DNA from: an uncultured Chloroflexia bacterium
GTDB taxonomy: Bacteria > Chloroflexota > Limnocylindria > QHBO01
Direction: 5' to 3'
DNA: 64,000 bases
Assembly (NCBI GenBank): GCA_963825905.1
Contig: CAWGUL010000008.1
Span: 12,944 to 76,943, forward strand
Shown: positions 1 through 64,000 of the stretch, in pieces
Layout of the letters: each line of letters opens with the position of its first letter
How positions within the stretch are numbered: the stretch's first letter is position 1
Notes under the pieces: model-generated
What the model saw: only the letters and a program-made list of their open reading frames with translations
What the model was told of the DNA's origin: nothing
Database searches by the model: none
Translations under genes and position numbers: made by a program

Positions 1-1573
1 CGAGACCTTCCAGCCGCTCGTCGAGATCGAGCGCGGCGAGCGCCGCGATCGGCAGGCGACGGCCGGCCACCGCGCCCCGCCGGGCGACGAGGCGGGCGTC
101 GGACGGCAGGTCGTCGAGCTGGGCGGCGTAGATCGCCTGCACGGTCGCCGGCAGCGCCACCGCGTCCGGCTGCGCGGCCAGCCGCCACGCGTCCCCGTCG
201 CGGACGAGCGTGCCGACGCTCGCCCAGGTCCGCAGCAGCTCCTCGACGAACAGCGGCGTGCCGTCGGAGCGCTCCGCGACGGCCGCGACCAGCTCCTCGG
301 GGAGTGTCGCGCCGACAAGCGCGTGGACGAGCTCGCGAGCATCGGCCGCCGGCAGGGGCACCAGGTCCAGCCGCTCCCCGCCGTCGCACCACGCGGCGGC
401 CGTCTCGAGCAGGCTCGGCCGCGCGGTGGCGACCACGAGCCGGCCGTGGGTCGTGGGCGAGCGACCCGCCGCGTCGAGAAAGGCGAGCAGGTCGCCGCCG
501 GCCCAGTGCACGTCCTCGATCAGCCACGCGCTCGGCCCACCACTCAGCGCGTCGAGGGCGGTGATCCACGCGTCGAAGCGGGCGTCGCGCTCGGCGGCGA
601 GGTCGCCCCCCGCTCCCCCAACGGCGGCGTCCGGATCGACGAGCCGCGCCACCTCGGCGCGGATGACGGCGGCACGTGACTCGGACACGCCGACGTCGCG
701 GAGCGCCCTCGCCAGGTCGGCATCGCCACCGAACAGCTGCGCCACCGTCTCGTACGGCGCGGTCGCCTGCGGTCGCACCCTGGCGCGGAGGACGGCGGCG
801 CTCCCCACCGAGGCCGCGAATTCGGCCAGCAGCCGGCTCTTCCCCACCCCGGGCGGCGCGACGATCACCAGTCGCGCGGCGGATCGCGAGCCGGCGGCGG
901 CGGCGAGCGCATCGGTCAGTCGCTGGAGCTCGGCCGACCGGCCGAGCATCGGTGCATGGAGGGCTCCGAGCGCCTCCTCCCGGCTCGGGTGCGAGCGCGC
1001 GCCGATCGCCTCCCACGCACGGACGGGCTCCACCTTGCCCTTGAGCTCCAGCGGACCGATGGCCTGGGTCTCGATCGTCTCCGCCACCGTGAGCGCCGTC
1101 AACTCACCGATGAGCACCGTCCCGGGCGTCGCGGCGGTCTGGAGCCGCGCCGCGGTGTTCACCGTGTCGCCGGTCACGCGGCCCGCGTCCGGCCCCCCGG
1201 TGGCGTGGACGACCTCGCCGGTGTTCACGCCGACCCGCAGCTGCAGGTCGTCCGGCTGCAGGCCCAGCCGCGCCCCGATGCCCTCGATCCCCGCGATCAG
1301 CGCCAGCCCGGCCCGCACGGCGCGCTCGGCGTCGTCGTCCCTGGCGCGCGGCGCGCCGAAGACGGCCATCGCCGCGTCACCGATGAACTTCTCGACCACG
1401 CCGCCGTAGCGCTGGATCGTCTCCCGCACGGTCGAGAAGTACGCGTCCTGGACCGTGGCCACGTCCTCCGGATCGAGGCGCTCGCTGAGCGGCGTGAAGC
1501 CGACGATGTCGGCGAACAGGACGCTGACGAACCGCCGATCGACGCTTGGCGTGGGCGGATCGGGCGCGGGCAT
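1..1573 (-). CDS. Class III adenylate/guanylate cyclase domain fused to a P-loop NTPase (STAND/AAA-like) region; the C-terminal part lies beyond the left edge
   Basis: Absent from the ORF track because there is no stop inside the window. My translation of the minus strand from ATG (cat at 1571-1573) gives MPAPDPPTPSVDRRFVSVLFADIVGFTPLSERL..VEKFIGDAAMAVFGAP..LRVGVNTGEVV..VTGDTVNTAARLQ (cyclase class III motifs), then LVIVAPPGVGKSRLL (Walker A). Confidence 0.85.
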   Translation of the reverse strand, partial: MPAPDPPTPSVDRRFVSVLFADIVGFTPLSERLDPEDVATVQDAYFSTVRETIQRYGGVVEKFIGDAAMAVFGAPRARDDDAERAVRAGLALIAGIEGIGARLGLQPDDLQLRVGVNTGEVVHATGGPDAGRVTGDTVNTAARLQTAATPGTVLIGELTALTVAETIETQAIGPLELKGKVEPVRAWEAIGARSHPSREEALGALHAPMLGRSAELQRLTDALAAAAGSRSAARLVIVAPPGVGKSRLLAEFAASVGSAAVLRARVRPQATAPYETVAQLFGGDADLARALRDVGVSESRAAVIRAEVARLVDPDAAVGGAGGDLAAERDARFDAWITALDALSGGPSAWLIEDVHWAGGDLLAFLDAAGRSPTTHGRLVVATARPSLLETAAAWCDGGERLDLVPLPAADARELVHALVGATLPEELVAAVAERSDGTPLFVEELLRTWASVGTLVRDGDAWRLAAQPDAVALPATVQAIYAAQLDDLPSDARLVARRGAVAGRRLPIAALAALDLDERLEGL

Positions 1574-1627
1574 GGTCCGAAGCGTACGCGGCGGGGCAAG
1601 GCGGCTCGTGCGTCGCGCCTACGCTTC

Positions 1628-1805
1628 CGCGATCAATCGCGGAAAGGGCACGCGATGGTGGTTGCCGGCCCGGTGTGGGCGATGAATCGCCGGCTGGTTC
1701 GCACGAGCCGCGCCTACGCGCCGGCGCCACGCTGCCGACCCGACGATGGACCGCCGAGACTCAGCGGGGACGGAGCGCCAACCGCGGTTCCGGCGATGAA
1801 TCGCC
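1628..1805. promoter_or_regulatory. Array of three 14-bp palindromes (SGCGAT-NA-ATCGCS) upstream of the cyclase gene; candidate operator sites
   Basis: cgcgatcaatcgcg at 1628-1641. ggcgatgaatcgcc at 1678-1691 and at 1792-1805, where the 16 nt ggcgatgaatcgccgg are identical in both copies. All lie in the non-coding gap 1574-1818. Confidence 0.4.
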
Positions 1806-1818
1806 GGAACGCGCCCGC

Positions 1819-2277
1819 TTACGCCGCGGCGGGATGGATGATCGGCAGCACCGGCGCCGCGTCGCGGGTCGCCAGCCAGAGCCGAATCCCGAGCAGCACC
1901 TGGACGGACCCGACGATCAGGTAGACGAGCTGCAGCCACGACGGGAAGTATCCCGGACCAGGATCGCTGAGCGTCCAGCCGACCACACCGATCTCGACGA
2001 GCTCGAAGATGATGATCCCGGCGCCCACCACGACCGACGCCACCGCACCGAGCCACGGGCGCCGGAGCACGGCGAGGAAGGCGGCCGTGGCCAGGAAGCC
2101 GACAAAGCCGAGCGCGATGGCGGGGATCGTCCAATCGGTGAACGGCCCGGCCTTCAGCCACTCCATCGGCATGGTCGGGACGACCAGGAACGCACCGGCG
2201 ATGGCGCTCACGGCGAGGAAGCCGTCGAGCACGAGGAGGCCGATGCGAGGAACCGAGCGCCATGACATGGCGAGCAC
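1819..2277 (-). CDS. Hypothetical integral membrane protein (about 4 TM segments)
   Basis: 152-aa ORF with hydrophobic helices (IGLLVLDGFLAVSAIAGAFLVV, IPAIALGFVGFLATAAFLAVL, AVASVVVGAGIIIFELVEIGVV, LQLVYLIVGSVQVLLGI). No family recognised. Confidence 0.6.
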   Translation of the reverse strand: MLAMSWRSVPRIGLLVLDGFLAVSAIAGAFLVVPTMPMEWLKAGPFTDWTIPAIALGFVGFLATAAFLAVLRRPWLGAVASVVVGAGIIIFELVEIGVVGWTLSDPGPGYFPSWLQLVYLIVGSVQVLLGIRLWLATRDAAPVLPIIHPAAA

Positions 2278-2487
2278 CTCCGTACAGCACGACCGGCGTA
2301 CCGGTCAATCCCGAGCTTGGCCCTGCAGACACGCCCGCCACAGGGTCGATGCGCACCTTCTCGCGGTCCGGAGGTCATCCGTCGACGGTCGCCACGGACG
2401 GGGACGTTGGCACTTGACGGGGCACCATCGCGTACCTAGGTTCCGAGCGTGATCAGCGCAGATCGGACGGGGCCGCCGGAGGGCACG

Positions 2488-3204
2488 ATGCCCGGGCTGG
2501 CGATCGAGGCGACCGACGTGCGGAAGCGGTTCGGATCGGTCCAGGCGCTCGCGGGCGTGACGCTCTCGGTCCCGACCGGCATGGTCTACGGCCTGCTCGG
2601 CCCGAACGGCGCGGGGAAGACGACGCTGATCCGCTCGCTGGTCGGCCTCGTGAAGCCCGAGTCGGGCGAGCTCCACGTGCTCGGCCGACGAATGCCCGAC
2701 CGCAACGTGCTCGAGCGGATCGGCTACATGACCCAGGCCACCGCGCTCTACACCGACCTGAGCGCGGAGGAGAACGCCAGCTTCTTCGCCGCGGTCCACG
2801 GTGGCGGCGACGTCGAGGCGGCGCTCCGCTTCGTGGACCTCTGGGAGCGCCGGGCATCGGTCACGAGCACGCTGTCGGGCGGGATGCGGACGCGGCTCTC
2901 GCTGGCCTGCGCGCTCGTCCATCGGCCAGATCTGCTGCTCCTCGACGAGCCCACCGTCGGCGTGGACCCGCAGCTCCGCGCCCAGCTCTGGGACGGACTG
3001 CGCGAGATGGCCGCCGGCGGGACCACGATCATCGTCAGCAGCCACGTGATGGACGAGGCGGAGCGCGCCGACCGCCTCGGCCTCATGCTCGACGGCCGCG
3101 TCCTCGCGGAGGGCACCGTCGCCGACCTCCTCGCCCTTGCCGGGACGGATCGGCTGGAGGATGCCTTCCTGCGCCTGTCCGCCAACGGACGGACGGACCG
3201 ATGA
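2488..3204 (+). CDS. ABC transporter ATP-binding protein (ABC-2/DrrA-like)
   Basis: Walker A GPNGAGKTT, signature LSGGMRTRLSLA, Walker B LLLLDEPTVGVD. I prefer the ATG at 2488 (GGAGGG 5 nt upstream) over the track start at 2449. Confidence 0.9.
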   Translation: MPGLAIEATDVRKRFGSVQALAGVTLSVPTGMVYGLLGPNGAGKTTLIRSLVGLVKPESGELHVLGRRMPDRNVLERIGYMTQATALYTDLSAEENASFFAAVHGGGDVEAALRFVDLWERRASVTSTLSGGMRTRLSLACALVHRPDLLLLDEPTVGVDPQLRAQLWDGLREMAAGGTTIIVSSHVMDEAERADRLGLMLDGRVLAEGTVADLLALAGTDRLEDAFLRLSANGRTDR

Positions 3205-4319
3205 GCCTGCGGCGCACGTTCGCGATCACCGGGCGCCTCATGCGCCAGTTCCGCCACGACCGCCGCACGCTGGCGATCCTGTTCGTGACGCCGCTCCTGG
3301 TGCTGGCGCTCTTCGCGGCCCTCTTCCGGACCGATGCGCCCGTTCCGCGCGTGGACGTTTCGTGTCCCGGGAACGCGCCGATCGCCGTGGCCATTGCGAC
3401 CGCGTTCCACGACGACAGCCGCATCTACGTCGAGGACGCGTGCCTTCCAGGTTCCGTCGGTCCGCCCGCCTACCCGGCTGGCACCCCGAGCGCAGCGGTC
3501 CTGTCAATGCCGGCGCCCGGCAGCGACGGCATCCTCCGTCCACGGATCACGTTCCTGAATGGCGACCAGCGCGTTCCGCAGATCGTGACCGCGGCACTCC
3601 AGCGTGCAATCCTCGCTGCCGCGACCTCCGCCATGGCCTCGCTGCCACCTGGCGCTCCACGCCCGCCGGTGGTGGAGCCGGAGATCCATCTCTTCTACGG
3701 TGACGCATCACTCGATTCGCTGGACCTGCTCGGGGGCCCGTTCATCGGTCTGCTGGTCTTCCTGCTCGTCTACGTCGTGACGAGCGTCTCGTTCCTGCGC
3801 GAGCGCTCGGCCGGGACCCTGGAGCGGCTGATGGCGTCGCCGCTGCGGCGCACCGAGATCGTGGTCGGCTACATGATCGGCTTCACGATCGTGGCGCTCG
3901 TCCAGGCGGCCGAGGTGCTCGGCTTCGGGCTGCTGGTGCTGAAGCTCTACAACGCCGGCTCGGTGTTGCTGATCTTCGGGCTGGAGGTGCTGCTGGCGAT
4001 CGGGGCGGTGTCGCTCGGCATCTTCCTGTCGACCTTCGCGCGCACGGAGTTCGAGGCCGTCCAGTTCATCCCGCTCGTCGTCGTCCCGCAGGTCCTCCTC
4101 TCGGGGCTGCTCGTGCCGGTGAGCGCGGAGCCGGGCTGGTTGCAGGTCATCTCGAACGTCCTGCCGCTCACCTACGCGGTGGATGCGCTGCGCGAGGTGA
4201 TGCTCCGCGGGGCGGGACTGGATTCCGGGCTCGTCCTGCGGGACGTGGCGGTCCTGGCCGGGTTCTGCGTGCTCGTGATCGTGGCCGCGTCGGCAACGCT
4301 GCGGCGGGAAGTGGCGTAG
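3201..4319 (+). CDS. ABC-2 type transporter permease
   Basis: ATGA overlap with the ATPase stop. Large N-terminal loop followed by 5-6 TM helices, typical of ABC-2 permeases (FLRERSAGTLERLMASPLRRTEIVVGY). Confidence 0.8.
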   Translation: MSLRRTFAITGRLMRQFRHDRRTLAILFVTPLLVLALFAALFRTDAPVPRVDVSCPGNAPIAVAIATAFHDDSRIYVEDACLPGSVGPPAYPAGTPSAAVLSMPAPGSDGILRPRITFLNGDQRVPQIVTAALQRAILAAATSAMASLPPGAPRPPVVEPEIHLFYGDASLDSLDLLGGPFIGLLVFLLVYVVTSVSFLRERSAGTLERLMASPLRRTEIVVGYMIGFTIVALVQAAEVLGFGLLVLKLYNAGSVLLIFGLEVLLAIGAVSLGIFLSTFARTEFEAVQFIPLVVVPQVLLSGLLVPVSAEPGWLQVISNVLPLTYAVDALREVMLRGAGLDSGLVLRDVAVLAGFCVLVIVAASATLRREVA

Positions 4320-4406
4320 CGGCGGTTTCACGCGCTGACTGCCGAGCAAGCCCTTGACCGGCGGTGCAAGGATGGTGGTCGGCCAGGCATCGCATCGGAG
4401 GAGCTC

Positions 4407-4889
4407 GTGACCGCTACCGCCTCGACCCGCACCTACGCCGGATTCTGGATCCGGGTCCTCGCGTTCCTGCTCGACGGCATCGTCGTGAGCGTCATCGCCG
4501 CGGCGCTGTCGCCCGCATTCGGCGCGCCGGTCATCACCACCGTCGGCCAGGCCTCCGGGGCCGGCGTCACGATCACCTACACGAGCGGCGCCGCCGGGAG
4601 CCTTCTCAGCTTCCTCTACTTCATCGGCTTCTGGGGATTGCGCGGCCAGACACCCGGGATGATGCCGTTCCACCTGTCGATCGTGAAGCTCGACGGCTCG
4701 CGGCCAAACCTCATCGAGGCGCTGCTCCGCTATGTCGGGCTGATCATCTCGTTCCTGGTCATCCTGCTCGGCGTCATCTGGGTGGCATTCGACGCGCGGA
4801 AGCAGGGCTGGCACGACAAGATCGCGGGCACCCTCGTCGTCCGCGACGCGCCCGGTGCACGGGCCATGGTCCCGCCGCCTCCCGGCTGA
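4407..4889 (+). CDS. RDD family membrane protein
   Basis: YAGFWIRVLAFLLDGIV.., ..RGQTPGMMPFHLSIV.., ..KQGWHDKIAGTLVV match the RDD domain pattern. GTG start with GGAGGA 4 nt upstream. Confidence 0.8.
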   Translation: MTATASTRTYAGFWIRVLAFLLDGIVVSVIAAALSPAFGAPVITTVGQASGAGVTITYTSGAAGSLLSFLYFIGFWGLRGQTPGMMPFHLSIVKLDGSRPNLIEALLRYVGLIISFLVILLGVIWVAFDARKQGWHDKIAGTLVVRDAPGARAMVPPPPG

Positions 4890-4892
4890 GGG

Positions 4893-4955
4893 GTAACGCG
4901 GCGTCCCGGGGAGCGGGTGACGCGGCGCCCGGAAAGCTGGCCACGCGGCGTCTGG
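4893..4955. repeat. Three direct repeats with core ACGCGGCG at a 23-24 nt period in a convergent intergenic region
   Basis: gtaacgcggcgtcccgg (4893-4909), gtgacgcggcgcccgg (4917-4932), gccacgcggcgtctgg (4940-4955). Confidence 0.5.
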
Positions 4956-5172
4956 CGAGCGACACCCGCGGAGCTCTAGCCATGGGATGGCTCCAATCGA
5001 CACCACCTGGCCGAATATGCATCCCGTGGCTGGGAGGGCCACGCTGCGGCACGTGCGCTTGGCGATCTGAGCCAGGTGGTGGCTAATCCCCGAAGCAGTC
5101 GCCAATGCATCCATGGGGTGGCTACGCGAGGCCACGCGGGACCATCAACGCCCGAACGAGCAGCTACGGCAG

Positions 5173-5979
5173 CTACGGAACCAGCGGCACCCGCGGGTCC
5201 GGCGTCATTCCCTCCCACGCGGCGTGCACGAAGTCGAGCGCCGGGTCGAAGGAGCAGGCCATCGTCCGCCGATCGCCGGCCAGCGCGTTGAGGTAGTAGG
5301 CATCGTCGCCGTGGGTGGCCACGAATGGGTGGTAGCCGTCGACCACCATCACCGTCTCGCCATCACGCACCGCCCACAGCCCCTCGACCGAGCCGCCGTA
5401 GAGCCGCTGCACGCCCCACGCTGACGGGCGCCGGAATCGGTAGGCATAGATCTCCTCCAGCACGGCCTCGCGCGGCATGTCATCGGTGTCGTGCTTGTGC
5501 GGCGGCCACGACGACCAGTTGCCCGACGGCGTGTAGACCTCCACCAGCTCGAGCCGCCGGGCCGGGAAGTGCGGGGTGATGATGTGGTTGATCTGGCGGG
5601 TGGCGTTGCCGGCACCCCGAACCTCCACCGTCACCTCCTTCGGACCGATGAGGACCGGCTCGGCGCCGGTCGGCTCCGCCGGCGCGTCCGCGATCGCCAG
5701 CTCGACCGATGCACCGAGCGGCGCGACCTCGACCCGGCACCCTGCCGGCAGGTATGCGGCTGAGGCGCGACCCTCCCAGACCGATGTCCGCCCGGGCAGC
5801 TCCCGCTCGCCGATCCGCACGCCGCCGCCGCCGAGGACCACGAGCGCCGTCTCGCGCTCGGCGCTGCCGTACGTGGCCGCCGTTGACAGCGTCACGACCC
5901 GGAATGAGAGGTAGCGCCAGCCGGCGCGCTCGGGCGTGACCGCCTCGCCCGGCGCGAGCCGCAGGTCGTTGTCGCTCAC
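5173..5979 (-). CDS. iolB: 5-deoxy-glucuronate isomerase
   Basis: C-terminal 269 aa of the 383-aa track ORF look like IolB (..RYLSFRVVTL..GAGNATRQINHII..WPPHKHD..EEIYAYRF..DDAYYLNALAGD). GTG at 5979-5977 overlaps the upstream stop (GTGA). The track's N-terminal extension is Arg-rich and overlaps the transaldolase gene. Confidence 0.8.
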   Translation of the reverse strand: MSDNDLRLAPGEAVTPERAGWRYLSFRVVTLSTAATYGSAERETALVVLGGGGVRIGERELPGRTSVWEGRASAAYLPAGCRVEVAPLGASVELAIADAPAEPTGAEPVLIGPKEVTVEVRGAGNATRQINHIITPHFPARRLELVEVYTPSGNWSSWPPHKHDTDDMPREAVLEEIYAYRFRRPSAWGVQRLYGGSVEGLWAVRDGETVMVVDGYHPFVATHGDDAYYLNALAGDRRTMACSFDPALDFVHAAWEGMTPDPRVPLVP

Positions 5980-7058
5980 GCCAGGAGCGCCTCGCCGACG
6001 AGGTGGAGCAGCTCGTGGTAGCTGGCGATGAAGGCACGCAGCGTCTTGACGCTGGGTCCCCAGGTCGCGAATTCGTCGACGGCCAGGCCGTCCGGCTCGT
6101 AGGCGCGGCGGAAGTCCGGGAACGCGTCGCACAGCGCGCGGACGTGACGAGGATCGACCGGGTCGTCGATCCGCGAGCGCACCTCGACCGACGAGGCGTT
6201 GAAGCGCCGCTGCCACGCGGCGGGGAGCGTGATCACCACGTCCCCGCCGATGAGCTGCGACCAGTGGTAGTGGTGCCGGATGGCGGCACCGAGCAGCCGA
6301 GCTCGGAAGCCGCGAGTCCGCCACTCCGCGACCGCGCGCTTGAACACGGCGACGCCGGCCCAGGGCAGCGCGTCCGGGTCGACCGTCACGCCCTCGCGTT
6401 CACCCGCATCGCGGAGCCAATCCTCGAGGCGGCCCATCATGATCGTGATCACCGGCCCCATCGCGTCGACCGATTCGCCGCCAGCGGCCCGACGGACGAG
6501 ACCGCGCTCGACGGCCTCGGCCGCCGCGATCGCCTGCGGGACGGAGAAGCTCACCGTGGCGTTGACGCTGATCCCGCGCGCGGTCGCCTCCTCCATCGCC
6601 TCCACCCCCGCCGCGGTGGTCGGGAACTTCACGATGATGTTCGGGGCGAGCGCCACGAAGCCCTCCGCCTGGGCGACCATTCCGGCCGCGTCGCGGAACA
6701 GGGTGGGATCGGTCTGCATCGACAGCCGGCCGGCGTGCCCGCCCGAAGCCTCGAAGGCCGGCAGCAGGAGCGGCGCGGCGACGACGCTCATCTCGGCGAC
6801 GATGGCCCACGCGAGCTCGCGCTCCGACCAGGTCGGGTGCTCGGCGGCGAGGGCCGCCACGCGATCGGTCCAGCGGTGAGGGTCCGTCCGCCAGTTGTCG
6901 ACCACGATGGTGGGGTTCGCGGTCGCGCCGACGGCACCGAACGAGACGGCGTACGCGAGCTCGTCGACGTTGCAGCTGTCGTTCCAGATGTCAGTCGCGA
7001 AGCCGGCGACGGTGCGGCCGAGCGGCGTGTCGGCGAGGGGCGGGGCGGGCAGGGACAT
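5976..7058 (-). CDS. Transaldolase-family protein (class I Schiff-base aldolase/transferase fold)
   Basis: 360 aa. TDIWNDSCNVDEL.., GATANPTIV, and NIIVKFPTTAAGVEAMEEA with the family Schiff-base Lys in VKFPTT. Confidence 0.8.
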   Translation of the reverse strand: MSLPAPPLADTPLGRTVAGFATDIWNDSCNVDELAYAVSFGAVGATANPTIVVDNWRTDPHRWTDRVAALAAEHPTWSERELAWAIVAEMSVVAAPLLLPAFEASGGHAGRLSMQTDPTLFRDAAGMVAQAEGFVALAPNIIVKFPTTAAGVEAMEEATARGISVNATVSFSVPQAIAAAEAVERGLVRRAAGGESVDAMGPVITIMMGRLEDWLRDAGEREGVTVDPDALPWAGVAVFKRAVAEWRTRGFRARLLGAAIRHHYHWSQLIGGDVVITLPAAWQRRFNASSVEVRSRIDDPVDPRHVRALCDAFPDFRRAYEPDGLAVDEFATWGPSVKTLRAFIASYHELLHLVGEALLA

Positions 7059-7068
7059 CGTGGCTACT

Positions 7069-7560
7069 CTACCCGCCGGCGGTGCCTCCGTCGCCCGGCC
7101 GCGGCTGGACCTCGACCATTCCGGAGCGCCACGGCGCGGGGTCGAAGTAGGGCGCGAAATACGACTCGGTGCGGTAGACCAGCCCGTCGCGAATCTCGCC
7201 GACGTTGAGGATCATCCAGTGCGAGCCGTCGGGATAGCGAGCCCGCGAGATGCCCGTGAAGTTGTCGCCCTCCCCGTCCACGCGGACCACCGTGAAGATC
7301 GGCGTCCGGACGAACCGCTCTTCACCGCCCAGGAGGCGATCCCTGCCGAGGGACTCGACCCCGCCGGGGTAGCTCTCGATGATCGCGATGAGCTTGTCGA
7401 CGCCGACGGTGAGCTCCCCCGACTGCGGATAGAGGTCCCGGAAGTCGGGATGGGCGAGCGCTCGAAGCTCGTCCATGTCGCGCCGCTGGATCGCCTCCAG
7501 CCAGCGTTCGAAGACGGCGCGGTTCGAGGGCGGAGCGCCGCGGTCCTGCGTGCCGCTCAT
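7069..7560 (-). CDS. NTF2/SnoaL-like fold protein
   Basis: Internal ATG at 7560 (ATGA overlap with the upstream stop). NRAVFERWLEAIQRRDMDELRALAHPDF.. is a typical SnoaL-like N-terminus. The rest of the 398-aa track ORF is Arg/Ala junk. Confidence 0.6.
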   Translation of the reverse strand: MSGTQDRGAPPSNRAVFERWLEAIQRRDMDELRALAHPDFRDLYPQSGELTVGVDKLIAIIESYPGGVESLGRDRLLGGEERFVRTPIFTVVRVDGEGDNFTGISRARYPDGSHWMILNVGEIRDGLVYRTESYFAPYFDPAPWRSGMVEVQPRPGDGGTAGG

Positions 7561-8117
7561 GGGGCGGTCCGCCGCCGTGGCTCGGCCACCGGGTCGCGCT
7601 GCTCCGCCAGCGCCCGGGCCTCCTCGGTCGAGAAGGCACGGGCCCGGAGCACCTCGAGCGCCTCGTCGTGCGCGGCCAGGATCGCCTCGAGCAGCTGCCC
7701 CCGGACCGCAACCGGCAGCTGCGCGTCGCCACCTGCCTGCTGGTAGCCCGCATGCGTCATGTAGGCGGACACGATCGTGCGCAGCTCCCCCGCCGGGAAG
7801 AGGGTCGCCAGCTCCGGGAGCAGCCGCTCGAACGAGCTGCGGTCGAGCGGCGTGAACGAGCCGAGATCGCGCGCCACGAGCACCGCCACGCGGTTCACGT
7901 CGAGCTCGAAGTACACCGCCCGCGCCGCATTCCGTGCCTGCCGTACGAACTGGCGGCGCTGGATGTACATCCCGACCACCAGCCAGCCAACGACGCCGAC
8001 GAATGCGCCGATGACGCCCGGGACGAGCTTGTCGAGTTCCACGGTGCGCGCAGTCTCCGGCACGGCGGCCTCGTCCGCAATCCCTCGCCGGCGGCCGATA
8101 GAATCGGGCCATGCCAT
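7557..8117 (-). CDS. Hypothetical single-pass membrane protein
   Basis: 186-aa ORF with one TM (VPGVIGAFVGVVGWLVVGMYI) and a helical C-terminal region. Start uncertain. Confidence 0.45.
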   Translation of the reverse strand: MAWPDSIGRRRGIADEAAVPETARTVELDKLVPGVIGAFVGVVGWLVVGMYIQRRQFVRQARNAARAVYFELDVNRVAVLVARDLGSFTPLDRSSFERLLPELATLFPAGELRTIVSAYMTHAGYQQAGGDAQLPVAVRGQLLEAILAAHDEALEVLRARAFSTEEARALAEQRDPVAEPRRRTAP

Positions 8118-9889
8118 CCCAGCGCCTGACGGGCGCCGAGCTCGTGGTCGAGCATCTCGTTCGCCAGGGCGTGCGCTTCGCAGCCGGCATCCCGGGCCAT
8201 GGCTGCTGGACCCTCACCGACGCGCTCCTCGACCGCGCCGACGCGATCCGCACCGTCCAGGTCATGCATGAGCAGTCCGCCGTCCACCTCGCCGATGGCT
8301 ACTACCGCGCCAGCGGCGACCCGATGCTGGCCTTCACGAGCATCGGTCCGGGGGCGACGAACACGGTGATCGGGATGGCGACCGCGTACGTCGACTCTAC
8401 CGCGGTGGCGCTGTTCACCGGCTCGCCGCACACGTACCTGCGCGGCCGTGGCCTGCTCCAGGAGCTCGACCGCCGCCACGTGGCCGACAACCCGCGCATC
8501 TTCGAGCCGGTGGTGAAGGAGTGGTGGCAGCCGTCGCGCGTCGACGAGCTCCCCTTCGTCCTCGACCGCGCCTGGAACGCGATGGGCTCCGGGCGGCCCG
8601 GTCCCGTGCTCCTGGATATCCCGATGGACGTGCAGGCTGGCGCGGCCGAGGTGAGCCTTCGCGATCCCGTGCCGGCGGGCCGGCCGCGTCCCGACGCCGA
8701 CCTCGTCGAGCGCGCCGCGCGTCTCCTGGCCGGCGCCCAGCGGCCGGTCATCGTGGCCGGCGGCGGCGTGATCTCCTCCGAGGCGACGCCCGAGCTCCGG
8801 GCGCTCGCCGAGCGGCTCGGGGCGCCGGTTGTCACGACCTGGAACGGCAAGGGCGCGATCGACGAGACGCATCCGCTCGCCGGGCTGACGATCGGTGACA
8901 CCGGCTCGACGATCGGGAATGCGCTCGCCGCGTCCGCCGACGTGATCCTTTCCGTCGGCTGCCGCTTCGTGGACTGGTCGGCGTCGTCCTGGCGAGCCGG
9001 CGTCACGTTCGCGATCCCGCCCGCGCAGCTCATCCAGCTCGAGATCGACCCGCGCGAGATGGGGAAGACCTACCCGGCGACCGTGCCGCTCGTCGGCGAC
9101 GCGCAGGCCGGCCTCGCGGACCTCGTCGCCGCGCTCGGGCGGGGCACGCCGGCCACGGCCTACGGCGAGGAGATCGAGACGCTGCGCGCGGCGTGGCATG
9201 CGCAGGTCGAGCTGAAGTCCGGGTCCGACGCCTCGCCGATGACGATGGCCCGCGCCGTGCGCGAGGTGCAGGCCGCGACGCGTGACGACGCGATCGTGGT
9301 GACCGGCGCCGGCCTGCCGCAGGGCATGGTGAAGCAGCGCTGGGTGACACGGCAGCCGCGGACGCACCTCACCTCCGGCGGCTTCAGCAGCATGGGCTTC
9401 ACCCTTCCCGCCGCCATCGGGGCGCAGCTCGCGAAACCGGACACCCAGGTGGTCGCCGTGTGCGGGGACGGCGACTTCCTGCAGACGATGCAGGAGCTCG
9501 CCACGGCCGCGATGCTCGGCGTGCCTGTCTGCACGGTGGTGCTCGACAACTCCGGCTGGATCAGCATCAAGGGCGGCCAGCAGGTTCATTTCGGACGCAC
9601 GGCGGCGACCGATTTCCTCCGCGGCGGCGCTCCCTACTCGCCCGATTTCGCCACCATCGGCCGCGCGTTCGGCGTCCACACCGAGCTCGCGGCCGCGGCC
9701 GCTGACGTGCGGCCGGCCGTCGAACGGGCGCTCGCCTCCGACGGCCCGTCGCTCGTCCACGTGCGCGTGGATCGCGAGCTCGAGGTCGCCGGTCCCGACA
9801 AGACGGGCTGGTGGGACGTCCCGGTGCCCGAGGGCCGGCCGGCGTACGAGGAGCAGCTCCGCGGGCGGCTCGAGGAGCAGGCGCGATGA
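8111..9889 (+). CDS. iolD: Thiamine-diphosphate-dependent enzyme, IolD-like (3D-(3,5/4)-trihydroxycyclohexane-1,2-dione acylhydrolase candidate)
   Basis: 592 aa. The N-terminal TPP-pyrimidine domain is present (GAELVVEHLVRQGV..HEQSAVHLADGY). TPP-binding motif GDGDFLQTMQELATAAMLGVPVCTVVLDNSGW. The IolD assignment rests on neighbouring iolB/E/G-like genes. TPP enzyme is certain; the specific function is not. Confidence 0.65.
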   Translation: MPSQRLTGAELVVEHLVRQGVRFAAGIPGHGCWTLTDALLDRADAIRTVQVMHEQSAVHLADGYYRASGDPMLAFTSIGPGATNTVIGMATAYVDSTAVALFTGSPHTYLRGRGLLQELDRRHVADNPRIFEPVVKEWWQPSRVDELPFVLDRAWNAMGSGRPGPVLLDIPMDVQAGAAEVSLRDPVPAGRPRPDADLVERAARLLAGAQRPVIVAGGGVISSEATPELRALAERLGAPVVTTWNGKGAIDETHPLAGLTIGDTGSTIGNALAASADVILSVGCRFVDWSASSWRAGVTFAIPPAQLIQLEIDPREMGKTYPATVPLVGDAQAGLADLVAALGRGTPATAYGEEIETLRAAWHAQVELKSGSDASPMTMARAVREVQAATRDDAIVVTGAGLPQGMVKQRWVTRQPRTHLTSGGFSSMGFTLPAAIGAQLAKPDTQVVAVCGDGDFLQTMQELATAAMLGVPVCTVVLDNSGWISIKGGQQVHFGRTAATDFLRGGAPYSPDFATIGRAFGVHTELAAAAADVRPAVERALASDGPSLVHVRVDRELEVAGPDKTGWWDVPVPEGRPAYEEQLRGRLEEQAR

Positions 9890-9916
9890 GCCTCCTCGGG
9901 CGCGCCGATCGGCTGC

Positions 9917-10783
9917 GTGCCGATCGTGTGGAACAACGTCGACCTGCCCGACCTGGGACCGCCGGTTCCCTACGCGGAGATCCTCGACGCCTACGTGGCG
10001 CTGGGGTACGAAGGTACCCAGCACGGCCGCGACTTCCCGGAGGGCGAGGCGCTGCACGCCGAGCTGGCACGGCGCGGCCTGCGGTTCGCCGAGCTCTACT
10101 CCGCGATCGACTCGGACGTCGACGGGCTGCCGCGCGGCGCCGGCGACATCGCGCGGCGCGACCTCGGCCGGCTGATCGCGGCGCACGGGGAGGTGCTCAA
10201 CGTTGCGCTGGATGGCGGCGGCGTACGTGACCGGTGGAGCGGTCGGGTGGCGGAGGGCGCTCCCCGCTGGCCGGCGAGCGCGTTCGACGAGCTTGCCGCG
10301 CTCCTCGGCGAGCTCGCGACCACCGCACCGGACGGGGTGCGCGTGAGCTTCCACCCGCACACGGCCACGTTCGTCGAGGCGCCCGATGAGGTGGACGAGC
10401 TCGCGCGCCGCCTGCAAGGCACCGGTGCCGGCATCTGCCTCGACGTCGGCCACTTCATCGTCGGCGGCGGCGATCCGGTGGCCGCACTGCGCGAGTACGG
10501 CGAGCTGATCACGCACATCCACGTCAAGGACGTCGACCCCGCCGTGCTGGAGCGGCTGCGGGCCGGTGAGATCGACGGCTTCATGGGCGCGGTCCGGGAG
10601 CGGATCTTCACCGAGCCGGGCAACGGGATGCTCGACCTCGACGGCGTGCTTGCCGAGCTCGCCGCGCGCGACTACGACGGGTGGCTCATGGTCGAGCAGG
10701 ACTCGTCATGGCTGCCGCCGGTCGAGGCGGCACGGATCGGGATCGAGGCGGTGCGAACGCGCGTCGGACGCATGGACCGATGA
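9917..10783 (+). CDS. iolE: Xylose-isomerase-like TIM-barrel protein, inosose dehydratase (IolE)-like
   Basis: N-terminus PIVWNNVDLPDLG resembles the IolE GWRNDDIPEIG motif. Sugar-phosphate isomerase/epimerase fold features are present (HPH.., HIHVKD, MVEQD). Start uncertain (see finding). Confidence 0.65.
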   Translation: MPIVWNNVDLPDLGPPVPYAEILDAYVALGYEGTQHGRDFPEGEALHAELARRGLRFAELYSAIDSDVDGLPRGAGDIARRDLGRLIAAHGEVLNVALDGGGVRDRWSGRVAEGAPRWPASAFDELAALLGELATTAPDGVRVSFHPHTATFVEAPDEVDELARRLQGTGAGICLDVGHFIVGGGDPVAALREYGELITHIHVKDVDPAVLERLRAGEIDGFMGAVRERIFTEPGNGMLDLDGVLAELAARDYDGWLMVEQDSSWLPPVEAARIGIEAVRTRVGRMDR

Positions 10784-11781
10784 GGGTTGCCGTCATCGGC
10801 GCGGGATCGATGGGCGCGTTCCACGCCGAGGTGCTCGGCGCGATGTCCGATGTGGAGCTGTTCGTCATCGACGTGGATGCCGCTCGGGCATCGATGGTCG
10901 CCCAACGCGCGGGCGGCAGCGCCATCGGTCTCGACAAGGCGATGGAGCGCGCCGAGGCGCTCGTCGTGGCGACGCCACCCGAGTACCACGCCGCGGCGGT
11001 TGAGGTGGCGCTCGAGCGCGGCATCCACATCCTGTGCGAGAAGCCGCTCACCGCCGACCTGGCATCCTCGATCGAGGTCGCCAGGCGCGGCTCGGCGCGC
11101 GGCGCGCACCTCGAGGTCGGCTTCCAGCGCCGCCACGACCCCGGCTACGTCGCCCTCCGCGAAGCGGTCAACGGGCGACGGATCCACCTCGTGCGCATGA
11201 CGGCCATGGACCCACGCTTCGAGCCGCCCGGCCTCGACGCGTGGCCGGCGTCGGAGGTGGCGCCGATCTTCCGCGACTCGTCGATCCACGACTTCGACTT
11301 CGTGCGCTGGGTCAGCGGCCAGGAGGTCGAGTCGGTGAGCGTGGAGGCCAGCCGGCGGGACGAGGCACGACCCGACGACCCGCGCGGGATCGAGACCGCG
11401 ATCGTCACGATGCGCCTCAGCGGTGGCACGCTCGCCGTCCTCGAGGCGACGTGGCTCCATCCCGGCGGGTACGACAACCGGGTCGAGGTGCTGGCGGACG
11501 GCGTCGCCGCGACGGCCGGCCTGTCGCCGCGCACGCCGGCCCGCCACCTCGACTGGCCCGGCATCAGCGCCGACGGCACCTGGTCCGGCTATCTCGACCG
11601 CTTCGCCGCCGCCTATGCCGCCGAGATGACCGCCTTCCTGGCGGCCGTGCGCGGCGAGCGTCCGCCGTCGAGCTCGGCACGCGACGGCGTGGAGGCGATG
11701 CGCATCGCGGTGGCCGCCACGCGCGCCCACGTGGAGCGTCGGACCGTCCTGCTGACCGAGGTTCCGGGCGGCACGGCCTGA
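10780..11781 (+). CDS. Gfo/Idh/MocA family NAD(P)-dependent oxidoreductase (inositol 2-dehydrogenase-like)
   Basis: MRVAVIGAGSMGAFHAEVL Rossmann N-terminus and the EKP motif (ILCEKPLT). ATGA overlap with the upstream stop at 10780-10783. Confidence 0.8.
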   Translation: MRVAVIGAGSMGAFHAEVLGAMSDVELFVIDVDAARASMVAQRAGGSAIGLDKAMERAEALVVATPPEYHAAAVEVALERGIHILCEKPLTADLASSIEVARRGSARGAHLEVGFQRRHDPGYVALREAVNGRRIHLVRMTAMDPRFEPPGLDAWPASEVAPIFRDSSIHDFDFVRWVSGQEVESVSVEASRRDEARPDDPRGIETAIVTMRLSGGTLAVLEATWLHPGGYDNRVEVLADGVAATAGLSPRTPARHLDWPGISADGTWSGYLDRFAAAYAAEMTAFLAAVRGERPPSSSARDGVEAMRIAVAATRAHVERRTVLLTEVPGGTA

Positions 11782-11796
11782 CCGAGCGATCGGCCC

Positions 11797-13317
11797 ATGG
11801 CCGCCACCGAATCCGTGGCGCATACTCCGCACCGCGACGCCCGACCACGTCGCATTCGGGTTCGCCCCGAGAGCGAGCCGACGGAGGACCAGGTGACCAT
11901 CTCCGCGCCACGGATCGCGGTGCTGGAGGACGACCCCGCCTTTCGCGAGGTCCTGCTCGCGATCCTCGATGACCAGCAGCTCGCCGGGGTGGTGCTCGAT
12001 CCCGGCGCGGGCGCCATCGCGCAGCTCCTCGAGCTGCGGCCGCATGTCGCGATCATCGACTGGCACCTCGTCGGGATGGGAACGTCGGAGACGGCCGAGG
12101 AGCTGCTGCGCGACATCGCCGCCGATCCCGACCTGGCGGCGATGAGGACGATCCTGTGCTCGGGCGACATGACAGCGGCGCGCGAGATCGGCCCGTCGAT
12201 CATGGCCGCCGTGGATCTCGTGGTGCTCGAGAAGCCGTTCGACGTGGACACCTTCGTCGGCGTGCTCGAGCGGGCGCTCCGGCGGGCCGGAGTGGCAGAG
12301 GACACGACGCTGACCGTCGCGCTCCCGCGGCCGGCGCCGAACCCGGAGATCGCCGGCCGGCTCGGTGGCGCGAGTGTCCATGCGCAGGCGATCGCGCTGC
12401 TCGAGGCTGCGCGGCGCACCGGCGACTGGGTGACCGCCGACCTGTGGCTGCTCGACGAGGACATGCTGCGCTGCGTCGAGGCGCTCCCCGACGGACCCGA
12501 GGCGGCGTTCGCGGCGGTGAGCCGAGCGATGCCGATGCTGCCGGGCTTCGGCCTTCCGGGGCGGGTCCAGGTCAGCGGCCGGCCCGCCTGGATCGCCGAC
12601 CTGGCGGCGGACCGGAACTTCCCGCGCCACGCCTTCGCCCGTGACGCCGGGCTTCGCTCCGCGGCCGGTGTCCCGCTCCTCGTGGAGCCACCGCTGCGCG
12701 GTGCCTCCGCTCCTTCAGCGCCGCCGACGGTGATCGGTGGGCTCTGCGTCTACGGCACCGCACCGCTCGCGCGGGACGACGAGCAGCTCGCCGCCATCTG
12801 GGCCCTCGCGCTGGGCGCCGCAGACTGGGCGGCGGTGAGCCGCGAGCCGCTTCTCCAGCCGCCGGCGCTGCTCGCCGAGATCGAGCCGCTCATCGAGCGG
12901 GCCCTTGCGCACGGCGACCTCGTCGTCGTCGATACGCGGGCGGCGAACGGTCAGCTGTACCGGCTGGTGACCGCGCACCGCGACCCGGAGCGCCAGCTGC
13001 TCGCGCGCCGCCTGGCCGCATTCCAGGCTGTCGGAGCCGGGCCGGCGGGGGTCGCCGCGCGCACGGGCCAGGCGCAGCGCGTCGCCCCGAGCGCCTCGCA
13101 GTTCCAGGCCTGGGCGCGTTCGCCGGAGCACCTCACACTCATGCACGCCCTCGAGGCGCGCGCGATCGTGTCGCTCCCCCTGCGCGCCGCCGACGGGACG
13201 ATCGTCGGCGTGCTGACGCTCACCACGAACCGCCCGAGCGGCTTCAGCGAGGGTGACGAGCGAGCGTTGGCCGACCTCGCCGTCTCCCTCGGCGCGGTGC
13301 TCGAGCGGCACGCCTGA
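11797..13317 (+). CDS. Response-regulator receiver domain followed by two GAF domains; no recognisable DNA-binding or enzymatic output
   Basis: REC: RIAVLEDD.., HVAIIDWHL (phospho-Asp), CSG, EKPF. GAF-like: GLPGRVQVSGRPAWIADL..RDAGLRSAAGVPLL and ..ARAIVSLPLRAADGTIVGVLTLT. The start may be the internal GTG (VTISAPRIAV). Confidence 0.75.
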   Translation: MAATESVAHTPHRDARPRRIRVRPESEPTEDQVTISAPRIAVLEDDPAFREVLLAILDDQQLAGVVLDPGAGAIAQLLELRPHVAIIDWHLVGMGTSETAEELLRDIAADPDLAAMRTILCSGDMTAAREIGPSIMAAVDLVVLEKPFDVDTFVGVLERALRRAGVAEDTTLTVALPRPAPNPEIAGRLGGASVHAQAIALLEAARRTGDWVTADLWLLDEDMLRCVEALPDGPEAAFAAVSRAMPMLPGFGLPGRVQVSGRPAWIADLAADRNFPRHAFARDAGLRSAAGVPLLVEPPLRGASAPSAPPTVIGGLCVYGTAPLARDDEQLAAIWALALGAADWAAVSREPLLQPPALLAEIEPLIERALAHGDLVVVDTRAANGQLYRLVTAHRDPERQLLARRLAAFQAVGAGPAGVAARTGQAQRVAPSASQFQAWARSPEHLTLMHALEARAIVSLPLRAADGTIVGVLTLTTNRPSGFSEGDERALADLAVSLGAVLERHA

Positions 13318-13328
13318 CGGCGTGCGGG

Positions 13329-14534
13329 TCAGCGCCCGAGGGGCGCGAACCCGAGCCAGCCGGGCGAGACCTCGGCGAGCAGATCGGCGGCAAGCGCCGG
13401 GTCGGCACCTATCCGCCAATCGATGACGGCGTGCACCTCCGCCTCGTCCTTGCGCCACTCGAACCAGTTGATCATCCGGATCCGCGGGAAGCGGCCGCGA
13501 GTCTCGGGCGCGAAGACCTGGCGCCACCACGCCTCCTTGACCTGCCGCTCGGACGGGCCCGGACCGGCGGGATCGTAGAGCGCGGCCGTCTCCGTGATCG
13601 CCATCGGCTTGTCGTGGCCGTCGGCGTACGTGGCGTAGAAGTCGGGCACCTGCGTCTCGTCGCCGTTGAGACCGGTGTACGTGCCGGTCAGGCGCGTGGC
13701 GAAGGCGCCGTCCTCCGGGACCTCGTTCTCGCCCCACGGATGCGCGTTGCCCCAGTGATAGAGGCTCATGCCGACCCAGTCGACCGCGTCATCCCCGGGG
13801 TAGTACGGCGCGTAGGGATCGTCCGCCATCGTCATGGAGCCATCGTGGTTCGTGTCGAGTGCGGCAAAGTCATCGGTCCCGGCGGCGGCCTGGTATGGCC
13901 CGCCGAGGAACGGGTAGCCGGCACCGTAGTTCGGCGCCCACACCATGGCCCCGAACGGGGTGGCGGCATGGACGGCGGTGGCCACACGCCGGAATGCCGC
14001 GACGTAGGCCGATGGCTGCTGCGACCACGCGTACCAGGAGCCGTTCATCTCATGCGCGAAGCGGACCATCGTCGGCACGCCGCGCCCCGCCCAGTCCCCG
14101 ACGAGCGTCGCGAGGTCCGCGATCGCGGCATCGCTGACCGATGCCAAACCGGCGTTCGGCTCCAGCGTGATGAGCGCCATGCCGTGGACCGCGGCCACCT
14201 GTCCGTAGAACGCGTCGAGGTTGGCGCGCGCGGCCGCGTCCCAAGGAAAGGCGACGAACTGCACCCACACCGCCGGGGTGACACCGAGCCGAGCGCTCAC
14301 CGCCGCGACGCTGTCGTTCGCCCAGTCGAGGTTCATCCCGAAGAGCGTGCCGGCCGTTTCGAGGCGGGCCGGCCCGAAGCTCGGCATCGCGTTGCCAGTC
14401 GGGACCGCCGCCGCGCTGGGAGTCGCCGCCCCGGGACTGGACGCATAGCCCGCACTCGGGCGCACGCTGGCCGCCCCACCGCCTGCCGAGCAGGCGGCGA
14501 GCACGAGCGTCAGGAGGAGGGCCGCGCGTCGCAC
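13329..14534 (-). CDS. Glycoside hydrolase family 26-like (beta-mannanase fold) lipoprotein
   Basis: RFAHEMNGSWYAW (acid/base Glu motif) and MAITETAAL (nucleophile Glu). Signal/lipobox VRRAALLLTLVLAAC from GTG at 14534. The track start at 14735 gives an Arg-rich extension. Confidence 0.75.
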   Translation of the reverse strand: MRRAALLLTLVLAACSAGGGAASVRPSAGYASSPGAATPSAAAVPTGNAMPSFGPARLETAGTLFGMNLDWANDSVAAVSARLGVTPAVWVQFVAFPWDAAARANLDAFYGQVAAVHGMALITLEPNAGLASVSDAAIADLATLVGDWAGRGVPTMVRFAHEMNGSWYAWSQQPSAYVAAFRRVATAVHAATPFGAMVWAPNYGAGYPFLGGPYQAAAGTDDFAALDTNHDGSMTMADDPYAPYYPGDDAVDWVGMSLYHWGNAHPWGENEVPEDGAFATRLTGTYTGLNGDETQVPDFYATYADGHDKPMAITETAALYDPAGPGPSERQVKEAWWRQVFAPETRGRFPRIRMINWFEWRKDEAEVHAVIDWRIGADPALAADLLAEVSPGWLGFAPLGR

Positions 14535-14722
14535 GACGGCATGATCGTGGTGCGCGGACGCGCCACACCATGGCCCGATGGTCCCGCGTCGCGTGCGTCG
14601 GCGGCGTGCGCATCGGCGCGCGTCCGCGGCCGGAACGTCGTCAACCTGGTGCTTGCGTGCCCGCGGCGCACGCGCAACCGGCTCTCGTCCCCTCCCCCTC
14701 GCACCGCGTACCCTCCCTTCCC

Positions 14723-15865
14723 ATGACCGATGCACAGCGGCACCTCGACCACGCCCGCGAGCTCCTGCGCGCCCATCCGGTCTTCGACGGCCACAACGAC
14801 CTGCCGTGGGCGATGCGCCGCGCCATCGGTCCGAACGGCGACCTCGACACGTACGACATCACCGTGGCCACCCCCGGCCATACCGATCTGCCGCGCCTGC
14901 GCGCGGGTGGCGTCGGCGCGCAGTTCTGGAGCGTCTACGTCCCGGTCGTGAACCGCACCTCCGAGACGAGCTACGCGGCGCGCCAGCTCGAGCAGATCGA
15001 CCTCGTGCGGCGGCTGATCGATCGGCATCCCGACGACCTCGCGTTCTGCACCACTGCGGACGAGGTCGAGGCGGCGATCGCCGGCGGCCGCATCGCCAGC
15101 CTGCTCGGCATGGAGGGCGGGCACGTGATCGAGGACTCCCTCGGGACGTTGCGGATGTTTCGCGAGCTGGGTGCCGCGTACCTGACGCTCACCCACTCCG
15201 CGACGACCGGCTGGGCGGACTCGGCGACCGATGCGCCACGCCACGGCGGTCTCTCCCCGTTCGGTCGGGACGTGGTGCGCGAGATGAACCGCATGGGCAT
15301 GCTCGTCGACTGCTCGCACGTCTCGGCCGAGACGATGGCCGATGCGCTCGACACCTCGGCGGCGCCGATCATCTTCAGCCACTCGTCGGCGCGTGCGGTG
15401 TGCGACCACCCGCGCAACGTCCCCGACGACATCCTCGCCCGCATCCCGGGGAACGGCGGGATCTGTATGGTCACCTTCGTGGCGAGCTTCGTGTCACCGG
15501 CCACGGCGAAGGTCGTCGAACCGGTGATGGCTGAGCTGCGTCGCCGCGGCGAGGGACTGGGCATCCCCGAGATGCGCGCCCTCCAGGACGAGCTGCTGGC
15601 CGGACTGGACATTCCGCTCCCCGGCGTTGCCGAGGTGGCCGACCATGTCGACCATGTCGCACGGGTCGCGGGCCACCACCACGTGGGGCTGGGCGGCGAC
15701 TTCGACGGGACGACGCTCCTGCCCCACGGCCTCGAGGACGTGTCGTGCTACCCGCGGCTCATCGCCGAGCTCATCGGGCGCGGCTGGACCGACGAGCAGC
15801 TGGCCGGGCTCAACTGCCGCAACATGCTCCGTGTCATGCGGGCCGTGGAGTCGGCTGCCGGCTGA
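14723..15865 (+). CDS. Membrane dipeptidase (peptidase family M19)
   Basis: From the internal ATG: HPVFDGHNDLPWAMR, GGVGAQFWSVYVP, HLTLTHS-like LTLTHSATT, SHSSARAV, GLGGDFDG are hallmark M19 motifs. Confidence 0.85.
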   Translation: MTDAQRHLDHARELLRAHPVFDGHNDLPWAMRRAIGPNGDLDTYDITVATPGHTDLPRLRAGGVGAQFWSVYVPVVNRTSETSYAARQLEQIDLVRRLIDRHPDDLAFCTTADEVEAAIAGGRIASLLGMEGGHVIEDSLGTLRMFRELGAAYLTLTHSATTGWADSATDAPRHGGLSPFGRDVVREMNRMGMLVDCSHVSAETMADALDTSAAPIIFSHSSARAVCDHPRNVPDDILARIPGNGGICMVTFVASFVSPATAKVVEPVMAELRRRGEGLGIPEMRALQDELLAGLDIPLPGVAEVADHVDHVARVAGHHHVGLGGDFDGTTLLPHGLEDVSCYPRLIAELIGRGWTDEQLAGLNCRNMLRVMRAVESAAG

Positions 15866-15923
15866 CGCCCTCGGGCATACTGCGCGGCATGATGCGCGGC
15901 GGCGCCCGGGCCGTACTTCAGGC

Positions 15924-16712
15924 GTGACCGAGCATCTGCTGCCCCTCGCCGCCGGCCTCGGCGCGCTGCTCGTCGCCGCGACCCTCGTCTGGCTGCTCTC
16001 GCTGCGCCTCGACGACACGAGCGTGGTCGACATCTTCTGGGGGCCGTTCTTCCTCCTTCAGGCGATCGTCTATGCGCTCGTCACGCTGGACCGCGGCTTC
16101 ATCGGTCGCGAGGTCCTGCTGCTCGTGCTGGTGGCGGTGTGGTCCACGCGCCTGGCGACCCACATCGCGGGCCGCAATGCCGGCGCGCCCGAGGACCATC
16201 GGTACACGGTCATGCGCCGCAGGTTCGGCGCGGCCTGGCGCTGGCAGAGCCTGCCGCGGGTCTTCGTCCTGCAGGCGATCCTGGCCTGGATCATCGGGGT
16301 GCCGCTCTACGCCGTCATGAGCGGCGGCCCGCAGGGCTGGAGCTCGCTCGACGCGGTTGCCGTGGTGGTGTGGGCCGTCGGCTTCACGTTCGAGGCGCTC
16401 GGCGACGTCCAGCTCACGGCCTTCATCCGCAACCCCGCCAACCGGGGCCACACCATGCAGTCAGGCCTGTGGTCGGTCACGCGCCACCCGAACTACTTCG
16501 GCGACGCGACCCAGTGGTGGGCGTACTGGCTGCTCGCGGTGGCGGCCGGCGGCTGGTGGTCGATCTTCGGCCCCATCGCGATGACCTTCCTCATCGTCCG
16601 CATCTCCGGCGTGGGCATGCTCGAGCGCACGATCGCGCAGCGCCGCGAGGGCTACGAGGCGTACATGCGCCGCACCTCTGCCTTCATCCCATGGTTCCCA
16701 CGGGACCGATAG
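15924..16712 (+). CDS. DUF1295 / steroid 5-alpha-reductase-like membrane protein
   Basis: GTG at 15924. SVVDIFWGPFF, LWSVTRHPNYFGDATQWW and ISGVGMLE are typical of DUF1295. Confidence 0.75.
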   Translation: MTEHLLPLAAGLGALLVAATLVWLLSLRLDDTSVVDIFWGPFFLLQAIVYALVTLDRGFIGREVLLLVLVAVWSTRLATHIAGRNAGAPEDHRYTVMRRRFGAAWRWQSLPRVFVLQAILAWIIGVPLYAVMSGGPQGWSSLDAVAVVVWAVGFTFEALGDVQLTAFIRNPANRGHTMQSGLWSVTRHPNYFGDATQWWAYWLLAVAAGGWWSIFGPIAMTFLIVRISGVGMLERTIAQRREGYEAYMRRTSAFIPWFPRDR

Positions 16713-16728
16713 GAGCACGAACGAACCG

Positions 16729-18438
16729 ATGATCCTCGACTCCCCCGAGACGATCCGCGCCTACACCGCTGCCGGCTGGTGGGGCACCGACACGCTCGAC
16801 GACCTGTTCCGGCGCAACGCGGCCGCCAACCCGGGGCGCCTCGCGCTCGTCGACCCGCCGAACCGCCCCGAGCTCACGGTCGGCGAGCCGAAACGCCTCA
16901 CGTACGCGGAGGTCGCTGCCGCCGCCGACGCGCTGGCGGCCGAGCTGGCACGCCGTGACATCGGTCCCGGCGACGTCGTCATGGTGCAGCTGCCGAACGT
17001 CGTCGAGCTGCCGCTCGTCTACCTGGCCGCCGCGCGCATCGGTGCGATCGTCTCGCCGCTCCCGGTCCAGTACCGCCAACACGAGCTGCGGCACACGATG
17101 GGGCTGACCGAGCCGAAGGTCGTCATCACCGCTGCCAACGTGACCGGCTTCGATCACGCCGCGATGGTGCGCGACGTGGCCCCGGACGTGCCCGTCGTCA
17201 CCATCGGCGAGGAGCTCGACGCCATCCTTGCCATGCCCGCCGGCGACCTGCCCGACTCGGGGATGACAGCGAACGACATCCTCACCATCTGCTGGACGAG
17301 CGGCACCGAAGCGGAGCCGAAGGGCGTGCCGCGCAGTCACAACCACTGGATCGCGATCGGCTGGGGCACGACCGACGGCGCGCGGCTGGCCGAGGGCGAC
17401 GTGCTCCTCAACCCCTTCCCGATGGTGAACATGTCGGGCATCGGCGGCATGTTCGTGCCGTGGCTCCAGGTCGCCGGCACGCTCGTCATGCACCACCCGA
17501 TGGCGCTCCCCGTCTTCCTTGGCCAGATCGGCCGCGAGCGGGCGAACTACACCGTGGCGCCGCCCATCCTGCTGACGATGCTGCTCGCCAACGAGCAGCT
17601 TCTGGCGGCTGCCGACTTCTCGTCGATGAAGGTCATCGGCTCCGGTTCCGCTCCGCTGTCGGCGGCCATGGTGGTGGGCTGGAAGGATCGGTTCGGGATC
17701 GACGTCACGAACTTCTTCGGCTCGAACGAGGGAACCGGCCTGGTCGGCGACCCGGCCACGGTGCCGGATCCCGAGGAGCGCGCCCGCTACTTCCCGCGCT
17801 TCGGCGCGCCCGGGACCGATGGCGAGGCATGGGGCAACCGGGCGGCGCGCGGCACGGAGACCAAGCTGGTGGACCCGCTCACCAGTGACGAGGTGACGGA
17901 GCCCGATGTCGCCGCCGAGCTCGCATTCCGCGGCCCGACTCGCTTCCCCGGTTACTGGCGCCGCCCCGAGATGACGGCCCGCGCCATCGACCGCGACGGC
18001 TACTACCACACCGGCGACCTGTTCGAGATCGCCGGCGAGCGCGGGGATCGGCTGCGGTTCATCGGTCGCGCCCGTGACCTCATCATCCGCGGCGGCATGA
18101 AGGTCGCGCCGGAGGAGCTCGAGGCGCTCATCTCCCGCCACCCCGCGGTCGCGGAGGTCGCCGTGGTGGGCGTGGAGGACCGGCGCATGGAGGGCGAGCA
18201 GCGCATCTGCGTCGCATGCGTCCTGAAGCCGGATGCGTCCCTCTCCATCGGCGAGCTGCGGCGCTGGCTCGGTGAGCAGCAGATCGCCGCCTACAAGATG
18301 CCGAAGGAGCTCTTGGTCCTCGACGCGCTGCCGCGCAACCCGCTCGGCAAGGTCACGAAGCGCGACCTGCGGATGCGGTTCGAGGGGCGGGGTGCGGCGC
18401 CCTCGGTTGGCGAATCCGAGGAAGCCACGAAGGCCTGA
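16729..18438 (+). CDS. AMP-dependent synthetase/ligase (acyl-CoA synthetase family)
   Basis: 569 aa. AMP-binding motif ICWTSGTEAEPKGVPRSH, YHTGDL, GGMKVAPEELE, and C-terminal LPRNPLGKVTKRDLR. Confidence 0.85.
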   Translation: MILDSPETIRAYTAAGWWGTDTLDDLFRRNAAANPGRLALVDPPNRPELTVGEPKRLTYAEVAAAADALAAELARRDIGPGDVVMVQLPNVVELPLVYLAAARIGAIVSPLPVQYRQHELRHTMGLTEPKVVITAANVTGFDHAAMVRDVAPDVPVVTIGEELDAILAMPAGDLPDSGMTANDILTICWTSGTEAEPKGVPRSHNHWIAIGWGTTDGARLAEGDVLLNPFPMVNMSGIGGMFVPWLQVAGTLVMHHPMALPVFLGQIGRERANYTVAPPILLTMLLANEQLLAAADFSSMKVIGSGSAPLSAAMVVGWKDRFGIDVTNFFGSNEGTGLVGDPATVPDPEERARYFPRFGAPGTDGEAWGNRAARGTETKLVDPLTSDEVTEPDVAAELAFRGPTRFPGYWRRPEMTARAIDRDGYYHTGDLFEIAGERGDRLRFIGRARDLIIRGGMKVAPEELEALISRHPAVAEVAVVGVEDRRMEGEQRICVACVLKPDASLSIGELRRWLGEQQIAAYKMPKELLVLDALPRNPLGKVTKRDLRMRFEGRGAAPSVGESEEATKA

Positions 18439-18544
18439 GCCACGCTGCGCTGGCCGTGCGTTGCGGCGGCAGGTCGCGGCACGTCGGTGCGGCCAGATTG
18501 CCGGCGGTCTCCGGCGTGCACATGGTGCACGTATCGGCCACGGA

Positions 18545-18561
18545 GCAACCCGCTCGGCAAG
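18545..18561 (+). repeat. Second copy of a 17-nt exact repeat (first copy 18335-18351, inside the ligase gene); probable relic of an AMP-ligase 3' end
   Basis: gcaacccgctcggcaag occurs at both sites, 210 nt apart. Copy 2 reads ..PRSNPLGKLGGRRVR.. in frame, echoing the LPRNPLGKVTKRDLR of the intact gene. Confidence 0.6.
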
Positions 18562-18651
18562 CTTGGCGGCCGACGTGTGCGTTCAGTGCACAGGGCGGCC
18601 AACGAAGCGTACGTCGGTGGCCGTTGCGTTCAGCCCGCGCACAGAAGGCCA

Positions 18652-19305
18652 TCACGCGACGATGAGCGCGTCTCCCGGTGGCACGCGGCCGCTGCGCAGG
18701 CTCCGCAACGCAGCCCGGCTTCCGACCGGGAGGGCGAGAGCGGCGACGTCCGCAACACCCGCGAGGAGACGCCGATTGGCGTGTGTGTCCGCAACGACGA
18801 GCAGTAGCCGCTCGATGCCGAGATCACGGGTCTTCAGGCGCATGGCCCGGAGCTGGGCCTGCATGTCCGCGACGCGAACAATGGCCTCCACGACACATCG
18901 GCCGCCTTCGGCAGAGATGACCGCGTCAACGGCACGGCGGTCGCCGGCGATCGGCATCGGGACCTCGAGTTGCCATCGCCATGCCAGACCGATACGCGCG
19001 CGAAACCGTCGCAGGAGTGCGACCTGTGCCTCGTCACGCACCGCCGGTCCATCCGGGTAGGCAACGAACCGTATCCGCAGCCCGACGGCTGCCCCGAGCA
19101 CGACAAGGTCATCGAGGGAGGCGCCGGGCGAACGTCCCCGCTCGATGCGCGATATCGAAGGCCCCGACCGACCAGTCAGCCTTCCGACCGCCGCCTGCGT
19201 GGCCCCGAGGCCACTCCGGGCTGTCCGGATGGCGCGGCCGATCTCACGCCGCTGGTCGACGGCTCGAAGGCGTGCATCGGGGATGACGCGGCTTCGTCCC
19301 GGCAT
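18652..19305 (-). CDS. XRE-family helix-turn-helix protein with an uncharacterised C-terminal domain
   Basis: IRTARSGLGATQAAVGRLTGRSGPSISRIERGRSPGASLDDLVVLGAAVGL is a Cro/C1-type HTH. The C-terminal 130 aa match nothing I can name. Confidence 0.7.
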   Translation of the reverse strand: MPGRSRVIPDARLRAVDQRREIGRAIRTARSGLGATQAAVGRLTGRSGPSISRIERGRSPGASLDDLVVLGAAVGLRIRFVAYPDGPAVRDEAQVALLRRFRARIGLAWRWQLEVPMPIAGDRRAVDAVISAEGGRCVVEAIVRVADMQAQLRAMRLKTRDLGIERLLLVVADTHANRRLLAGVADVAALALPVGSRAALRSLRSGRVPPGDALIVA

Positions 19306-19374
19306 CGCAGCATCGTGGCGCGGACCGATTACCGGCCGCTTACGGCGGCCGCTCCCCTACACTCCCCCACGCCC

Positions 19375-19999
19375 ATGCACCGCCTGCCGCAGCTCAACGT
19401 CATCCTCGTCCGCCACGCGGAGCCGATCCCGCCCGGCACCCCGGGCTGGGAGGAGCGCGACGACGACCGGCCGCTCACCGAGGACGGGCAGCGGGCCGCC
19501 GAGGAGCTCGCGACCGAGCTCGAGCCGTTCCAGCTCCACGCCATCTACTCGTCGCCGTATGCCCGCGCGGTGGCCACGGTCGAGCCCACCGCGCGTCGGC
19601 GAATGATGAAGGTCAACCTGCTCCCCGATTTCCGCGAGCGACGGCTGACGAACGAGCCGCGCGATGACTGGCAGGCGCAGCTCGCGCGCGCCTGGGCAGG
19701 AGCCCGACTACCGGCTCCCGGGGGCCGAGTCCGGGCGCGAGGCGCAGCAGCGCGCTCGGTCGCAGCTCGACCTGCTGCGCAGCCGGCACGCGGCAGGCGG
19801 GACGGTGCTCGTGGGCAGCCACGGCAACCTCATCAGCCTCCTTCTCGGCACGCTGGAGGACGGCATCGACTACGCCTTCCACGTCGCGATGCCCATGCCC
19901 GCGGTCTATCACCTCGAGCACGACGGGATCGGCTGGCGCGTGATGGGCGGCCACGGCTTCCGCGATCGGTCGGCCGAGGCTGGCGCCGTCGAGGGCTGA
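19375..19999 (+). pseudogene. Histidine phosphatase (phosphoglycerate-mutase-like) gene interrupted by a frameshift near 19695-19705
   Basis: The frame-1 N-terminus MHRLPQLNVILVRHAEP..LTEDGQRAAEEL..IYSSPYARAV carries the RHG-type motif. The frame-2 C-terminus ..EPDYRLPGAESGREAQQRA..VLVGSHGNLISLLL.. carries the second catalytic His. The two parts join at gcctgggcaggagcccgac. Confidence 0.75.
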
Positions 20000-20016
20000 C
20001 GGGCCGACTGCCACCG

Positions 20017-21171
20017 TCACACGTCGCGGCTGACGAGGTCCTCGAGCGTCTCGCGGCGACGCGACAGCCGCGCGACACCACCTTCGAGCACGACTTCCGC
20101 GGGGCGGGGACGTCCGTTGTAGACCGATGCCATGGCGGCCCCATAGGCGCCGGCGCGCTCGACGGCCAGCAGGGCACCCGTGCCCGCAACCGCGAGCTCC
20201 GCGGGCTCGAGCCAGCGACCGATGTCGTGCGCCACCACGTCGCCCGCCTCGCACACCGGCCCGGCGAGGTCGACGCGCCCCGTGCTGGCCAGCGGCGCGC
20301 CGTCGGCGACGAGCGCGACCGGATGGTCGGCACCGTAGAGGGCGGGCCGGATCAATTCGCTCATCCCGGCGTCGGCGACGAGGTACGCGATCCCGTCGCG
20401 CGGCTGCACCCGGACGACGCGGGTGACGAGCCAGCCCGCGTCGGCGACGAGCGAGCGCCCGGGCTCGACGATGACCTGAAGGCGACGCGCCGCGTCACCG
20501 AGCGCGCCGGCCACCTCGACCGATGCCCAGCCGCCGCCGAGGTCGATCCTGGGCGTGCCCGCGGCGGCCGCGGCGCGGATCATCCGTCCGGCGAGCTCGG
20601 TGTACATCTGCCCCTCCGCGATGTCGGACCCGATGTGCGCACCCACGCACGCCGGCGCGACGCCCGCGCGCGCGAACCGGTCGAGCGCGTCGAGCAGCGC
20701 GGCGATCGGGATGCCGAACTTGCTCGTCGTCGCGCCGGTGGCGAGGTGCGGATGCGTGGCCACGTCCATGCCTGGGTTCAGCCGCAGCCCGATGCGCGGT
20801 CCGGGGATTCCGAACGCGAGCAGCGCATCCAGCTCCTCGAGCGACTCGGCGTTGACGAGCACGCCGGCGCGCAGCGCCGCCTCGGCCTCCGCATCGGTCT
20901 TGCCGACCCCGTTCATGACGATCCGCTCCGGCGGGCAGCCGGCGCGGGTCGCGAGCGCCAGCTCGACCGCCGTGACGACCTCGCAGCCGGCTCCCTCCGA
21001 CACCAGTCGCCGCAGGAGCTGCGGGTCGGGATTCGCCTTCACCGCGTACGCGACGAGCGCACCGGGCAGCGCGGCCCGCACGGCGGCAAGGTTCGCGGCG
21101 GCGCGGTCGAGGTCGGTGACGTAGAGCGGCGTGCCCCATCGGTCCGCCGCGTCGGCGAGCTGGGCGCGCAC
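20017..21171 (-). CDS. PLP-dependent decarboxylase, Orn/DAP/Arg decarboxylase family 2 (diaminopimelate decarboxylase-like)
   Basis: AYAVKANPDP (PLP Lys), IDLGGGW, VEPGRSLV, GPVCEAGD. Start uncertain: GTG at 21171, or CTG overlapping the upstream stop at 21186. The track extension is Arg-rich. Confidence 0.8.
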   Translation of the reverse strand: MRAQLADAADRWGTPLYVTDLDRAAANLAAVRAALPGALVAYAVKANPDPQLLRRLVSEGAGCEVVTAVELALATRAGCPPERIVMNGVGKTDAEAEAALRAGVLVNAESLEELDALLAFGIPGPRIGLRLNPGMDVATHPHLATGATTSKFGIPIAALLDALDRFARAGVAPACVGAHIGSDIAEGQMYTELAGRMIRAAAAAGTPRIDLGGGWASVEVAGALGDAARRLQVIVEPGRSLVADAGWLVTRVVRVQPRDGIAYLVADAGMSELIRPALYGADHPVALVADGAPLASTGRVDLAGPVCEAGDVVAHDIGRWLEPAELAVAGTGALLAVERAGAYGAAMASVYNGRPRPAEVVLEGGVARLSRRRETLEDLVSRDV

Positions 21172-21182
21172 CGCGCGGTCGG

Positions 21183-21839
21183 TCAGCGGACGCGGGCCAG
21201 GGTGAGGCCGTCGGCGATCGGCACCATCGCGACATCGACTCGCTCGTCGGCCGCGATCCGTGCGTTGATGGCGCGGATCGCCTCGGTCGAGGCGTCGCTG
21301 TCCGCCGGGTCGGCCACGCGGCCGGACCACAGGACGTTGTCGATGCAGATGAGGCCGCCCGGCCGCACGAGCGCCACGCACGCCTCGTAGTAGGCCGCGT
21401 AGCTCGGCTTGTCGGCGTCGATGAAGGCGAGGTCGAACGTCGCGCCCTCCTCGAGCAGGCGCTCGAGCGTCTCGACGCCCGGACCGATGCGCAGCTCGAC
21501 CCGCTCCTCCACCCCGGCATCACGCCACGCCTGGCGGGCACGGGCGGTGAACTCCTCGCTGATGTCGCAGCAGGTGACGCTGCCGCCCGGCGGCAGCGCG
21601 AGCGCCATCGCCGTCGAGCTGTAGCCGGTGAACGTGCCGATCTCGAGGATGCGCTCCGCCCCCGTCAGCCGGACCAGCAGCGCGAGCAGCGCGCCCTCCT
21701 CGGGCGCGATCTGCATCTGCGCCTGCGGATGCGAGGCGGTGTCGTCACGCAGCTCGGCGAGGACGGCCGGCTCGCGCACGCCGACCCGCATGAGATATGC
21801 GTGGAGCTCGGGGCTCAGCCCGATCGATCGGCCCGACAT
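21183..21839 (-). CDS. Class I SAM-dependent O-methyltransferase (caffeoyl-CoA OMT-like, family 3)
   Basis: 218 aa. ILEIGTFTGYSS (SAM motif I), FDLAFIDADK, GGLICIDNVLWSG. Confidence 0.85.
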   Translation of the reverse strand: MSGRSIGLSPELHAYLMRVGVREPAVLAELRDDTASHPQAQMQIAPEEGALLALLVRLTGAERILEIGTFTGYSSTAMALALPPGGSVTCCDISEEFTARARQAWRDAGVEERVELRIGPGVETLERLLEEGATFDLAFIDADKPSYAAYYEACVALVRPGGLICIDNVLWSGRVADPADSDASTEAIRAINARIAADERVDVAMVPIADGLTLARVR

Positions 21840-21849
21840 CGGTCAGTCC

Positions 21850-22809
21850 TCATCCAAGTCCGGTGAAGAGGTCGGTCTCGCGCAGCGCTGGATCGACGGG
21901 GTCGTGGCCGCGCCAGCGGCGCAGGACGAAGAACTCGTTGGCGAGCGCGTCGGCGGCGAGGTCGTCGGGGAGCTCGAGCAGCCAGCCGAGGTCCTGGGCC
22001 TGGGTGCGGTGGCATGCCATGCAGGCGCGCTTGCGATCCGCCACGGCGGAGACATCCACCGTGGTGGAGATGTCGGCGAGCGCGGTGCCGAAGCCCTCGA
22101 CCTCCTCTCCCGCTTCGTGCTGCTCCCCGGCCTGCTGGACCGCGGCCGCGTTCGACGGGTTGAGCTGGTCGGCCGCGTACTGGTCGACCGCCTCGTCGAA
22201 GTCCCATGGCAGCTTGATGCCGCGCTCCTTCATGGCGCTCATCAGCCCGAGCCACGCCTCGCGCGCGAAGGCGGTCTCGTAGAGCTTCGCCACCTCGTGC
22301 GGCGGACCGGCCTCCGGGAAGCGCGTCGCCTCCGCTGCCGCCTCGAACGCCCCGACCGCGATGCGATGGGCGTTGATGTGGTCCGGGTGGCCGTATCCGC
22401 CGTTGCTGTCGTAGCTGACCATCACCGCCGGCCGCGCTTCGCGCACGACCCGCACCACCCTGCCGATCGCCTCGTCGAGGTCCGCCTTCCAGAACGCGGC
22501 CGGGTGATCGTTCGCCTCGGTGCCCATCATCCCGGAGTCGCGGTAGCCGAGCATGTGGAGTCTGACGTGGCCGCCGCCGAGGGCGTCGAGCGAGCACGTG
22601 AGCTCGTCGCGCCGAATCTCCGCAAGGCGGGGACGCGCCTCCTCGTGGTCGAGCGTCGGATCGTGGATCTCGCCCTCCGCGCCATCGGTGCAGGTCACGA
22701 GGTCGACCCGGCGCCCGGCATCGACCGAGGTGGCGATCAGCCCGCCGGTGCCCATCGCCTCGTCGTCGGGGTGGGCGTGGACGAGGAGCAGGCCGCCGGT
22801 CTCAGCCAT
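21850..22809 (-). CDS. PIG-L family deacetylase (MshB/Mca-like)
   Basis: From the internal ATG at 22809: LLLVHAHPDDEAMGTGG and GGYGHPDHINAHR (zinc-binding motifs of the LmbE/PIG-L family). Confidence 0.8.
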   Translation of the reverse strand: MAETGGLLLVHAHPDDEAMGTGGLIATSVDAGRRVDLVTCTDGAEGEIHDPTLDHEEARPRLAEIRRDELTCSLDALGGGHVRLHMLGYRDSGMMGTEANDHPAAFWKADLDEAIGRVVRVVREARPAVMVSYDSNGGYGHPDHINAHRIAVGAFEAAAEATRFPEAGPPHEVAKLYETAFAREAWLGLMSAMKERGIKLPWDFDEAVDQYAADQLNPSNAAAVQQAGEQHEAGEEVEGFGTALADISTTVDVSAVADRKRACMACHRTQAQDLGWLLELPDDLAADALANEFFVLRRWRGHDPVDPALRETDLFTGLG

Positions 22810-23629
22810 GGACCGATGCCTCCCGGAGCGCCAGCTGCGCATCGCGCTCGCCGGCCGCCACCATCGGGCCGATGCGGCTGAAGTGCCACGCGCTCGTGAA
22901 GCCGAGCTTCGGCTCGATGAGCAGGTCGGCCGGCTCCTCGTGCACCGGGTCGGCCCAGCGCGCGGCGAGGAGTGCGAGGTAGCGCCGCGCGGTGAGGGTG
23001 TCGCCCGCCTCGCCCAGGCGACCCGCGACCGCCCGGAGGAGGCGCGAGCCGAGCGGGCTGCCGAGCAGTGACGACTTCGGGGCGTCGACGCGCACGCCGA
23101 TGACCGGCCGTCCCGGCCACAGCTCGCGCGCCACGCTCACCGGGACCGCCTCCCACGGGCCGGCGTCGCACCACACCCCGTCGCCGTCATGCGTCGGCGG
23201 GAAGAAGAGCGGCACCGCGATGCTGCGCGCCAGCGCGTCGACGAGGTCGCCCGAACGGATCGCGATCGTGGAGCCGGTCACGAGGTCGAAGGTCGTGATC
23301 GCCAGCGGCACCCCGAGCTCCTCGATCCGGGGGTTCCCGAGCTCGCGGCCCATGACCTCGAGCACCGGCCTGCTGTCGAACAGTGCGTAGCGCGCCCGGT
23401 GGCCGATGAGCTGGTACACCGGCACGCTGCGCGCGACGGCCTCGATGCGCGCCGTCGGATAGCCGGCGGCGAGGCCGGCGCCCACCACCGCGCCCATGCT
23501 CGTCCCCACGATCGATGCCGGCCGCAGCTCGGCCGACTCGAGCGCCCGCGCCACCCCGATGTGGGCCCATCCACGCGCGCCGCCGCCGCCGAGGGCGAGC
23601 GTGAACGGCTCGCGGAAGGTGGACGTCAT
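22802..23629 (-). CDS. Patatin-like phospholipase
   Basis: LALGGGGARGWAHIGV (oxyanion GGGxRG) and GTSMGAVVG (GxSxG nucleophile). Confidence 0.85.
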   Translation of the reverse strand: MTSTFREPFTLALGGGGARGWAHIGVARALESAELRPASIVGTSMGAVVGAGLAAGYPTARIEAVARSVPVYQLIGHRARYALFDSRPVLEVMGRELGNPRIEELGVPLAITTFDLVTGSTIAIRSGDLVDALARSIAVPLFFPPTHDGDGVWCDAGPWEAVPVSVARELWPGRPVIGVRVDAPKSSLLGSPLGSRLLRAVAGRLGEAGDTLTARRYLALLAARWADPVHEEPADLLIEPKLGFTSAWHFSRIGPMVAAGERDAQLALREASVHG

Positions 23630-23964
23630 GCCGCGCGATGCTCCGCGCAGGCGCAGAGCTCACGCAGCCGCAGGTACGTGAACAGCCCGGTATCGTGCCC
23701 GTCGGCCCAGATCGGTGCAAGCGCGTAGCGCCCGATCCACTTCACCCGCTCCAGGGTGACCTGCGGGGCGGTGAACGCCGTCTCGAGCGTCACGAGCCCC
23801 GGCATGCTGCCCTCGCCGGCGCAGAGCGCGCACGGGCAGGCGCGTCGCAGCTCGGTCCACCCCCACTGCCCGAGATGGCCGTCATCCCAGCGGATGCGCA
23901 TGAGGCGAGCCGTCTCGTCGAGCTCCACGCCGATGGGGTTGACGATCTCAGGACGCGGGCTCAT
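23626..23964 (-). CDS. DUF971 domain protein (gamma-butyrobetaine hydroxylase N-terminal-like)
   Basis: 112 aa. IRWDDGHLGQWGWTELRRACPCALC and WADGHDTGLFTYLRLRELC match the DUF971 pattern. ATGA overlap with the patatin start. Confidence 0.75.
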   Translation of the reverse strand: MSPRPEIVNPIGVELDETARLMRIRWDDGHLGQWGWTELRRACPCALCAGEGSMPGLVTLETAFTAPQVTLERVKWIGRYALAPIWADGHDTGLFTYLRLRELCACAEHRAA

Positions 23965-25408
23965 TGACCCACCTTACCGCGCCGCCGCGCCACTCGGCGC
24001 CGAACGAGGCGCCGTTGCTGGTGATCGCCAGCGGCGCCTTCTTGTCGACGAGGTCCCAGACGTAGAGGTTCTGGACGACGCCGCCGTTCTGACCGGTGTG
24101 GCCGAGCGTGAAGGAGACCTCCGAGCCATTCGGGGCCCATCGCACATGGCTCACCAGCCCGGTGACGACGGTTGCGGCACGCGCGTTCCCCGCCCGATCG
24201 GTGAGGGTGAGCGTCGTCTTGCCGGCCGCGAGCGTCGTCTTGATCGTCCACTGCTCGTCGGGCGAGTAGAGCGTCGGCAGGCCAGGGATCGGCGCCAGGT
24301 CGCCGCCCGACGCCGGGACGAGGTACGTCGAAGGCGCCCCGAGGATCCACAGCACGAGGTGGTCGTCGACGGTCGGGTAGACGCGGACGAGCCCCCCATC
24401 GTCGATGAACTGCGCCTCCTTGAGCGCCGGGTCGGCGACGATCTGCGGATGTGGATACGTGACCGACCCGACCATCCGCTGCTTTCCGTCCGCCCAGTTG
24501 ATGGCGATGACGTCGGCCTTGTCCTTCGTGCCGCTGCGCGTGACGCGGACCGCGTAGACGGTCGCCGAATCGGTCCCAAACGCGATGTCGACCATGCCGT
24601 CGATGAGCGCGCGGGCGGCATGGCCCGGTTGGAGCGCGGTCACCCGTCCGGAGATCAGCGCGGCACCGATGCGGCCGTCCGGTGACCAGGCGAAGCGTTC
24701 GACCCCCTGGTCCGCCCGAGCCAGCGTCTCCGCCTCCTGGGTCACGCTGAAATCGCGCCGAAAGAGGTAGACGGGCGCCGACACCGTGGTCCGGCTCAGG
24801 TAGACCATCTCGAGCGGGCCGTAGGCAGGCGTGGCGGCCGATGGGCTGGCGGTCGGCGTCGCGGCGCCGAACGAGGCGGAGATCGAGCTCGACGGGCTCG
24901 GGACGACGACGATCGATGCCGATCCGCGCGGCGAACCGGTCACCGCCGCCAGGCCGTTCTGCGAGGTGAAGATCAGGGCGAGCAGGACGAGGACGATCCC
25001 CGCGAGGGCCAGCACGATACCGATCAGCCACGGCACCGCCTGCTCCGACGTCGTGGGACGCCGGCGCTCGCCGACGGTGCGCCGATCCCAGCTCGTCCGC
25101 GGCGGTGCGCTCGTGGTGGGCGGCACCGCGTCGGCGGCCACCGGCGCCGAGATCGGCGCGTTCCACGGCTCGGACTCGCCCGGAATCGTCGCCGGCGGAG
25201 TCGTTGCGGGCGGGGCGACCGATGCGGGCGGCGTGACGGCCGGGCGCGGCGTGACCACCGGGCCCGGCACCGGCCGACCCACCGACGTGACCGATGGCCG
25301 AGGCAGCGTCTCGGGCGCCGCGCTGCTCGCGGCCGCCGGCGTGGGGGGTCGACCCTGGTCCGGCGGCCGAGCGGCATCCGGTCGCGGCGCGGCCGAGGGC
25401 GGTTGCAC
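23948..25408 (-). CDS. Single-pass membrane protein with a Pro-rich N-terminal region and an extracytoplasmic PD40/TolB-like beta-propeller-type domain
   Basis: TM VPWLIGIVLALAGIVLVLLALIF. PD40-like repeats FAWSPDGRIGA and VRWAPNGSEVSF. The N-terminus is probably incomplete: the same frame stays open and Pro-rich up to 25555 without a start codon. Confidence 0.65.
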   Translation of the reverse strand: MQPPSAAPRPDAARPPDQGRPPTPAAASSAAPETLPRPSVTSVGRPVPGPVVTPRPAVTPPASVAPPATTPPATIPGESEPWNAPISAPVAADAVPPTTSAPPRTSWDRRTVGERRRPTTSEQAVPWLIGIVLALAGIVLVLLALIFTSQNGLAAVTGSPRGSASIVVVPSPSSSISASFGAATPTASPSAATPAYGPLEMVYLSRTTVSAPVYLFRRDFSVTQEAETLARADQGVERFAWSPDGRIGAALISGRVTALQPGHAARALIDGMVDIAFGTDSATVYAVRVTRSGTKDKADVIAINWADGKQRMVGSVTYPHPQIVADPALKEAQFIDDGGLVRVYPTVDDHLVLWILGAPSTYLVPASGGDLAPIPGLPTLYSPDEQWTIKTTLAAGKTTLTLTDRAGNARAATVVTGLVSHVRWAPNGSEVSFTLGHTGQNGGVVQNLYVWDLVDKKAPLAITSNGASFGAEWRGGAVRWVNEPAS

Positions 25409-25638
25409 CGGCGCTGGGCGGGCGGTTGCACCCGGCAGCAGGATGGAATCGGGCCGTGACGAGAGGTCCGGGCGCGACGGCGGCTCGGGAACGCTGCGTG
25501 GTGCGTCGGGCGGCGGGGTCGCACTGGCCGGCGCGGGTGGGGGCGCAACGGCTCCTCATTCTCGGGCTCCGTTGGCCGCGAGGCGCGCAGCTCGGCGAGG
25601 AAGGCGGCGACGCGGTCGGCAGCGGTCGTGGGCTTCGG

Positions 25639-26466
25639 TTAGGGGGCTGCTGGCGCTGGGAGTGCCGCCGCTGACGCGGGTGCTTCGGGCTCGACGGGCG
25701 CGGGCTCCTCGTCGTGCGCCTCTGTCGGAGAAGGCTCGACGGGTGGCGCAGCATCGGCGGCCGCGCCAACGGCCGACGACGCAATGCCGGATGCCGCCGC
25801 CGGCAACGTGGGCTCGGCGCTCGGCGCGCCCTCCTCCGCGACAGCGGCGACCGGCTCCGGCTCGGGCTCGGGTTCGGGCTCCGGCTCGGGCTCGGGTTCG
25901 GGCTCGGGTTCCGGCTCCGGCTCGGGCTCGGGCTCGGGCTCGGGTTCGGGCTCGGGTTCGGGCTCCGGTTCGGGCTCCGGCTCGGGCTCGGGCTCGGGCT
26001 CAGGCTCGGGCTCGGGTTCGGGCTCCGGCTCGGGCTCGGGCTCGGGCTCCGGCTCGCGCTGGGGTTCGGCAGCTCGCGACGGCTCCGGTATCGGCTCCGG
26101 CTCGCGCATCGGCTCGGGCTCGAAGCGCGGCTCGGCCGCCTGCTCGATCGCGTCGAGCTCCGCCGACCAGGCTGGCGGCGGGCCCGGCTCCGGGATCTCC
26201 GGCTCGCGAGCCCAGAACGGCACCGGGTCGCGCTCATACCCGGGGTCGTGGGCGGGCTCGTTCCAGGAAGGGTCGTCACGCCATGGCTCGGCCGGGCGCC
26301 ACTCGCCCTCGTCCTCGTTCGGGATGTCCCGGGGCGGCCAGGGCCAGTCGTCTTCCTGCCCCGACCCGGGATTCTCGGCGCGCGGCGTCAGGTCCGCCTC
26401 GGGCCAGGCGGATTGCGCTGGGTCGGTTCCTTCGGGCCGTGGCTCGCGATCGCGATCGTCGCTCAC
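25639..26466 (-). CDS. Acidic, Trp/Pro-rich protein containing an uninterrupted (Glu-Pro)34 repeat
   Basis: 275-aa ORF. The GTG start overlaps the EamA stop (GTGA at 26463-26466). No TM or known domain. Ends at a TAA, which is unusual in this GC context. Confidence 0.6.
25852..26055. repeat. Hexanucleotide tandem repeat (ggctcN/ggttcg units, 34 copies) encoding (EP)34 on the minus strand
   Basis: Directly visible 6-nt periodicity over 204 nt. The other frames give the (GS)n and (SP/SR)n artefact ORFs in the track. Confidence 0.95.
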
Positions 26467-27389
26467 TCGCCGGCCTCGCGCGGCACGCGGCTCACCCGCG
26501 GATCATAGCGAAGGGTGACGACCCCGATCCCGACGAGCACGAGCGCGGTGCCGATCGCCATCCGGATGTCGAAGGCCTCGTGCAGCAGGATGGTGCCGAG
26601 CGCCACGCCGACCACCGGGAAGAGGTAGGTGACCATGCTCGCCAGCGTCGCCCCGAGGTGCTCGATAAGGAAGAAGTAGCACAGGTACGCGATGAAGCTG
26701 CCCAGCAGGCCGAGCCAGAGCACGGCAATGACGCCGTCGCCGTGCGTCGGGATCCCGATCGGCCATTCACTGGCGAGGGCCAGGATCCAGAGGTAGAGCG
26801 CGGCGAAGACGAGCGTCCCACCGGCCACGACGTACCGATGCGTGGTCGTGATGCGGTGCTTCGCGTAGCTGGCACCCAGCGCGTACGAGCCGGCCGCGAC
26901 GACGACCGCCAGCGCGCCGATCACCCCCAGCGGATCTCCGCTCAGCGACAGCTCGCGGCTGGCGAGGATGGCGGCGCCGCCGAAGCCGAGCACCAGGCCG
27001 GTGACGCGCAGCGCGGTCACCGGCTCGGTCCGCAGCCAGATGCCGGCGATGATCAGGCTGAACAGCGGCACGAGCGAGTTGAGCACCGCGGCCGTCCCGG
27101 AGTCGACGTGCACCTCGCCCCAGCTGATGAGGAAGATGGGGATCCCCGCGTTGATGAGCCCCAGGATGGCGAGCGGGGCGAGCTCGCGCGGGCTCCGCGG
27201 CAGCCGGACGCGGCGGGTGACGAGGTAGAACCCCATCCCGATCGCCCCCAGCGTCATGCGTTCAGCCACGAGCGTGGCGGGGCCGATGTCGCGCAGCGCG
27301 ATCTTGATCCACAGGAACGACGAGCCCCAGATGAGCCCGAGGAGGAGGAAGACGGCCGGCGTCAGCCAGGTCGCGCGAGGTGCTGCCAC
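26463..27389 (-). CDS. EamA/DMT-superfamily transporter
   Basis: 308 aa, 10 predicted TM helices, duplicated EamA pattern ([17 protein letters not shown].., ..[24 protein letters not shown]). Confidence 0.85.
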
Positions 27390-27438
27390 GGCCCGAGTCT
27401 ACCAAGCACGCTGGATCGGACCGATGGGGCGGCCCGTC

Positions 27439-28477
27439 CTATGGCAGCGGCGTCTCCGCATCGGGCAGCCCGACCCGGGCGAGCACGGCCGCCGAGGGTG
27501 CCGCGACGCCAAGCCGCGTCGCAAGCCACGCGGCGCGGTCCGCGGTGGCCGCCGCATCGAGGGTGTGTCCGGCGGGATAGCGCTTCACCGTCGCGTCTGC
27601 TGGTGCCGCGGCGACGAACTCGTCGACGGCGGCCGGGACGACGACGTCGTCCTGGGTGCCGAACTGCAGGAGGAGCTCGCTGCCCGTGGTGCGAGGCAGC
27701 CACGCCACCGGGTCGAAGGGCGCGAGCGCGGCGAGGTAGGCGGCCCACTTCTGCGGGCCGAGCATCTTCGAGATCGACGACAGGCGGCCGCGCTCCTCCG
27801 AGCGGACGTATTCCGTCCACGACGGTCGCCCGGTGATGAGGACGAAGGCGACCGGCCGCGGGTCGACGGCGGCGAGGATGGCGCCAGTCGATGCGCCCCA
27901 CGAGTGGCCGACGAACCCGACCCGTCCTGGCGTCCACGTGCGCGCTGGCGACGAGGATGTCGACCGCCACCCGCAGATCGACGACCGACTGCTCCATCAT
28001 CGCGACCTCCTTGTCGGGCGCGAAGTAGTTGCCGGCCTCGGTCGTCCGCGAAGCGCCCGCACGAACGAACGGCGCGTCGAGCGTGATCGAGGCGACGCCC
28101 ACCGTCGCCATCGCCATCGCCTCGTCCAGGAAGTCGTCGCGATCGGTCTCTGAGCCGTGGAGGTAGACGAGGCCGGCGAAGGGACCATCCCCCGCGGGGG
28201 TGACGAGCCAGCCGCTGGCGGTGCCGCCGCGCGGGCTCGGAAAGCGGAGATCCTGGACGGTCGTGCCGTCTGCCAGCGTGGCCTGCGGCGCGAGGCTCGG
28301 CTGCACGCTCCCCGCCGCGTAATCGAATCTCACGGACGCGGACGATGACCCGCTCGGCACGCCGGAGCGGCTAGCATCGGTCCCGACGCCGCCACAGGCG
28401 GCGAGGAGCGCGACGGTGATCAGGGCGGGCACAAGGCCGCGAGCAACGGGGCGCACGATTGGTGGAAAATAGTCCAT
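27439..28477 (-). pseudogene. Alpha/beta hydrolase (dienelactone-hydrolase/S9-like) lipoprotein gene interrupted by a frameshift near 27900-27910
   Basis: The N-terminal frame has lipobox ALITVALLAACGG and ..GLVYLHGSETDRDDF..VDLRVAVDILVASAHVDA. My translation of the next frame continues GRVGFVGHSWGASTGAILAAVDPRPVAFVLITG.. (GxSxG elbow) into track ORF 27439-27765 (..LLLQFGTQDDVVVP..YPAGHTL). Confidence 0.75.
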
Positions 28478-28479
28478 CG

Positions 28480-29004
28480 ATGGAGAAGAGTCAACCGTCC
28501 CCGTCCCTGGAGCCGCGGGATGCGACCCCGGCCGAGGCGCGCGCATTGTCGCATCCGCTGCGGCTCCGGATCCTGCGCCTGTGCATCGACACCGCCCTCA
28601 CGAACCGAGAGCTCGCCGCCCGGCTCGAGCGTGACCCCGGCACGATCCTCTACCACGTCCGGCAGCTCGTCCGGCTCGGCTTCCTCGCCGCCGAGCCGGT
28701 GCGGCGCGGAGCGTCCGGCCACCTGGAGCGGCCGTACCGCATCACCGGCAAGTCATGGACGCTGCGGGTGACGAAGTCCGGAACGTGGGCGACCTCCGTC
28801 CTCGACGCCACCCGCGCCGAGCTCGTCGAGGCCGGTCGCCGCTCCACGATCGGCCTCCACCGTCTTGGCGTCCGCCTGACCGATGCCGACGCCGCGCTGC
28901 TCAAGCGGCGGCTCACCGAGCTGGCGGACGAATTCGCGGAGCGCGACGACGCGAACGGCCAGCCCATCTCGCTCCTCCTCCTCGCGCACCGCCGCCGCGA
29001 GTAA
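28480..29004 (+). CDS. ArsR-family winged-helix transcriptional regulator
   Basis: ARALSHPLRLRILRLCIDTALTNRELAARLERDPGTILYHVRQLVRLGFL. ATG at 28480 preferred over GTG at 28459. Confidence 0.75.
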   Translation: MEKSQPSPSLEPRDATPAEARALSHPLRLRILRLCIDTALTNRELAARLERDPGTILYHVRQLVRLGFLAAEPVRRGASGHLERPYRITGKSWTLRVTKSGTWATSVLDATRAELVEAGRRSTIGLHRLGVRLTDADAALLKRRLTELADEFAERDDANGQPISLLLLAHRRRE

Positions 29005-29014
29005 CATCGCGGCC

Positions 29015-29896
29015 ATGACGATTCGCGTCGCCGCCTGCCAGATCGACCCGCAGATCGGCGAGGTCGAGGAGAACCTGGCCCGGATCGAGCGCGCCGTGAC
29101 CGAGGCCGCGAGCGCCGGCGCCAAGCTCGCCGTGGTGCCCGAGGCGGCGGTCACCGGCTACGCCTTCGCATCGCTCGACGAGGCGCGCCCGGTCGCGCGC
29201 CGAGCATCCGTCCTCGCCACCGACCGACTGCGGGCGATGAGCGCGGCGCACAGGATCACGGTCATCGCCGGCACCCTCGAGGCGGAGGGCGACGCCGTTT
29301 ACAACACGGCGATCCTGACCGCGCCGGATGGGCAGCAGCTCACCTACCGCAAGATGCACCTCCCGTTCCTGGGGGTGGACCGCTTCGCGACGCCGGGGCC
29401 CGAGCCGCCGTGGGTGGTCGAGGTCGGCGGCATGCGGGTCGGGGTGCTCATCTGCTACGACCTCCGCTTCCCCGAGGCGGCGCGCGTCTGCGGGCTCGAG
29501 GGCGCGGACCTCATCTGCCTGCCCACGAACTGGCCAATCGGGGTCGCGTTCCATCCCGACCTCTTCGCGCCGGCCCGCGCCGCGGAGAATCATTGCTACC
29601 TCCTCGCCGCGGACCGCGTCGGCACGGAGCGCGGGACGACGTTCATGGGCCGTTCCGTGTTCGTCGACCCGGACGGGGAGCTGCTGGCGGTCGCCTCCGA
29701 CACGGACGAGGAGCTGCTGCTGGGCGAGGTCGACGTCGATCGTGCGCGCCGGACGCACGTGCGGCGCCGACCCGGCGAGCACGAGTGGGACACGATCGCG
29801 GACCGCCGGCCCGGCCTTTACGCGCGGCTCGGCGAGCCGGGTGTCGACCGCCTCCACCAGCCGGTGCCCGGAGTGTTGACCGACCTCGAGGACTAG
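29015..29896 (+). CDS. Carbon-nitrogen hydrolase (nitrilase superfamily)
   Basis: From ATG at 29015: catalytic triad context LAVVPEAAVTGY (Glu), YRKMHLP (Lys), VLICYDLRFPE (Cys). Confidence 0.85.
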   Translation: MTIRVAACQIDPQIGEVEENLARIERAVTEAASAGAKLAVVPEAAVTGYAFASLDEARPVARRASVLATDRLRAMSAAHRITVIAGTLEAEGDAVYNTAILTAPDGQQLTYRKMHLPFLGVDRFATPGPEPPWVVEVGGMRVGVLICYDLRFPEAARVCGLEGADLICLPTNWPIGVAFHPDLFAPARAAENHCYLLAADRVGTERGTTFMGRSVFVDPDGELLAVASDTDEELLLGEVDVDRARRTHVRRRPGEHEWDTIADRRPGLYARLGEPGVDRLHQPVPGVLTDLED

Positions 29897-30870
29897 TCCT
29901 CGATCGCGCGCACGGCGACGTCGCGCCCCGGCCGCAGCTCGCGCTCGAGCTGATCGTAGGACTCGGCCACGTGCATCCCGACCGCCTCGTACAGGCGCGT
30001 GGCGCCGGTGAGCGAGCTCGCATCCACTCCCAGCGCAACCGTGGGCTGTCCGCGCTCCCAGAAGGCCGCGAAAGACCGATGGAGCAGCGCCTTCGCCAGC
30101 CCGATGCGTCGATAGGGCCGTCGAACCGAGAGGCTGCCGATCCAGCCCGTGTTCGGGATCACGTTGCAGAGCGAGGTGCCGCAGATCTCTTCGCCGCGCA
30201 CGGCGAGGAACCACAGGCTGGGGTCGAAGTCCGGCCGCTCCAGGCGACGTCGCCAGTCCTCGTACTCCATCGGGAGGAAGCCCCAGTGGTCGGCGAAGGC
30301 ATCCTGGACCGCGTCGAACGTGGCGCGGTCGTCGAGGCCGGGGCGGATCGTCCGGATCTCAATCCCGTCCGGCAGCAAGGGCGCAGGTGGCGCCTCGGTC
30401 ATGTCGATCCGCATCCGGAAATAGCGGCGGCTGACCCGGAAGCCGTGGTGGGCGGCGAAGGCGAGGCCCGGCTCCCAGCCGCCCTTCGTGAAGCCCTGGA
30501 GGACGATGCGCGTATCGCCGGGCGCGGCCGCCATCCGCTCGCGCGCTCGGTCGAGGATGCGCTGCATGATCAGCGAGCCGAGCCCCCGGCGCCGCCAGGC
30601 GGGGTGGACGCAGAGGTTGAGCCGGAACTCGACGTCGGCGCGGAGCATGACGTCCCCCGTGCCGACGAGCGTCTCGCCATCCAGGAGGTGCCAGGCGTCG
30701 CGCTCGAGGTCGAGCGTGGACCACTCCTGGCGCACGTCCTCGGCCTCGAGGTCGGCGACCCCGAAGTCGTGCTCGTCGACGAGGTTGACGAGCGCCGTCA
30801 CCGCCTCAGCGTCCCCCATCAGCGGAGCGCGCAGGCGGAGGCCCGGATTGGCTGCCAGGAGATCGGTCAT
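29893..30870 (-). CDS. Two-domain GNAT N-acetyltransferase (MshD-like architecture)
   Basis: From ATG at 30870: first GNAT LCVHPAWRRRGLGSLIM, linker LPDGIEIRTIRPG, second GNAT LSVRRPYRRIGLAKALL. The mycothiol synthase assignment rests on architecture only. Confidence 0.7.
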   Translation of the reverse strand: MTDLLAANPGLRLRAPLMGDAEAVTALVNLVDEHDFGVADLEAEDVRQEWSTLDLERDAWHLLDGETLVGTGDVMLRADVEFRLNLCVHPAWRRRGLGSLIMQRILDRARERMAAAPGDTRIVLQGFTKGGWEPGLAFAAHHGFRVSRRYFRMRIDMTEAPPAPLLPDGIEIRTIRPGLDDRATFDAVQDAFADHWGFLPMEYEDWRRRLERPDFDPSLWFLAVRGEEICGTSLCNVIPNTGWIGSLSVRRPYRRIGLAKALLHRSFAAFWERGQPTVALGVDASSLTGATRLYEAVGMHVAESYDQLERELRPGRDVAVRAIED

Positions 30871-30898
30871 GGCGTGCGTCCCCCGCCGGCCCGGCCGG

Positions 30899-31102
30899 CT
30901 ACTCGGAGGCGGCCCACATGATGAGGCCCACCGTGATGACACCACCGACCAGGCCCACGAAGGCGGCCGCGCCGTCCGGTCCGGAGCCGCGCACGGTGGG
31001 AGCGACGACGTTGATGACCGCCAGCCCGATCGACATGAATCCGAGCCAGAGGATGGTGGCGATCGTCGCGATCAGGGCGCGCTTGCCGCGATCACGCGTC
31101 AT
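30899..31102 (-). CDS. Small hypothetical membrane protein (67 aa, 2 TM)
   Basis: MTRDRGKRALIATIATILWLGFMSIGLAVINVV..AAAFVGLVGGVITVGLIMWAASE from the internal ATG at 31102. Confidence 0.45.
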   Translation of the reverse strand: MTRDRGKRALIATIATILWLGFMSIGLAVINVVAPTVRGSGPDGAAAFVGLVGGVITVGLIMWAASE

Positions 31103-31160
31103 TCGAATCCTCCGCTCTCGTGGTGGGGCCGTGGGCGTTGGCGCATCGTAGCAAATCGCC

Positions 31161-31916
31161 TCACGCGCCGGCCGCGGCGGCAAGGCGCGCCCGCTCCGGC
31201 ACGCGGTGGAAGAGCGTCGGATCGCCGCGGCCGTCGAGGACGCGGAGCTTGGCGGCCGCCACCAGGCCGAGCGTGACGTCGCTGGCGCCACCGACAGCGC
31301 GCAGGGTCATGGTGCCGACGTGGTCGGCGACCTCGAGGACGGAGAAGGCGCGCCCGGGACGGACGTCGTTCTGCTGGAGAAAGGTCAGCAGGCGCGCGTC
31401 CTCCTCCGCCTCCTCGGTGACGCGGAGGATCGTCACCTCGCTGCCTGCCGCCGCCTCGCTGAGCGGCACGCCGGCGGGGCGCACCGGCGTCACCCCGCCG
31501 CGCGGGATGGGGTTGCCGTGCGGGCAGGTCGGTGGGCGGCCCAGCAGGTCGTCGATCTTGTCGGTGACCCGCTCCGACAGGGCATGCTGGAGGTGGTGCG
31601 CCTCCTCGTCGGCCTCTGCCCAGCCGAGCCCCACCACCTCGGTGAGGAGCCACTCGGCAAGCGCATGGCGGCGGAACGTGCGCTCGGCGGCGCTGCGGCC
31701 GTCATCGGTCAGGCGGAGCTGGCGCGAGGGCTCGTCGACGATGAGCATCCCCTCGCGCACGAGGCGCGTCACCATCTCGCTGACGGTGGCTGCGCTCACC
31801 CCGAGCCGCTCCGCCAGCCGCGCGGCGATCACCGGCTGCCCCTCGCCGTGCATGTAGCGGATCGTCATGAGGTACTCGGCGGCCGCCTCGGTCGTCTCGC
31901 GCTGGTTCGTGACCAT
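31161..31916 (-). CDS. DtxR/IdeR/MntR-family metal-dependent transcriptional regulator with a C-terminal FeoA/SH3-like domain
   Basis: EYLMTIRYMHGEGQPVIAARLAERLGVSAATVSEMVTRLVREGML.., RRHALAEWLL.., CPHGNPIP. Confidence 0.85.
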   Translation of the reverse strand: MVTNQRETTEAAAEYLMTIRYMHGEGQPVIAARLAERLGVSAATVSEMVTRLVREGMLIVDEPSRQLRLTDDGRSAAERTFRRHALAEWLLTEVVGLGWAEADEEAHHLQHALSERVTDKIDDLLGRPPTCPHGNPIPRGGVTPVRPAGVPLSEAAAGSEVTILRVTEEAEEDARLLTFLQQNDVRPGRAFSVLEVADHVGTMTLRAVGGASDVTLGLVAAAKLRVLDGRGDPTLFHRVPERARLAAAAGA

Positions 31917-31925
31917 GAGCCGATT

Positions 31926-32696
31926 CTAGCCGCGCTCCGCGGCCCGGAGCTCCACCCGGCGGCCGCCCGCGCCGACGACCACGCGCCGCTCCCCGAGGAC
32001 TCGCCATCCATCGGTCCCGACGCAGAGGCCGGTCATGCCATCGACGCCGAGCAGGTAGCTGCCGGCCGGTGCGCCGAGCGTCGCCAGCCTGCCGAAGCGG
32101 CCGAAGAACTCGTCGAAATGCGGCAGCACGATCGCGTCCGGCACGAGCCCGAACCCCGGCTCCCGGCTCGTCATGTTCGGGAACGACGGGATGTGCGCAC
32201 CCATGATCATCGCGCCGGCAGAGCAGCCGGCCACGACCCCGCCCCGCGCCAGGACGCGGAGGATCCCCGTCCAGGCCGGCGTGTCGCGCAGGCTCGCCAT
32301 CAGGTGCGGCGGCTTGCCGCCGGAGAGGTACACGAGGTCCGCACCGCCGATGACGTCGGCGAGCTCCGGCTCGTCGGCCGTGCCACGATCGATGACCCGC
32401 AGCGCCAACGCGTCGGCGTCGAGCGAGCGGAAGTGCTCGATCCCCGCGCTCATCCAGCGCGCGACCACCTCCTCGCCTTCCGTGCCGGCCGCGGTCGGGA
32501 GGCAGACGACGACCGGCGCCCGTCCCTCGCGAGCCGCCGGCGTGAGCGCGAGGAGCGCCACATCGACCGGCTTCATCGGCGGCAGGTACTCACCCGCTCC
32601 GACGAGGCACAGGTGGCCCGGGCCGACCTCGGCCGCGACCCGGATCGGCAGGTCCGCATCCCGCATCACGCGCGGAGTGTGCCCGATGCACCACAT
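31926..32696 (-). CDS. Peptidase S51 / cyanophycinase-like (type 1 glutamine amidotransferase-like fold)
   Basis: LVYLSGGKPPHL and GVVAGCSAGAMIMG (nucleophile Ser context). Start uncertain (32696 or ATG at 32666). Confidence 0.65.
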   Translation of the reverse strand: MWCIGHTPRVMRDADLPIRVAAEVGPGHLCLVGAGEYLPPMKPVDVALLALTPAAREGRAPVVVCLPTAAGTEGEEVVARWMSAGIEHFRSLDADALALRVIDRGTADEPELADVIGGADLVYLSGGKPPHLMASLRDTPAWTGILRVLARGGVVAGCSAGAMIMGAHIPSFPNMTSREPGFGLVPDAIVLPHFDEFFGRFGRLATLGAPAGSYLLGVDGMTGLCVGTDGWRVLGERRVVVGAGGRRVELRAAERG

Positions 32697-32818
32697 CGAG
32701 CGCTTGCTCGCCCTTGACCGAATGGCATCGGCCTTCCTAGCATGCGGCGCAGCGCTGGCCCGGCGCCGGGCACGGCCCGACGTTTCTCGAGTGGTGCGGC
32801 GCGACGGAGGTTCCGACC

Positions 32819-33316
32819 ATGCGGCGCGCCCATTCCCTGGTCCCGGCAGCCCTCCTCATGCTTCTCGTGGCCTGCAACGGGCCGGGGTCGAGCGCCTCCG
32901 CCTCGTCCGGCGGTGGCGACCAGCAGAGCGACTCGGGCGCCGCCAGCACGAGTGCCAGCGCCAGTGCCAGCGCGAGCTCCGGTGGCGGTGGCGGCGGCGG
33001 CAGCGACGACCTGGCCACGATCGCCACGAACCTGGCCCCGCAGAACGGCACCGAGATCGGACGCTACTCCGCGTCGGGTGCGCTCGTCGTGAACTGGTCG
33101 AGCACCGACTCGGTCGATTCGCTGAAGTCGTACTACGACGGCAAGCTCAGCTCGCTGGGCCTGGGTGTCCTGTCCACGACTGACGTCCAGGGGACCCATG
33201 GCTGGGTGTTCGGCAACGCCGACAACAGCGCCGTCTCGGGCGCGCTGACCCTCGCCCCGGACTCCTCGAGTGGCGGCGCGACGCTGGTCTCGCTCACGGT
33301 CGGCGTGCGCCCGTAG
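32819..33316 (+). CDS. Hypothetical lipoprotein with a Ser/Ala/Gly-rich linker
   Basis: Signal and lipobox MRRAHSLVPAALLMLLVAC, then low-complexity SASASASASSGGGGGGGS, then a roughly 100-aa globular region. Confidence 0.6.
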   Translation: MRRAHSLVPAALLMLLVACNGPGSSASASSGGGDQQSDSGAASTSASASASASSGGGGGGGSDDLATIATNLAPQNGTEIGRYSASGALVVNWSSTDSVDSLKSYYDGKLSSLGLGVLSTTDVQGTHGWVFGNADNSAVSGALTLAPDSSSGGATLVSLTVGVRP

Positions 33317-33332
33317 CGCAGCGGGCCGCGAC

Positions 33333-33361
33333 GGAAGGGCGAGGCTACTCCTCGCCCTTCC
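33333..33361. terminator. Perfect 12-bp stem / 5-nt loop hairpin between convergent genes (bidirectional terminator candidate)
   Basis: ggaagggcgagg-ctact-cctcgcccttcc. The loop contains the acs stop codon (cta at 33345-33347). Confidence 0.55.
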
Positions 33362-35318
33362 CCGACTGGTCGCGGATCGTGTTGACAACGTTCGCGTCGG
33401 CGAGCGTGGTGACGTCACCCAGGTTGCGCTGCTCGGCGATGTCCCGGAGCAGCCGCCGCATGATCTTGCCGGAGCGCGTCTTCGGAAGGTCAGGCGTGAA
33501 CATCAGCTGCTTCGGCCGCGCGAACTTGCCGATCACCTCGGCCACGTGCTCGCGCAGCTCGGCGGCCAGGGCGTCGCCCGGCGCGTTGCCGGAACGCAGG
33601 ATCACGTAGCTGAAGATCGCCTGGCCGGTGATCGGGTCCGACCGGCCCACCACCGCGGCCTCGGCGACGGCGGGATGCGAGACAAGCGCAGACTCGACCT
33701 CGGTGGTCGAGATGCGGTGGCCGGAGACGTTCATGACGTCGTCCACGCGGCCGAGGAGCCAGTAGTAGCCCTCCTCGTCGCGCTTGCACCCGTCGCCCGG
33801 GAAGTAGCGGCCCGGATAGCGCGACCAGTAGGTCTGCTCGTAGCGCTCCGGGTCGCCGTAGATCCCGCGCAGCATGGCCGGCCACGGGCGCTCGAGGACG
33901 AGATAGCCGCCGCGCCCGAGCGGGACCGATGTCCCGGCCTCGTCCACGACGTCGGCCTTCACGCCGGGGAACGGGAAGGTGGCGCTCCCCGGCTTGAGGG
34001 TCGTGATGCCGGGCAGCGGCGTGATCATGATCATCCCCGTCTCGGTCTGCCACCATGTGTCGACGACCGGGCAGCGGCCGCCGCCGATCTCCTTCCAGTA
34101 CCACGCCCACGCCTCCGGGTTGATGGGCTCGCCGACGCTGCCGAGCAGGCGCAGCGACGACAGGTCGTCGGCGGCGAAGGCGTCGGCGCCGTACTTCATG
34201 AGCGCTCGGATCGCGGTCGGGGCGGTGTAGAGGATCGTGGCGCGGTACTTCGCCGCCACCTGCGCCCATCGGTCCTTCTCCGGGAAGTCGATGGCGCCCT
34301 CGTAGATGACGCTCGTCGTGCCGTTCGCGAGCGGCCCGTACACGATGTAACTGTGCCCCGTCACCCAGCCGATGTCGGCCATGCACCAGTAGACGTCGCT
34401 CTCCGGATGGAGGTCGAAGATGTACCGGTGGGTGGCGCTCACCCCGGCGAGGTAGCCGCCGGTGGTGTGCATGATCCCCTTCGGCTTGGCCGTGGTGCCT
34501 GAGGTGTAGAGGAGGTAGAGGAGGTCCTCGGAGTCCATCGGCTCCGGGTCGGCGGTCGTCGGCTGGTCGGCGACGAGGTCGTGGTACCAGTGGTCGCGCT
34601 CCGCGTGCCAGTCGACGTCGGCGCCGGTGCGCTGGACGACCACGCAGTGCCGGACCGATGTCGTCCGGCCGATCGCCTCGTCCGCGGCGTGCTTCAGCGC
34701 CACCGCGGCGCCTTTCCGATAGCCGCCGTCGGCGGTGATGACGACGCTGCACGACGCGTCGTCGATGCGGTCCGCCAACGCATCGGCGGAGAAGCCGCCG
34801 AACACCACGCTGTGCGGCGCCCCGATCCGGGTGCAGGCGAGCATCGCGACGGGCAGCTCCGGGATCATCGGCATATAGATCGCGACCCGGTCGCCCTTCT
34901 TCACGCCGAGTGAGCGCAGCGCGTTCGTGAAGCGGCAGACCTCGGCCAGGAGCTCGCGGTACGTGATGGTGCGGCTGTCGCCCGGCTCCCCCTCCCAGTA
35001 GTAGGCGACCCGGTCGCCGAGCCCGTTCGCGACGTGGCGGTCGAGGCAGTTGACGCTGACGTTCAGCTTCCCGCCGAGGTACCACTTCGCGTAGGGCATG
35101 TCCCAGGTGTAGAGCTCGGTCCACGGCTCCATCCAGTCGAGGCGGTTGCCCTCCGCGGTCCAGAAGTCGCGGAAGCCATCCTCGGACGCGGCCCGCTCGT
35201 AGATCCCCGGGTCGGTGGCCATGGCGTTGGCGATGAACGCCGCCGAAGGAGGAAACGTCCGCTCCTCGCGGAGCAGGTTCTCGATCGCCTCGGGAATCGC
35301 GGGCTGGTCGTCGCTCAT
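33345..35318 (-). CDS. acs: Acetyl-CoA synthetase (acetate--CoA ligase)
   Basis: LYTSGTTAKPKGIMHTTGGYL, WWQTETG, YFPGDGCKRDEEGYYWLLGRVDDV, PKTRSGKIMRRLLR. ATG at 35318 preferred (track start 35357). Confidence 0.9.
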   Translation of the reverse strand: MSDDQPAIPEAIENLLREERTFPPSAAFIANAMATDPGIYERAASEDGFRDFWTAEGNRLDWMEPWTELYTWDMPYAKWYLGGKLNVSVNCLDRHVANGLGDRVAYYWEGEPGDSRTITYRELLAEVCRFTNALRSLGVKKGDRVAIYMPMIPELPVAMLACTRIGAPHSVVFGGFSADALADRIDDASCSVVITADGGYRKGAAVALKHAADEAIGRTTSVRHCVVVQRTGADVDWHAERDHWYHDLVADQPTTADPEPMDSEDLLYLLYTSGTTAKPKGIMHTTGGYLAGVSATHRYIFDLHPESDVYWCMADIGWVTGHSYIVYGPLANGTTSVIYEGAIDFPEKDRWAQVAAKYRATILYTAPTAIRALMKYGADAFAADDLSSLRLLGSVGEPINPEAWAWYWKEIGGGRCPVVDTWWQTETGMIMITPLPGITTLKPGSATFPFPGVKADVVDEAGTSVPLGRGGYLVLERPWPAMLRGIYGDPERYEQTYWSRYPGRYFPGDGCKRDEEGYYWLLGRVDDVMNVSGHRISTTEVESALVSHPAVAEAAVVGRSDPITGQAIFSYVILRSGNAPGDALAAELREHVAEVIGKFARPKQLMFTPDLPKTRSGKIMRRLLRDIAEQRNLGDVTTLADANVVNTIRDQSGKGEE

Positions 35319-35378
35319 CTGCGGACGCGTTCCTTCCGTGCTCGTCGGGTGAGCCACCGATTCTAGGTCGGCACGCGG

Positions 35379-36305
35379 CTAGGCAATGATGCTGTGCGCG
35401 CGCTGCGGATCGGGACGCAGCGCCTCCAGCGTGCGCAGGAAGCCCTCGACGATGGGTGTCGGCTCGACGTCCCGCCGCCGCGCCACGACGATCTGCCGGC
35501 GCACCGGCGCCATGTCCGCGACGACCACCGGGAAGAGGCGACCGGTGCCGATCTCGGCGGTGACCGATGTTGCCGGCAGCAGCGCGATCCCGAGCCGCTG
35601 CTCCACCATCCGCTTGGCGGCGTCGATGTTGTCGACCTCGAGGTAGCCGAGCGGGTCGATCCCGGCCTGCCGGAAGATGCTCGACGTGAGCTCGTGGTAG
35701 CTGCTCGTCCGGTCGAAGAGGATGAGGTGCTCGGCGCGCAGCTCGCTGAGCCGGATCTGCCCGGAGGAGGCGAACCGGTGCCCGCGATGCACGACGAGCA
35801 GCAGCTGGTCCTCGTAGAGCGGCGTCTGGGCGACCTCGGGGTCCGGGATCGGGCGCATGAGGCCGACCGCCACCTCCTCGCGGCGCACCATCTCGAGCAC
35901 CTCCTCGGAATGGCCGCTGCGCACGGACAGCTGAACGCCGGGGTGCTCATCGCGGAACTGCTGGAGGACGGCCGGCAGCACGTACGTCGAGACCGCCGGC
36001 GCCGCGCCGATGGTGAGGCGTCCGGCGGTGCCGGCAGTGATCTCCGCCACCGCGCGCCGGCCGCCGTCGGCCGCTGCCAGCACCCGCTCCGCATACGGGA
36101 GGAGCGCGCGGCCCGCGTCCGTCAGGCGGCTGCCAGAGCGGCCGCGCACGAAGAGCGACGCGGTGACGGCGTGCTCCAGACCCTGGATGCGCGCCGTCAC
36201 CGCCGGCTGCGAGACGAGGAGCTCCTCGGCCGCTCGGCTGAACGTGCCCGCGCGGGCCACCGCGAGGAATGCCTCGAGCTGAGCGAGCTGCAGCTGATCT
36301 TCCAT
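35379..36305 (-). CDS. LysR-family transcriptional regulator
   Basis: LAQLEAFLAVARAGTFSRAAEELLVSQPAVTARIQGLE HTH and a LysR substrate-binding domain. Divergent from the aceA region. Confidence 0.9.
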   Translation of the reverse strand: MEDQLQLAQLEAFLAVARAGTFSRAAEELLVSQPAVTARIQGLEHAVTASLFVRGRSGSRLTDAGRALLPYAERVLAAADGGRRAVAEITAGTAGRLTIGAAPAVSTYVLPAVLQQFRDEHPGVQLSVRSGHSEEVLEMVRREEVAVGLMRPIPDPEVAQTPLYEDQLLLVVHRGHRFASSGQIRLSELRAEHLILFDRTSSYHELTSSIFRQAGIDPLGYLEVDNIDAAKRMVEQRLGIALLPATSVTAEIGTGRLFPVVVADMAPVRRQIVVARRRDVEPTPIVEGFLRTLEALRPDPQRAHSIIA

Positions 36306-36327
36306 TCCGGCTCAGTATAGGCGTTGC

Positions 36328-36343
36328 TGATGGTTGCCATCCA
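36328..36343. promoter_or_regulatory. Near-palindrome TGATGG-TTG-CCATCC in the low-GC LysR/aceA divergent region; candidate LysR-type binding site
   Basis: tgatggttgccatcca. The inner ATGG-N3-CCAT is perfect. It lies 23 nt upstream of the lysR start on the opposite strand. Confidence 0.35.
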
Positions 36344-36389
36344 ATGAATCGTCTTTACCGATGGTCGGCGTCCCGTCACCCTTGGGGGC

Positions 36390-36566
36390 ATGATCCAGAC
36401 ACCCGCTCCCCTCCCGGTCCATCCGAACCCGCCGATCAGCACCGGGGCCGATGCGTGGCTCGCGTGGCGTGCCGTGGCACCCGAGCCTGACGTCCAGCTC
36501 AGCGTGGCCGAGCTGGCCGAGTGCCACTGCCCCGACCTCTGCAACCGCGACCACGCGAACGAGTAG
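36390..36566 (+). CDS. Unannotated small ORF (58 aa) with C-terminal Cys/His motif, 6 nt upstream of aceA
   Basis: Below the track size cutoff. My translation: MIQTPAPLPVHPNPPISTGADAWLAWRAVAPEPDVQLSVAELAECHCPDLCNRDHANE*. GC-rich third positions. TAG at 36564-36566, then gcaccg, then the aceA ATG. Confidence 0.4.
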   Translation: MIQTPAPLPVHPNPPISTGADAWLAWRAVAPEPDVQLSVAELAECHCPDLCNRDHANE

Positions 36567-36572
36567 GCACCG

Positions 36573-38867
36573 ATGACCGTCGCCGAGCGCCCGGCGGCGC
36601 CTCCCGTCGAGCCATCCGCCTTCGACCGCGAGGTCGACGCCACCAGGGGCTGGATGGCGGGCGATCGGTTCGCCGAGATCATCCGCCTCTATTCGCCACG
36701 GAACGTGGTCGAGCAGCGCGGCACGATCGTCACCGACTACCCGGTGGCGCGCATCGCTGCCGACCGGCTGTACGCGCGGCTGCGCGAGCTGTTCGCCGCG
36801 GGGCAGGCCGTCACCACCTACGGGCCGTACAGCCCAGGGCAGGCGGTGGCGATGAAGCGGGCCGGCATCGAGGCGATCTACCTCGGTGGTTGGGCGACAT
36901 CGGCCAAGGGATCGGCGACCGAGGATCCCGGGCCGGATCTGGCGAGCTACCCGCTGAGCCAGGTGCCGGACGAGGCCGCCGGCCTCGTGCGTGCGCTTCT
37001 CGCCGCGGATCGCAACCAGCGCTTTGCGCGCTCCCGGATGACCGCCGCCGAGCGCGCCGCGAGCCCCGAGGTCGACTTCAGCCCGCTGATCATCGCCGAC
37101 GCGGACACCGGCCACGGGGGTGACGCCCACGTCCGCAACCTCATCCGGCGCTTCGTGGAGGCCGGCGTGCCCGGCTACCACATCGAGGACCAGAAGCCCG
37201 GCGCCAAGAAGTGCGGCCATCAGGGCGGCAAGGTGCTCGTCCCCTGCGACGAGCAGATCAAGCGCCTCAACGCCGCGCGCCTCCAGCTCGACGTCATGCA
37301 GGTCGCCGGGATCATCGTCGCCCGGACCGATGCGGAGGCGGCGAGCCTCCTCGACGGCGGGGGCGACGAGCGCGACCAGCCCTTCATCCTGGGCGTCACG
37401 CGCCCCGACGTGCCGTCGTACAAGTCCGCCTACCTCGCCCTCATGCAGCGCCTCCAGCGCGCCGGCGTCGACGACCTCAACGGGCATCGCATCTACGCCC
37501 TCTCGCAGGCCGAGACGGCGGCCGCCGACGGTTGGCTCGAGACGGTCGGGCTGGCTGCGGTCATCGACGAGGCGGGGCGCGCGCATGCCGCCAGCCCCGG
37601 AGCGTCGCCCGAGGACGCGCTCGAGCGCGTCGCCGACCGCTTCCTCGAGGCGTGGGAGCGCGCCGCCGGCCTGAAGACCTACGGGCAGGCGGTTGCGGAG
37701 GCGATGGCGTTCCGTGCCGACGAGGGGATCGAGCTCGAGATGACCGCCGCCGAGTGGGAGACCTTCGCGGCCGGCGCGTCGTGGGGCGATGCACGGACGC
37801 GGGCGCGGCAGATGGGCCTGAACGTCGCCTGGGATCCCGATCTCGCGAAGACACCGGAGGGCTACTACCAGGTCGCCGGCGGGATCGACTACGCGATCGC
37901 CAAGTCACTGGCCGTGGCCCCGTTCGCCGACCTGCTGTGGATGGAGACAAAGACCGCCGACCTGGCCGATGCGCGGCGCTTCGCCGAGGCGATCCACGCC
38001 GTGTACCCCGGAAAGATGCTGGCCTACAACCTCTCGCCCTCGTTCAACTGGGACACCACCGGCATGAGCGACGACGAGATGCGGGCGTTTCCCGAGGAGC
38101 TCGGCCGGATGGGCTTCGTCTTCAACTTCATCACCTACGGCGGCCACCAGATCGACGGCCTCGCCGCCGAGGAGTTCGCCACCGCGCTGCGCGACGACGG
38201 CATGCTCGCGCTGGCGCGGTTGCAGCGCACGCTGCGACTGCTCGAGTCCCCGTATCGGACGCCGCAGACGCTCGTCGGCGGGCCGCGGGCCGACGCCGCG
38301 CTCATGGCCGCCTCGGGCCAGACGGCGACCACGAAGGCGATGGGCGTCGGCTCCACGCAGAAGCAGCACCTGGTGCAGACCGAGGTGCCGACCCGGCTCC
38401 TGGCGGGCTGGCTCGAGCGCTGGGCGACCCATTACGGCGTCGCCGGACCGCTCGAGGTCACCCTCCGTCCCCACACCGCCGGCTCGGAGGTGCTCGAGCT
38501 GGCCGTCACCGGGGCCGATGGCGAGCGGCTGGCAAACGTCGTGTTCGCCACCATCGCCGACCGACGCGGACGAACGATCCTCTCGATCCGCGACCAGAAC
38601 ACGCTCGATCCGGCGCTGCGCCGGAAGCGGCTGATGACGCTGCTGCACCTCTTCCTCGTCCATCGCTACCGGGCGTCGTCGGTCCACTACCTCACCCCGA
38701 CCGAGGACAACCGCCGCCAGACCGAGCGGATGGCCGCCGGCGGGATCTACGGTGCGGTGCACGACGAGGTGGGCGATATCATCGTGGCCGACGTCGATTC
38801 GGGGGCGATCCGCGAGCTCGTGGCCACCGACAGCGCCGCGCTCAGCGCCCTGATCGCGGTGGGCTAG
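36573..38867 (+). CDS. aceA: Isocitrate lyase, long (ICL2/AceAb-type, 764 aa)
   Basis: ICL signature [24 protein letters not shown] and ARTDAEAA. The length and extra C-terminal domain match the long actinobacterial ICL2. Confidence 0.9.
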
Positions 38868-40087
38868 GCAGCCGTCGCGGCCGGAGTCCGCGGGTCGCGG
38901 GGAACGGCGCGCACGAGCAGCGCCGCGACGAGGTACGAGCCGGCCATGACGGCGAACGCGGGCGGGTAGCCCCAGCGCGCCACGATCTGGCCGATGACGA
39001 ACGCCCATGCCGCGCCGATGCCGAAGGCGGCGGTGAAGTACACGCTGAAGGCGACGTCCCGCATCGGTCCGTCTGCCCGATCGGCGAGGTAGGCCTGGAG
39101 GACGGGCGACTCGCTGAAGACGGCCGTTCCGAACGGGATGAGGAGCGGCACCAGCAGGACGAGGTTCGCGCCGGCGGCGAGGAAGGCCAGGATCCCCGCC
39201 GCGGACACCAGGTAGTAGCCGACGAGGACGCGCTGCCGCCCGAACCGGTCCGACAGCCAGCCGGCCAGGAGCGGGCCGACCACCGAGCCGACCAGGAGGA
39301 TGAGGTAGAGCAGGCTCGTGGTGCCGCTGTCGATGCCAAGCGGACCGGTCAGGTAGAGGAGCATGAACGGCGCGACGATGTCGAGGCCCCGGCCGCCCGC
39401 CGCGACGAGCGAGGCGAGGAGGATGAATCGCAGGTCGCGGCGGCCCAGCACCGTCCGCAGCTGATGGCCGACGCTGCCGCCCGAGCGGGCCGCCGCGCGG
39501 TACGACCGGTGATCCTCGCGCACGAGCAGACCGATGAGCAGGCCGATGACGAGCGCGGGCACGCCGACGACCGCGATCGTCCGCTGCCAGCCGATCGTCG
39601 CGAGCAGCCCGGCGCCGAGCAGGCCCGAGCCTGCGAGGAGCGGGACGAGGATCGTGCCGAGGTTCCCGCCGGCGATGTGGGCGCTGATCGCGAAGCCGCG
39701 CCGCTCCGGCGGGAACGCGTCGGACAGGAAGGCGTTGCCGACCGGGTGCTGCGGGCTGGCGCCGATGCGCGAGGCGCTGATCCCGGTGAGCAGCGTCCCG
39801 ATCGATGCGGCGGTGCCGGCGAAGAGGAGGCTCACGCCGAAGAGGAGCTGGCCACCGGCGAGGAGCAGCGGGCGCGCCACGTAGCGGGTGACAAAGCCGT
39901 ACGCGACCTGCATGAGGCCGCCGACCGCGGTGGTGATGGCGATGAACGTGCCGATGTCGGCCGCGTTCAGCCCGAACTCGCGCACCACGATCGGGTACAC
40001 GAGGGGCATGAGCGCCGAGAGGGCGTGGATGACGGCGTGGCCGGTGGCCAGGAGGACGAGCGCGAGCATCGGCCGCCGGATGCGCAC
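38864..40087 (-). CDS. MFS transporter
   Basis: 12-TM pattern. Start probably GTG at 40087 ([17 protein letters not shown]) or ATG at 40069. The track start at 40168 would overlap the divergent MarR gene. Confidence 0.75.
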
Positions 40088-40109
40088 GTGCGGAGTAGGA
40101 TCAGCCACG

Positions 40110-40580
40110 ATGCCGGGCACTCCCACGGGCACGCGCGCGGACGACCTCGAGGCGCGCCTCGTGGCCACGATCGCTCCTGTGTTCCGTCACCTCCTGTCGC
40201 ACGCGCGTCGGCGCCCGGCATGGAAGTCGCTCACATTCCAGCAGTACAACGTGCTGCGCATCATCGACGGCGAGGAGGCGATGCCGCAGGCCGAGATCGC
40301 GCGGCGGCTGCTCGTGTCCGCCCCGGTGGTGACGCGGCTGGCCGCGACGCTCGTCGACAGCGGTTACGTGCAGCGCGGTACCGATCCGGCCGACCGCCGG
40401 ACGGTGCGGCTGTCGCTCACCCTCAAGGGCCGGCGCAAGGTGCGCGCGATGCGGCGCGACCTGCTCGCCGCCGCGACAGAGCTGCTGGCGCCGCTGCCCG
40501 GACCACGCCGCGCTGCGCTCGGGCGCGCCCTCGAAGAGCTCCAGGTGCTCCTGCCAAACCGGAAGACGCCCGCCCGTTGA
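40110..40580 (+). CDS. MarR-family transcriptional regulator
   Basis: From ATG at 40110: LTFQQYNVLRIIDGEEAMPQAEIARRLLVSAPVVTRLAATLVDSGYVQRGTDPADRRTVRLSLTLKG. Confidence 0.85.
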   Translation: MPGTPTGTRADDLEARLVATIAPVFRHLLSHARRRPAWKSLTFQQYNVLRIIDGEEAMPQAEIARRLLVSAPVVTRLAATLVDSGYVQRGTDPADRRTVRLSLTLKGRRKVRAMRRDLLAAATELLAPLPGPRRAALGRALEELQVLLPNRKTPAR

Positions 40581-40604
40581 GACGCGATCGCTGGCAGCCC
40601 CGGG

Positions 40605-41924
40605 CTAGGCCCGCGCGGCCGCCGCCGGACGGTCGCCGGCATCCTCGTCGGGAGCCGTCGCGCGGCGGCGGGCGGCGGCCCGTTCCTGTGCCGGCACCCG
40701 GACGCCGAGCTGCCACGCGACGAGGAGGACGAAGAAGCTCGAGAACAGCGCTCCGAGCAGGAAGCCGGCGGGCGCGCCCCACAGCTCGGCCACCGCACCG
40801 GCGAAGAAGCCACCGATCGGTGCGCTGCCGGCGAAGACCATGACGTACAGGCTCATCACCCGGCCGCGCAGCTCGTTGCTGACCGTGTTCTGGATCATGA
40901 CGTTGATCGTGTTGACCATCAGCATCGAGGCGAAGCCGAGGAACAGGATCACGACGTAGGCCGGGATCGGGGTGCGGATCAGGCCGAACAGCACCTCGAG
41001 CACGACGAAGCCGGTGCCGCCGAGGATGATGAGCCGCAGCATGGGCCGCCGCGAGCCCATGAAGGCAAGCGTCAGCGACCCGGCGAGCGAGCCGACGCCC
41101 ATGGCGGCGAAGAGGGCGCCGTAACCATCCGCCTCGAGGCCGAGCGTGTTCTTCGCATAGAGCGGCAGCAGGGTCTGGAAGTTCATGGCGAATGTCGCCA
41201 TCCCGCCGAGCAGGACGAGCGGCCACAGGACGTTGGGCGTGCGCAGCGCGTAGCGCATTCCCTCGGTGAGGCTGGACCGAACCGAGGCGAACCGCTCCGG
41301 TCGCACCGCCCGGTGGAGCGCCGACGGCACGATCATCCACAGGCCGACGAGCACCGCGAGGAAGCTCAGCGCGTTGAGGCCGAAGTTGAAGGCCGGCCCC
41401 CACAGCGCGAGCGTCACGCCCGCGACGGCCGGGCCGACGACGCGGGCGGCGTTGAACGAGGCCGAGTTGAGGGCGATGGCGTTGATCAGGTCCTTCGGCG
41501 GCACGAGCTCGGCGGCGAAGGCCTGGCGAACGGGCATGTCGACGGCGCTGATGAGGCCGCGGAAGACGGCGAGCGCCATGATCAGCGGGATCGTGATGTT
41601 CCCGCTTAGGGTCAGGCTGAAGAGAATGCCGGCCTCGATCATCGCGCCGATCTGGGTGGCGATGAGCGCTTTGCGCTTGTCGACCCGGTCCGCCAGCACC
41701 CCGCCGAGCGGCGCCAGCACGGTTGCCGGCGCGAACTGCAGGGCGAGCACGATGCCGAGCTGGAGCGGCGACCCGCCCAGCAGCAGGACAAGCCACGGCA
41801 GGCTGACCGACTGCATCCAGGTCCCGACCAGGCTGATGACCTGGCCGATGAAGTAGAGCCGGTAGTTGCGATGGCTCATCGCGGCAAAGCCGCGCCGGAA
41901 TCCCCCGCCCGGGGCGGCCGGCAT
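40605..41924 (-). CDS. MFS transporter (MFS_3 / EntS-like family)
   Basis: HRNYRLYFIGQVISLVGTWMQSVSLPWLVL.., ..GGVLADRVDKRK... Start uncertain (ATG at 41924, 41879 or 42011). Confidence 0.8.
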   Translation of the reverse strand: MPAAPGGGFRRGFAAMSHRNYRLYFIGQVISLVGTWMQSVSLPWLVLLLGGSPLQLGIVLALQFAPATVLAPLGGVLADRVDKRKALIATQIGAMIEAGILFSLTLSGNITIPLIMALAVFRGLISAVDMPVRQAFAAELVPPKDLINAIALNSASFNAARVVGPAVAGVTLALWGPAFNFGLNALSFLAVLVGLWMIVPSALHRAVRPERFASVRSSLTEGMRYALRTPNVLWPLVLLGGMATFAMNFQTLLPLYAKNTLGLEADGYGALFAAMGVGSLAGSLTLAFMGSRRPMLRLIILGGTGFVVLEVLFGLIRTPIPAYVVILFLGFASMLMVNTINVMIQNTVSNELRGRVMSLYVMVFAGSAPIGGFFAGAVAELWGAPAGFLLGALFSSFFVLLVAWQLGVRVPAQERAAARRRATAPDEDAGDRPAAAARA

Positions 41925-42002
41925 CGGGGCGCCCTCGTCCTGTCGGCCGATGACGCGCAGCGGCGGCCGCGCAGCGGCGAGGAGGCGACGAGGCAGCGTG
42001 GC

Positions 42003-42017
42003 GAGGGTCATCGTTAG
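42003..42017. promoter_or_regulatory. Perfect 15-bp palindrome GTTAGC-AAC-GCTAAC in the MFS / serine-hydrolase divergent region
   Basis: gttagcaacgctaac in a locally AT-richer stretch (tcgttagcaacgctaacaaaagttcac). Confidence 0.4.
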
Positions 42018-42101
42018 CAACGCTAACAAAAGTTCACGGAGTTGCCAAGCCCCCGGCCCTTGCCGCGGCACGGCTCGGTCGGCGAGAATCCGACTCGTCC
42101 C

Positions 42102-43308
42102 GATGCCATCTGCCCGACGCCGATTCCCGCTGCGGCCGCTCCTCGGTGCGCTCGTCGTGCTTGCCGTGCTCGCCGCGCCCGCCCTCGGCTTCGTGCCGGC
42201 GGCGAACCCGGCCCGCTACGACGGCACCGACCCGATCCCGCCGCACTGGCGACTGCCCCATCGCTCCGCGCCGGCCATCCTCCCCGACCCGTTCGCCGTC
42301 GCCGAGCCGGCCGCGCTGCAGGCGGCGCTCGACCGGGCACGCGGGGTTGCCGGCTCGTATGGGCTGACGGTCGCGATCCTCCACGACGGAGCCGCCTGGA
42401 CCGGGGCCGTCGGGGTCGCGCGGGACGGCACCACCCGGCTCCGGCCCGACACGCCATTCGTGATCGGGAGCGTGACGAAGACGTTCGTCACCGCCGCGAT
42501 CCTCCAGCTCGCCACGCAGGGCGCGCTCTCGCTCGACGACCAGGTGACGCGCTGGCTGCCCGGCCTGAAGGTCGCGACCGGCGTCACGATCCGTGAGCTG
42601 CTCACCCACACCAGCGGGATCGCCGACCTCTATCCCCCGCTCCACCAGCAGCTGATCGCCGAGCCGCAGCACGTGTATACCCGCGCGGAGGTGCTCGGTC
42701 GCATTGGCGGGGCGTGGTTCGCGCCCGGGATCGATTGGGGCTACTCGAACACGAACTTCGTCGTGGCCGGCATGGTGCTCGAGCGCATTACCGGGGAGCC
42801 CGCCGAGACCGCCCTGGCGCGCATGCTCACCGGTCCGCTCGGCCTCACCCAGACGTGGCTTCTCGCCGGCCGGCGCGCGGATCCCTCGATCCTCGATCCG
42901 TCATGGGCCACCGCCTTCTGGACCGCGGGTGCGATGCAGTCGACCGCGGGCGACCTCGCGCGCTGGGGCGCGGCCCTGTACGGCGGGACGGTGGTGACGC
43001 CGGTCCAGCGCCGCGCGATGACGACCTTCAACGCCGACGACTACGGCATCGGGACGCGGCGCTTCGTCTTCGGTGCCGAGACGGCCGTCGGCCACAGCGG
43101 GCTGCTCGCCACCACGAGCACGCTCCTCCTCTGGTTCCCAAGGGAGCGCACCAGCGTGGCGATCATCGCGAACCGTGCGCAGGTCGATGTCGCGGGCGTG
43201 CTCGCGGCGCGCGTCGCCGGCCGGCCGTCACTCCTCGAGCTGGCGCTTGGTCCGAAGGCGCAGCTCAGCGCGCCAGCGCCAGGTCCGGCGGCAACGCCGC
43301 CCAGGTAG
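42102..43308 (+). CDS. Serine hydrolase, beta-lactamase/DD-peptidase (class C-like) family, secreted
   Basis: From ATG at 42102: signal peptide RPLLGALVVLAVLAAPALG; active-site FVIGSVTKTF (SxxK); YSNTNF (YxN). Confidence 0.8.
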
Positions 43309-43314
43309 CGCCGG

Positions 43315-44997
43315 TCAGCTCGACCCGAACAGGATCTCGCGGATGACCGGCAGTGACGGGGTGCCGTGGTTGATGACCGACTCGAGGAATGGTCGGTAGG
43401 CGAACTCCCGGCCCTCCCCATCGGCGCGCCGTCGCTCCTCGGCCTCGAGGTCGTGCATCCCCACGCTGCCGAGGAAGTACTCGCACAGCTGCGTGCTCGA
43501 CAGGCGTGCGCGCGACCACTTCTCGGTCGCCTCGGAGCGCTCCTGCCAGCCGCCGTCGACCATGAGGCGCATCGCGTCCTCCTCGTCCATCGATCCGGCG
43601 TGGATGCCGATGTCCATCATCGTGTTCGTGATCGCGCGCAGATAGAACTTCCAGTGGACGAGCATGAGGGCCGGGTCATCGGCGCCGTAGCCGACGTCCA
43701 TCATGACCTGGGTCACGTACACCGCCCAGCCCTCGGCGAACACGCCGGACTGGAAGATGGCGCGCACGAGCGAATCAGTCCGATTCGAGTACGCGAGCTG
43801 GAGATAGTGGCCCGGCACCGCCTCGTGGATCGTGAGCAGCCGCAGCTGGCGGGCGTTGTCCTCGCGCAGCATCGACTCGACCTGCTCATCGGTCCAGGCG
43901 TCGGGCGGTGGCGTGATCGCGAAGAAGCTGTCGAGGCCCTTGTCGAGCGGCCCGGGCGGGATGAGCATGGCGCCGCCGAAGGCACGCAGGAACGGCGGGG
44001 TCCAGATGATCTGCATCGGCTCATCCGCCAGGCCGATGAGGTCGCGCTCGCGGATGAAGGCCTCGATGCGCGCGTTCTCGGCGCGGCAGAAGTCGAGCAG
44101 CTCCCCGGCCAGCGGATGGTCGGCGCTGATCGCGTCGAGCACGCGGCGCACGAGCTGCGTCTCGTCCGACGGCATCGGCTCGTCGCGCACCCAGTCCGGC
44201 CAGAGCTGGCGCGCCAGGCGGACCATCTCGCCCCGCACCTGCGCGAAGGCGACGGTCGCGCGCTGCTCGAGGTCCTCGGGCGTGACGTCAGTCTTCAGGG
44301 CGTGCCGGAACTTCTGCGCGTACAGCTCCGACCCGAGCCGGAAGTCGCCCGTCGCGCGCGGCGCCAGGTCGTCACGCAGCCAGTCGCGGAACGCCTCGAC
44401 CGCGCGCGCCGCCTCCTCGGCAGCCGCCTCGAGGTCGGAGCGGAGGCCGGCATCGTCGAGCTGCTGCGCCTCGGCGGCCGCGCTGCGGGCCAGGTCCGCC
44501 ACGCCACCGATGGTGGCGATCGCCTTCTCGGTGTGGAAGGCGCTCACCGGGCGCGGTCCGCCGGCCCGGAGCGTCGCCCTCGCGGCCTCCAGGGCGGCAG
44601 GCAGGGCGCGCAGCCGCGATGCGGCGCTGGCGAGGCGGACCGGCAGCGGGGCGAACTCGCGCGACAGGAGGCTGAAGAGACCGCCCCCGAAGAGATAGAC
44701 GTAGCTGATCGGGCTCCAGGTCGCTTCCCGCAGCACCTCCTCACCAAAGCGGGCGGCGGCGAGGTGCTCGAGGACGATGCGCCGGTCGATCTCCTCGTCG
44801 CGGCCGAGGTCGCCCGGTTCCAGGGCGGCAACCTTCGCCTCCGCGTCACGCAGGAAGGCGACGCGTGCCTCGTGGCCGGCCGGCGTGAGATCCGGCCATG
44901 CGCCGTCGTGCTCGTGGTTCCCAAGCTCGGTGGCGGTGACGGGGTCGTGCCGGAACCAGCCGGCGAGGAAGTCATCGACGATGGGCTGCAACAACAT
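43315..44997 (-). CDS. DUF885 family protein
   Basis: From ATG at 44997: IVDDFLAGWFRHDPVTATELG.., HEAVPGHYLQLAYS, AEGWAVYVTQVM. Confidence 0.8.
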   Translation of the reverse strand: MLLQPIVDDFLAGWFRHDPVTATELGNHEHDGAWPDLTPAGHEARVAFLRDAEAKVAALEPGDLGRDEEIDRRIVLEHLAAARFGEEVLREATWSPISYVYLFGGGLFSLLSREFAPLPVRLASAASRLRALPAALEAARATLRAGGPRPVSAFHTEKAIATIGGVADLARSAAAEAQQLDDAGLRSDLEAAAEEAARAVEAFRDWLRDDLAPRATGDFRLGSELYAQKFRHALKTDVTPEDLEQRATVAFAQVRGEMVRLARQLWPDWVRDEPMPSDETQLVRRVLDAISADHPLAGELLDFCRAENARIEAFIRERDLIGLADEPMQIIWTPPFLRAFGGAMLIPPGPLDKGLDSFFAITPPPDAWTDEQVESMLREDNARQLRLLTIHEAVPGHYLQLAYSNRTDSLVRAIFQSGVFAEGWAVYVTQVMMDVGYGADDPALMLVHWKFYLRAITNTMMDIGIHAGSMDEEDAMRLMVDGGWQERSEATEKWSRARLSSTQLCEYFLGSVGMHDLEAEERRRADGEGREFAYRPFLESVINHGTPSLPVIREILFGSS

Positions 44998-45038
44998 GGC
45001 GGCGATGGTAGCGGAGCCGGACGGCGCGGTTCGGGGCG

Positions 45039-45647
45039 GTGCTACGGTCAGCCGCGATGGGTGCACGCGATCGACGGACGGCAGCGACACGCGAGCGGAT
45101 CGTGACGGTGGCCGCCCAGCTCTTCGGCGAGCGTGGCGTGGAAGCGACCACGATGGATGCCGTCGCCCGTGCCGCGGGCCTGAGCCGGACGAGCGTGTTC
45201 AACTACTTCCCGTACAAGGAGGCGATCCTCGTCGAGATCGGCGCCGGCTTCGTGACCGAGATCGGCGCCATGGCCGGCCGGCATCAGCGCCGTACCCCGC
45301 GCCAGGCGCTCTACGACCTGGCCGACGCGATCGCCGTCCTCACCACCCGGCAGCCGGGTCTCATCGCCGCGGTCGCGCGCGAGATGCTCCACCCGGATCC
45401 CGCTCGACGCCGCCACGCGCTCGTCCGCATGCGCTACCCGACCCTCATCGAGGCGATCCTGGGCGAGCTGGTGGCCACCGATCGGCTCCGGCACCCGCGC
45501 CGGATCGCGGCGCACGTTCGACAGCTCGTCGACCTCACTGGCGGCACCGTCCTGCGCGCCGGCGGAGACTTCCCGCTGACGCAGCTGCGGGCCGAGCTGC
45601 GCGCCAACGTCGACCTCTTTTGCGAGGGTGCGCTCGTCGAGCGCTGA
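45039..45647 (+). CDS. TetR-family transcriptional regulator
   Basis: TRERIVTVAAQLFGERGVEATTMDAVARAAGLSRTSVFNYFPYKEAIL. Possible start at ATG 45057. Confidence 0.85.
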   Translation: MLRSAAMGARDRRTAATRERIVTVAAQLFGERGVEATTMDAVARAAGLSRTSVFNYFPYKEAILVEIGAGFVTEIGAMAGRHQRRTPRQALYDLADAIAVLTTRQPGLIAAVAREMLHPDPARRRHALVRMRYPTLIEAILGELVATDRLRHPRRIAAHVRQLVDLTGGTVLRAGGDFPLTQLRAELRANVDLFCEGALVER

Positions 45648-45673
45648 CGGCGGGCGCCTATCATCGGCCCACC

Positions 45674-46399
45674 ATGACCGAGAACCTGAGCGCCACCGAT
45701 GCCTACGCCCGGGCCTGCCGGGCGCGCGTCCTCGCGACCGATGGCGCCGCGGTGCTGGTCGATCGCACGGTCGTCTATCCGGGCGGAGGCGGCCAGCCCG
45801 CCGACCATGCCTGGCTCAGGGCGCCCGACGGCAACCGCTGGGCGGTGACATCGGTCCGCAAGGACGGGTCGAAGCTGTGGCACGAGCTCGAGCATGCCGA
45901 GGCCGGTATGCCGGCGGTCGGCGACGAGGTGGAGATCGAGCTCGACTGGGAGCGCCGGCATCGGCTCATGCGGACGCACTCCGCGCTGCACGTCCTGTGC
46001 GGCGTCGTGTGGCGCGACCATGCCGCGCTCGTCACCGGTGGGAACATGGAGCCACTGGTCGGACGCATGGACTTCGAGTTCGAGACGATGTCGGGCGACC
46101 TGGTGGGCCAGATCGAGGCCCGGGTCAACGAGGAGATCGCCGCCGATCGCGAGATCCGGGTGGCGATGCTGCCGCGCGACGAGGCGTTCGCCATCCCCGA
46201 CCTCATCCGGACGAAGATCAACCTCCTGCCGCCTGGGATCGAGACGGTCCGCACGATCGAGATCGTGGGGCTCGACCTCCAGGCCGACGGTGGCACCCAC
46301 GTGGCGCGCACCGCCGAGATCGGGCACGTGCGCGTCACCGGCTACGAGAGCAAGGGCAGGATCAACAAGCGGATCCGGATCGCCGTCGAGGACGCCTGA
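45674..46399 (+). CDS. Alanyl-tRNA editing protein, AlaX-M-like (threonyl/alanyl-tRNA synthetase second additional domain)
   Basis: From ATG at 45674: VVYPGGGGQPAD, RTHSALHVLCG (HxxxH), ADGGTHVARTAEIG (the usual CxxxH Cys is Asp here), KGRINKRIRI. Confidence 0.75.
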   Translation: MTENLSATDAYARACRARVLATDGAAVLVDRTVVYPGGGGQPADHAWLRAPDGNRWAVTSVRKDGSKLWHELEHAEAGMPAVGDEVEIELDWERRHRLMRTHSALHVLCGVVWRDHAALVTGGNMEPLVGRMDFEFETMSGDLVGQIEARVNEEIAADREIRVAMLPRDEAFAIPDLIRTKINLLPPGIETVRTIEIVGLDLQADGGTHVARTAEIGHVRVTGYESKGRINKRIRIAVEDA

Positions 46400-46484
46400 G
46401 GCGTGGCGGCTGCGCGTGGCGCCTGAGGAACCACGACCCACGCGCCGGGGTAGATCTCGTCACAGACCGCAACCGAGGATTGCC

Positions 46485-47102
46485 ATGCTCCGCCGCCTCC
46501 TGGTTCCGCTGCTGGGCAGCACGCTGCTGCTCGCCGCCGGCGCCACCACCGCTCTCGGGAAGTGCGAGGGCCCCAACCCACCGACGTTCTGCTCCGAGGT
46601 CGTCGCCAGCCTGGACGGCGGAGGCACCGCCACCGCGTTTCGCGCCGGCGACCCGACCGACGTGAACGTCGTCGTCTCGCAGGGCGAGCAGCCGTTCGAG
46701 GCGCGGAGCGTGACGCTCACCTTCTCACGCGTCGCCGATGGTGCCGTTCTCACGGTCCCGGCCACGCGGACCACGACGGCCGGCATGTGGCACGCCACCG
46801 TCAACCTGCCGGCGCCGGGCAGCTGGACGATCGCCGCCGACGTCACCGAGCCGCAGGGCGGCACGCGCCAGGTGGCGGTGCTCACCATCCAGGCCGCCGA
46901 GCCTCGGCCTGCGCCACCGGCCGCGAAGCCGGTCACGCCGCCGGTCAGCCCGCTGATCCCGTGGCTCATCCTCCTCGTCGGCAGCGCCATCGGTGGCGGT
47001 GCACTCGCCCTGCGCGCGGTGCGGGCTCGTGCGCGTGTTGGCGTGGCGCCCTCCCTGCCGTCGCACGTGGCACCGATGGCGGAGAGCGGCGAGCGGTCGT
47101 AG
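46485..47102 (+). CDS. Hypothetical secreted protein with a C-terminal membrane anchor
   Basis: ATG at 46485 with GAGGA upstream. Signal MLRRLLVPLLGSTLLLAAGATTALG, an Ig-like-sized middle region, a Pro-rich stalk, and TM IPWLILLVGSAIGGGALAL. Confidence 0.55.
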   Translation: MLRRLLVPLLGSTLLLAAGATTALGKCEGPNPPTFCSEVVASLDGGGTATAFRAGDPTDVNVVVSQGEQPFEARSVTLTFSRVADGAVLTVPATRTTTAGMWHATVNLPAPGSWTIAADVTEPQGGTRQVAVLTIQAAEPRPAPPAAKPVTPPVSPLIPWLILLVGSAIGGGALALRAVRARARVGVAPSLPSHVAPMAESGERS

Positions 47103-47191
47103 CGCCGTGGGACCGTGCCGAGGCGCCATCGCGGCGTCTCGGCGCTCCACAACTCGCTGCCACGGGGACCCGCGCGTGGCAACCTTCACGC

Positions 47192-47695
47192 GTGACGTCC
47201 GACAACCGCGGCACCGAGGGATCCGAGCCTGCGGCCACGCCCGCACTGGCCGATCCGCGGCTGCGCGGCGTGCGGCACCAGGTCGTGCGCACCGACGTTG
47301 CCGGCAGCCCGGAGGAGAGCGCCGCGCTCCAGGGCATCCCGCTGGGCGCGTTGCTGCGCACGATCGTGGTGCGGCGCGGCGAGGACGACTACGTGTTCGT
47401 GCTCGTGCCGGGCGGTCGGCGCTTCGAGTGGCCGAAGCTGCGCAGCCTGCTCGGGGTCCGGCGCCTCTCCCTGCCCGATGCCGACGAGGCGCGCGCCGCG
47501 ACGGGGTACGAGCGCGGCGCGATCACGCCGTTCGGCTCAGCTCGGCCGTGGCCGGTGATCGTCGACGCGGCGGCACTCGAGCACCTGCGCGTCGCGATCG
47601 GCGGCGGTATGCGTGGCGTGAATCTTCACCTCGCGCCGCAGGATCTCGCGGCCGCCACCGCGGCGCAGGTCGCGGACGTCACCAGCCCCGGCTGA
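47192..47695 (+). CDS. YbaK/EbsC-type aminoacyl-tRNA editing (deacylase) domain protein
   Basis: From GTG at 47192: LLRTIVVRRGEDDYVFVLVPGGRRFEWPKLRSLLGVRRLSLPDADEARAATGYERGAITPFG. Confidence 0.7.
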   Translation: MTSDNRGTEGSEPAATPALADPRLRGVRHQVVRTDVAGSPEESAALQGIPLGALLRTIVVRRGEDDYVFVLVPGGRRFEWPKLRSLLGVRRLSLPDADEARAATGYERGAITPFGSARPWPVIVDAAALEHLRVAIGGGMRGVNLHLAPQDLAAATAAQVADVTSPG

Positions 47696-47698
47696 GAT

Positions 47699-48517
47699 CT
47701 ACGGGCGCAACGTTCCGGACCAGACCTGCCATGCCAGCAGCGTCTTGGCGATGAGGCTCAGCAGCATGTACGTCCGCTCGCCGTACAGGTAGTCGCGCCA
47801 TCGGCCCACCTTGCGGAACTGCAGGACCATGTTGAACGCGAACACGTTGAAGCTGAGGAAGAGGCTGACGTAGATCGCGATCACGAACCCGGGAATGGGC
47901 GCCGCGTTCGGCGACGTGATGCCGGTGATGAGCGCGACACCGATGACCACCCAGGGCACCGCGCCGGCAATGCAGCCGAAGAGGTAGTGCACCCACTGTG
48001 GCCGATCGCGCCCCTCATTGGCGGCCTCCATGCTCCACCCGAAGAGGTTCATCGCCGCGTTCGTGCCGACGATGGCGATCAGCGTGCCGACCTCGCGCAC
48101 GCCGGTGAGCATGGCGATGACGACGATCATCACGCTGGAGCTGAACGCGTACTCGATCCAGCGCGCCGGATTCATGCGGCGCGCGAGGTTGCGCTCGTAC
48201 CAGCCACGCGCCGGCCAGGCGACGACGGCGTGCGCGACGGCGCTCATCGCGAAGAACGACGCGACCAAGGGACCGATGGGAACATCGAACAGGGCGCGCT
48301 GCGCCGGGATGAGCGTCGAGGTCGCCGGGTCGAAGGTGAGGTAGCTCGAGACGACCGGCGCGGTCGCCATCGGGCTCTGCGTGAGCGAGAGGGCCAGCAT
48401 CGCAAGGAACTGGACGCCGTGAAGGAACGCGAGCGCCACGTTCCAGCGGTGCAGCGAGGTGGAGCGATCGGCCGGGATCGGCCGCGCCGTCGCAACCGTC
48501 GCGCCGAGGGCGGTCAT
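47699..48517 (-). CDS. Heliorhodopsin (7-TM retinal-binding photoreceptor)
   Basis: 272 aa. Collinear by eye with heliorhodopsin 48C12: NPARWIEYAFSSSVMIVVIAML, FGCIAGAVPWV, YLYGERTYMLLSLIAKTLLAWQVWSGTL. Schiff-base Lys258 (codon 47744-47746), counterion-position Glu122, and conserved His33/His96. Confidence 0.9.
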   Translation of the reverse strand: MTALGATVATARPIPADRSTSLHRWNVALAFLHGVQFLAMLALSLTQSPMATAPVVSSYLTFDPATSTLIPAQRALFDVPIGPLVASFFAMSAVAHAVVAWPARGWYERNLARRMNPARWIEYAFSSSVMIVVIAMLTGVREVGTLIAIVGTNAAMNLFGWSMEAANEGRDRPQWVHYLFGCIAGAVPWVVIGVALITGITSPNAAPIPGFVIAIYVSLFLSFNVFAFNMVLQFRKVGRWRDYLYGERTYMLLSLIAKTLLAWQVWSGTLRP

Positions 48518-49980
48518 CGGGCCGCCTCCCCGGCGCGCGTGGGGGCGGCAGGGGACGAGGCACTGGTCGGGCTCGCGTCGAAGGCGAGGCGGCCGGGTGC
48601 GGAGGCGGGATCGAGGTAGCTCGCCAGCCCCTCGTCAAACGGGGTCAGGCGGCGCGGGAGCCGCTCGAGCAGCGGGGCGGTATCGACGGTCGCCGGCTGA
48701 TTGATGAAGTCGACCGCGTCCGGCGTGAGGAGCGGCGACGGCAGCAGGCTGAGGGGCAGCGCGGCAAGCTTCACGAGGGGTGCAGGTGCCGGGATGATGG
48801 GCCGCCGGACCCCCGAAGCCCGGAGCGCATGCCCGATGACCTCGCGCATCGTGAGCGTGTCGGGACCGCCGACCTCGAGCACCGCGTTGCTCGCCGCCGG
48901 ATCCTCGAGGCTGTCCGCGACGAGGCGGCCGATGTCGTCCACGAAGACCGGTGCCAACAGCTGGCCGCCGAAGTTCGTCATCGGCACGAACTGGAGCTGC
49001 CGCGCGAAGCCGAGGAACCGGTTGAGCGACACGTCGCGCGGCCCGTAGATCCAGGTCGGGCGCAGGATCGTCCAGTCGATCCCCGAGCCGCGAACCGCCT
49101 CCTCGGCCCGCCACTTGGCGCGGAACCAGTGGCGCGCGGCATCAGGAGCCGCACCGGCGCCGGAGAGATAGACGAGCTTCCGCACACCCGCCGCGCGCGC
49201 GGCGGCGACGAGGTGCTCGGTCCCGGCGGCGTCGACCGCCATGAAGGTCTGACCGCGGCGGGGCGCCTCGATCGGCGAGTTCTTGAATGCCAGTGCGATC
49301 ACGAGCGCATCCACTCCCGCCAACCCGGGCTCGAGACCATCGCTCCCCGTCACATCGGCGTGCCGCACCTCGACCGCGTCGGGCAGCGGGCCACGCCCGG
49401 CGTCGCCCTGGCGCGAGAGGATGACCACCCGGTGGCCACGGGCGTGGAGCTCGGCGGCGATGGCACCGCCCACGAATCCGCTGCCGCCGGCGACGGCCAC
49501 CGTCATCGGTGCATCAGCGTGCCCCGCCTGGGCGAAGACGGCGCGAACGGCACGCGCGCGGTACCGGAAGATCTGCTCGAGCTGCGGCCGGACCACGAGC
49601 CGATGCGCCAGCTCCCCGAGCAGGCCCAACGGGAGCGCGTACGTCACCTCGTCGACGATCCGCGTGCGCTCGCCCTCGGCGAAGAAGGTGTGGCGATGGT
49701 CCCAGCGACGGTAGGGCCCCCGCAGCTGCACGTCGCGGAAGCTGTGCGGCGGGTCGTACTCGGCGATGAGGCTGCGCCACGTCGTCGGGATGCCGAGCAG
49801 CGGCCGAACCCGGTACTCGACCTCCAGCCCTTCGCGCATCGCCAGGTCCCCGGAGCGGAGCTCGAAGCCCATCGCCGGCGGCGTGATGCGGCCGAGGTTC
49901 TCCGGCCGCGAGAAGAAGGCGAAGACCTCGTCGATCGGTCGATCGACCTCGAGGCTCGCGCGGAGGCGATGCATCGTCAT
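48514..49980 (-). CDS. Fusion protein: N-terminal SRPBCC/START-like ligand-binding domain plus an atypical NAD(P)-binding short-chain dehydrogenase (NDUFA9/NmrA-like)
   Basis: SRPBCC: LEVDRPIDEVFAFFSRPENL..FRDVQLRGPYRRWDHRHTF. SDR: VAVAGGSGFVGGAIAAELHARGHRVVILSR, ILRPTWIYGP. Its stop overlaps the heliorhodopsin ATG (ATGA at 48514-48517). Confidence 0.8.
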   Translation of the reverse strand: MTMHRLRASLEVDRPIDEVFAFFSRPENLGRITPPAMGFELRSGDLAMREGLEVEYRVRPLLGIPTTWRSLIAEYDPPHSFRDVQLRGPYRRWDHRHTFFAEGERTRIVDEVTYALPLGLLGELAHRLVVRPQLEQIFRYRARAVRAVFAQAGHADAPMTVAVAGGSGFVGGAIAAELHARGHRVVILSRQGDAGRGPLPDAVEVRHADVTGSDGLEPGLAGVDALVIALAFKNSPIEAPRRGQTFMAVDAAGTEHLVAAARAAGVRKLVYLSGAGAAPDAARHWFRAKWRAEEAVRGSGIDWTILRPTWIYGPRDVSLNRFLGFARQLQFVPMTNFGGQLLAPVFVDDIGRLVADSLEDPAASNAVLEVGGPDTLTMREVIGHALRASGVRRPIIPAPAPLVKLAALPLSLLPSPLLTPDAVDFINQPATVDTAPLLERLPRRLTPFDEGLASYLDPASAPGRLAFDASPTSASSPAAPTRAGEAAR

Positions 49981-50080
49981 GGTGTGGTAGCTCCCGCGTT
50001 CGGGTCCGCGCTGCGAGGCGAACGCCGTGTAGATGGTTTGTTCACTGTCTTGGTGTCAGAATAGCCGGCATCGGGAGGTC

Positions 50081-50109
50081 TTGTCAAGCATCTGTCGAGG
50101 GTTTACGCT
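50081..50109 (+). promoter_or_regulatory. Candidate promoter of the carH-like gene (-35 TTGTCA, 17-nt spacer, -10 TACGCT), overlapped by 11-nt-phased TGTC repeats; implies a near-leaderless mRNA
   Basis: ttgtca at 50081-50086 and tacgct at 50104-50109, with the ATG at 50119. ttgtcaag (50081) and ctgtcgag (50092) are 11 nt apart. Confidence 0.35.
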
Positions 50110-50118
50110 AGACGAAGC

Positions 50119-51030
50119 ATGTACACGATCAGCGCAGCCGCCGCACGCGCCGGCATCTCGGTTCCCCTCGCCAGGGCGTGGGAGCGACGGTATGGCGTCG
50201 TCAGCCCAACCCGCACGGCGGCCGGCTATCGCATCTACGACGATGCCGCCGTCGCACGTCTGTCGGCCATGCGGGAGCTCATCGCGCGGGGCTGGGCGGC
50301 GGGCGCGGCGGCGACCTCGCTGCGCGAGATGGATGACGACGCGGTTCGCGCCCTCGCGACCAACCCGATCCCGGCCGGCAGCGCCGGCCCGAGCCTCGAG
50401 CCCGGCGAACGGCTCGTGGCCGCGTTCGTTCGGGCCGCGACGGCGCTGGATGCGAGCGCCATCGAGGACGTGCTCGACGACGCGTTCGCGCGCGGTTCGT
50501 TCGAATGGGTGAGCGAGCGATTCCTGCTGCCGATGATGGTCGCCGTCGGCGACGCCTGGCAGTCCGGCCGCCTCCACGTCGCTGGGGAGCACCTCGCCAG
50601 CCACTCCGTCCAGCGCCGACTCGCGACGGCCTTCGAGGCGGCGGGTCGGACGCCGGCGCACGCTCGTCCCGTGCTCGTCGGCCTGCCGCCCGGCAGCCGG
50701 CACGAGCTCGGGGCGCTGGGATTCGCCACGGGTGCGCGGCGCGCCGGCATGGATGTCACCTACCTCGGTCCTGACCTGCCGATCGAGGACTGGCGCGCTG
50801 CCGCTCGGACGGCCGATGCGCGGGCCGCGGTCATCGGCGTGGCGACCGATCGCGATGCGGCTCCGGCCGCCGCGCTGGCCGCCGCCCTCCGCGCCGACCG
50901 ACCCGCAATGCTCGTGGCGGTCGGCGGTCCGGCGGCGAGCCAGGCGGCGTCGGACGGCGTGCTGGAGCTCGCCGACGGGATCGGGTCCGCGGTCGACGTC
51001 GTGCGTCGCGCCCTCGACGCCACCGGCTGA
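50119..51030 (+). CDS. CarH/LitR-type regulator: MerR-family HTH fused to a cobalamin-binding photoreceptor module
   Basis: MerR HTH YTISAAAARAGISVPLARAWERRYGVVSPTRTAAGYRIY. W-x9-EH motif AWQSGRLHVAGEH. B12 lower-ligand His motif VLVGLPPGSRHELGALGF..YLGPDLP. Confidence 0.85.
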   Translation: MYTISAAAARAGISVPLARAWERRYGVVSPTRTAAGYRIYDDAAVARLSAMRELIARGWAAGAAATSLREMDDDAVRALATNPIPAGSAGPSLEPGERLVAAFVRAATALDASAIEDVLDDAFARGSFEWVSERFLLPMMVAVGDAWQSGRLHVAGEHLASHSVQRRLATAFEAAGRTPAHARPVLVGLPPGSRHELGALGFATGARRAGMDVTYLGPDLPIEDWRAAARTADARAAVIGVATDRDAAPAAALAAALRADRPAMLVAVGGPAASQAASDGVLELADGIGSAVDVVRRALDATG

Positions 51031-51042
51031 CCGAAGCCGGGT

Positions 51043-51504
51043 CTAGCCGGCGGCGAGCTCATCGAGGCGTCGCCGCATGCCGTCGAGCGGCCCGCCGCCG
51101 CCGCGGAGGCGGCCGATGAGCGCCATGATCGGCATCCCGAGCCATAGCAGCCGTCCCACCCCGTGGAGGTTGACCTCCGCCTCGTAGCGAATCGTGCTGC
51201 CGCCATCGGTGCCGGGCTCGACGCTGATCTCGTCCCAGCCATCGAAGCGGGTGCCGGACGACCCGAGCAGGCGCACCCGCCGCGGCGGTTCGAGCGCCTC
51301 GATGACGTAGTCGAGACCGATGCGTACCCGACCCGGTCCGCGCGCGTCGAGTCGATAGCGGCTCCCCACATGCGGCGGGCCGGGATCGAGGCGTTCGGCA
51401 CGCCGGATGAACGGATCCCACTCCTCGATCGTGGCGAAATCGGAGAGGTACGCGAACGCGCGGTCCGGCGCGAGCCGGGTGGGAAACGAGGTGCCGAGGC
51501 GCAT
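51043..51504 (-). CDS. SRPBCC-superfamily (polyketide cyclase/dehydrase-like) protein
   Basis: From the internal ATG at 51504: FPTRLAPDRAFAYLSDFATIEEWDP..YRLDARGPGRVRIGLDYVIEALEPPRRVRL... ATG at 51534 or 51546 is also possible. Confidence 0.65.
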   Translation of the reverse strand: MRLGTSFPTRLAPDRAFAYLSDFATIEEWDPFIRRAERLDPGPPHVGSRYRLDARGPGRVRIGLDYVIEALEPPRRVRLLGSSGTRFDGWDEISVEPGTDGGSTIRYEAEVNLHGVGRLLWLGMPIMALIGRLRGGGGPLDGMRRRLDELAAG

Positions 51505-51544
51505 GCCCGCCGATGCTACGTGGATCGGTGCCATAGTGCTCGCC

Positions 51545-52219
51545 ATGGCCGAGCTCCACGTCCTCCGCGTATTCGTCGACGAGTCGGGCGCGCACGGCAA
51601 CCCGCTCGGCGTGTTCCTCGACGGAGCGGCCATTCCGCCGGACCGGCGCGCCGAGGTGGCGGCGCGGCTCGGCTTCTCCGAGACCGTGTTCGTCGACAAC
51701 GCCGCGAGCGGCGAGGTCCGGGTCTTCACGCCGGGCCGCGAGCTCGCCTTCGCCGGTCACCCGCTCGTCGGGACCGCCTGGCTGCTCGCGTCCCACGGGC
51801 TCGAGGTCCCGACGCTCCGGCCGCCGGCGGGCGAGGTGCCGACCTGGGAGGCGGATGGGTTGCGCTGGATCCGCGGCCGCGCCGCGTGGGTGCACGAGAT
51901 CGATCTCGAGCAGCTGCCCGATGGCGCGGCGGTCGACCGCCGTTTCGGTGCGCCGCCCGGCGTCGAATCGCTCTATGTCTGGGCCTGGGAGGACGAGGCG
52001 GCCGGCCGCGTCCGGAGTCGCTACTTCGCCCCGGGGCTCGGCATCGCGGAGGATGAGGCAACCGGGGCCGCGGCCGTCGTCCTCACCGATCGGCTCGGTC
52101 GAGCGGTCGGCATCCGCCAGGGTCGCGGCTCACGTCTCAGCGCCCGGCCCGGACCCGATGGCACGGTCGAGGTGGGCGGTCGCGCGGTGCTCGACGAGGT
52201 GCGCGACTTCACTCTCTGA
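51545..52219 (+). CDS. PhzF-family (phenazine biosynthesis-like) isomerase
   Basis: From ATG at 51545: LHVLRVFVDESGAHGNPLGVFLDG, GFSETVFV, FAGHPLVGTAW, EDEATGAAA. Confidence 0.75.
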   Translation: MAELHVLRVFVDESGAHGNPLGVFLDGAAIPPDRRAEVAARLGFSETVFVDNAASGEVRVFTPGRELAFAGHPLVGTAWLLASHGLEVPTLRPPAGEVPTWEADGLRWIRGRAAWVHEIDLEQLPDGAAVDRRFGAPPGVESLYVWAWEDEAAGRVRSRYFAPGLGIAEDEATGAAAVVLTDRLGRAVGIRQGRGSRLSARPGPDGTVEVGGRAVLDEVRDFTL

Positions 52220-52249
52220 GCGACGCCGCGGACTCCGGGCCGCCGGCGG

Positions 52250-53884
52250 CTATGCCTTCGCCAGCGCCGCCCGCTCGGCAAGCGCGATCGGCAGCGTGCC
52301 TGCCCCCGCGATCGCGTCGTGGAAGTCGCGCAGCGTGTCGACGTCGCCCGCGGTCGCGCCGCGCCGGGCGAAGAACGCATCCCGGATCCGCGCGATCTCC
52401 AGCGCGCCGGTGAGGTACGAGCTCGCCTGCGTCGGCCACGAGCAGTAGCGGGTCACCTCGGCGATCGCGGTCGGCTCGGTGAGCGAGGAGTGGGCGAGCA
52501 TGTACGCCACCGCCTCGGCATGTCCCATCTCGCCCATGTGGAGCGCGGTGTCGACCACGATCCGGGCGGCCCGGAAGAGGCGCGCCTCGACCTGGTAGAA
52601 GACATGGCGCAGGTCGTCGTAGAAGGCGGCGTTCGTCATCATCTCCTCCGCGTAGAGCGCCCAGCCCTCCGCGAAGTAGCTCGTGCCGAACTCGGCGCGC
52701 ATCGGCGACGGATTCGTCTTCGCCATCGCCAGGTGCCAGTGGTGGCCGGGGTATGCCTCGTGGACCGCGGTGGTCGGGATGCCCGGGTACGAGTTCGACT
52801 CGAGCCGCTTGCCGATCTCCTCCTCCGAGGCCCCGTCCGGCGGGAATGGCACGAAGAAGTGGCCACGGAATGTCGCCGCGTAGTGCGGCGGGGCCACGTA
52901 GCTGGCGACCGCGATCACCGGCCGCTGGAACGGCGGCGACGGAACGACAAGGCACTCCTCGCCGGCCGGGAACGAGACGAGCCGCCGGTCGTGGAGGAAC
53001 TGGCGCGCGCGCTCGGTCCACTCCTCGTAGCCGACCCGCATCGCCTCTGGATCGGCGGGCCGATCGACATTGAGCTCGCCGATGAGCTTCTTCCAGTCGT
53101 CGTGGCCCGCGATCTCGCCGGAGAGGCGCCGCATCTCGCCGAGCAGGAGCTCCACCTGGTCCAGACCGCGCTGGTGCAGGCCGCGGGTGTCGAGGTCGAG
53201 CTGCTCGGCGTCGCGCAGGACGGCGGTGTAGTTCTCCTCGCCGAACGCCCACTCGCCGGTCGCGGCGGGACGCATCTCCTCCAGGAAGGCGGCGTAGGCC
53301 TCGAACGCATCGGCCGCGGCCGCACCCGCCGCCGCCAGGTCGGCGCGATGCTCCTCCGCAACGTCCGCGGGCAGGAGGTCGCGCACGTAGCGCGCACCGG
53401 CGCGTGCCTGGTTGATGGCGCGCTCCAGGATGACGAGCGGCACCATCTCGGGCCGCAGGTTGGCGCGGCCGGCCTCGAGGTTGGCCGGCACGAGGCGCAG
53501 GCGCGCGGCCGCCGCGGCAGCCAGCTCGCCCTCCGGGCGCAGGCGGTGAAGGAAGAGGACGAAGACGCCCCGCATCCCGGGGTTGAGGTAGAGATCGGGC
53601 TGGCGGCGCCAGATCTCCCATGCGTGGTAGATCGCCCGCTCACGAAGCTGGCTGACGGCGAGGTCGCGGTCGATCGCCTCGTCGAAGGTCAGCTCGTCAT
53701 CGGCCAGGCCGGAGAACCGCTCGAGCCATGCCGCCGAGCGGGCGGCATCGGCCTCGATCGCCTCGGCGGACATGTCGTCGAGCTGGTCGTCATAGTCGGT
53801 GAGGCCCAGGTACGAGGCACGAACCGGGTTGGTGGCGTGCTCCTCCTCGAGGAACTGGACGGCAAGGTCAGCGAAGGACGGCAC
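52250..53884 (-). CDS. DUF885 family protein (second paralogue)
   Basis: 544 aa. FLEEEHATNPVRASYLG, HEAYPGHHWHLAMA, AEGWALYAEEMM. GTG start. Confidence 0.8.
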   Translation of the reverse strand: MPSFADLAVQFLEEEHATNPVRASYLGLTDYDDQLDDMSAEAIEADAARSAAWLERFSGLADDELTFDEAIDRDLAVSQLRERAIYHAWEIWRRQPDLYLNPGMRGVFVLFLHRLRPEGELAAAAAARLRLVPANLEAGRANLRPEMVPLVILERAINQARAGARYVRDLLPADVAEEHRADLAAAGAAAADAFEAYAAFLEEMRPAATGEWAFGEENYTAVLRDAEQLDLDTRGLHQRGLDQVELLLGEMRRLSGEIAGHDDWKKLIGELNVDRPADPEAMRVGYEEWTERARQFLHDRRLVSFPAGEECLVVPSPPFQRPVIAVASYVAPPHYAATFRGHFFVPFPPDGASEEEIGKRLESNSYPGIPTTAVHEAYPGHHWHLAMAKTNPSPMRAEFGTSYFAEGWALYAEEMMTNAAFYDDLRHVFYQVEARLFRAARIVVDTALHMGEMGHAEAVAYMLAHSSLTEPTAIAEVTRYCSWPTQASSYLTGALEIARIRDAFFARRGATAGDVDTLRDFHDAIAGAGTLPIALAERAALAKA

Positions 53885-54004
53885 TGGATGGGCACCCCCA
53901 ACTGGTTGTTGGACACAAGGACCGGTGAGGACGCGGGCAGCATAGACCGATGATCTGGCTCCGCGACGGCCCGCACGACGCGCTAGGGAGCAGTCCGGCC
54001 CTCG

Positions 54005-55036
54005 TCAGCGCCGCGGCGGCACGAGCCGGCCGAAGCGGTCGGGATCGGCGGCGGCAGCGACCTGGATCGCGTTGAGCGCGGCGCCCTTGCGGAGGTTGTC
54101 GCTCGACAGCCAGAGCGCGAAGCCGCGGTCGCGGCCGGGGATGGCGCGCAGCCGCCCGACGAGCACCGGGTCACGGCCCTCGGCGTCGAGTGGCATCGGG
54201 TGACGGTCGCTCCCGTCGGCGGGCCGGTACTCGAGTCCCGGGGCCGCCCGGAGTGCCGCCTCCAGCTCCGCGACCGTCGTTTCGCGCACCGTCCGGATGT
54301 GGAGCGCGACGCTGTGGCCGGTGTGGACCGGCACGCGCACCGTGGTGGCCGCCACGTCGAGGTCCGGCATGCTGAGGATCTTGCGGATCTCGGCGTGGAT
54401 CTTCCGCTCCTCGCCGGTCCAGCCCGTCTCATCCAGCACGTCGATCTGGGGGACCACGCTGTCGGCGATGCGCCCGTGGAACGGGGAGCCGGCGGCACGG
54501 TCGCGATGCGCGGTCCCCCGCTCGGCCTCGAAGGCGTCGAGGCCAACGCGGCCGGCGCCGCTCACCGCCTGGTAGCTGGCGAGGTCGACCGATGACAGCC
54601 CCGCCGCGTCGCGGATCGGTGCCAGTGCCACGACGACGGCCGCCGTCGTGCAGTTCGGGTTCGCGATGAGGTTGCCGCGCCGCTCCCGCGCGGCGTGCCC
54701 GTTCGCCTCCGGCACGACGAGCGGGACGTCGATGGAGAGGCGGAAGGCGCTGGAGTTGTCGATCACCAGCGGGACCGATGCGCCGACTCCGGCCATGATC
54801 TCGCGGCTCTGGGGTGCGTCGACGGCGAGGAACAGCACGTCGAGCTCGGACGCGCCCGCGGCATCGAGGACGCCGACCGGCAGGCTGTCGCCTCGGTAGG
54901 TGAGCGTGGTCCCGCCGTCGTGTCCGAAGGCGCGGAGCGACGCCGCCGGGAGCCCGGCGTCGGCGAGGATGGAGCAGAGGACGCTCCCCACCACACCACG
55001 CGCGCCGGCCACGCCGACCGTCGGCCAGTCGGTCAT
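54005..55036 (-). CDS. asd: Aspartate-semialdehyde dehydrogenase
   Basis: From ATG at 55036 (ATGA overlap with the hom stop): VGVAGARGVVG, IANPNCTT (active-site Cys), YQAVSGAG, RVPVHTGHS. Confidence 0.9.
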   Translation of the reverse strand: MTDWPTVGVAGARGVVGSVLCSILADAGLPAASLRAFGHDGGTTLTYRGDSLPVGVLDAAGASELDVLFLAVDAPQSREIMAGVGASVPLVIDNSSAFRLSIDVPLVVPEANGHAARERRGNLIANPNCTTAAVVVALAPIRDAAGLSSVDLASYQAVSGAGRVGLDAFEAERGTAHRDRAAGSPFHGRIADSVVPQIDVLDETGWTGEERKIHAEIRKILSMPDLDVAATTVRVPVHTGHSVALHIRTVRETTVAELEAALRAAPGLEYRPADGSDRHPMPLDAEGRDPVLVGRLRAIPGRDRGFALWLSSDNLRKGAALNAIQVAAAADPDRFGRLVPPRR

Positions 55037-55956
55037 TGGTCCGCTCCGAAGAGGATCGGCCGCTCTCCCGCGACGAGCCGCGCGAGGTCCGCGTAGACCG
55101 CCCCTGCGGTGACGCGTCCCCCCGCTCCGGGACCGCTCACCGTGAAGGTGCCGGCATCCGCGACCTCCACGGCGAGGAGGTTGCCGATCCCCGACACCGG
55201 CGCGAGCGGATCGTCGGCCGCCAGCTCCATCGGTCCCACGCGCAGCTCCTCCGGCGTGGCCTCGGCTACCAGGCGCACCGTCGCGCCGGGTGCCACCGAG
55301 AGCCCGACGATACCCGACGTCGCCACCTCGGCCTCCGCCCGCCAGCGGCCCCAGGCCACCGACGCCAGGACGGCGAGCTTCTGGGCGGCGTCGCGCCCCA
55401 TCACGTCGAAGGTGGGATCGGCCTCGGCGTAGCCCGCCCGCTGGGCTTCCCGGAGCGCGTCGTCGTAGCCGCGACCCTCCCCCATCGCGGTGCAGATGAA
55501 CGTCGTGGTCGCGTTCACAATCCCGCGAAGTCTCGCGATCTTGCCGGTGGCCGCGAGATGGGCGACTGTCTCGATCATGGGCGCGCCACCGCCCACGCTC
55601 GCGCTGCCCAGCAGTGCGGCGCCGTGCGCCTCCGCGAGCGTCGCGAGCTCCCCGCCGTGGGTGGCGAGCAGCGCCTTGTTTGCGGTCACGTACGGCTTGC
55701 CGGCCACGAGGGTGGCGCGTGCCCATGCCAGCGGCACCTCCGCGCCACCGGCGAGCTCCACCACCACGTCAGCGTCGACGGCCGCTTCGGGTGGACCGAT
55801 GCGCACGCCGCGCGGAAGGGCGCTGCTCCGGACACGGGCCGGATCGCGCACCGCGACCACGGCCAGCTGGAGCGGCAGCGGCCCGCGCAGCACCAGCTCG
55901 CCGAGGGCGGCGCCGACCGTGCCCCAGCCGATGAGCCCGATGCGGAGATCGCTCAC
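55033..55956 (-). CDS. hom: Homoserine dehydrogenase (short form without ACT domain)
   Basis: IGLIGWGTVGAAL, VTANKALLA, ASVGGGAPMIE, DPTFDVMGRDAAQKLAVLA. Confidence 0.8.
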   Translation of the reverse strand: MSDLRIGLIGWGTVGAALGELVLRGPLPLQLAVVAVRDPARVRSSALPRGVRIGPPEAAVDADVVVELAGGAEVPLAWARATLVAGKPYVTANKALLATHGGELATLAEAHGAALLGSASVGGGAPMIETVAHLAATGKIARLRGIVNATTTFICTAMGEGRGYDDALREAQRAGYAEADPTFDVMGRDAAQKLAVLASVAWGRWRAEAEVATSGIVGLSVAPGATVRLVAEATPEELRVGPMELAADDPLAPVSGIGNLLAVEVADAGTFTVSGPGAGGRVTAGAVYADLARLVAGERPILFGADQ

Positions 55957-56094
55957 CTACGAGCTCGCCGGGTGCGATCCATGGGCCACCGCGATGGTGC
56001 ACGGCTGGCCGGCGGTGTCGCCACCGATCCCGAGCACCGAACAACCGGCCAGGAGCATGGTGGCAGGCACCCAGGAGGCGAAGTTTCGGCGCAT
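55957..56094 (-). CDS. Possible 45-aa lipoprotein ORF abutting the hom start
   Basis: MRRNFASWVPATMLLAGCSVLG.. has an n-region, an h-region and lipobox LLAGC. Its TAG is immediately followed by the hom GTG. Below the track size cutoff; weak support. Confidence 0.3.
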   Translation of the reverse strand: MRRNFASWVPATMLLAGCSVLGIGGDTAGQPCTIAVAHGSHPASS

Positions 56095-56170
56095 CCCGGG
56101 ATCGTGGGGCGCCACGGTGGATCGGTCAACAGCGGTACATCCCGCGAAGGGCGGGTACACTCTGCGGGCC

Positions 56171-56506
56171 ATGGGAGCCACCGAAACCGTCGACCTGTTC
56201 ATCGAGCTGATCAACGACGACCGCCGCGAGAAGGCGATCGAGCTGTTCGCCGAGAACGCCGTGCTGGGCATCAGCGTGCCCGGCTCCGACGAGCGCACCA
56301 ACCTGCGCGGTCGCGACAAGGTCGGCGGCTGGTTCGTGCGCGCCGGTGACGGGTTCCGGATGTACACCAACGACAGCCGCAACATGGGCAGCAGCTACAT
56401 CGCCGACGTGACGGTCATGCGTCCGGGCGTGCCACCCATGAACGTGGAGGCGAACTTCCGGGTCGAGGCGGGCGAGATCGTCGCCCTCTTCCTGCAGCCG
56501 AACTAG
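56171..56506 (+). CDS. Small NTF2/SnoaL-like protein
   Basis: From ATG at 56171: ETVDLFIELINDDRREKAIELFAENAVL.. (111 aa). The rest of the 338-aa track ORF is antisense junk. Confidence 0.55.
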   Translation: MGATETVDLFIELINDDRREKAIELFAENAVLGISVPGSDERTNLRGRDKVGGWFVRAGDGFRMYTNDSRNMGSSYIADVTVMRPGVPPMNVEANFRVEAGEIVALFLQPN

Positions 56507-56567
56507 CGGCGCGCCCGGCGCCTGGGTTGTTCGCCGATGGGCGGTCGTCGCGTGGGGTGACTCGTTC

Positions 56568-56610
56568 GTGACGCACGCTGTCACATGCAGCACGTGACGC
56601 ACGATGTCAC
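56568..56610. repeat. Two copies of a 17-bp palindrome GTGAC-GCACGNT-GTCAC, 26 nt apart, in a convergent intergenic region
   Basis: gtgacgcacgctgtcac (56568-56584) and gtgacgcacgatgtcac (56594-56610), with an extra GTGAC at 56557. Confidence 0.5.
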
Positions 56611-56647
56611 GAGCGGTCGACCCGCGACGGCAACGCCGCTCTGCGAC

Positions 56648-57945
56648 TCAGTCCCCTCCCCCGTCGCATGACTTGATCCGCGGCCCGAAGAACGCCTCGG
56701 CCTGCTTCTTGTTCATCGTCGCGAGTTCCGGAGGCAGTGGCGCATCCGCGCCGCACGCCTGCTGGTAGGCGATGACCTGGTCGCGGATCGGCTTCGGCAG
56801 GCTGCCGATGTCCGTCGTCGGCGACGCGCTGGGCGTGGCGAGCGGGGTTGCGCGAGCGCTCGGTGATGCGCTGGCGGAGGATGAAGCGGCGCCCGGCAGG
56901 CCATTGACGGCGAGGATCACGACCGCGACCGCCGCGGCGCCAGCGAGGACGAGCAGCGGCCACCACACCGGATCGCGCCGGCGGCGCGAGGTGACAGCAG
57001 GTGCCACCGCCGGTTGCGCGGCCGCAGCGACCGGGGGCGGCACCACGACGGGCAGTGAGGCGGTCACCGCCTCGGGGTCCACCGTGGCACCAGCGTCCAG
57101 CAATGCCTCCGCATCTGGCTCGCCCGCCAGCCAGGCGCGCAGCGCGGCGGCGACCGTGCCGGCGTGCCGCGGCCGCGCGGCCGGGTCGATCGCGAGGCAC
57201 GCAGTGGCGATATGCGCGAGGCTCGGATCCGTCTCCGGCAGCGGCCCTGGCCCGACCCGTTGCGCTTCGGCCAGCGTGACCGTGCTGGCGGCGGCGAAGG
57301 GAACTCGGCCGCTGAGCATCTGCCACAGCACCGCGCCGAGCCCCCACAGGTCCGTCCGCGGACCGATGGTCTCGCCGGCGAGCTGCTCCGGCGCCATGTA
57401 GCGCAGCGTGCCGACCACCGTGCCGGTCGCCGTCAGCCGCTCGGCGGCGTCGTCGAGCATGCGCGCGATGCCGAAGTCGACGAGCCGAGCCCGCCCGTCG
57501 CGCTCGAGCAGGATGTTGCCGGGGGTCACGTCACGGTGCACGACCCCGCGCTGGTGGGCATGCACAAGCGCCTCCGCCACCTCGGCCGCGATCCGCGCGG
57601 CCTCTCGCTCGGGGAGCCTGCCCGCCCGCCCCAGCCGCGCGGCGAGCGACTCGCCATCGACGAGCTCGAGCACGATCCCGGGGCTGTCGCCGCTCGCGTC
57701 GACGTCGTAGACCGCCACGATCCCCGGGTGGCCGAGCCCTGCGACCGCGCGCGCCTCGGCGGCAAGGCGAGCCCGCGACCCCTCGTCGGGGAGGAGATGC
57801 GGGTGGAGGAGCTTCACGGCCACGTCGCGGTCCAGCTGCTCGTCGTGTGCGCGCCACACCTCCGCCGTGCCGCCCGCGGCGATGCGCTCGGTCAGGCGGT
57901 AGCGGCCGAGGACGCGGCGCGTGGTGGGATCGGTGGGCGTGGTCA
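56648..57945 (-). CDS. Hanks-type Ser/Thr protein kinase with a C-terminal TM and a small extracytoplasmic domain
   Basis: From ATG at 57945: VAVKLL, HRDVTPGNILL (Thr where Lys is usual), DFGIA, TLRYMAPE, TM WWPLLVLAGAAAVAVVILAV. Confidence 0.85.
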
Positions 57946-57980
57946 TCGGTGGCTCCGGGAGAGCAGGAAGCGTGCGAGGC

Positions 57981-58742
57981 CTACGGGAAGAGATCCATGG
58001 CACGGTCCATGACGAGGTCGGCCGCGCGACCGTCACCCGCCTCGTGGTCCCAGCCGCGGACGACGACGACCGGGAGCTGCGCGACCTTGCCACCGGCAAG
58101 ATCCGCGGCCGACGCGAGCTGGTCCGCCACGGCGGTGATCGTGGCATGCATGACGCGCCCGGCAGCGTCCGGCCGGCCGCGCAGGTCGAGCAGGGGCGCG
58201 AGCCCGGCGCTGCCGATCGCGACGTTGACGATCCCGTTGCGCCACGGTCGGCCGAACGAGTCGCTCACCACGACCGCCGGCGTGACCCCGAGCCGCGCCT
58301 GCAGGCCGTCGCGAATCGCTGCCGCCGACGCATCCGGGTCGACCGGGAGCAGCGTGGCCGCGTCGCCGACCCCGACGTTCGAGAGGTCGACGCCGGCGTT
58401 CGCGCAGACGAGGCCGTGCCGGGTGCGGCTGATGATCAGCCCGTTCGGCCCGATTCGGACGATCTCCGCCGACTCACGCAGCACGAGCTCCACCTGGCGC
58501 GGGTCCTTGTCCCAGCGGGCGCCGAATTCCGAGGCCCACGGCCGGGGCTCCACCGTAGCAAGGTCGACCATTCGCCCCTCCGCCTTGCTGACGATCTTCT
58601 GCGTCACGACGAGGATGTCGTCCTCGCGCAGACCGATGCCGGCGGCCTCGGCCGCCCCGACGATGAGATCCGCGAGGTCATCGCCGGCCGCGACCTCCGG
58701 GATCCCGGGCAGCGCGATGAGCTCGAGCGAGCCCGCCGTCAT
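57981..58742 (-). CDS. cofE: Coenzyme F420-0:L-glutamate ligase (stand-alone CofE, no nitroreductase-like C-terminal domain)
   Basis: From ATG at 58742 (ATGA overlap with the cofC stop): ALPGIPEVAAGDDLADLI..DILVVTQKIVSKAEGR..ANAGVDLSN..DSFGRPWR. Confidence 0.85.
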   Translation of the reverse strand: MTAGSLELIALPGIPEVAAGDDLADLIVGAAEAAGIGLREDDILVVTQKIVSKAEGRMVDLATVEPRPWASEFGARWDKDPRQVELVLRESAEIVRIGPNGLIISRTRHGLVCANAGVDLSNVGVGDAATLLPVDPDASAAAIRDGLQARLGVTPAVVVSDSFGRPWRNGIVNVAIGSAGLAPLLDLRGRPDAAGRVMHATITAVADQLASAADLAGGKVAQLPVVVVRGWDHEAGDGRAADLVMDRAMDLFP

Positions 58743-59341
58743 GCGGCGTCCCCGAGCTCGATCCAGCGTGCGAGGTCGGCGGGCGTGTCGAGGTCGAAGG
58801 CGAGGCCCGGCCGCTCGAGGATCGCAACCTGGACACCGGCCGCTTCGGCCGCGGCGCAATGGGCGGCGAAGCTTGCCTCGCCGAAGGCGAAGTCGATGGC
58901 GTCGGCGGGGCGCAGCGCGAGGGCGTTCGTCCCGCTGCCGCCGCGGTCCGGCGCGATCGTCAGGCCGGAGGGCGAGGGCGTGGCGGCGAGGAGCGCCCGG
59001 ACGTCGTCCGGGCCGAGGTTCGGCAGGTCACCGTGGAGGACGCCGAGCAGGCCGATCCCCGCCTCGACGGCCGCCCGGCGCGCCTGCTCGAGGCCGGTAT
59101 TGAGGCCCATGCCGCGCTGGACGACGAGCGTGGCGCCGATCGGCTCGACGATCGCGATGAGCGCCTCGGACGGGGTGATCACCACGACGTCGTCGGCCGC
59201 CTCGCGGACGACGCGCAGCACCCGCTCCAGCAGCTCACGCGCGAGCGCCACCCGCTCCCCGGGATCGAGCACCGGGGCGAGGCGCGTCTTCGCGGCGGCG
59301 AGGCCGCGGTGCGGGACGATGATGCGGATCGGCTCGCTCAC
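58739..59341 (-). CDS. cofC: 2-phospho-L-lactate (or PEP) guanylyltransferase
   Basis: 200 aa. IIVPHRGLAAAKTRLAPVL..VVVITP..GLNTGLEQA..HGDLPNL. Confidence 0.8.
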   Translation of the reverse strand: MSEPIRIIVPHRGLAAAKTRLAPVLDPGERVALARELLERVLRVVREAADDVVVITPSEALIAIVEPIGATLVVQRGMGLNTGLEQARRAAVEAGIGLLGVLHGDLPNLGPDDVRALLAATPSPSGLTIAPDRGGSGTNALALRPADAIDFAFGEASFAAHCAAAEAAGVQVAILERPGLAFDLDTPADLARWIELGDAA

Positions 59342-60273
59342 GGGTCGAGCATACCGCCGCCCTCGATGAGGGCCCGGGCGAGGGTCGCCCGGTCCGCGTC
59401 GCTGCGCATGACGGTGGGCAGCACCCGCGGCGTCATCCCGAGGGCCGCGATCTCCGGTGCAAGGGCCGCATCCGCGCCGTCCAATACGAACGATTCCACG
59501 ATCCCGGCGTATCGGCGCGCCACGCCAACGGCGCTCACGTCCTCGCCCAGCGAGGCGAGCATCCGGTCGGCAGGGCCCCTGAGGGCGCGGCCGGCGATGA
59601 TCGGGCTGACCGCCACCGCCCGAGCGGCGGCGACCGCGTCGCGCAGCTCCGCGACGGCGAGGATGGGACCGATGCTGACAACCGGGTTCGACGGTCCGAT
59701 GACCACGAGATCGGCGTCGCGGATCGCCGCCCCGGCCGCGGCGCTCGCTCGGGCGGATGCCTCGCCATCCAGGCGCACGCCGGTCACCGCCGGCTCCTGG
59801 CGACGCGCCACGAAGTAGTCCTGGAAGTCGAGCTCACCGGCATCGGTCTGGATCATCGTCCGCAGCCGGTCGTCGCTGGCCGGGAGCACATGAGCCGTGA
59901 TCCGGAGCGCGCCGGCCATGGCGGCGGTGGCATCGGTCAGCGAGGCTCCTGCACTGAGGAGCTCCGTACGCCGCACATGCGTGGCAAGGTCCGCGTCGCC
60001 GATCTGGAACCAGGTGCGATCGGCCCCGAGGCGCTCGAGCATGGCAAGCGCCGTATGCGTGTCACCCGCCACGCCCCAACCGGTCTCGCGGTTCAGCAGC
60101 CCGGCAAGGGTGTAGAGGACGCTGTCGATGTCGGGGCTGACGTGGAGGCCGTGGAGCTCGGTGTCGTCGCCGACGTTGACGACGACCGAAAGCTCGCCGG
60201 CGGCGAGGACCTGGGCGAAGCCGTGGGCGAGCTTCGCGCCGCCCGTGCCGCCGGCGAGGAGCGCAACCTTCAC
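59338..60273 (-). CDS. cofD: 2-phospho-L-lactate transferase
   Basis: From GTG at 60273 (GTGA overlap with the upstream stop): VALLAGGTGGAKLAHG..NVGDDTELHGLHVSPDIDSVLYTLAG..IGPSNPVVSIGPIL. Confidence 0.85.
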   Translation of the reverse strand: MKVALLAGGTGGAKLAHGFAQVLAAGELSVVVNVGDDTELHGLHVSPDIDSVLYTLAGLLNRETGWGVAGDTHTALAMLERLGADRTWFQIGDADLATHVRRTELLSAGASLTDATAAMAGALRITAHVLPASDDRLRTMIQTDAGELDFQDYFVARRQEPAVTGVRLDGEASARASAAAGAAIRDADLVVIGPSNPVVSIGPILAVAELRDAVAAARAVAVSPIIAGRALRGPADRMLASLGEDVSAVGVARRYAGIVESFVLDGADAALAPEIAALGMTPRVLPTVMRSDADRATLARALIEGGGMLDP

Positions 60274-61226
60274 GAGCCCGCCAGCATCGGCCGCACCTCG
60301 GTCGCGAGGCGCTCGAGCGACTCGGCGTCGTGCGGCGCCGGGAAGCCGACGATGAGGTGCCGGAACCCGATCCCCAGGTATGGCCGCAGCTGCTCGGCGA
60401 CCTGCTCCGGCGTCCCAGCGAGCTGGTTGGGCCACGGCCGGGCACCGCCGTTGCCCCGGAACGTGGCCGCCACCACGCGCCGCGCCTCGGCGGGATCGTC
60501 CCGGATGACGCAGACCCCAACGCCGGCGGTCCGCTCGATCTCCGACTCGTCGCGGCCGATCTCGTCGCAGTGGCGGCGCAGCACCTCGTCCTTGTGCCGC
60601 ACGTTCTCGAAGCCGCCGCCGAAATTACAGGCGTCGGCGTAGCGCGCGACGGTGCGCAGCGTTCGCCGCTCCCCGCCGCCGCCGATGAGGAGCGGCAGGT
60701 GCGATTGGACGGGGGGCGGGTCGTTGCGCACCTCGCGAGTGGCGTAGTAGCGCTCGCCGGAGGGTCGCTCGCCGTGGAGCATGCCGCGCATGATCCGCGC
60801 CGCCTCGTCGAGCCAGCGTAGCCGCTCCCCTGGCGAGCCGCCGAACTCGATCCCGAACGCGGTGTGCTCCGTCTCGAACCATGCGCCGCCGATGCCGAGG
60901 ATCGCGCGGCCGCCGGAGATGTGGTCGAGCGTCGTCGCCATCTTCGCCACCAGCGCCGGGTTGCGGAACGTGTTCGCGCCGACCATGAGGCCCAGCCGGG
61001 CGTGCGTCGTGGCCTCGGCCCACGCGGCGAGGGAGAGCCACGCCTCGAACATCGGTCCCTCGTGGTCGCCGACGATCGGGTACAGATGGTCCCAGGTCCA
61101 CACGTCGTCGTAGCCGAGCTCATCGGCGCGGATGGCCGCGGCGCGGAAGGCGGGCCAGGTCGTGTACTGGTTCCAGAACAGGACGCCGAGCCGGACGTCG
61201 GTGGTGGCGCCGCCGGCCTCAGTCAT
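60270..61226 (-). CDS. LLM-class (luciferase-like) F420-dependent oxidoreductase
   Basis: 318 aa. DDVWTWDHL, NTFRNPALVAKMATTLDHISGGRAILGIGGAW. Confidence 0.8.
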   Translation of the reverse strand: MTEAGGATTDVRLGVLFWNQYTTWPAFRAAAIRADELGYDDVWTWDHLYPIVGDHEGPMFEAWLSLAAWAEATTHARLGLMVGANTFRNPALVAKMATTLDHISGGRAILGIGGAWFETEHTAFGIEFGGSPGERLRWLDEAARIMRGMLHGERPSGERYYATREVRNDPPPVQSHLPLLIGGGGERRTLRTVARYADACNFGGGFENVRHKDEVLRRHCDEIGRDESEIERTAGVGVCVIRDDPAEARRVVAATFRGNGGARPWPNQLAGTPEQVAEQLRPYLGIGFRHLIVGFPAPHDAESLERLATEVRPMLAGS

Positions 61227-61644
61227 GCCGGATGACCTTCTCGACGCGGAGCTCGATCGTCACCCGGTGCTGGCCCTCGAACGTCCGCGGATCATCCTCG
61301 TAGCGCCGCGCGAGCTCCTGGATCACCGACAGGCCGCGGACCGGGTCGTCGTCGAGCTCGACGCGACCCTCGACGGTGACATAGTCGTTGCCGTCCTCGA
61401 AGCAGAGGCTGACCCGCGGGTCGCGGAGCATGTGCTTGTGCTTCAGCCGGCCAGCGCGGGTGTTCATGATGATCACGTCGTCCCGTCGCGGGTCCAGGTC
61501 GAACCAGACCACGGACTGGCTCGGCATGCCGTCGCTGCGGATGGTCGCCATCACGGGGAAGCGCGGCTCGGTGAGGAGCCAGTCACGGGTCGCGGGGTCG
61601 AGGGCGCTCGCGTGCTTGATCGTCTCTGCCAATCGGGTCTCCAT
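61219..61644 (-). CDS. PPOX-class (pyridoxamine 5'-phosphate oxidase-like) probable F420-dependent enzyme
   Basis: From ATG at 61644: FPVMATIRSDGMPSQSVVWFDLD..DDVIIMNTRAGRLKHKHMLRDPRVSLCF. Confidence 0.75.
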   Translation of the reverse strand: METRLAETIKHASALDPATRDWLLTEPRFPVMATIRSDGMPSQSVVWFDLDPRRDDVIIMNTRAGRLKHKHMLRDPRVSLCFEDGNDYVTVEGRVELDDDPVRGLSVIQELARRYEDDPRTFEGQHRVTIELRVEKVIRHD

Positions 61645-61733
61645 GCGTCGATGTGCTCTGTTTTTCGGAGCGACCATCGTATCCCGATGCGGCTGGCGGG
61701 ACCCACGGCAGGCACGGCCCGTAGACTGCGTCG

Positions 61734-62579
61734 ATGCGCATCGGCTTCAAGACGAGCCAGTCGAACGTCGACTGGCCGACCCTGCTCGCCACCTGGGAGC
61801 TCGCCGACGAGACGCCGTCGCTCGACAGTGGCTGGCTCTTTGACCACTTCGTGTCGCTCGCCGACGGCGGCCCGTGCCACGAGGCGTGGACGGTAGCGAG
61901 CGCGCTGGCGGCCCGCACGCGCCGGCTCCAACTCGGGCACCTCGTGATGAGCAACACGTACCGCCATCCGGCCCTGCTGGCGAAGATGGCGACGACCCTC
62001 GACCACGTCAGCGGCGGGCGCTTCGTGCTGGGCCTCGGCGCCGGCTGGCACGCCGAGGAGCACGCGATGTATGGCATCCCGCTGCCGCCCATCGGCGAGC
62101 GGATCACGATGCTCCGCTCGGCGACCCGCGTCATCCGCGCCCTGTTCGACGCGCCGGAGGGCGCGACGCTCGACGCGCCGCCCTACCGGCTGATCGCTGC
62201 GCGCCTGGATCCCCCGCCGCCCACGCCCGGCGGCCCGCCGATCTGGCTCGGTACGCAGGGCATCCAGCGCGGCCTGAAGATCGTGGCCCGGTACGCGGAT
62301 GGCTGGAATCACACGAACGCATTCGAGACGTTCGGGCCGAAGCGTGACGCGCTACTGCGCCACTGCGAGGCGGTGGGCCGCGACCCGGGGGAGATCGAGA
62401 TGAGCGCCCAGGTTCGGCTCGGCGACGGTGGCCACGCGGCGGCGCTGGCGGACGCGAGCCGCTATGCCGACGCCGGGGCGCAGCACGTCATCGTCATCTT
62501 CCCGGCCGCCGACGGCCCGGACGGGCTGCGGCGCGTCGTGCACGAGATCGTCGAGCCGCTCCGCGAGCACGCCGGCTGA
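61734..62579 (+). CDS. LLM-class F420-dependent oxidoreductase (second copy)
   Basis: 281 aa. FDHFVSL, NTYRHPALLAKMATTLDHVSGGRFVLGLGAGW. Confidence 0.8.
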   Translation: MRIGFKTSQSNVDWPTLLATWELADETPSLDSGWLFDHFVSLADGGPCHEAWTVASALAARTRRLQLGHLVMSNTYRHPALLAKMATTLDHVSGGRFVLGLGAGWHAEEHAMYGIPLPPIGERITMLRSATRVIRALFDAPEGATLDAPPYRLIAARLDPPPPTPGGPPIWLGTQGIQRGLKIVARYADGWNHTNAFETFGPKRDALLRHCEAVGRDPGEIEMSAQVRLGDGGHAAALADASRYADAGAQHVIVIFPAADGPDGLRRVVHEIVEPLREHAG

Positions 62580-63704
62580 ATGGCGACCGCCCAGCTGCTC
62601 AGCATCGGCAGCGAGATCCTGCTCGGCGAGACGGTCGACACGAACGCCGCCCATCTCGGCGCGGACCTCGCGCGGCTCGGCGTGCGGCTGCTGGGCGTGC
62701 GCGCGCTGCCGGACGACCGCACCGTCATCGCGGCCGCCTTCACAGCGGCTCGTGCCGAGGTGGATCTCGTCATCGCGACCGGCGGCCTCGGGCCGACCCA
62801 CGACGACCTGTCGCGCGAGGGGCTGGCCGATGCCATGGGTGAGCCGCTGACGCTCGACGTCGAGCTCGAGCGCGCGCTCCGGACCAGTTGGCGCGGGCTC
62901 GGGGTGTTTCCGGAGAGCAACCTGCGCCAGGCGTACCGCATCCCATCGGCCGAGATCCTCGCCAACCCGATCGGATCGGCATCGGGCTGGTGGGTCGACC
63001 GCGATGGGTCGGTGTGCGTCCTCCTCCCCGGCGTGCCGTCGGAGATGCGCCGCATGTGGGCGGACGAGGTCACCCCGCGCCTGTCGCGTCGCTTCACGCT
63101 GGTCCCGCTCCGCGTGCGCTCGGTGAAGACATGGGGCCTTGGCGAGTCGCGCGTCGCGGACCTGCTGCGCGACGAGCTCGAACGGCCCGGCGACGGAATC
63201 GAGGCCGGCATCTACGCCCGCGACGACGGGGTGCATCTCCGCTTTTCATGCGCCGATCCGGCCGCACCGCTCGACGCGCTCGTGGCGCGCTGCCTGGCGG
63301 CCATCGGCGACGACGCCTGGGGCACCGACGACGACGACCTCGCCACAGTGGCGCTCCGGGCGCTTGCCGCGGCCGGCGCCACGAGCGTCGCCTCGTGGGA
63401 AGCGGACACGGCCGGCGCGCTCCTCGCGATCTTGGCTGTAGCACCCGAGCTAGCGGATGCGGCGCGCTACGTCGGCGGGCTGCTCGAGGTCGACGCGGCC
63501 GCGGGCGTGCCGCTTGCCGACGCAGTGATCCAGCTCTCGCTGCTCGACCCCGGGGCGCACGGCCGCAGCCGCGTGCGGGTCGCGGTGAGCGGCACCGTGA
63601 GCATGCCGATGGTCGAGCTCTCGATCCACGGCAGCGGACCGCAGCGTCTGCGGCGGGCAGCCTACGCCGCCCTCGACACGGTGCGGCGCGCGGTCCGCAG
63701 CTGA
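62580..63704 (+). CDS. cinA: CinA-like protein (MoCF-biosynthesis domain plus a CinA C-terminal domain)
   Basis: AQLLSIGSEILLGETVDTNAAHLGADL..ATGGLGPTHDDLSRE..LLPGVPSEM. The ATG directly follows the upstream TGA. Confidence 0.8.
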   Translation: MATAQLLSIGSEILLGETVDTNAAHLGADLARLGVRLLGVRALPDDRTVIAAAFTAARAEVDLVIATGGLGPTHDDLSREGLADAMGEPLTLDVELERALRTSWRGLGVFPESNLRQAYRIPSAEILANPIGSASGWWVDRDGSVCVLLPGVPSEMRRMWADEVTPRLSRRFTLVPLRVRSVKTWGLGESRVADLLRDELERPGDGIEAGIYARDDGVHLRFSCADPAAPLDALVARCLAAIGDDAWGTDDDDLATVALRALAAAGATSVASWEADTAGALLAILAVAPELADAARYVGGLLEVDAAAGVPLADAVIQLSLLDPGAHGRSRVRVAVSGTVSMPMVELSIHGSGPQRLRRAAYAALDTVRRAVRS

Positions 63705-63758
63705 GACCGGAGCCGGCCTGATTGCAAGAAGGCGGCTCCGACGGAGCGTCTGCAATGC

Positions 63759-63792
63759 GAGAGGCCCGTCGGTCGGAACCGGCGGGCCTCTC
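63759..63792. terminator. 14-bp stem (one G-U) / 6-nt loop hairpin between convergent genes
   Basis: gagaggcccgtcgg-tcggaa-ccggcgggcctctc. No strong U-tract. Confidence 0.5.
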
Positions 63793-63815
63793 TATCTGCG
63801 ATCGGGTCGGGGCGG

Positions 63816-64000
63816 CTACTTGTTGACGTTCACCAGCATGAAGCCACCGCCCATGCTCATGATCTTCATCGTCGTCCCGGTGCGGGGGACGTTGACGCCG
63901 GACCAGCCGTTCGCGCCGCGCTGCTCGCCCGGAGCGACCCACCAGTCCATCCGATCGTCGAACTTCGAGACGCCTGCCCGAGACGGAATCGTCTGCGCCA
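63816..64000 (-). CDS. C-terminal fragment of an unidentified protein (gene continues beyond the right edge)
   Basis: My translation: ..AQTIPSRAGVSKFDDRMDWWVAPGEQRGANGWSGVNVPRTGTTMKIMSMGGGFMLVNVNK*. High GC3. Family not recognised. Confidence 0.4.
   Translation of the reverse strand, partial: AQTIPSRAGVSKFDDRMDWWVAPGEQRGANGWSGVNVPRTGTTMKIMSMGGGFMLVNVNK

Follow-up and report, generated by a model that had tools for sequence, protein, structure and literature searches.

Which signal controls a heliorhodopsin (HeR) gene, and what the protein encoded with it does, are the questions raised by a locus from an uncultured soil/freshwater Chloroflexota bacterium. The window analyzed (the whole 64-kb stretch of DNA) contains the HeR gene, the gene for a 488-amino-acid fusion of an SRPBCC and an NDUFA9-like atypical SDR domain (FUS hereafter) and a divergent regulator gene. 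An earlier note on this DNA had described the three as an operon facing a B12 photoreceptor of the CarH/LitR type. Its three open reading frames proved exact in all coordinates, the operon structure and divergent layout both hold, and Pfam searches matched the HeR, SRPBCC, NAD(P)-binding, MerR and B12-binding models. The layout is not a product of chance, because a second, independent assembly gave the identical contig and related genomes repeat it; the linkage is thus not unique to one genome, the outcome that the note had named as speaking against its reading. The approximately 50 annotated genes of the window include no crt or blh genes, as had been claimed, and none for photolyase or B12 synthesis; a cobalamin riboswitch was likewise not found in the window.

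The HeR gene (47699..48517, minus strand) encodes 272 amino acids that cover the full Pfam model PF18761 (E = 2.4e-91) and score 311 bits against the NCBIfam HeR equivalog (cut-off 100). Functional residues were placed by alignment to the solved TaHeR and 48C12 (6is6/6su3). K258 (codon 47744-47746) aligned to the Schiff-base lysine, E122 (48152-48154) to the counterion glutamate, and H33 (48419-48421, minus strand) and H96 fell on H23 and H80 of 48C12, in agreement with the lysine, the glutamate and the two conserved histidines reported in the note; its three peptide comparisons also agree with the 48C12 sequence. The proposed ATGA overlap between the FUS stop and the HeR start is real and seen directly (48514-48517, ...GCC CGA TGA / ATG ACC...), and a Shine-Dalgarno-like GGGGAGG, read from the sequence (48525..48531, minus strand), precedes the HeR ATG and lies inside the 3' end of FUS. 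From this arrangement, FUS and HeR are predicted to be co-transcribed and translationally coupled.

FUS (48514..49980, minus strand) is the first gene of the operon. Residues 3-148 (49537..49974, minus strand) match the SRPBCC family Polyketide_cyc2 with 29.5 bits at a cut-off of 27.4, and in an AF2 model of the protein (pLDDT 84, pTM 0.84) this helix-grip hydrophobic-ligand domain forms a β-sheet and a long C-terminal helix (H119-148). Residues 158-466 (48583..49509, minus strand) match NAD_binding_10/Epimerase/NmrA in Pfam, with a Rossmann motif GGSGFVGG beginning at residue 165. The fusion of an SRPBCC domain to an atypical SDR had been recognized correctly; the SDR half can now be specified as NDUFA9-like, since its sequence matches in the PDB were 9g83_P and NDUFA9, and Foldseek gave target-normalized TM values of 0.72-0.81. 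At the catalytic tyrosine of the YxxxK motif FUS carries W285 (49126-49128), whereas K289 is retained; both residues are invariant in 89 of 89 homologues.

The note had offered two functions for FUS, the handling of retinal or retinol and a role as dedicated partner of HeR. Taken together, FUS would be an oxidoreductase acting on retinal, retinol or a carotenoid-derived compound so as to supply or recycle the chromophore, or a dedicated signaling partner of HeR, within an obligate three-gene module. The translational coupling and the SRPBCC pocket, which in the model could hold a hydrophobic ligand, are in line with this, as are, by analogy, other HeRs known to regulate proteins of neighboring genes. 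FUS and HeR also stand next to each other in three different layouts: FUS-HeR, HeR-FUS separated by 16 nt, and fasciclin-HeR-FUS, in which the HeR is just 55% identical. The invariant tryptophan and the NDUFA9-like rather than retinol-dehydrogenase-like fold make a retinal/retinol dehydrogenase unlikely. HeR lies downstream in only two of 22 FUS loci and FUS is adjacent in six of 53 HeR loci, so most FUS proteins work without an adjacent HeR; a further 31 related stand-alone SDR genes have no HeR nearby. The neighbors that FUS does keep are the regulator (16 of 26 loci) and the operator motif described below (21 of 41 loci). In the survey of co-occurrence that the note had proposed, the linkage recurred, but the conserved pair is regulator and FUS, and HeR accompanies FUS at only about 10% of the loci. 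A chromophore enzyme or dedicated HeR partner in an obligate module is considered unlikely, and FUS is best regarded as belonging to the core of the regulon in its own right. Judged from its domains, it is best described as an NAD(P)H-binding, NDUFA9-like protein with a hydrophobic-ligand pocket and not as a canonical dehydrogenase; it is probably peripheral to the membrane, and may or may not contact HeR.

The divergent gene (50119..51030, plus strand) encodes a regulator of 303 amino acids with a MerR HTH (MerR_1, residues 2-65), a four-helix-bundle B12-binding_2 domain (101-169) and a Rossmann B12-binding domain (189-279). Its best solved relative is Thermus CarH (5c8d, E = 1.5e-30), and the W-x9-EH and His-ligand signatures reported in the note were recovered: W147 (50557-59), E157, H158 (50590-92) and H195 (50701-03, all on the plus strand) align to W131, E141, H142 and H177 of Thermus CarH. 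That the regulator binds B12 and DNA, and that light induces the operon, is inferred. The operon could instead respond to a signal other than light on AdoCbl, the regulator being a CarA-like, B12-independent or non-photosensory MerR repressor, or a sensor of B12 availability or redox state. Several points count in that direction and against a light switch. The regulator scored 132.8 bits against the NCBIfam CarH equivalog, below the cut-off of 400, and its Pfam B12-binding match is marginal (34.9 versus 32.1). Its clade has a degenerate form of the canonical E/DxHxxG...SxL...GG motif ([A/S/G]RHELG, with Gly for Ser), lacking the acidic residue and the serine, and the position of Thermus His132 is occupied by Gln. 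The CarA of Myxococcus xanthus does not require B12 despite its B12 motif (PMC8156234), and light sensing is indirect or absent in LitR classes II-V (PMC9758184). Against this alternative, the His ligand and Wx9EH, the motif that forms a cap over the upper-axial adenosyl group, are kept in 44 of 45 homologues, both B12 sub-domains are present as in the class I architecture, and the target genes encode a photoreceptor and, in relatives, proteins typical of light regulons. We consider a signal other than light unlikely.

The genes for FUS and the regulator (carH) are separated by a control region of 138 bp (49981..50118), the gap given in the note. A predicted sigma-70-type FUS-HeR promoter (50058..50087, minus strand; -35 TTGACA at 50087-50082, 18-nt spacer, -10 TATTCT at 50063-50058) was the sole promoter-like match in 47400-51900 (0.1 expected), and the pattern TTGACA-16/18-TAnnnT is retained in relatives. 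The predicted carH promoter (50081..50109, plus strand) has -35 TTGTCA at 50081-50086, a 17-nt spacer and -10 TACGCT at 50104-50109; a TAnnnT element 9-11 nt 5' of the carH start is conserved in approximately 35 loci. As the -10 element lies 9 nt before the ATG, the carH transcript may be leaderless or nearly so.

The control region carries two operator-like sites. Site 1 (TGTAGAtggttTGTTCA, 50028..50044, plus strand), made of two TGTnnA half-sites spaced by 11 bp, falls within the predicted FUS-HeR 5'UTR and has counterparts in related loci; site 2 (TGTCAAgcatcTGTCGA, 50082..50098, plus strand) overlaps the -35 elements of both divergent promoters and is conserved as GTCAAg..gt.tGt in the footprint. 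The double half-site TGTNNANNNNNTGTNNA (TGTnnA-N5-TGTnnA) occurs in two exact copies in the 64 kb (0.07 expected), both within the 138-bp region. A possible third site (TGTACAtgcttCGTCTA, 50109..50125, minus strand) has one mismatch and overlaps the carH start codon (ATG-TAC-A); an exact match stands at the equivalent position in approximately 20 related loci, for which the conserved M-Y-T codons account in part.

Dozens of Limnocylindria genomes repeat the two-site design beside their HeR and carH genes. Among 53 well-flanked HeR loci, 26 have carH within 4.5 kb of HeR and 30 have the operator motif, and the carH-HeR linkage spans two distinct HeR clades and two gene orders. In the second gene order (type-B loci) the motif stands directly upstream of HeR, which the two-site design is predicted to drive directly; a footprint of 18 such loci showed site 1, site 2, a -10 element and the RBS as conserved blocks. 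In 1.05 Mb of HeR loci the motif was found 72 times, nearly always adjoining HeR or carH, versus 1-5 times in shuffled sequences, and near FUS genes 34 of 38 matches lay within 1.3 kb upstream (63-fold enrichment). The spacing between sites 1 and 2 is 54 bp here and 53-54 bp in several loci. Counting against the light-switch reading, approximately 40% of the well-flanked HeR loci in the group, and one FUS-HeR pair (L088), have neither carH nor the motif.

Read on the other strand, the TGTCAA in the motif is TTGACA, and one site extends over conserved codons, so some of the conservation may reflect promoters and not an operator. That the whole TGTnnA pattern is back-to-back promoter sequence, with carH acting on itself or other targets and the genes co-located without co-regulation, is nevertheless very improbable, for although a perfect -35, in reverse complement, makes up the first half of site 2 and the second half of site 1 reads TATAAT or TACAAT in type-B loci, the other half-sites are equally conserved in spacers or 5' of the -35, free of promoter constraint, the 11-bp phasing and 53-54-bp spacing are kept across gene orders, and the motif tracks carH and its neighbors with the excess over shuffled sequence given above.

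The regulon in relatives appears to include, besides these genes, a stand-alone SRPBCC protein, a classical SDR, a UfaD-like FAD oxidoreductase, a CFA-synthase-like methyltransferase, DUF378 and fasciclin proteins; around type-B HeR genes the set comprises CMAS, an amine-oxidase-type FAD enzyme and an SDR. The window also contains a stand-alone SRPBCC gene convergent with carH (51043..51504, minus strand; 153 amino acids, Polyketide_cyc2 51 bits), present in an independent gene call as well. Its type-B homologue is operator-controlled and divergent from HeR; no motif was found upstream of the copy in the window, whose membership in the regulon is therefore uncertain.

We consider it reasonably likely that light derepresses this locus as a divergent unit of the CarH/LitR type, with HeR and FUS in a light or photo-oxidative-stress regulon. 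In the dark, the AdoCbl-loaded regulator would bind the 11-bp-spaced TGTnnA (= TnnACA) half-sites at sites 1 and 2; occupancy of site 2 would cover the -35 elements of carH and FUS-HeR, and that of site 1 the FUS-HeR 5'UTR, so that both transcripts would be repressed. UV-to-green light would photolyse the cofactor and release the oligomer from DNA, after which more regulator, FUS and HeR would be made, and HeR would be present only when there is light to sense. The gating of the operon by a CarH/LitR-type regulator, as the note had proposed, thus gains in silico support from a conserved CarH-like operator over both promoters and from synteny in two HeR clades. FUS and HeR form one operon, most likely light-induced via the adjoining B12 photoreceptor repressor, and membership of HeR in such a regulon is the best reading of the genomic data. 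A light-switched HeR operon would offer a testable lead on heliorhodopsin function.

The three-component arrangement, which the note's author had not known to be described, is partly foreshadowed. Chazan et al. counted proteins that bind cobalamin among the frequent neighbors of HeR and suggested common light regulation, and Cho et al. 2024 reported MerR-family and SDR groups near HeR, including an 'SDR -4 helR' overlap; the CarH/LitR identity, the operator and the FUS fusion were not identified in either study.

With CarH/LitR class I (Thermus thermophilus, Bacillus megaterium LitR, M. xanthus CarH) the regulator shares the MerR HTH, the Wx9EH four-helix bundle and the Rossmann His-ligand B12 domain, the gene divergent from its target operon, and an operator of 11-bp-phased TnnACA repeats over sigma-A promoter elements. 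In published CarH operators, 11-bp repeats of nAnnTnnACAn stand in tandem and overlap a sigma-A promoter (PMC8156234); the half-sites here match only the TnnACA core and form two pairs 53-54 bp apart instead of 3-4 tandem repeats, a 2+2 arrangement that we count against the assignment. The targets are HeR and FUS and not carotenoid genes, the B12 motif lacks its acidic residue and Ser, Thermus His132 is not kept either, and the regulator falls under the CarH equivalog cut-off. In Pseudomonas, class II LitR (PplR1/PmlR) uses two sites with TGTACA half-sites, of which one covers the -35 and the other lies in the 5'UTR between transcription start and ATG, the geometry also seen here, and its light-induced cluster of an SDR, an FAD oxidoreductase and ufaM of the CFA-synthase family parallels the type-B Limnocylindria gene set (PMC9758184). 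In contrast to the regulator here, it has no Rossmann B12 domain and is under LOV protein control, its half-sites are spaced by N12 rather than N5, and its regulon holds no rhodopsin.

FUS residues 158-466 match the fold and sequence of NDUFA9, the 39-kDa accessory subunit of complex I (alphaproteobacterial homologue in 9g83), including the Rossmann GxxGxxG and a C-terminal extension, and FUS differs in its N-terminal SRPBCC domain, the Trp in place of the YxxxK Tyr and its location in a light operon. The Corynebacterium glutamicum 'SulA-family' SRPBCC + SDR fusion 3oh8 has the same two-domain composition, but its SDR belongs to another subfamily (YfcH/SDR39U1-like); Foldseek aligned 491 columns with a poor whole-chain fit (rmsd 15 Å, TM 0.43-0.45), so either the two domains are arranged differently or the fusion has an independent origin. 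Finally, AbHeR, TfHeR and OcHeR regulate the products of neighboring genes (glutamine synthetase, photolyase and an ABC transporter, respectively), and as in those cases HeR has a soluble or peripheral protein as its operon partner. The neighbor in this locus is an NDUFA9-like fusion, and HeR itself would be controlled by a second photoreceptor, a point that those studies did not address.

The three open reading frames named in the earlier note were all present exactly where it had placed them. The window is high-GC DNA (approximately 72% GC) that is also available as ENA metagenome contig ERZ25039564:contig_13204, and its closest proteins and loci all belong to the Candidatus Limnocylindria group. 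The heliorhodopsin (HeR) gene (47699-48517, minus strand) matched the Pfam profile PF18761 with 305.8 bits (cut-off 26.7, E = 2.4e-91) and the NCBIfam HeR equivalog NF038020 with 311 bits (cut-off 100), in both cases over the whole model. The residues proposed as counterion (E122, TM3) and Schiff-base lysine (K258, TM7) align to E108/K238 of the solved TaHeR and to E107/K241 of 48C12, and the two conserved His residues, H33 in TM1 and H96 in TM2, to H23 and H80 of 48C12. Upstream of HeR lies the gene for a 488-aa fusion protein, here called FUS (48514-49980, minus strand). Its TGA stop codon overlaps the HeR ATG as ATGA, as read from the sequence, and a GGGGAGG element is located 8-14 nt upstream of the same ATG; thus, FUS and HeR are almost certainly co-transcribed and translationally coupled. 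A carH-type regulator gene (50119-51030, plus strand) is divergent from FUS across a gap of 138 nt. As the earlier note had observed, the approximately 50 annotated genes of the window include no carotenoid or blh gene; neither photolyase nor cobalamin-synthesis genes were found among them, and an Rfam scan revealed no cobalamin riboswitch or other RNA family. According to the literature, HeR genes generally have no blh nearby.

Two paralogous DUF885 genes flank the locus (43315-45090 and 52250-53884, both minus strand; E ~1e-94 to 1e-96), and a DUF885 gene also occurs near carH in two related loci (L002, L012). Just downstream of HeR, two genes for free-standing tRNA-editing proteins, one AlaX-like (tRNA_SAD/tRNA-synt_2c; 45620-46399, plus strand) and one YbaK-like (tRNA_edit; ~47192-47695, plus strand), lie at most 2 kb apart, with a gene for a 205-aa protein with a weak YtkA-like match between them. 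Elsewhere, a CofC-like guanylyltransferase, two luciferase-like monooxygenases and a PNPOx-family protein make up a probable F420-related cluster (58739-62579), a gene for a long, 764-aa isocitrate lyase is divergent from a LysR regulator gene (35379-38867), and the window start cuts a gene for an adenylate/guanylate cyclase with a fused AAA_16 ATPase (2-1573, minus strand).

The description of FUS as an SRPBCC domain fused to an atypical NAD(P)-binding short-chain dehydrogenase (SDR) was borne out by profile searches, with a marginal Polyketide_cyc2 match at residues 3-148 (29.5 bits versus a cut-off of 27.4) and an NAD_binding_10 match of 83 bits at residues 158-466. In an AlphaFold2 model calculated from a 27-sequence alignment (pLDDT 84, pTM 0.84), the N-terminal domain forms an antiparallel sheet with a long C-terminal helix at pLDDT above 90, the helix-grip of SRPBCC proteins. 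The glycine-rich NAD(P) motif of the Rossmann fold, GGSGFVGG, is intact at residue 165, with invariant Gly residues. The nearest sequences to the SDR half are an accessory subunit of complex I from an alphaproteobacterium (9g83_P, E = 4.6e-27) and mitochondrial NDUFA9; a Foldseek search with the model retrieved NDUFA9 subunits almost exclusively (E 1e-19 to 1e-22, target-normalised TM 0.72-0.81). The catalytic Tyr of YxxxK is replaced by Trp (W285-F-R-A-K289) in all 27 alignment rows and in 89 of 89 homologues, a set in which part of the metagenomic loci, in contrast to the HeR-derived ones, had been retrieved with a pattern containing the W285 peptide. The suggestion that FUS could act on retinal or retinol is unlikely in view of this replacement and the NDUFA9-like fold. 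On this evidence, FUS is best described as an NDUFA9-like protein predicted to bind NAD(P)H and to have a pocket for a hydrophobic ligand; it probably does not work as a canonical dehydrogenase.

The regulator carries a MerR-type helix-turn-helix domain (MerR_1, 45.8 bits, residues 2-65) followed by a B12-binding_2 four-helix bundle and a B12-binding domain, the latter matching the Rossmann-type profile with 34.9 bits (cut-off 32.1). Its best solved relative is CarH from Thermus thermophilus (E = 1.5e-30), with which the DNA-binding domain shares 22 of 58 residues, WERRYG included. Both proposed CarH signatures were recovered in the alignment: W147-x9-E157-H158 corresponds to the functional residues W131/E141/H142 of Thermus CarH, and H195 to H177, the lower-axial His in the Rossmann B12 domain. 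The signature residues are kept in 44 of 45 homologues. The position of His132 in Thermus CarH is occupied by Gln in the window regulator, and the canonical E/DxHxxG...SxL...GG motif is incomplete, reading SRHELG with Gly for Ser and the GG kept; at position -2 of the motif His, members of the clade have A, S or G and no acidic residue. The score against the NCBIfam CarH equivalog was 132.8 bits and missed the cut-off of 400. By this score, the regulator is classed as a family relative and not as an equivalog of the modelled CarH.

The sequence TGTNNANNNNNTGTNNA, composed of two TGTnnA half-sites 11 bp apart, occurs in two exact copies in the 64-kb window versus 0.07 expected; both fall within the 138 bp between FUS and carH. 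Promoter prediction over 47400-51900 gave a single sigma-70-like hit, which faces FUS-HeR; its -35 element TTGACA (50087-50082) is the first half-site of operator-like site 2 (50082-50098) read on the other strand, so that site 1 (50028-50044) falls into the predicted FUS-HeR 5'UTR. On the carH side, TTGTCA and TACGCT are separated by 17 nt, and 9 nt lie between the end of the latter and the ATG, so that the carH transcript may have no leader or almost none. When one mismatch was permitted, additional matches in the window remained at chance level except for a possible third double half-site over the carH start codon (50109-50125, minus strand), found at the equivalent position in approximately 20 loci. 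Since ATG-TAC-A (Met-Tyr-Thr) at the carH start itself reads TGTACA, this site may be either autoregulatory or a by-product of the conserved N-terminus. The published CarH operator is a tandem array of 11-bp direct repeats, nAnnTnnACAn (core TnnACA), that overlaps a sigma-A promoter (PMC8156234). In the window, this core (in reverse complement, TGTnnA), the 11-bp phasing and an overlap with the predicted -35 element form a highly specific combination, but the putative operator agrees with the consensus in the core only and has a 2+2 layout. The geometry predicted here, with one site over the -35 element and one between transcription start and ATG, is also found for Pseudomonas LitR, which has TGTACA half-sites (PMC9758184).

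The neighbours of HeR were scored in 80 loci from species-representative genomes; for this purpose all high-GC3 open reading frames were clustered and cluster representatives searched with Pfam; for the window, independent gene calls of its source contig were also used. Two arrangements with carH emerged. Approximately 10 window-like loci (type A) have the order [classical SDR] carH(-), then divergently [DUF378, fasciclin] FUS(+) HeR(+), often followed by a convergent glutamine synthetase gene. In approximately 21 loci (type B), leftward genes for a CFA-synthase-like methyltransferase, an amine-oxidase-type FAD oxidoreductase and an SRPBCC protein are divergent from HeR(+), which is followed by a classical SDR(+) and carH(-), the latter being divergent from an MFS gene(+). 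In the remaining loci, carH and FUS were both missing from the surroundings of HeR. Of the 53 loci with 3.5 kb or more of flanking DNA on each side, carH was present within 4.5 kb of HeR in 26 and the TGTnnA-N5-TGTnnA motif within 3.5 kb in 30; a gene like that of the window's stand-alone SRPBCC protein (SRPBCC2, 51043-51504, minus strand) adjoined HeR in 21, and FUS adjoined HeR in 6. A neighbour-joining tree placed the HeRs of types A and B in separate clades; the HeR-carH link therefore recurs outside this genome and is not a single inherited accident.

The motif occurred 72 times in the 1.05 Mb of HeR loci versus 1-5 times in shuffled sequences, nearly always in intergenic regions beside HeR or carH. 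The intergenic region between SRPBCC and HeR in type B has the same two-site design as the window, with the same spacing of 53-54 bp, and would there drive HeR itself. A footprint of 18 type-B loci revealed site 1, a leftward -10 element (TA...T), site 2 and the HeR ribosome-binding site as conserved blocks. Half-sites in promoter spacers were as conserved as those coinciding with promoter hexamers, which argues for the repeat being an operator rather than promoter sequence alone. In five loci without carH in reach (L019, L021, L064, L076, L078), the motif is located just upstream of HeR (at most 120 nt), suggesting that a regulator encoded at another locus acts on them in trans. No such operator was found upstream of SRPBCC2/PhzF in the window. 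The window also contains an MFS_3 transporter gene (40605-42071, minus strand), of a Pfam family common with the MFS divergent from type-B carH; it lies 5.6 kb from HeR and is without motif.

A second survey covered 80 metagenomic loci encoding FUS relatives, with counts referring to full-length FUS. A divergent carH was present within 1.3 kb in 16 of 26 loci with enough upstream DNA, and the strict motif within 1.3 kb upstream of FUS in 21 of 41; 34 of 38 motif matches fell inside FUS upstream zones (63-fold enrichment). HeR followed FUS in only 2 of the 22 loci with enough downstream DNA. By these counts, the conserved unit is the regulator, the predicted operator and FUS, which HeR joins in a subset of loci. 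FUS and HeR adjoin in three configurations: FUS-HeR, where the codons overlap, HeR-FUS, where 16 nt separate the genes (L059), and fasciclin-HeR-FUS (L097), the HeR of which is 55% identical to that of the window. Neither carH nor the motif lies close to the FUS-HeR pair of L088. That the two genes were brought together repeatedly hints that FUS and HeR may be related in function and not only through common regulation.

Thirty-one metagenomic loci (L129-L131, L133, L135-L157, L159, L160; a few cut by the contig end) match FUS only from residues ~117-228 onwards, mostly over 158-458, at 59-74% identity, and all keep the Trp-for-Tyr exchange. On complete contigs these are stand-alone NDUFA9-like SDR genes without an SRPBCC domain, which points to the FUS architecture being the result of a domain-fusion or domain-fission event within one family. 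An origin of FUS by simple fusion of SRPBCC2 with the classical SDR of type B was rejected, because the SDR families differ (adh_short versus NAD_binding_10) and the FUS N-terminus showed no detectable relationship to SRPBCC2 (BLASTP E = 7.3).

Many relatives of type A carry a gene of the glutamine synthetase family (Gln-synt_C, E = 6e-94) in convergent orientation directly downstream of HeR or FUS (L004, L005, L007, L009, L013, L015 and L016, ~0.8-2.3 kb past HeR; L088, L091, L095, L098, L100); in the window, this position is occupied by the YbaK-like gene. Coupling of HeR to glutamine synthetase is known from Actinobacteria. In a number of relatives (L098, L100, L101, L116, L121, L128; L004-L016), carH and FUS are separated, directly behind the predicted operator, by genes for a DUF378 membrane protein of 76 aa and a secreted protein with a fasciclin domain; both genes are absent from the window, and their products look like further members of the putative regulon.

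Since 2018 the physiological role of HeRs has been an open question, and to our knowledge no more than three functions, each specific to one partner, are on record. Regulons of the CarH/LitR type are well established and already extend to non-carotenoid genes. Chazan et al. listed cobalamin-binding proteins, photolyases and families of oxidative stress as HeR neighbours and proposed that light regulates them jointly, but judged these families not HeR-specific. In the survey of Cho et al. 2024, MerR-family regulators and SDR oxidoreductases belong to the ten frequent operon neighbours of HeR, and an 'SDR -4 helR' overlap is shown. The CarH/LitR identity of the regulator, the operator and the SRPBCC/NDUFA9-like fusion are in neither of the two studies, a 2025 preprint on HeR carotenoid antennas is without gene-context analysis, and we found no literature linking heliorhodopsin with LitR or CarH. 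The earlier view that the arrangement had not been described thus holds for the CarH/LitR link, the operator and the fusion, and fails for cobalamin-binding, MerR and SDR neighbours as such.

We regard the locus as a probable light switch of the CarH type with a second photoreceptor as its cargo. Across a whole class of Chloroflexota, HeR genes are located behind a predicted CarH-type operator, alongside genes typical of bacterial light or singlet-oxygen regulons. A vague 'oxidative-stress neighbourhood' statistic is thereby turned into the falsifiable prediction that HeR is light-induced via AdoCbl photolysis within a membrane-protection programme. The analysis also defines a widespread putative CarH-regulon protein (SRPBCC plus NDUFA9-like, Trp for the catalytic Tyr), and the 138-bp region is a compact natural candidate for a green/blue-light-derepressible promoter pair. 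The value lies in making HeR physiology testable and not in a new mechanism.

In the dark, the AdoCbl-loaded regulator would sit on sites 1 and 2, possibly also on the carH start-codon site, and both carH and FUS-HeR would be repressed. Photolysis of the cofactor in the light would lift repression. Given dark repression and photolytic release, HeR would be made only when light is present, within a light/photo-oxidative-stress regulon. In the relatives, this regulon would comprise an SDR, a UfaD-like FAD enzyme, a CFA-synthase-like methyltransferase and an SRPBCC protein; the set mirrors the light-induced LitR cluster of Pseudomonas and, at the family level, the singlet-oxygen-induced furan-fatty-acid genes of Rhodobacter. 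A more far-reaching proposal, which we consider rather unlikely, is that HeR is a light-induced effector of a photo-oxidative-stress/membrane-lipid programme in monoderm Chloroflexota, in which the B12 photoreceptor licenses its synthesis and HeR serves as a second light gate, based on retinal, for co-regulated proteins at the membrane periphery. Candidate targets would be the SRPBCC/NDUFA9-like fusion, the stand-alone SRPBCC protein and lipid enzymes of the furan-fatty-acid type. If true, this would constitute a two-photoreceptor feed-forward cascade and account for the long-elusive physiological role of HeR.
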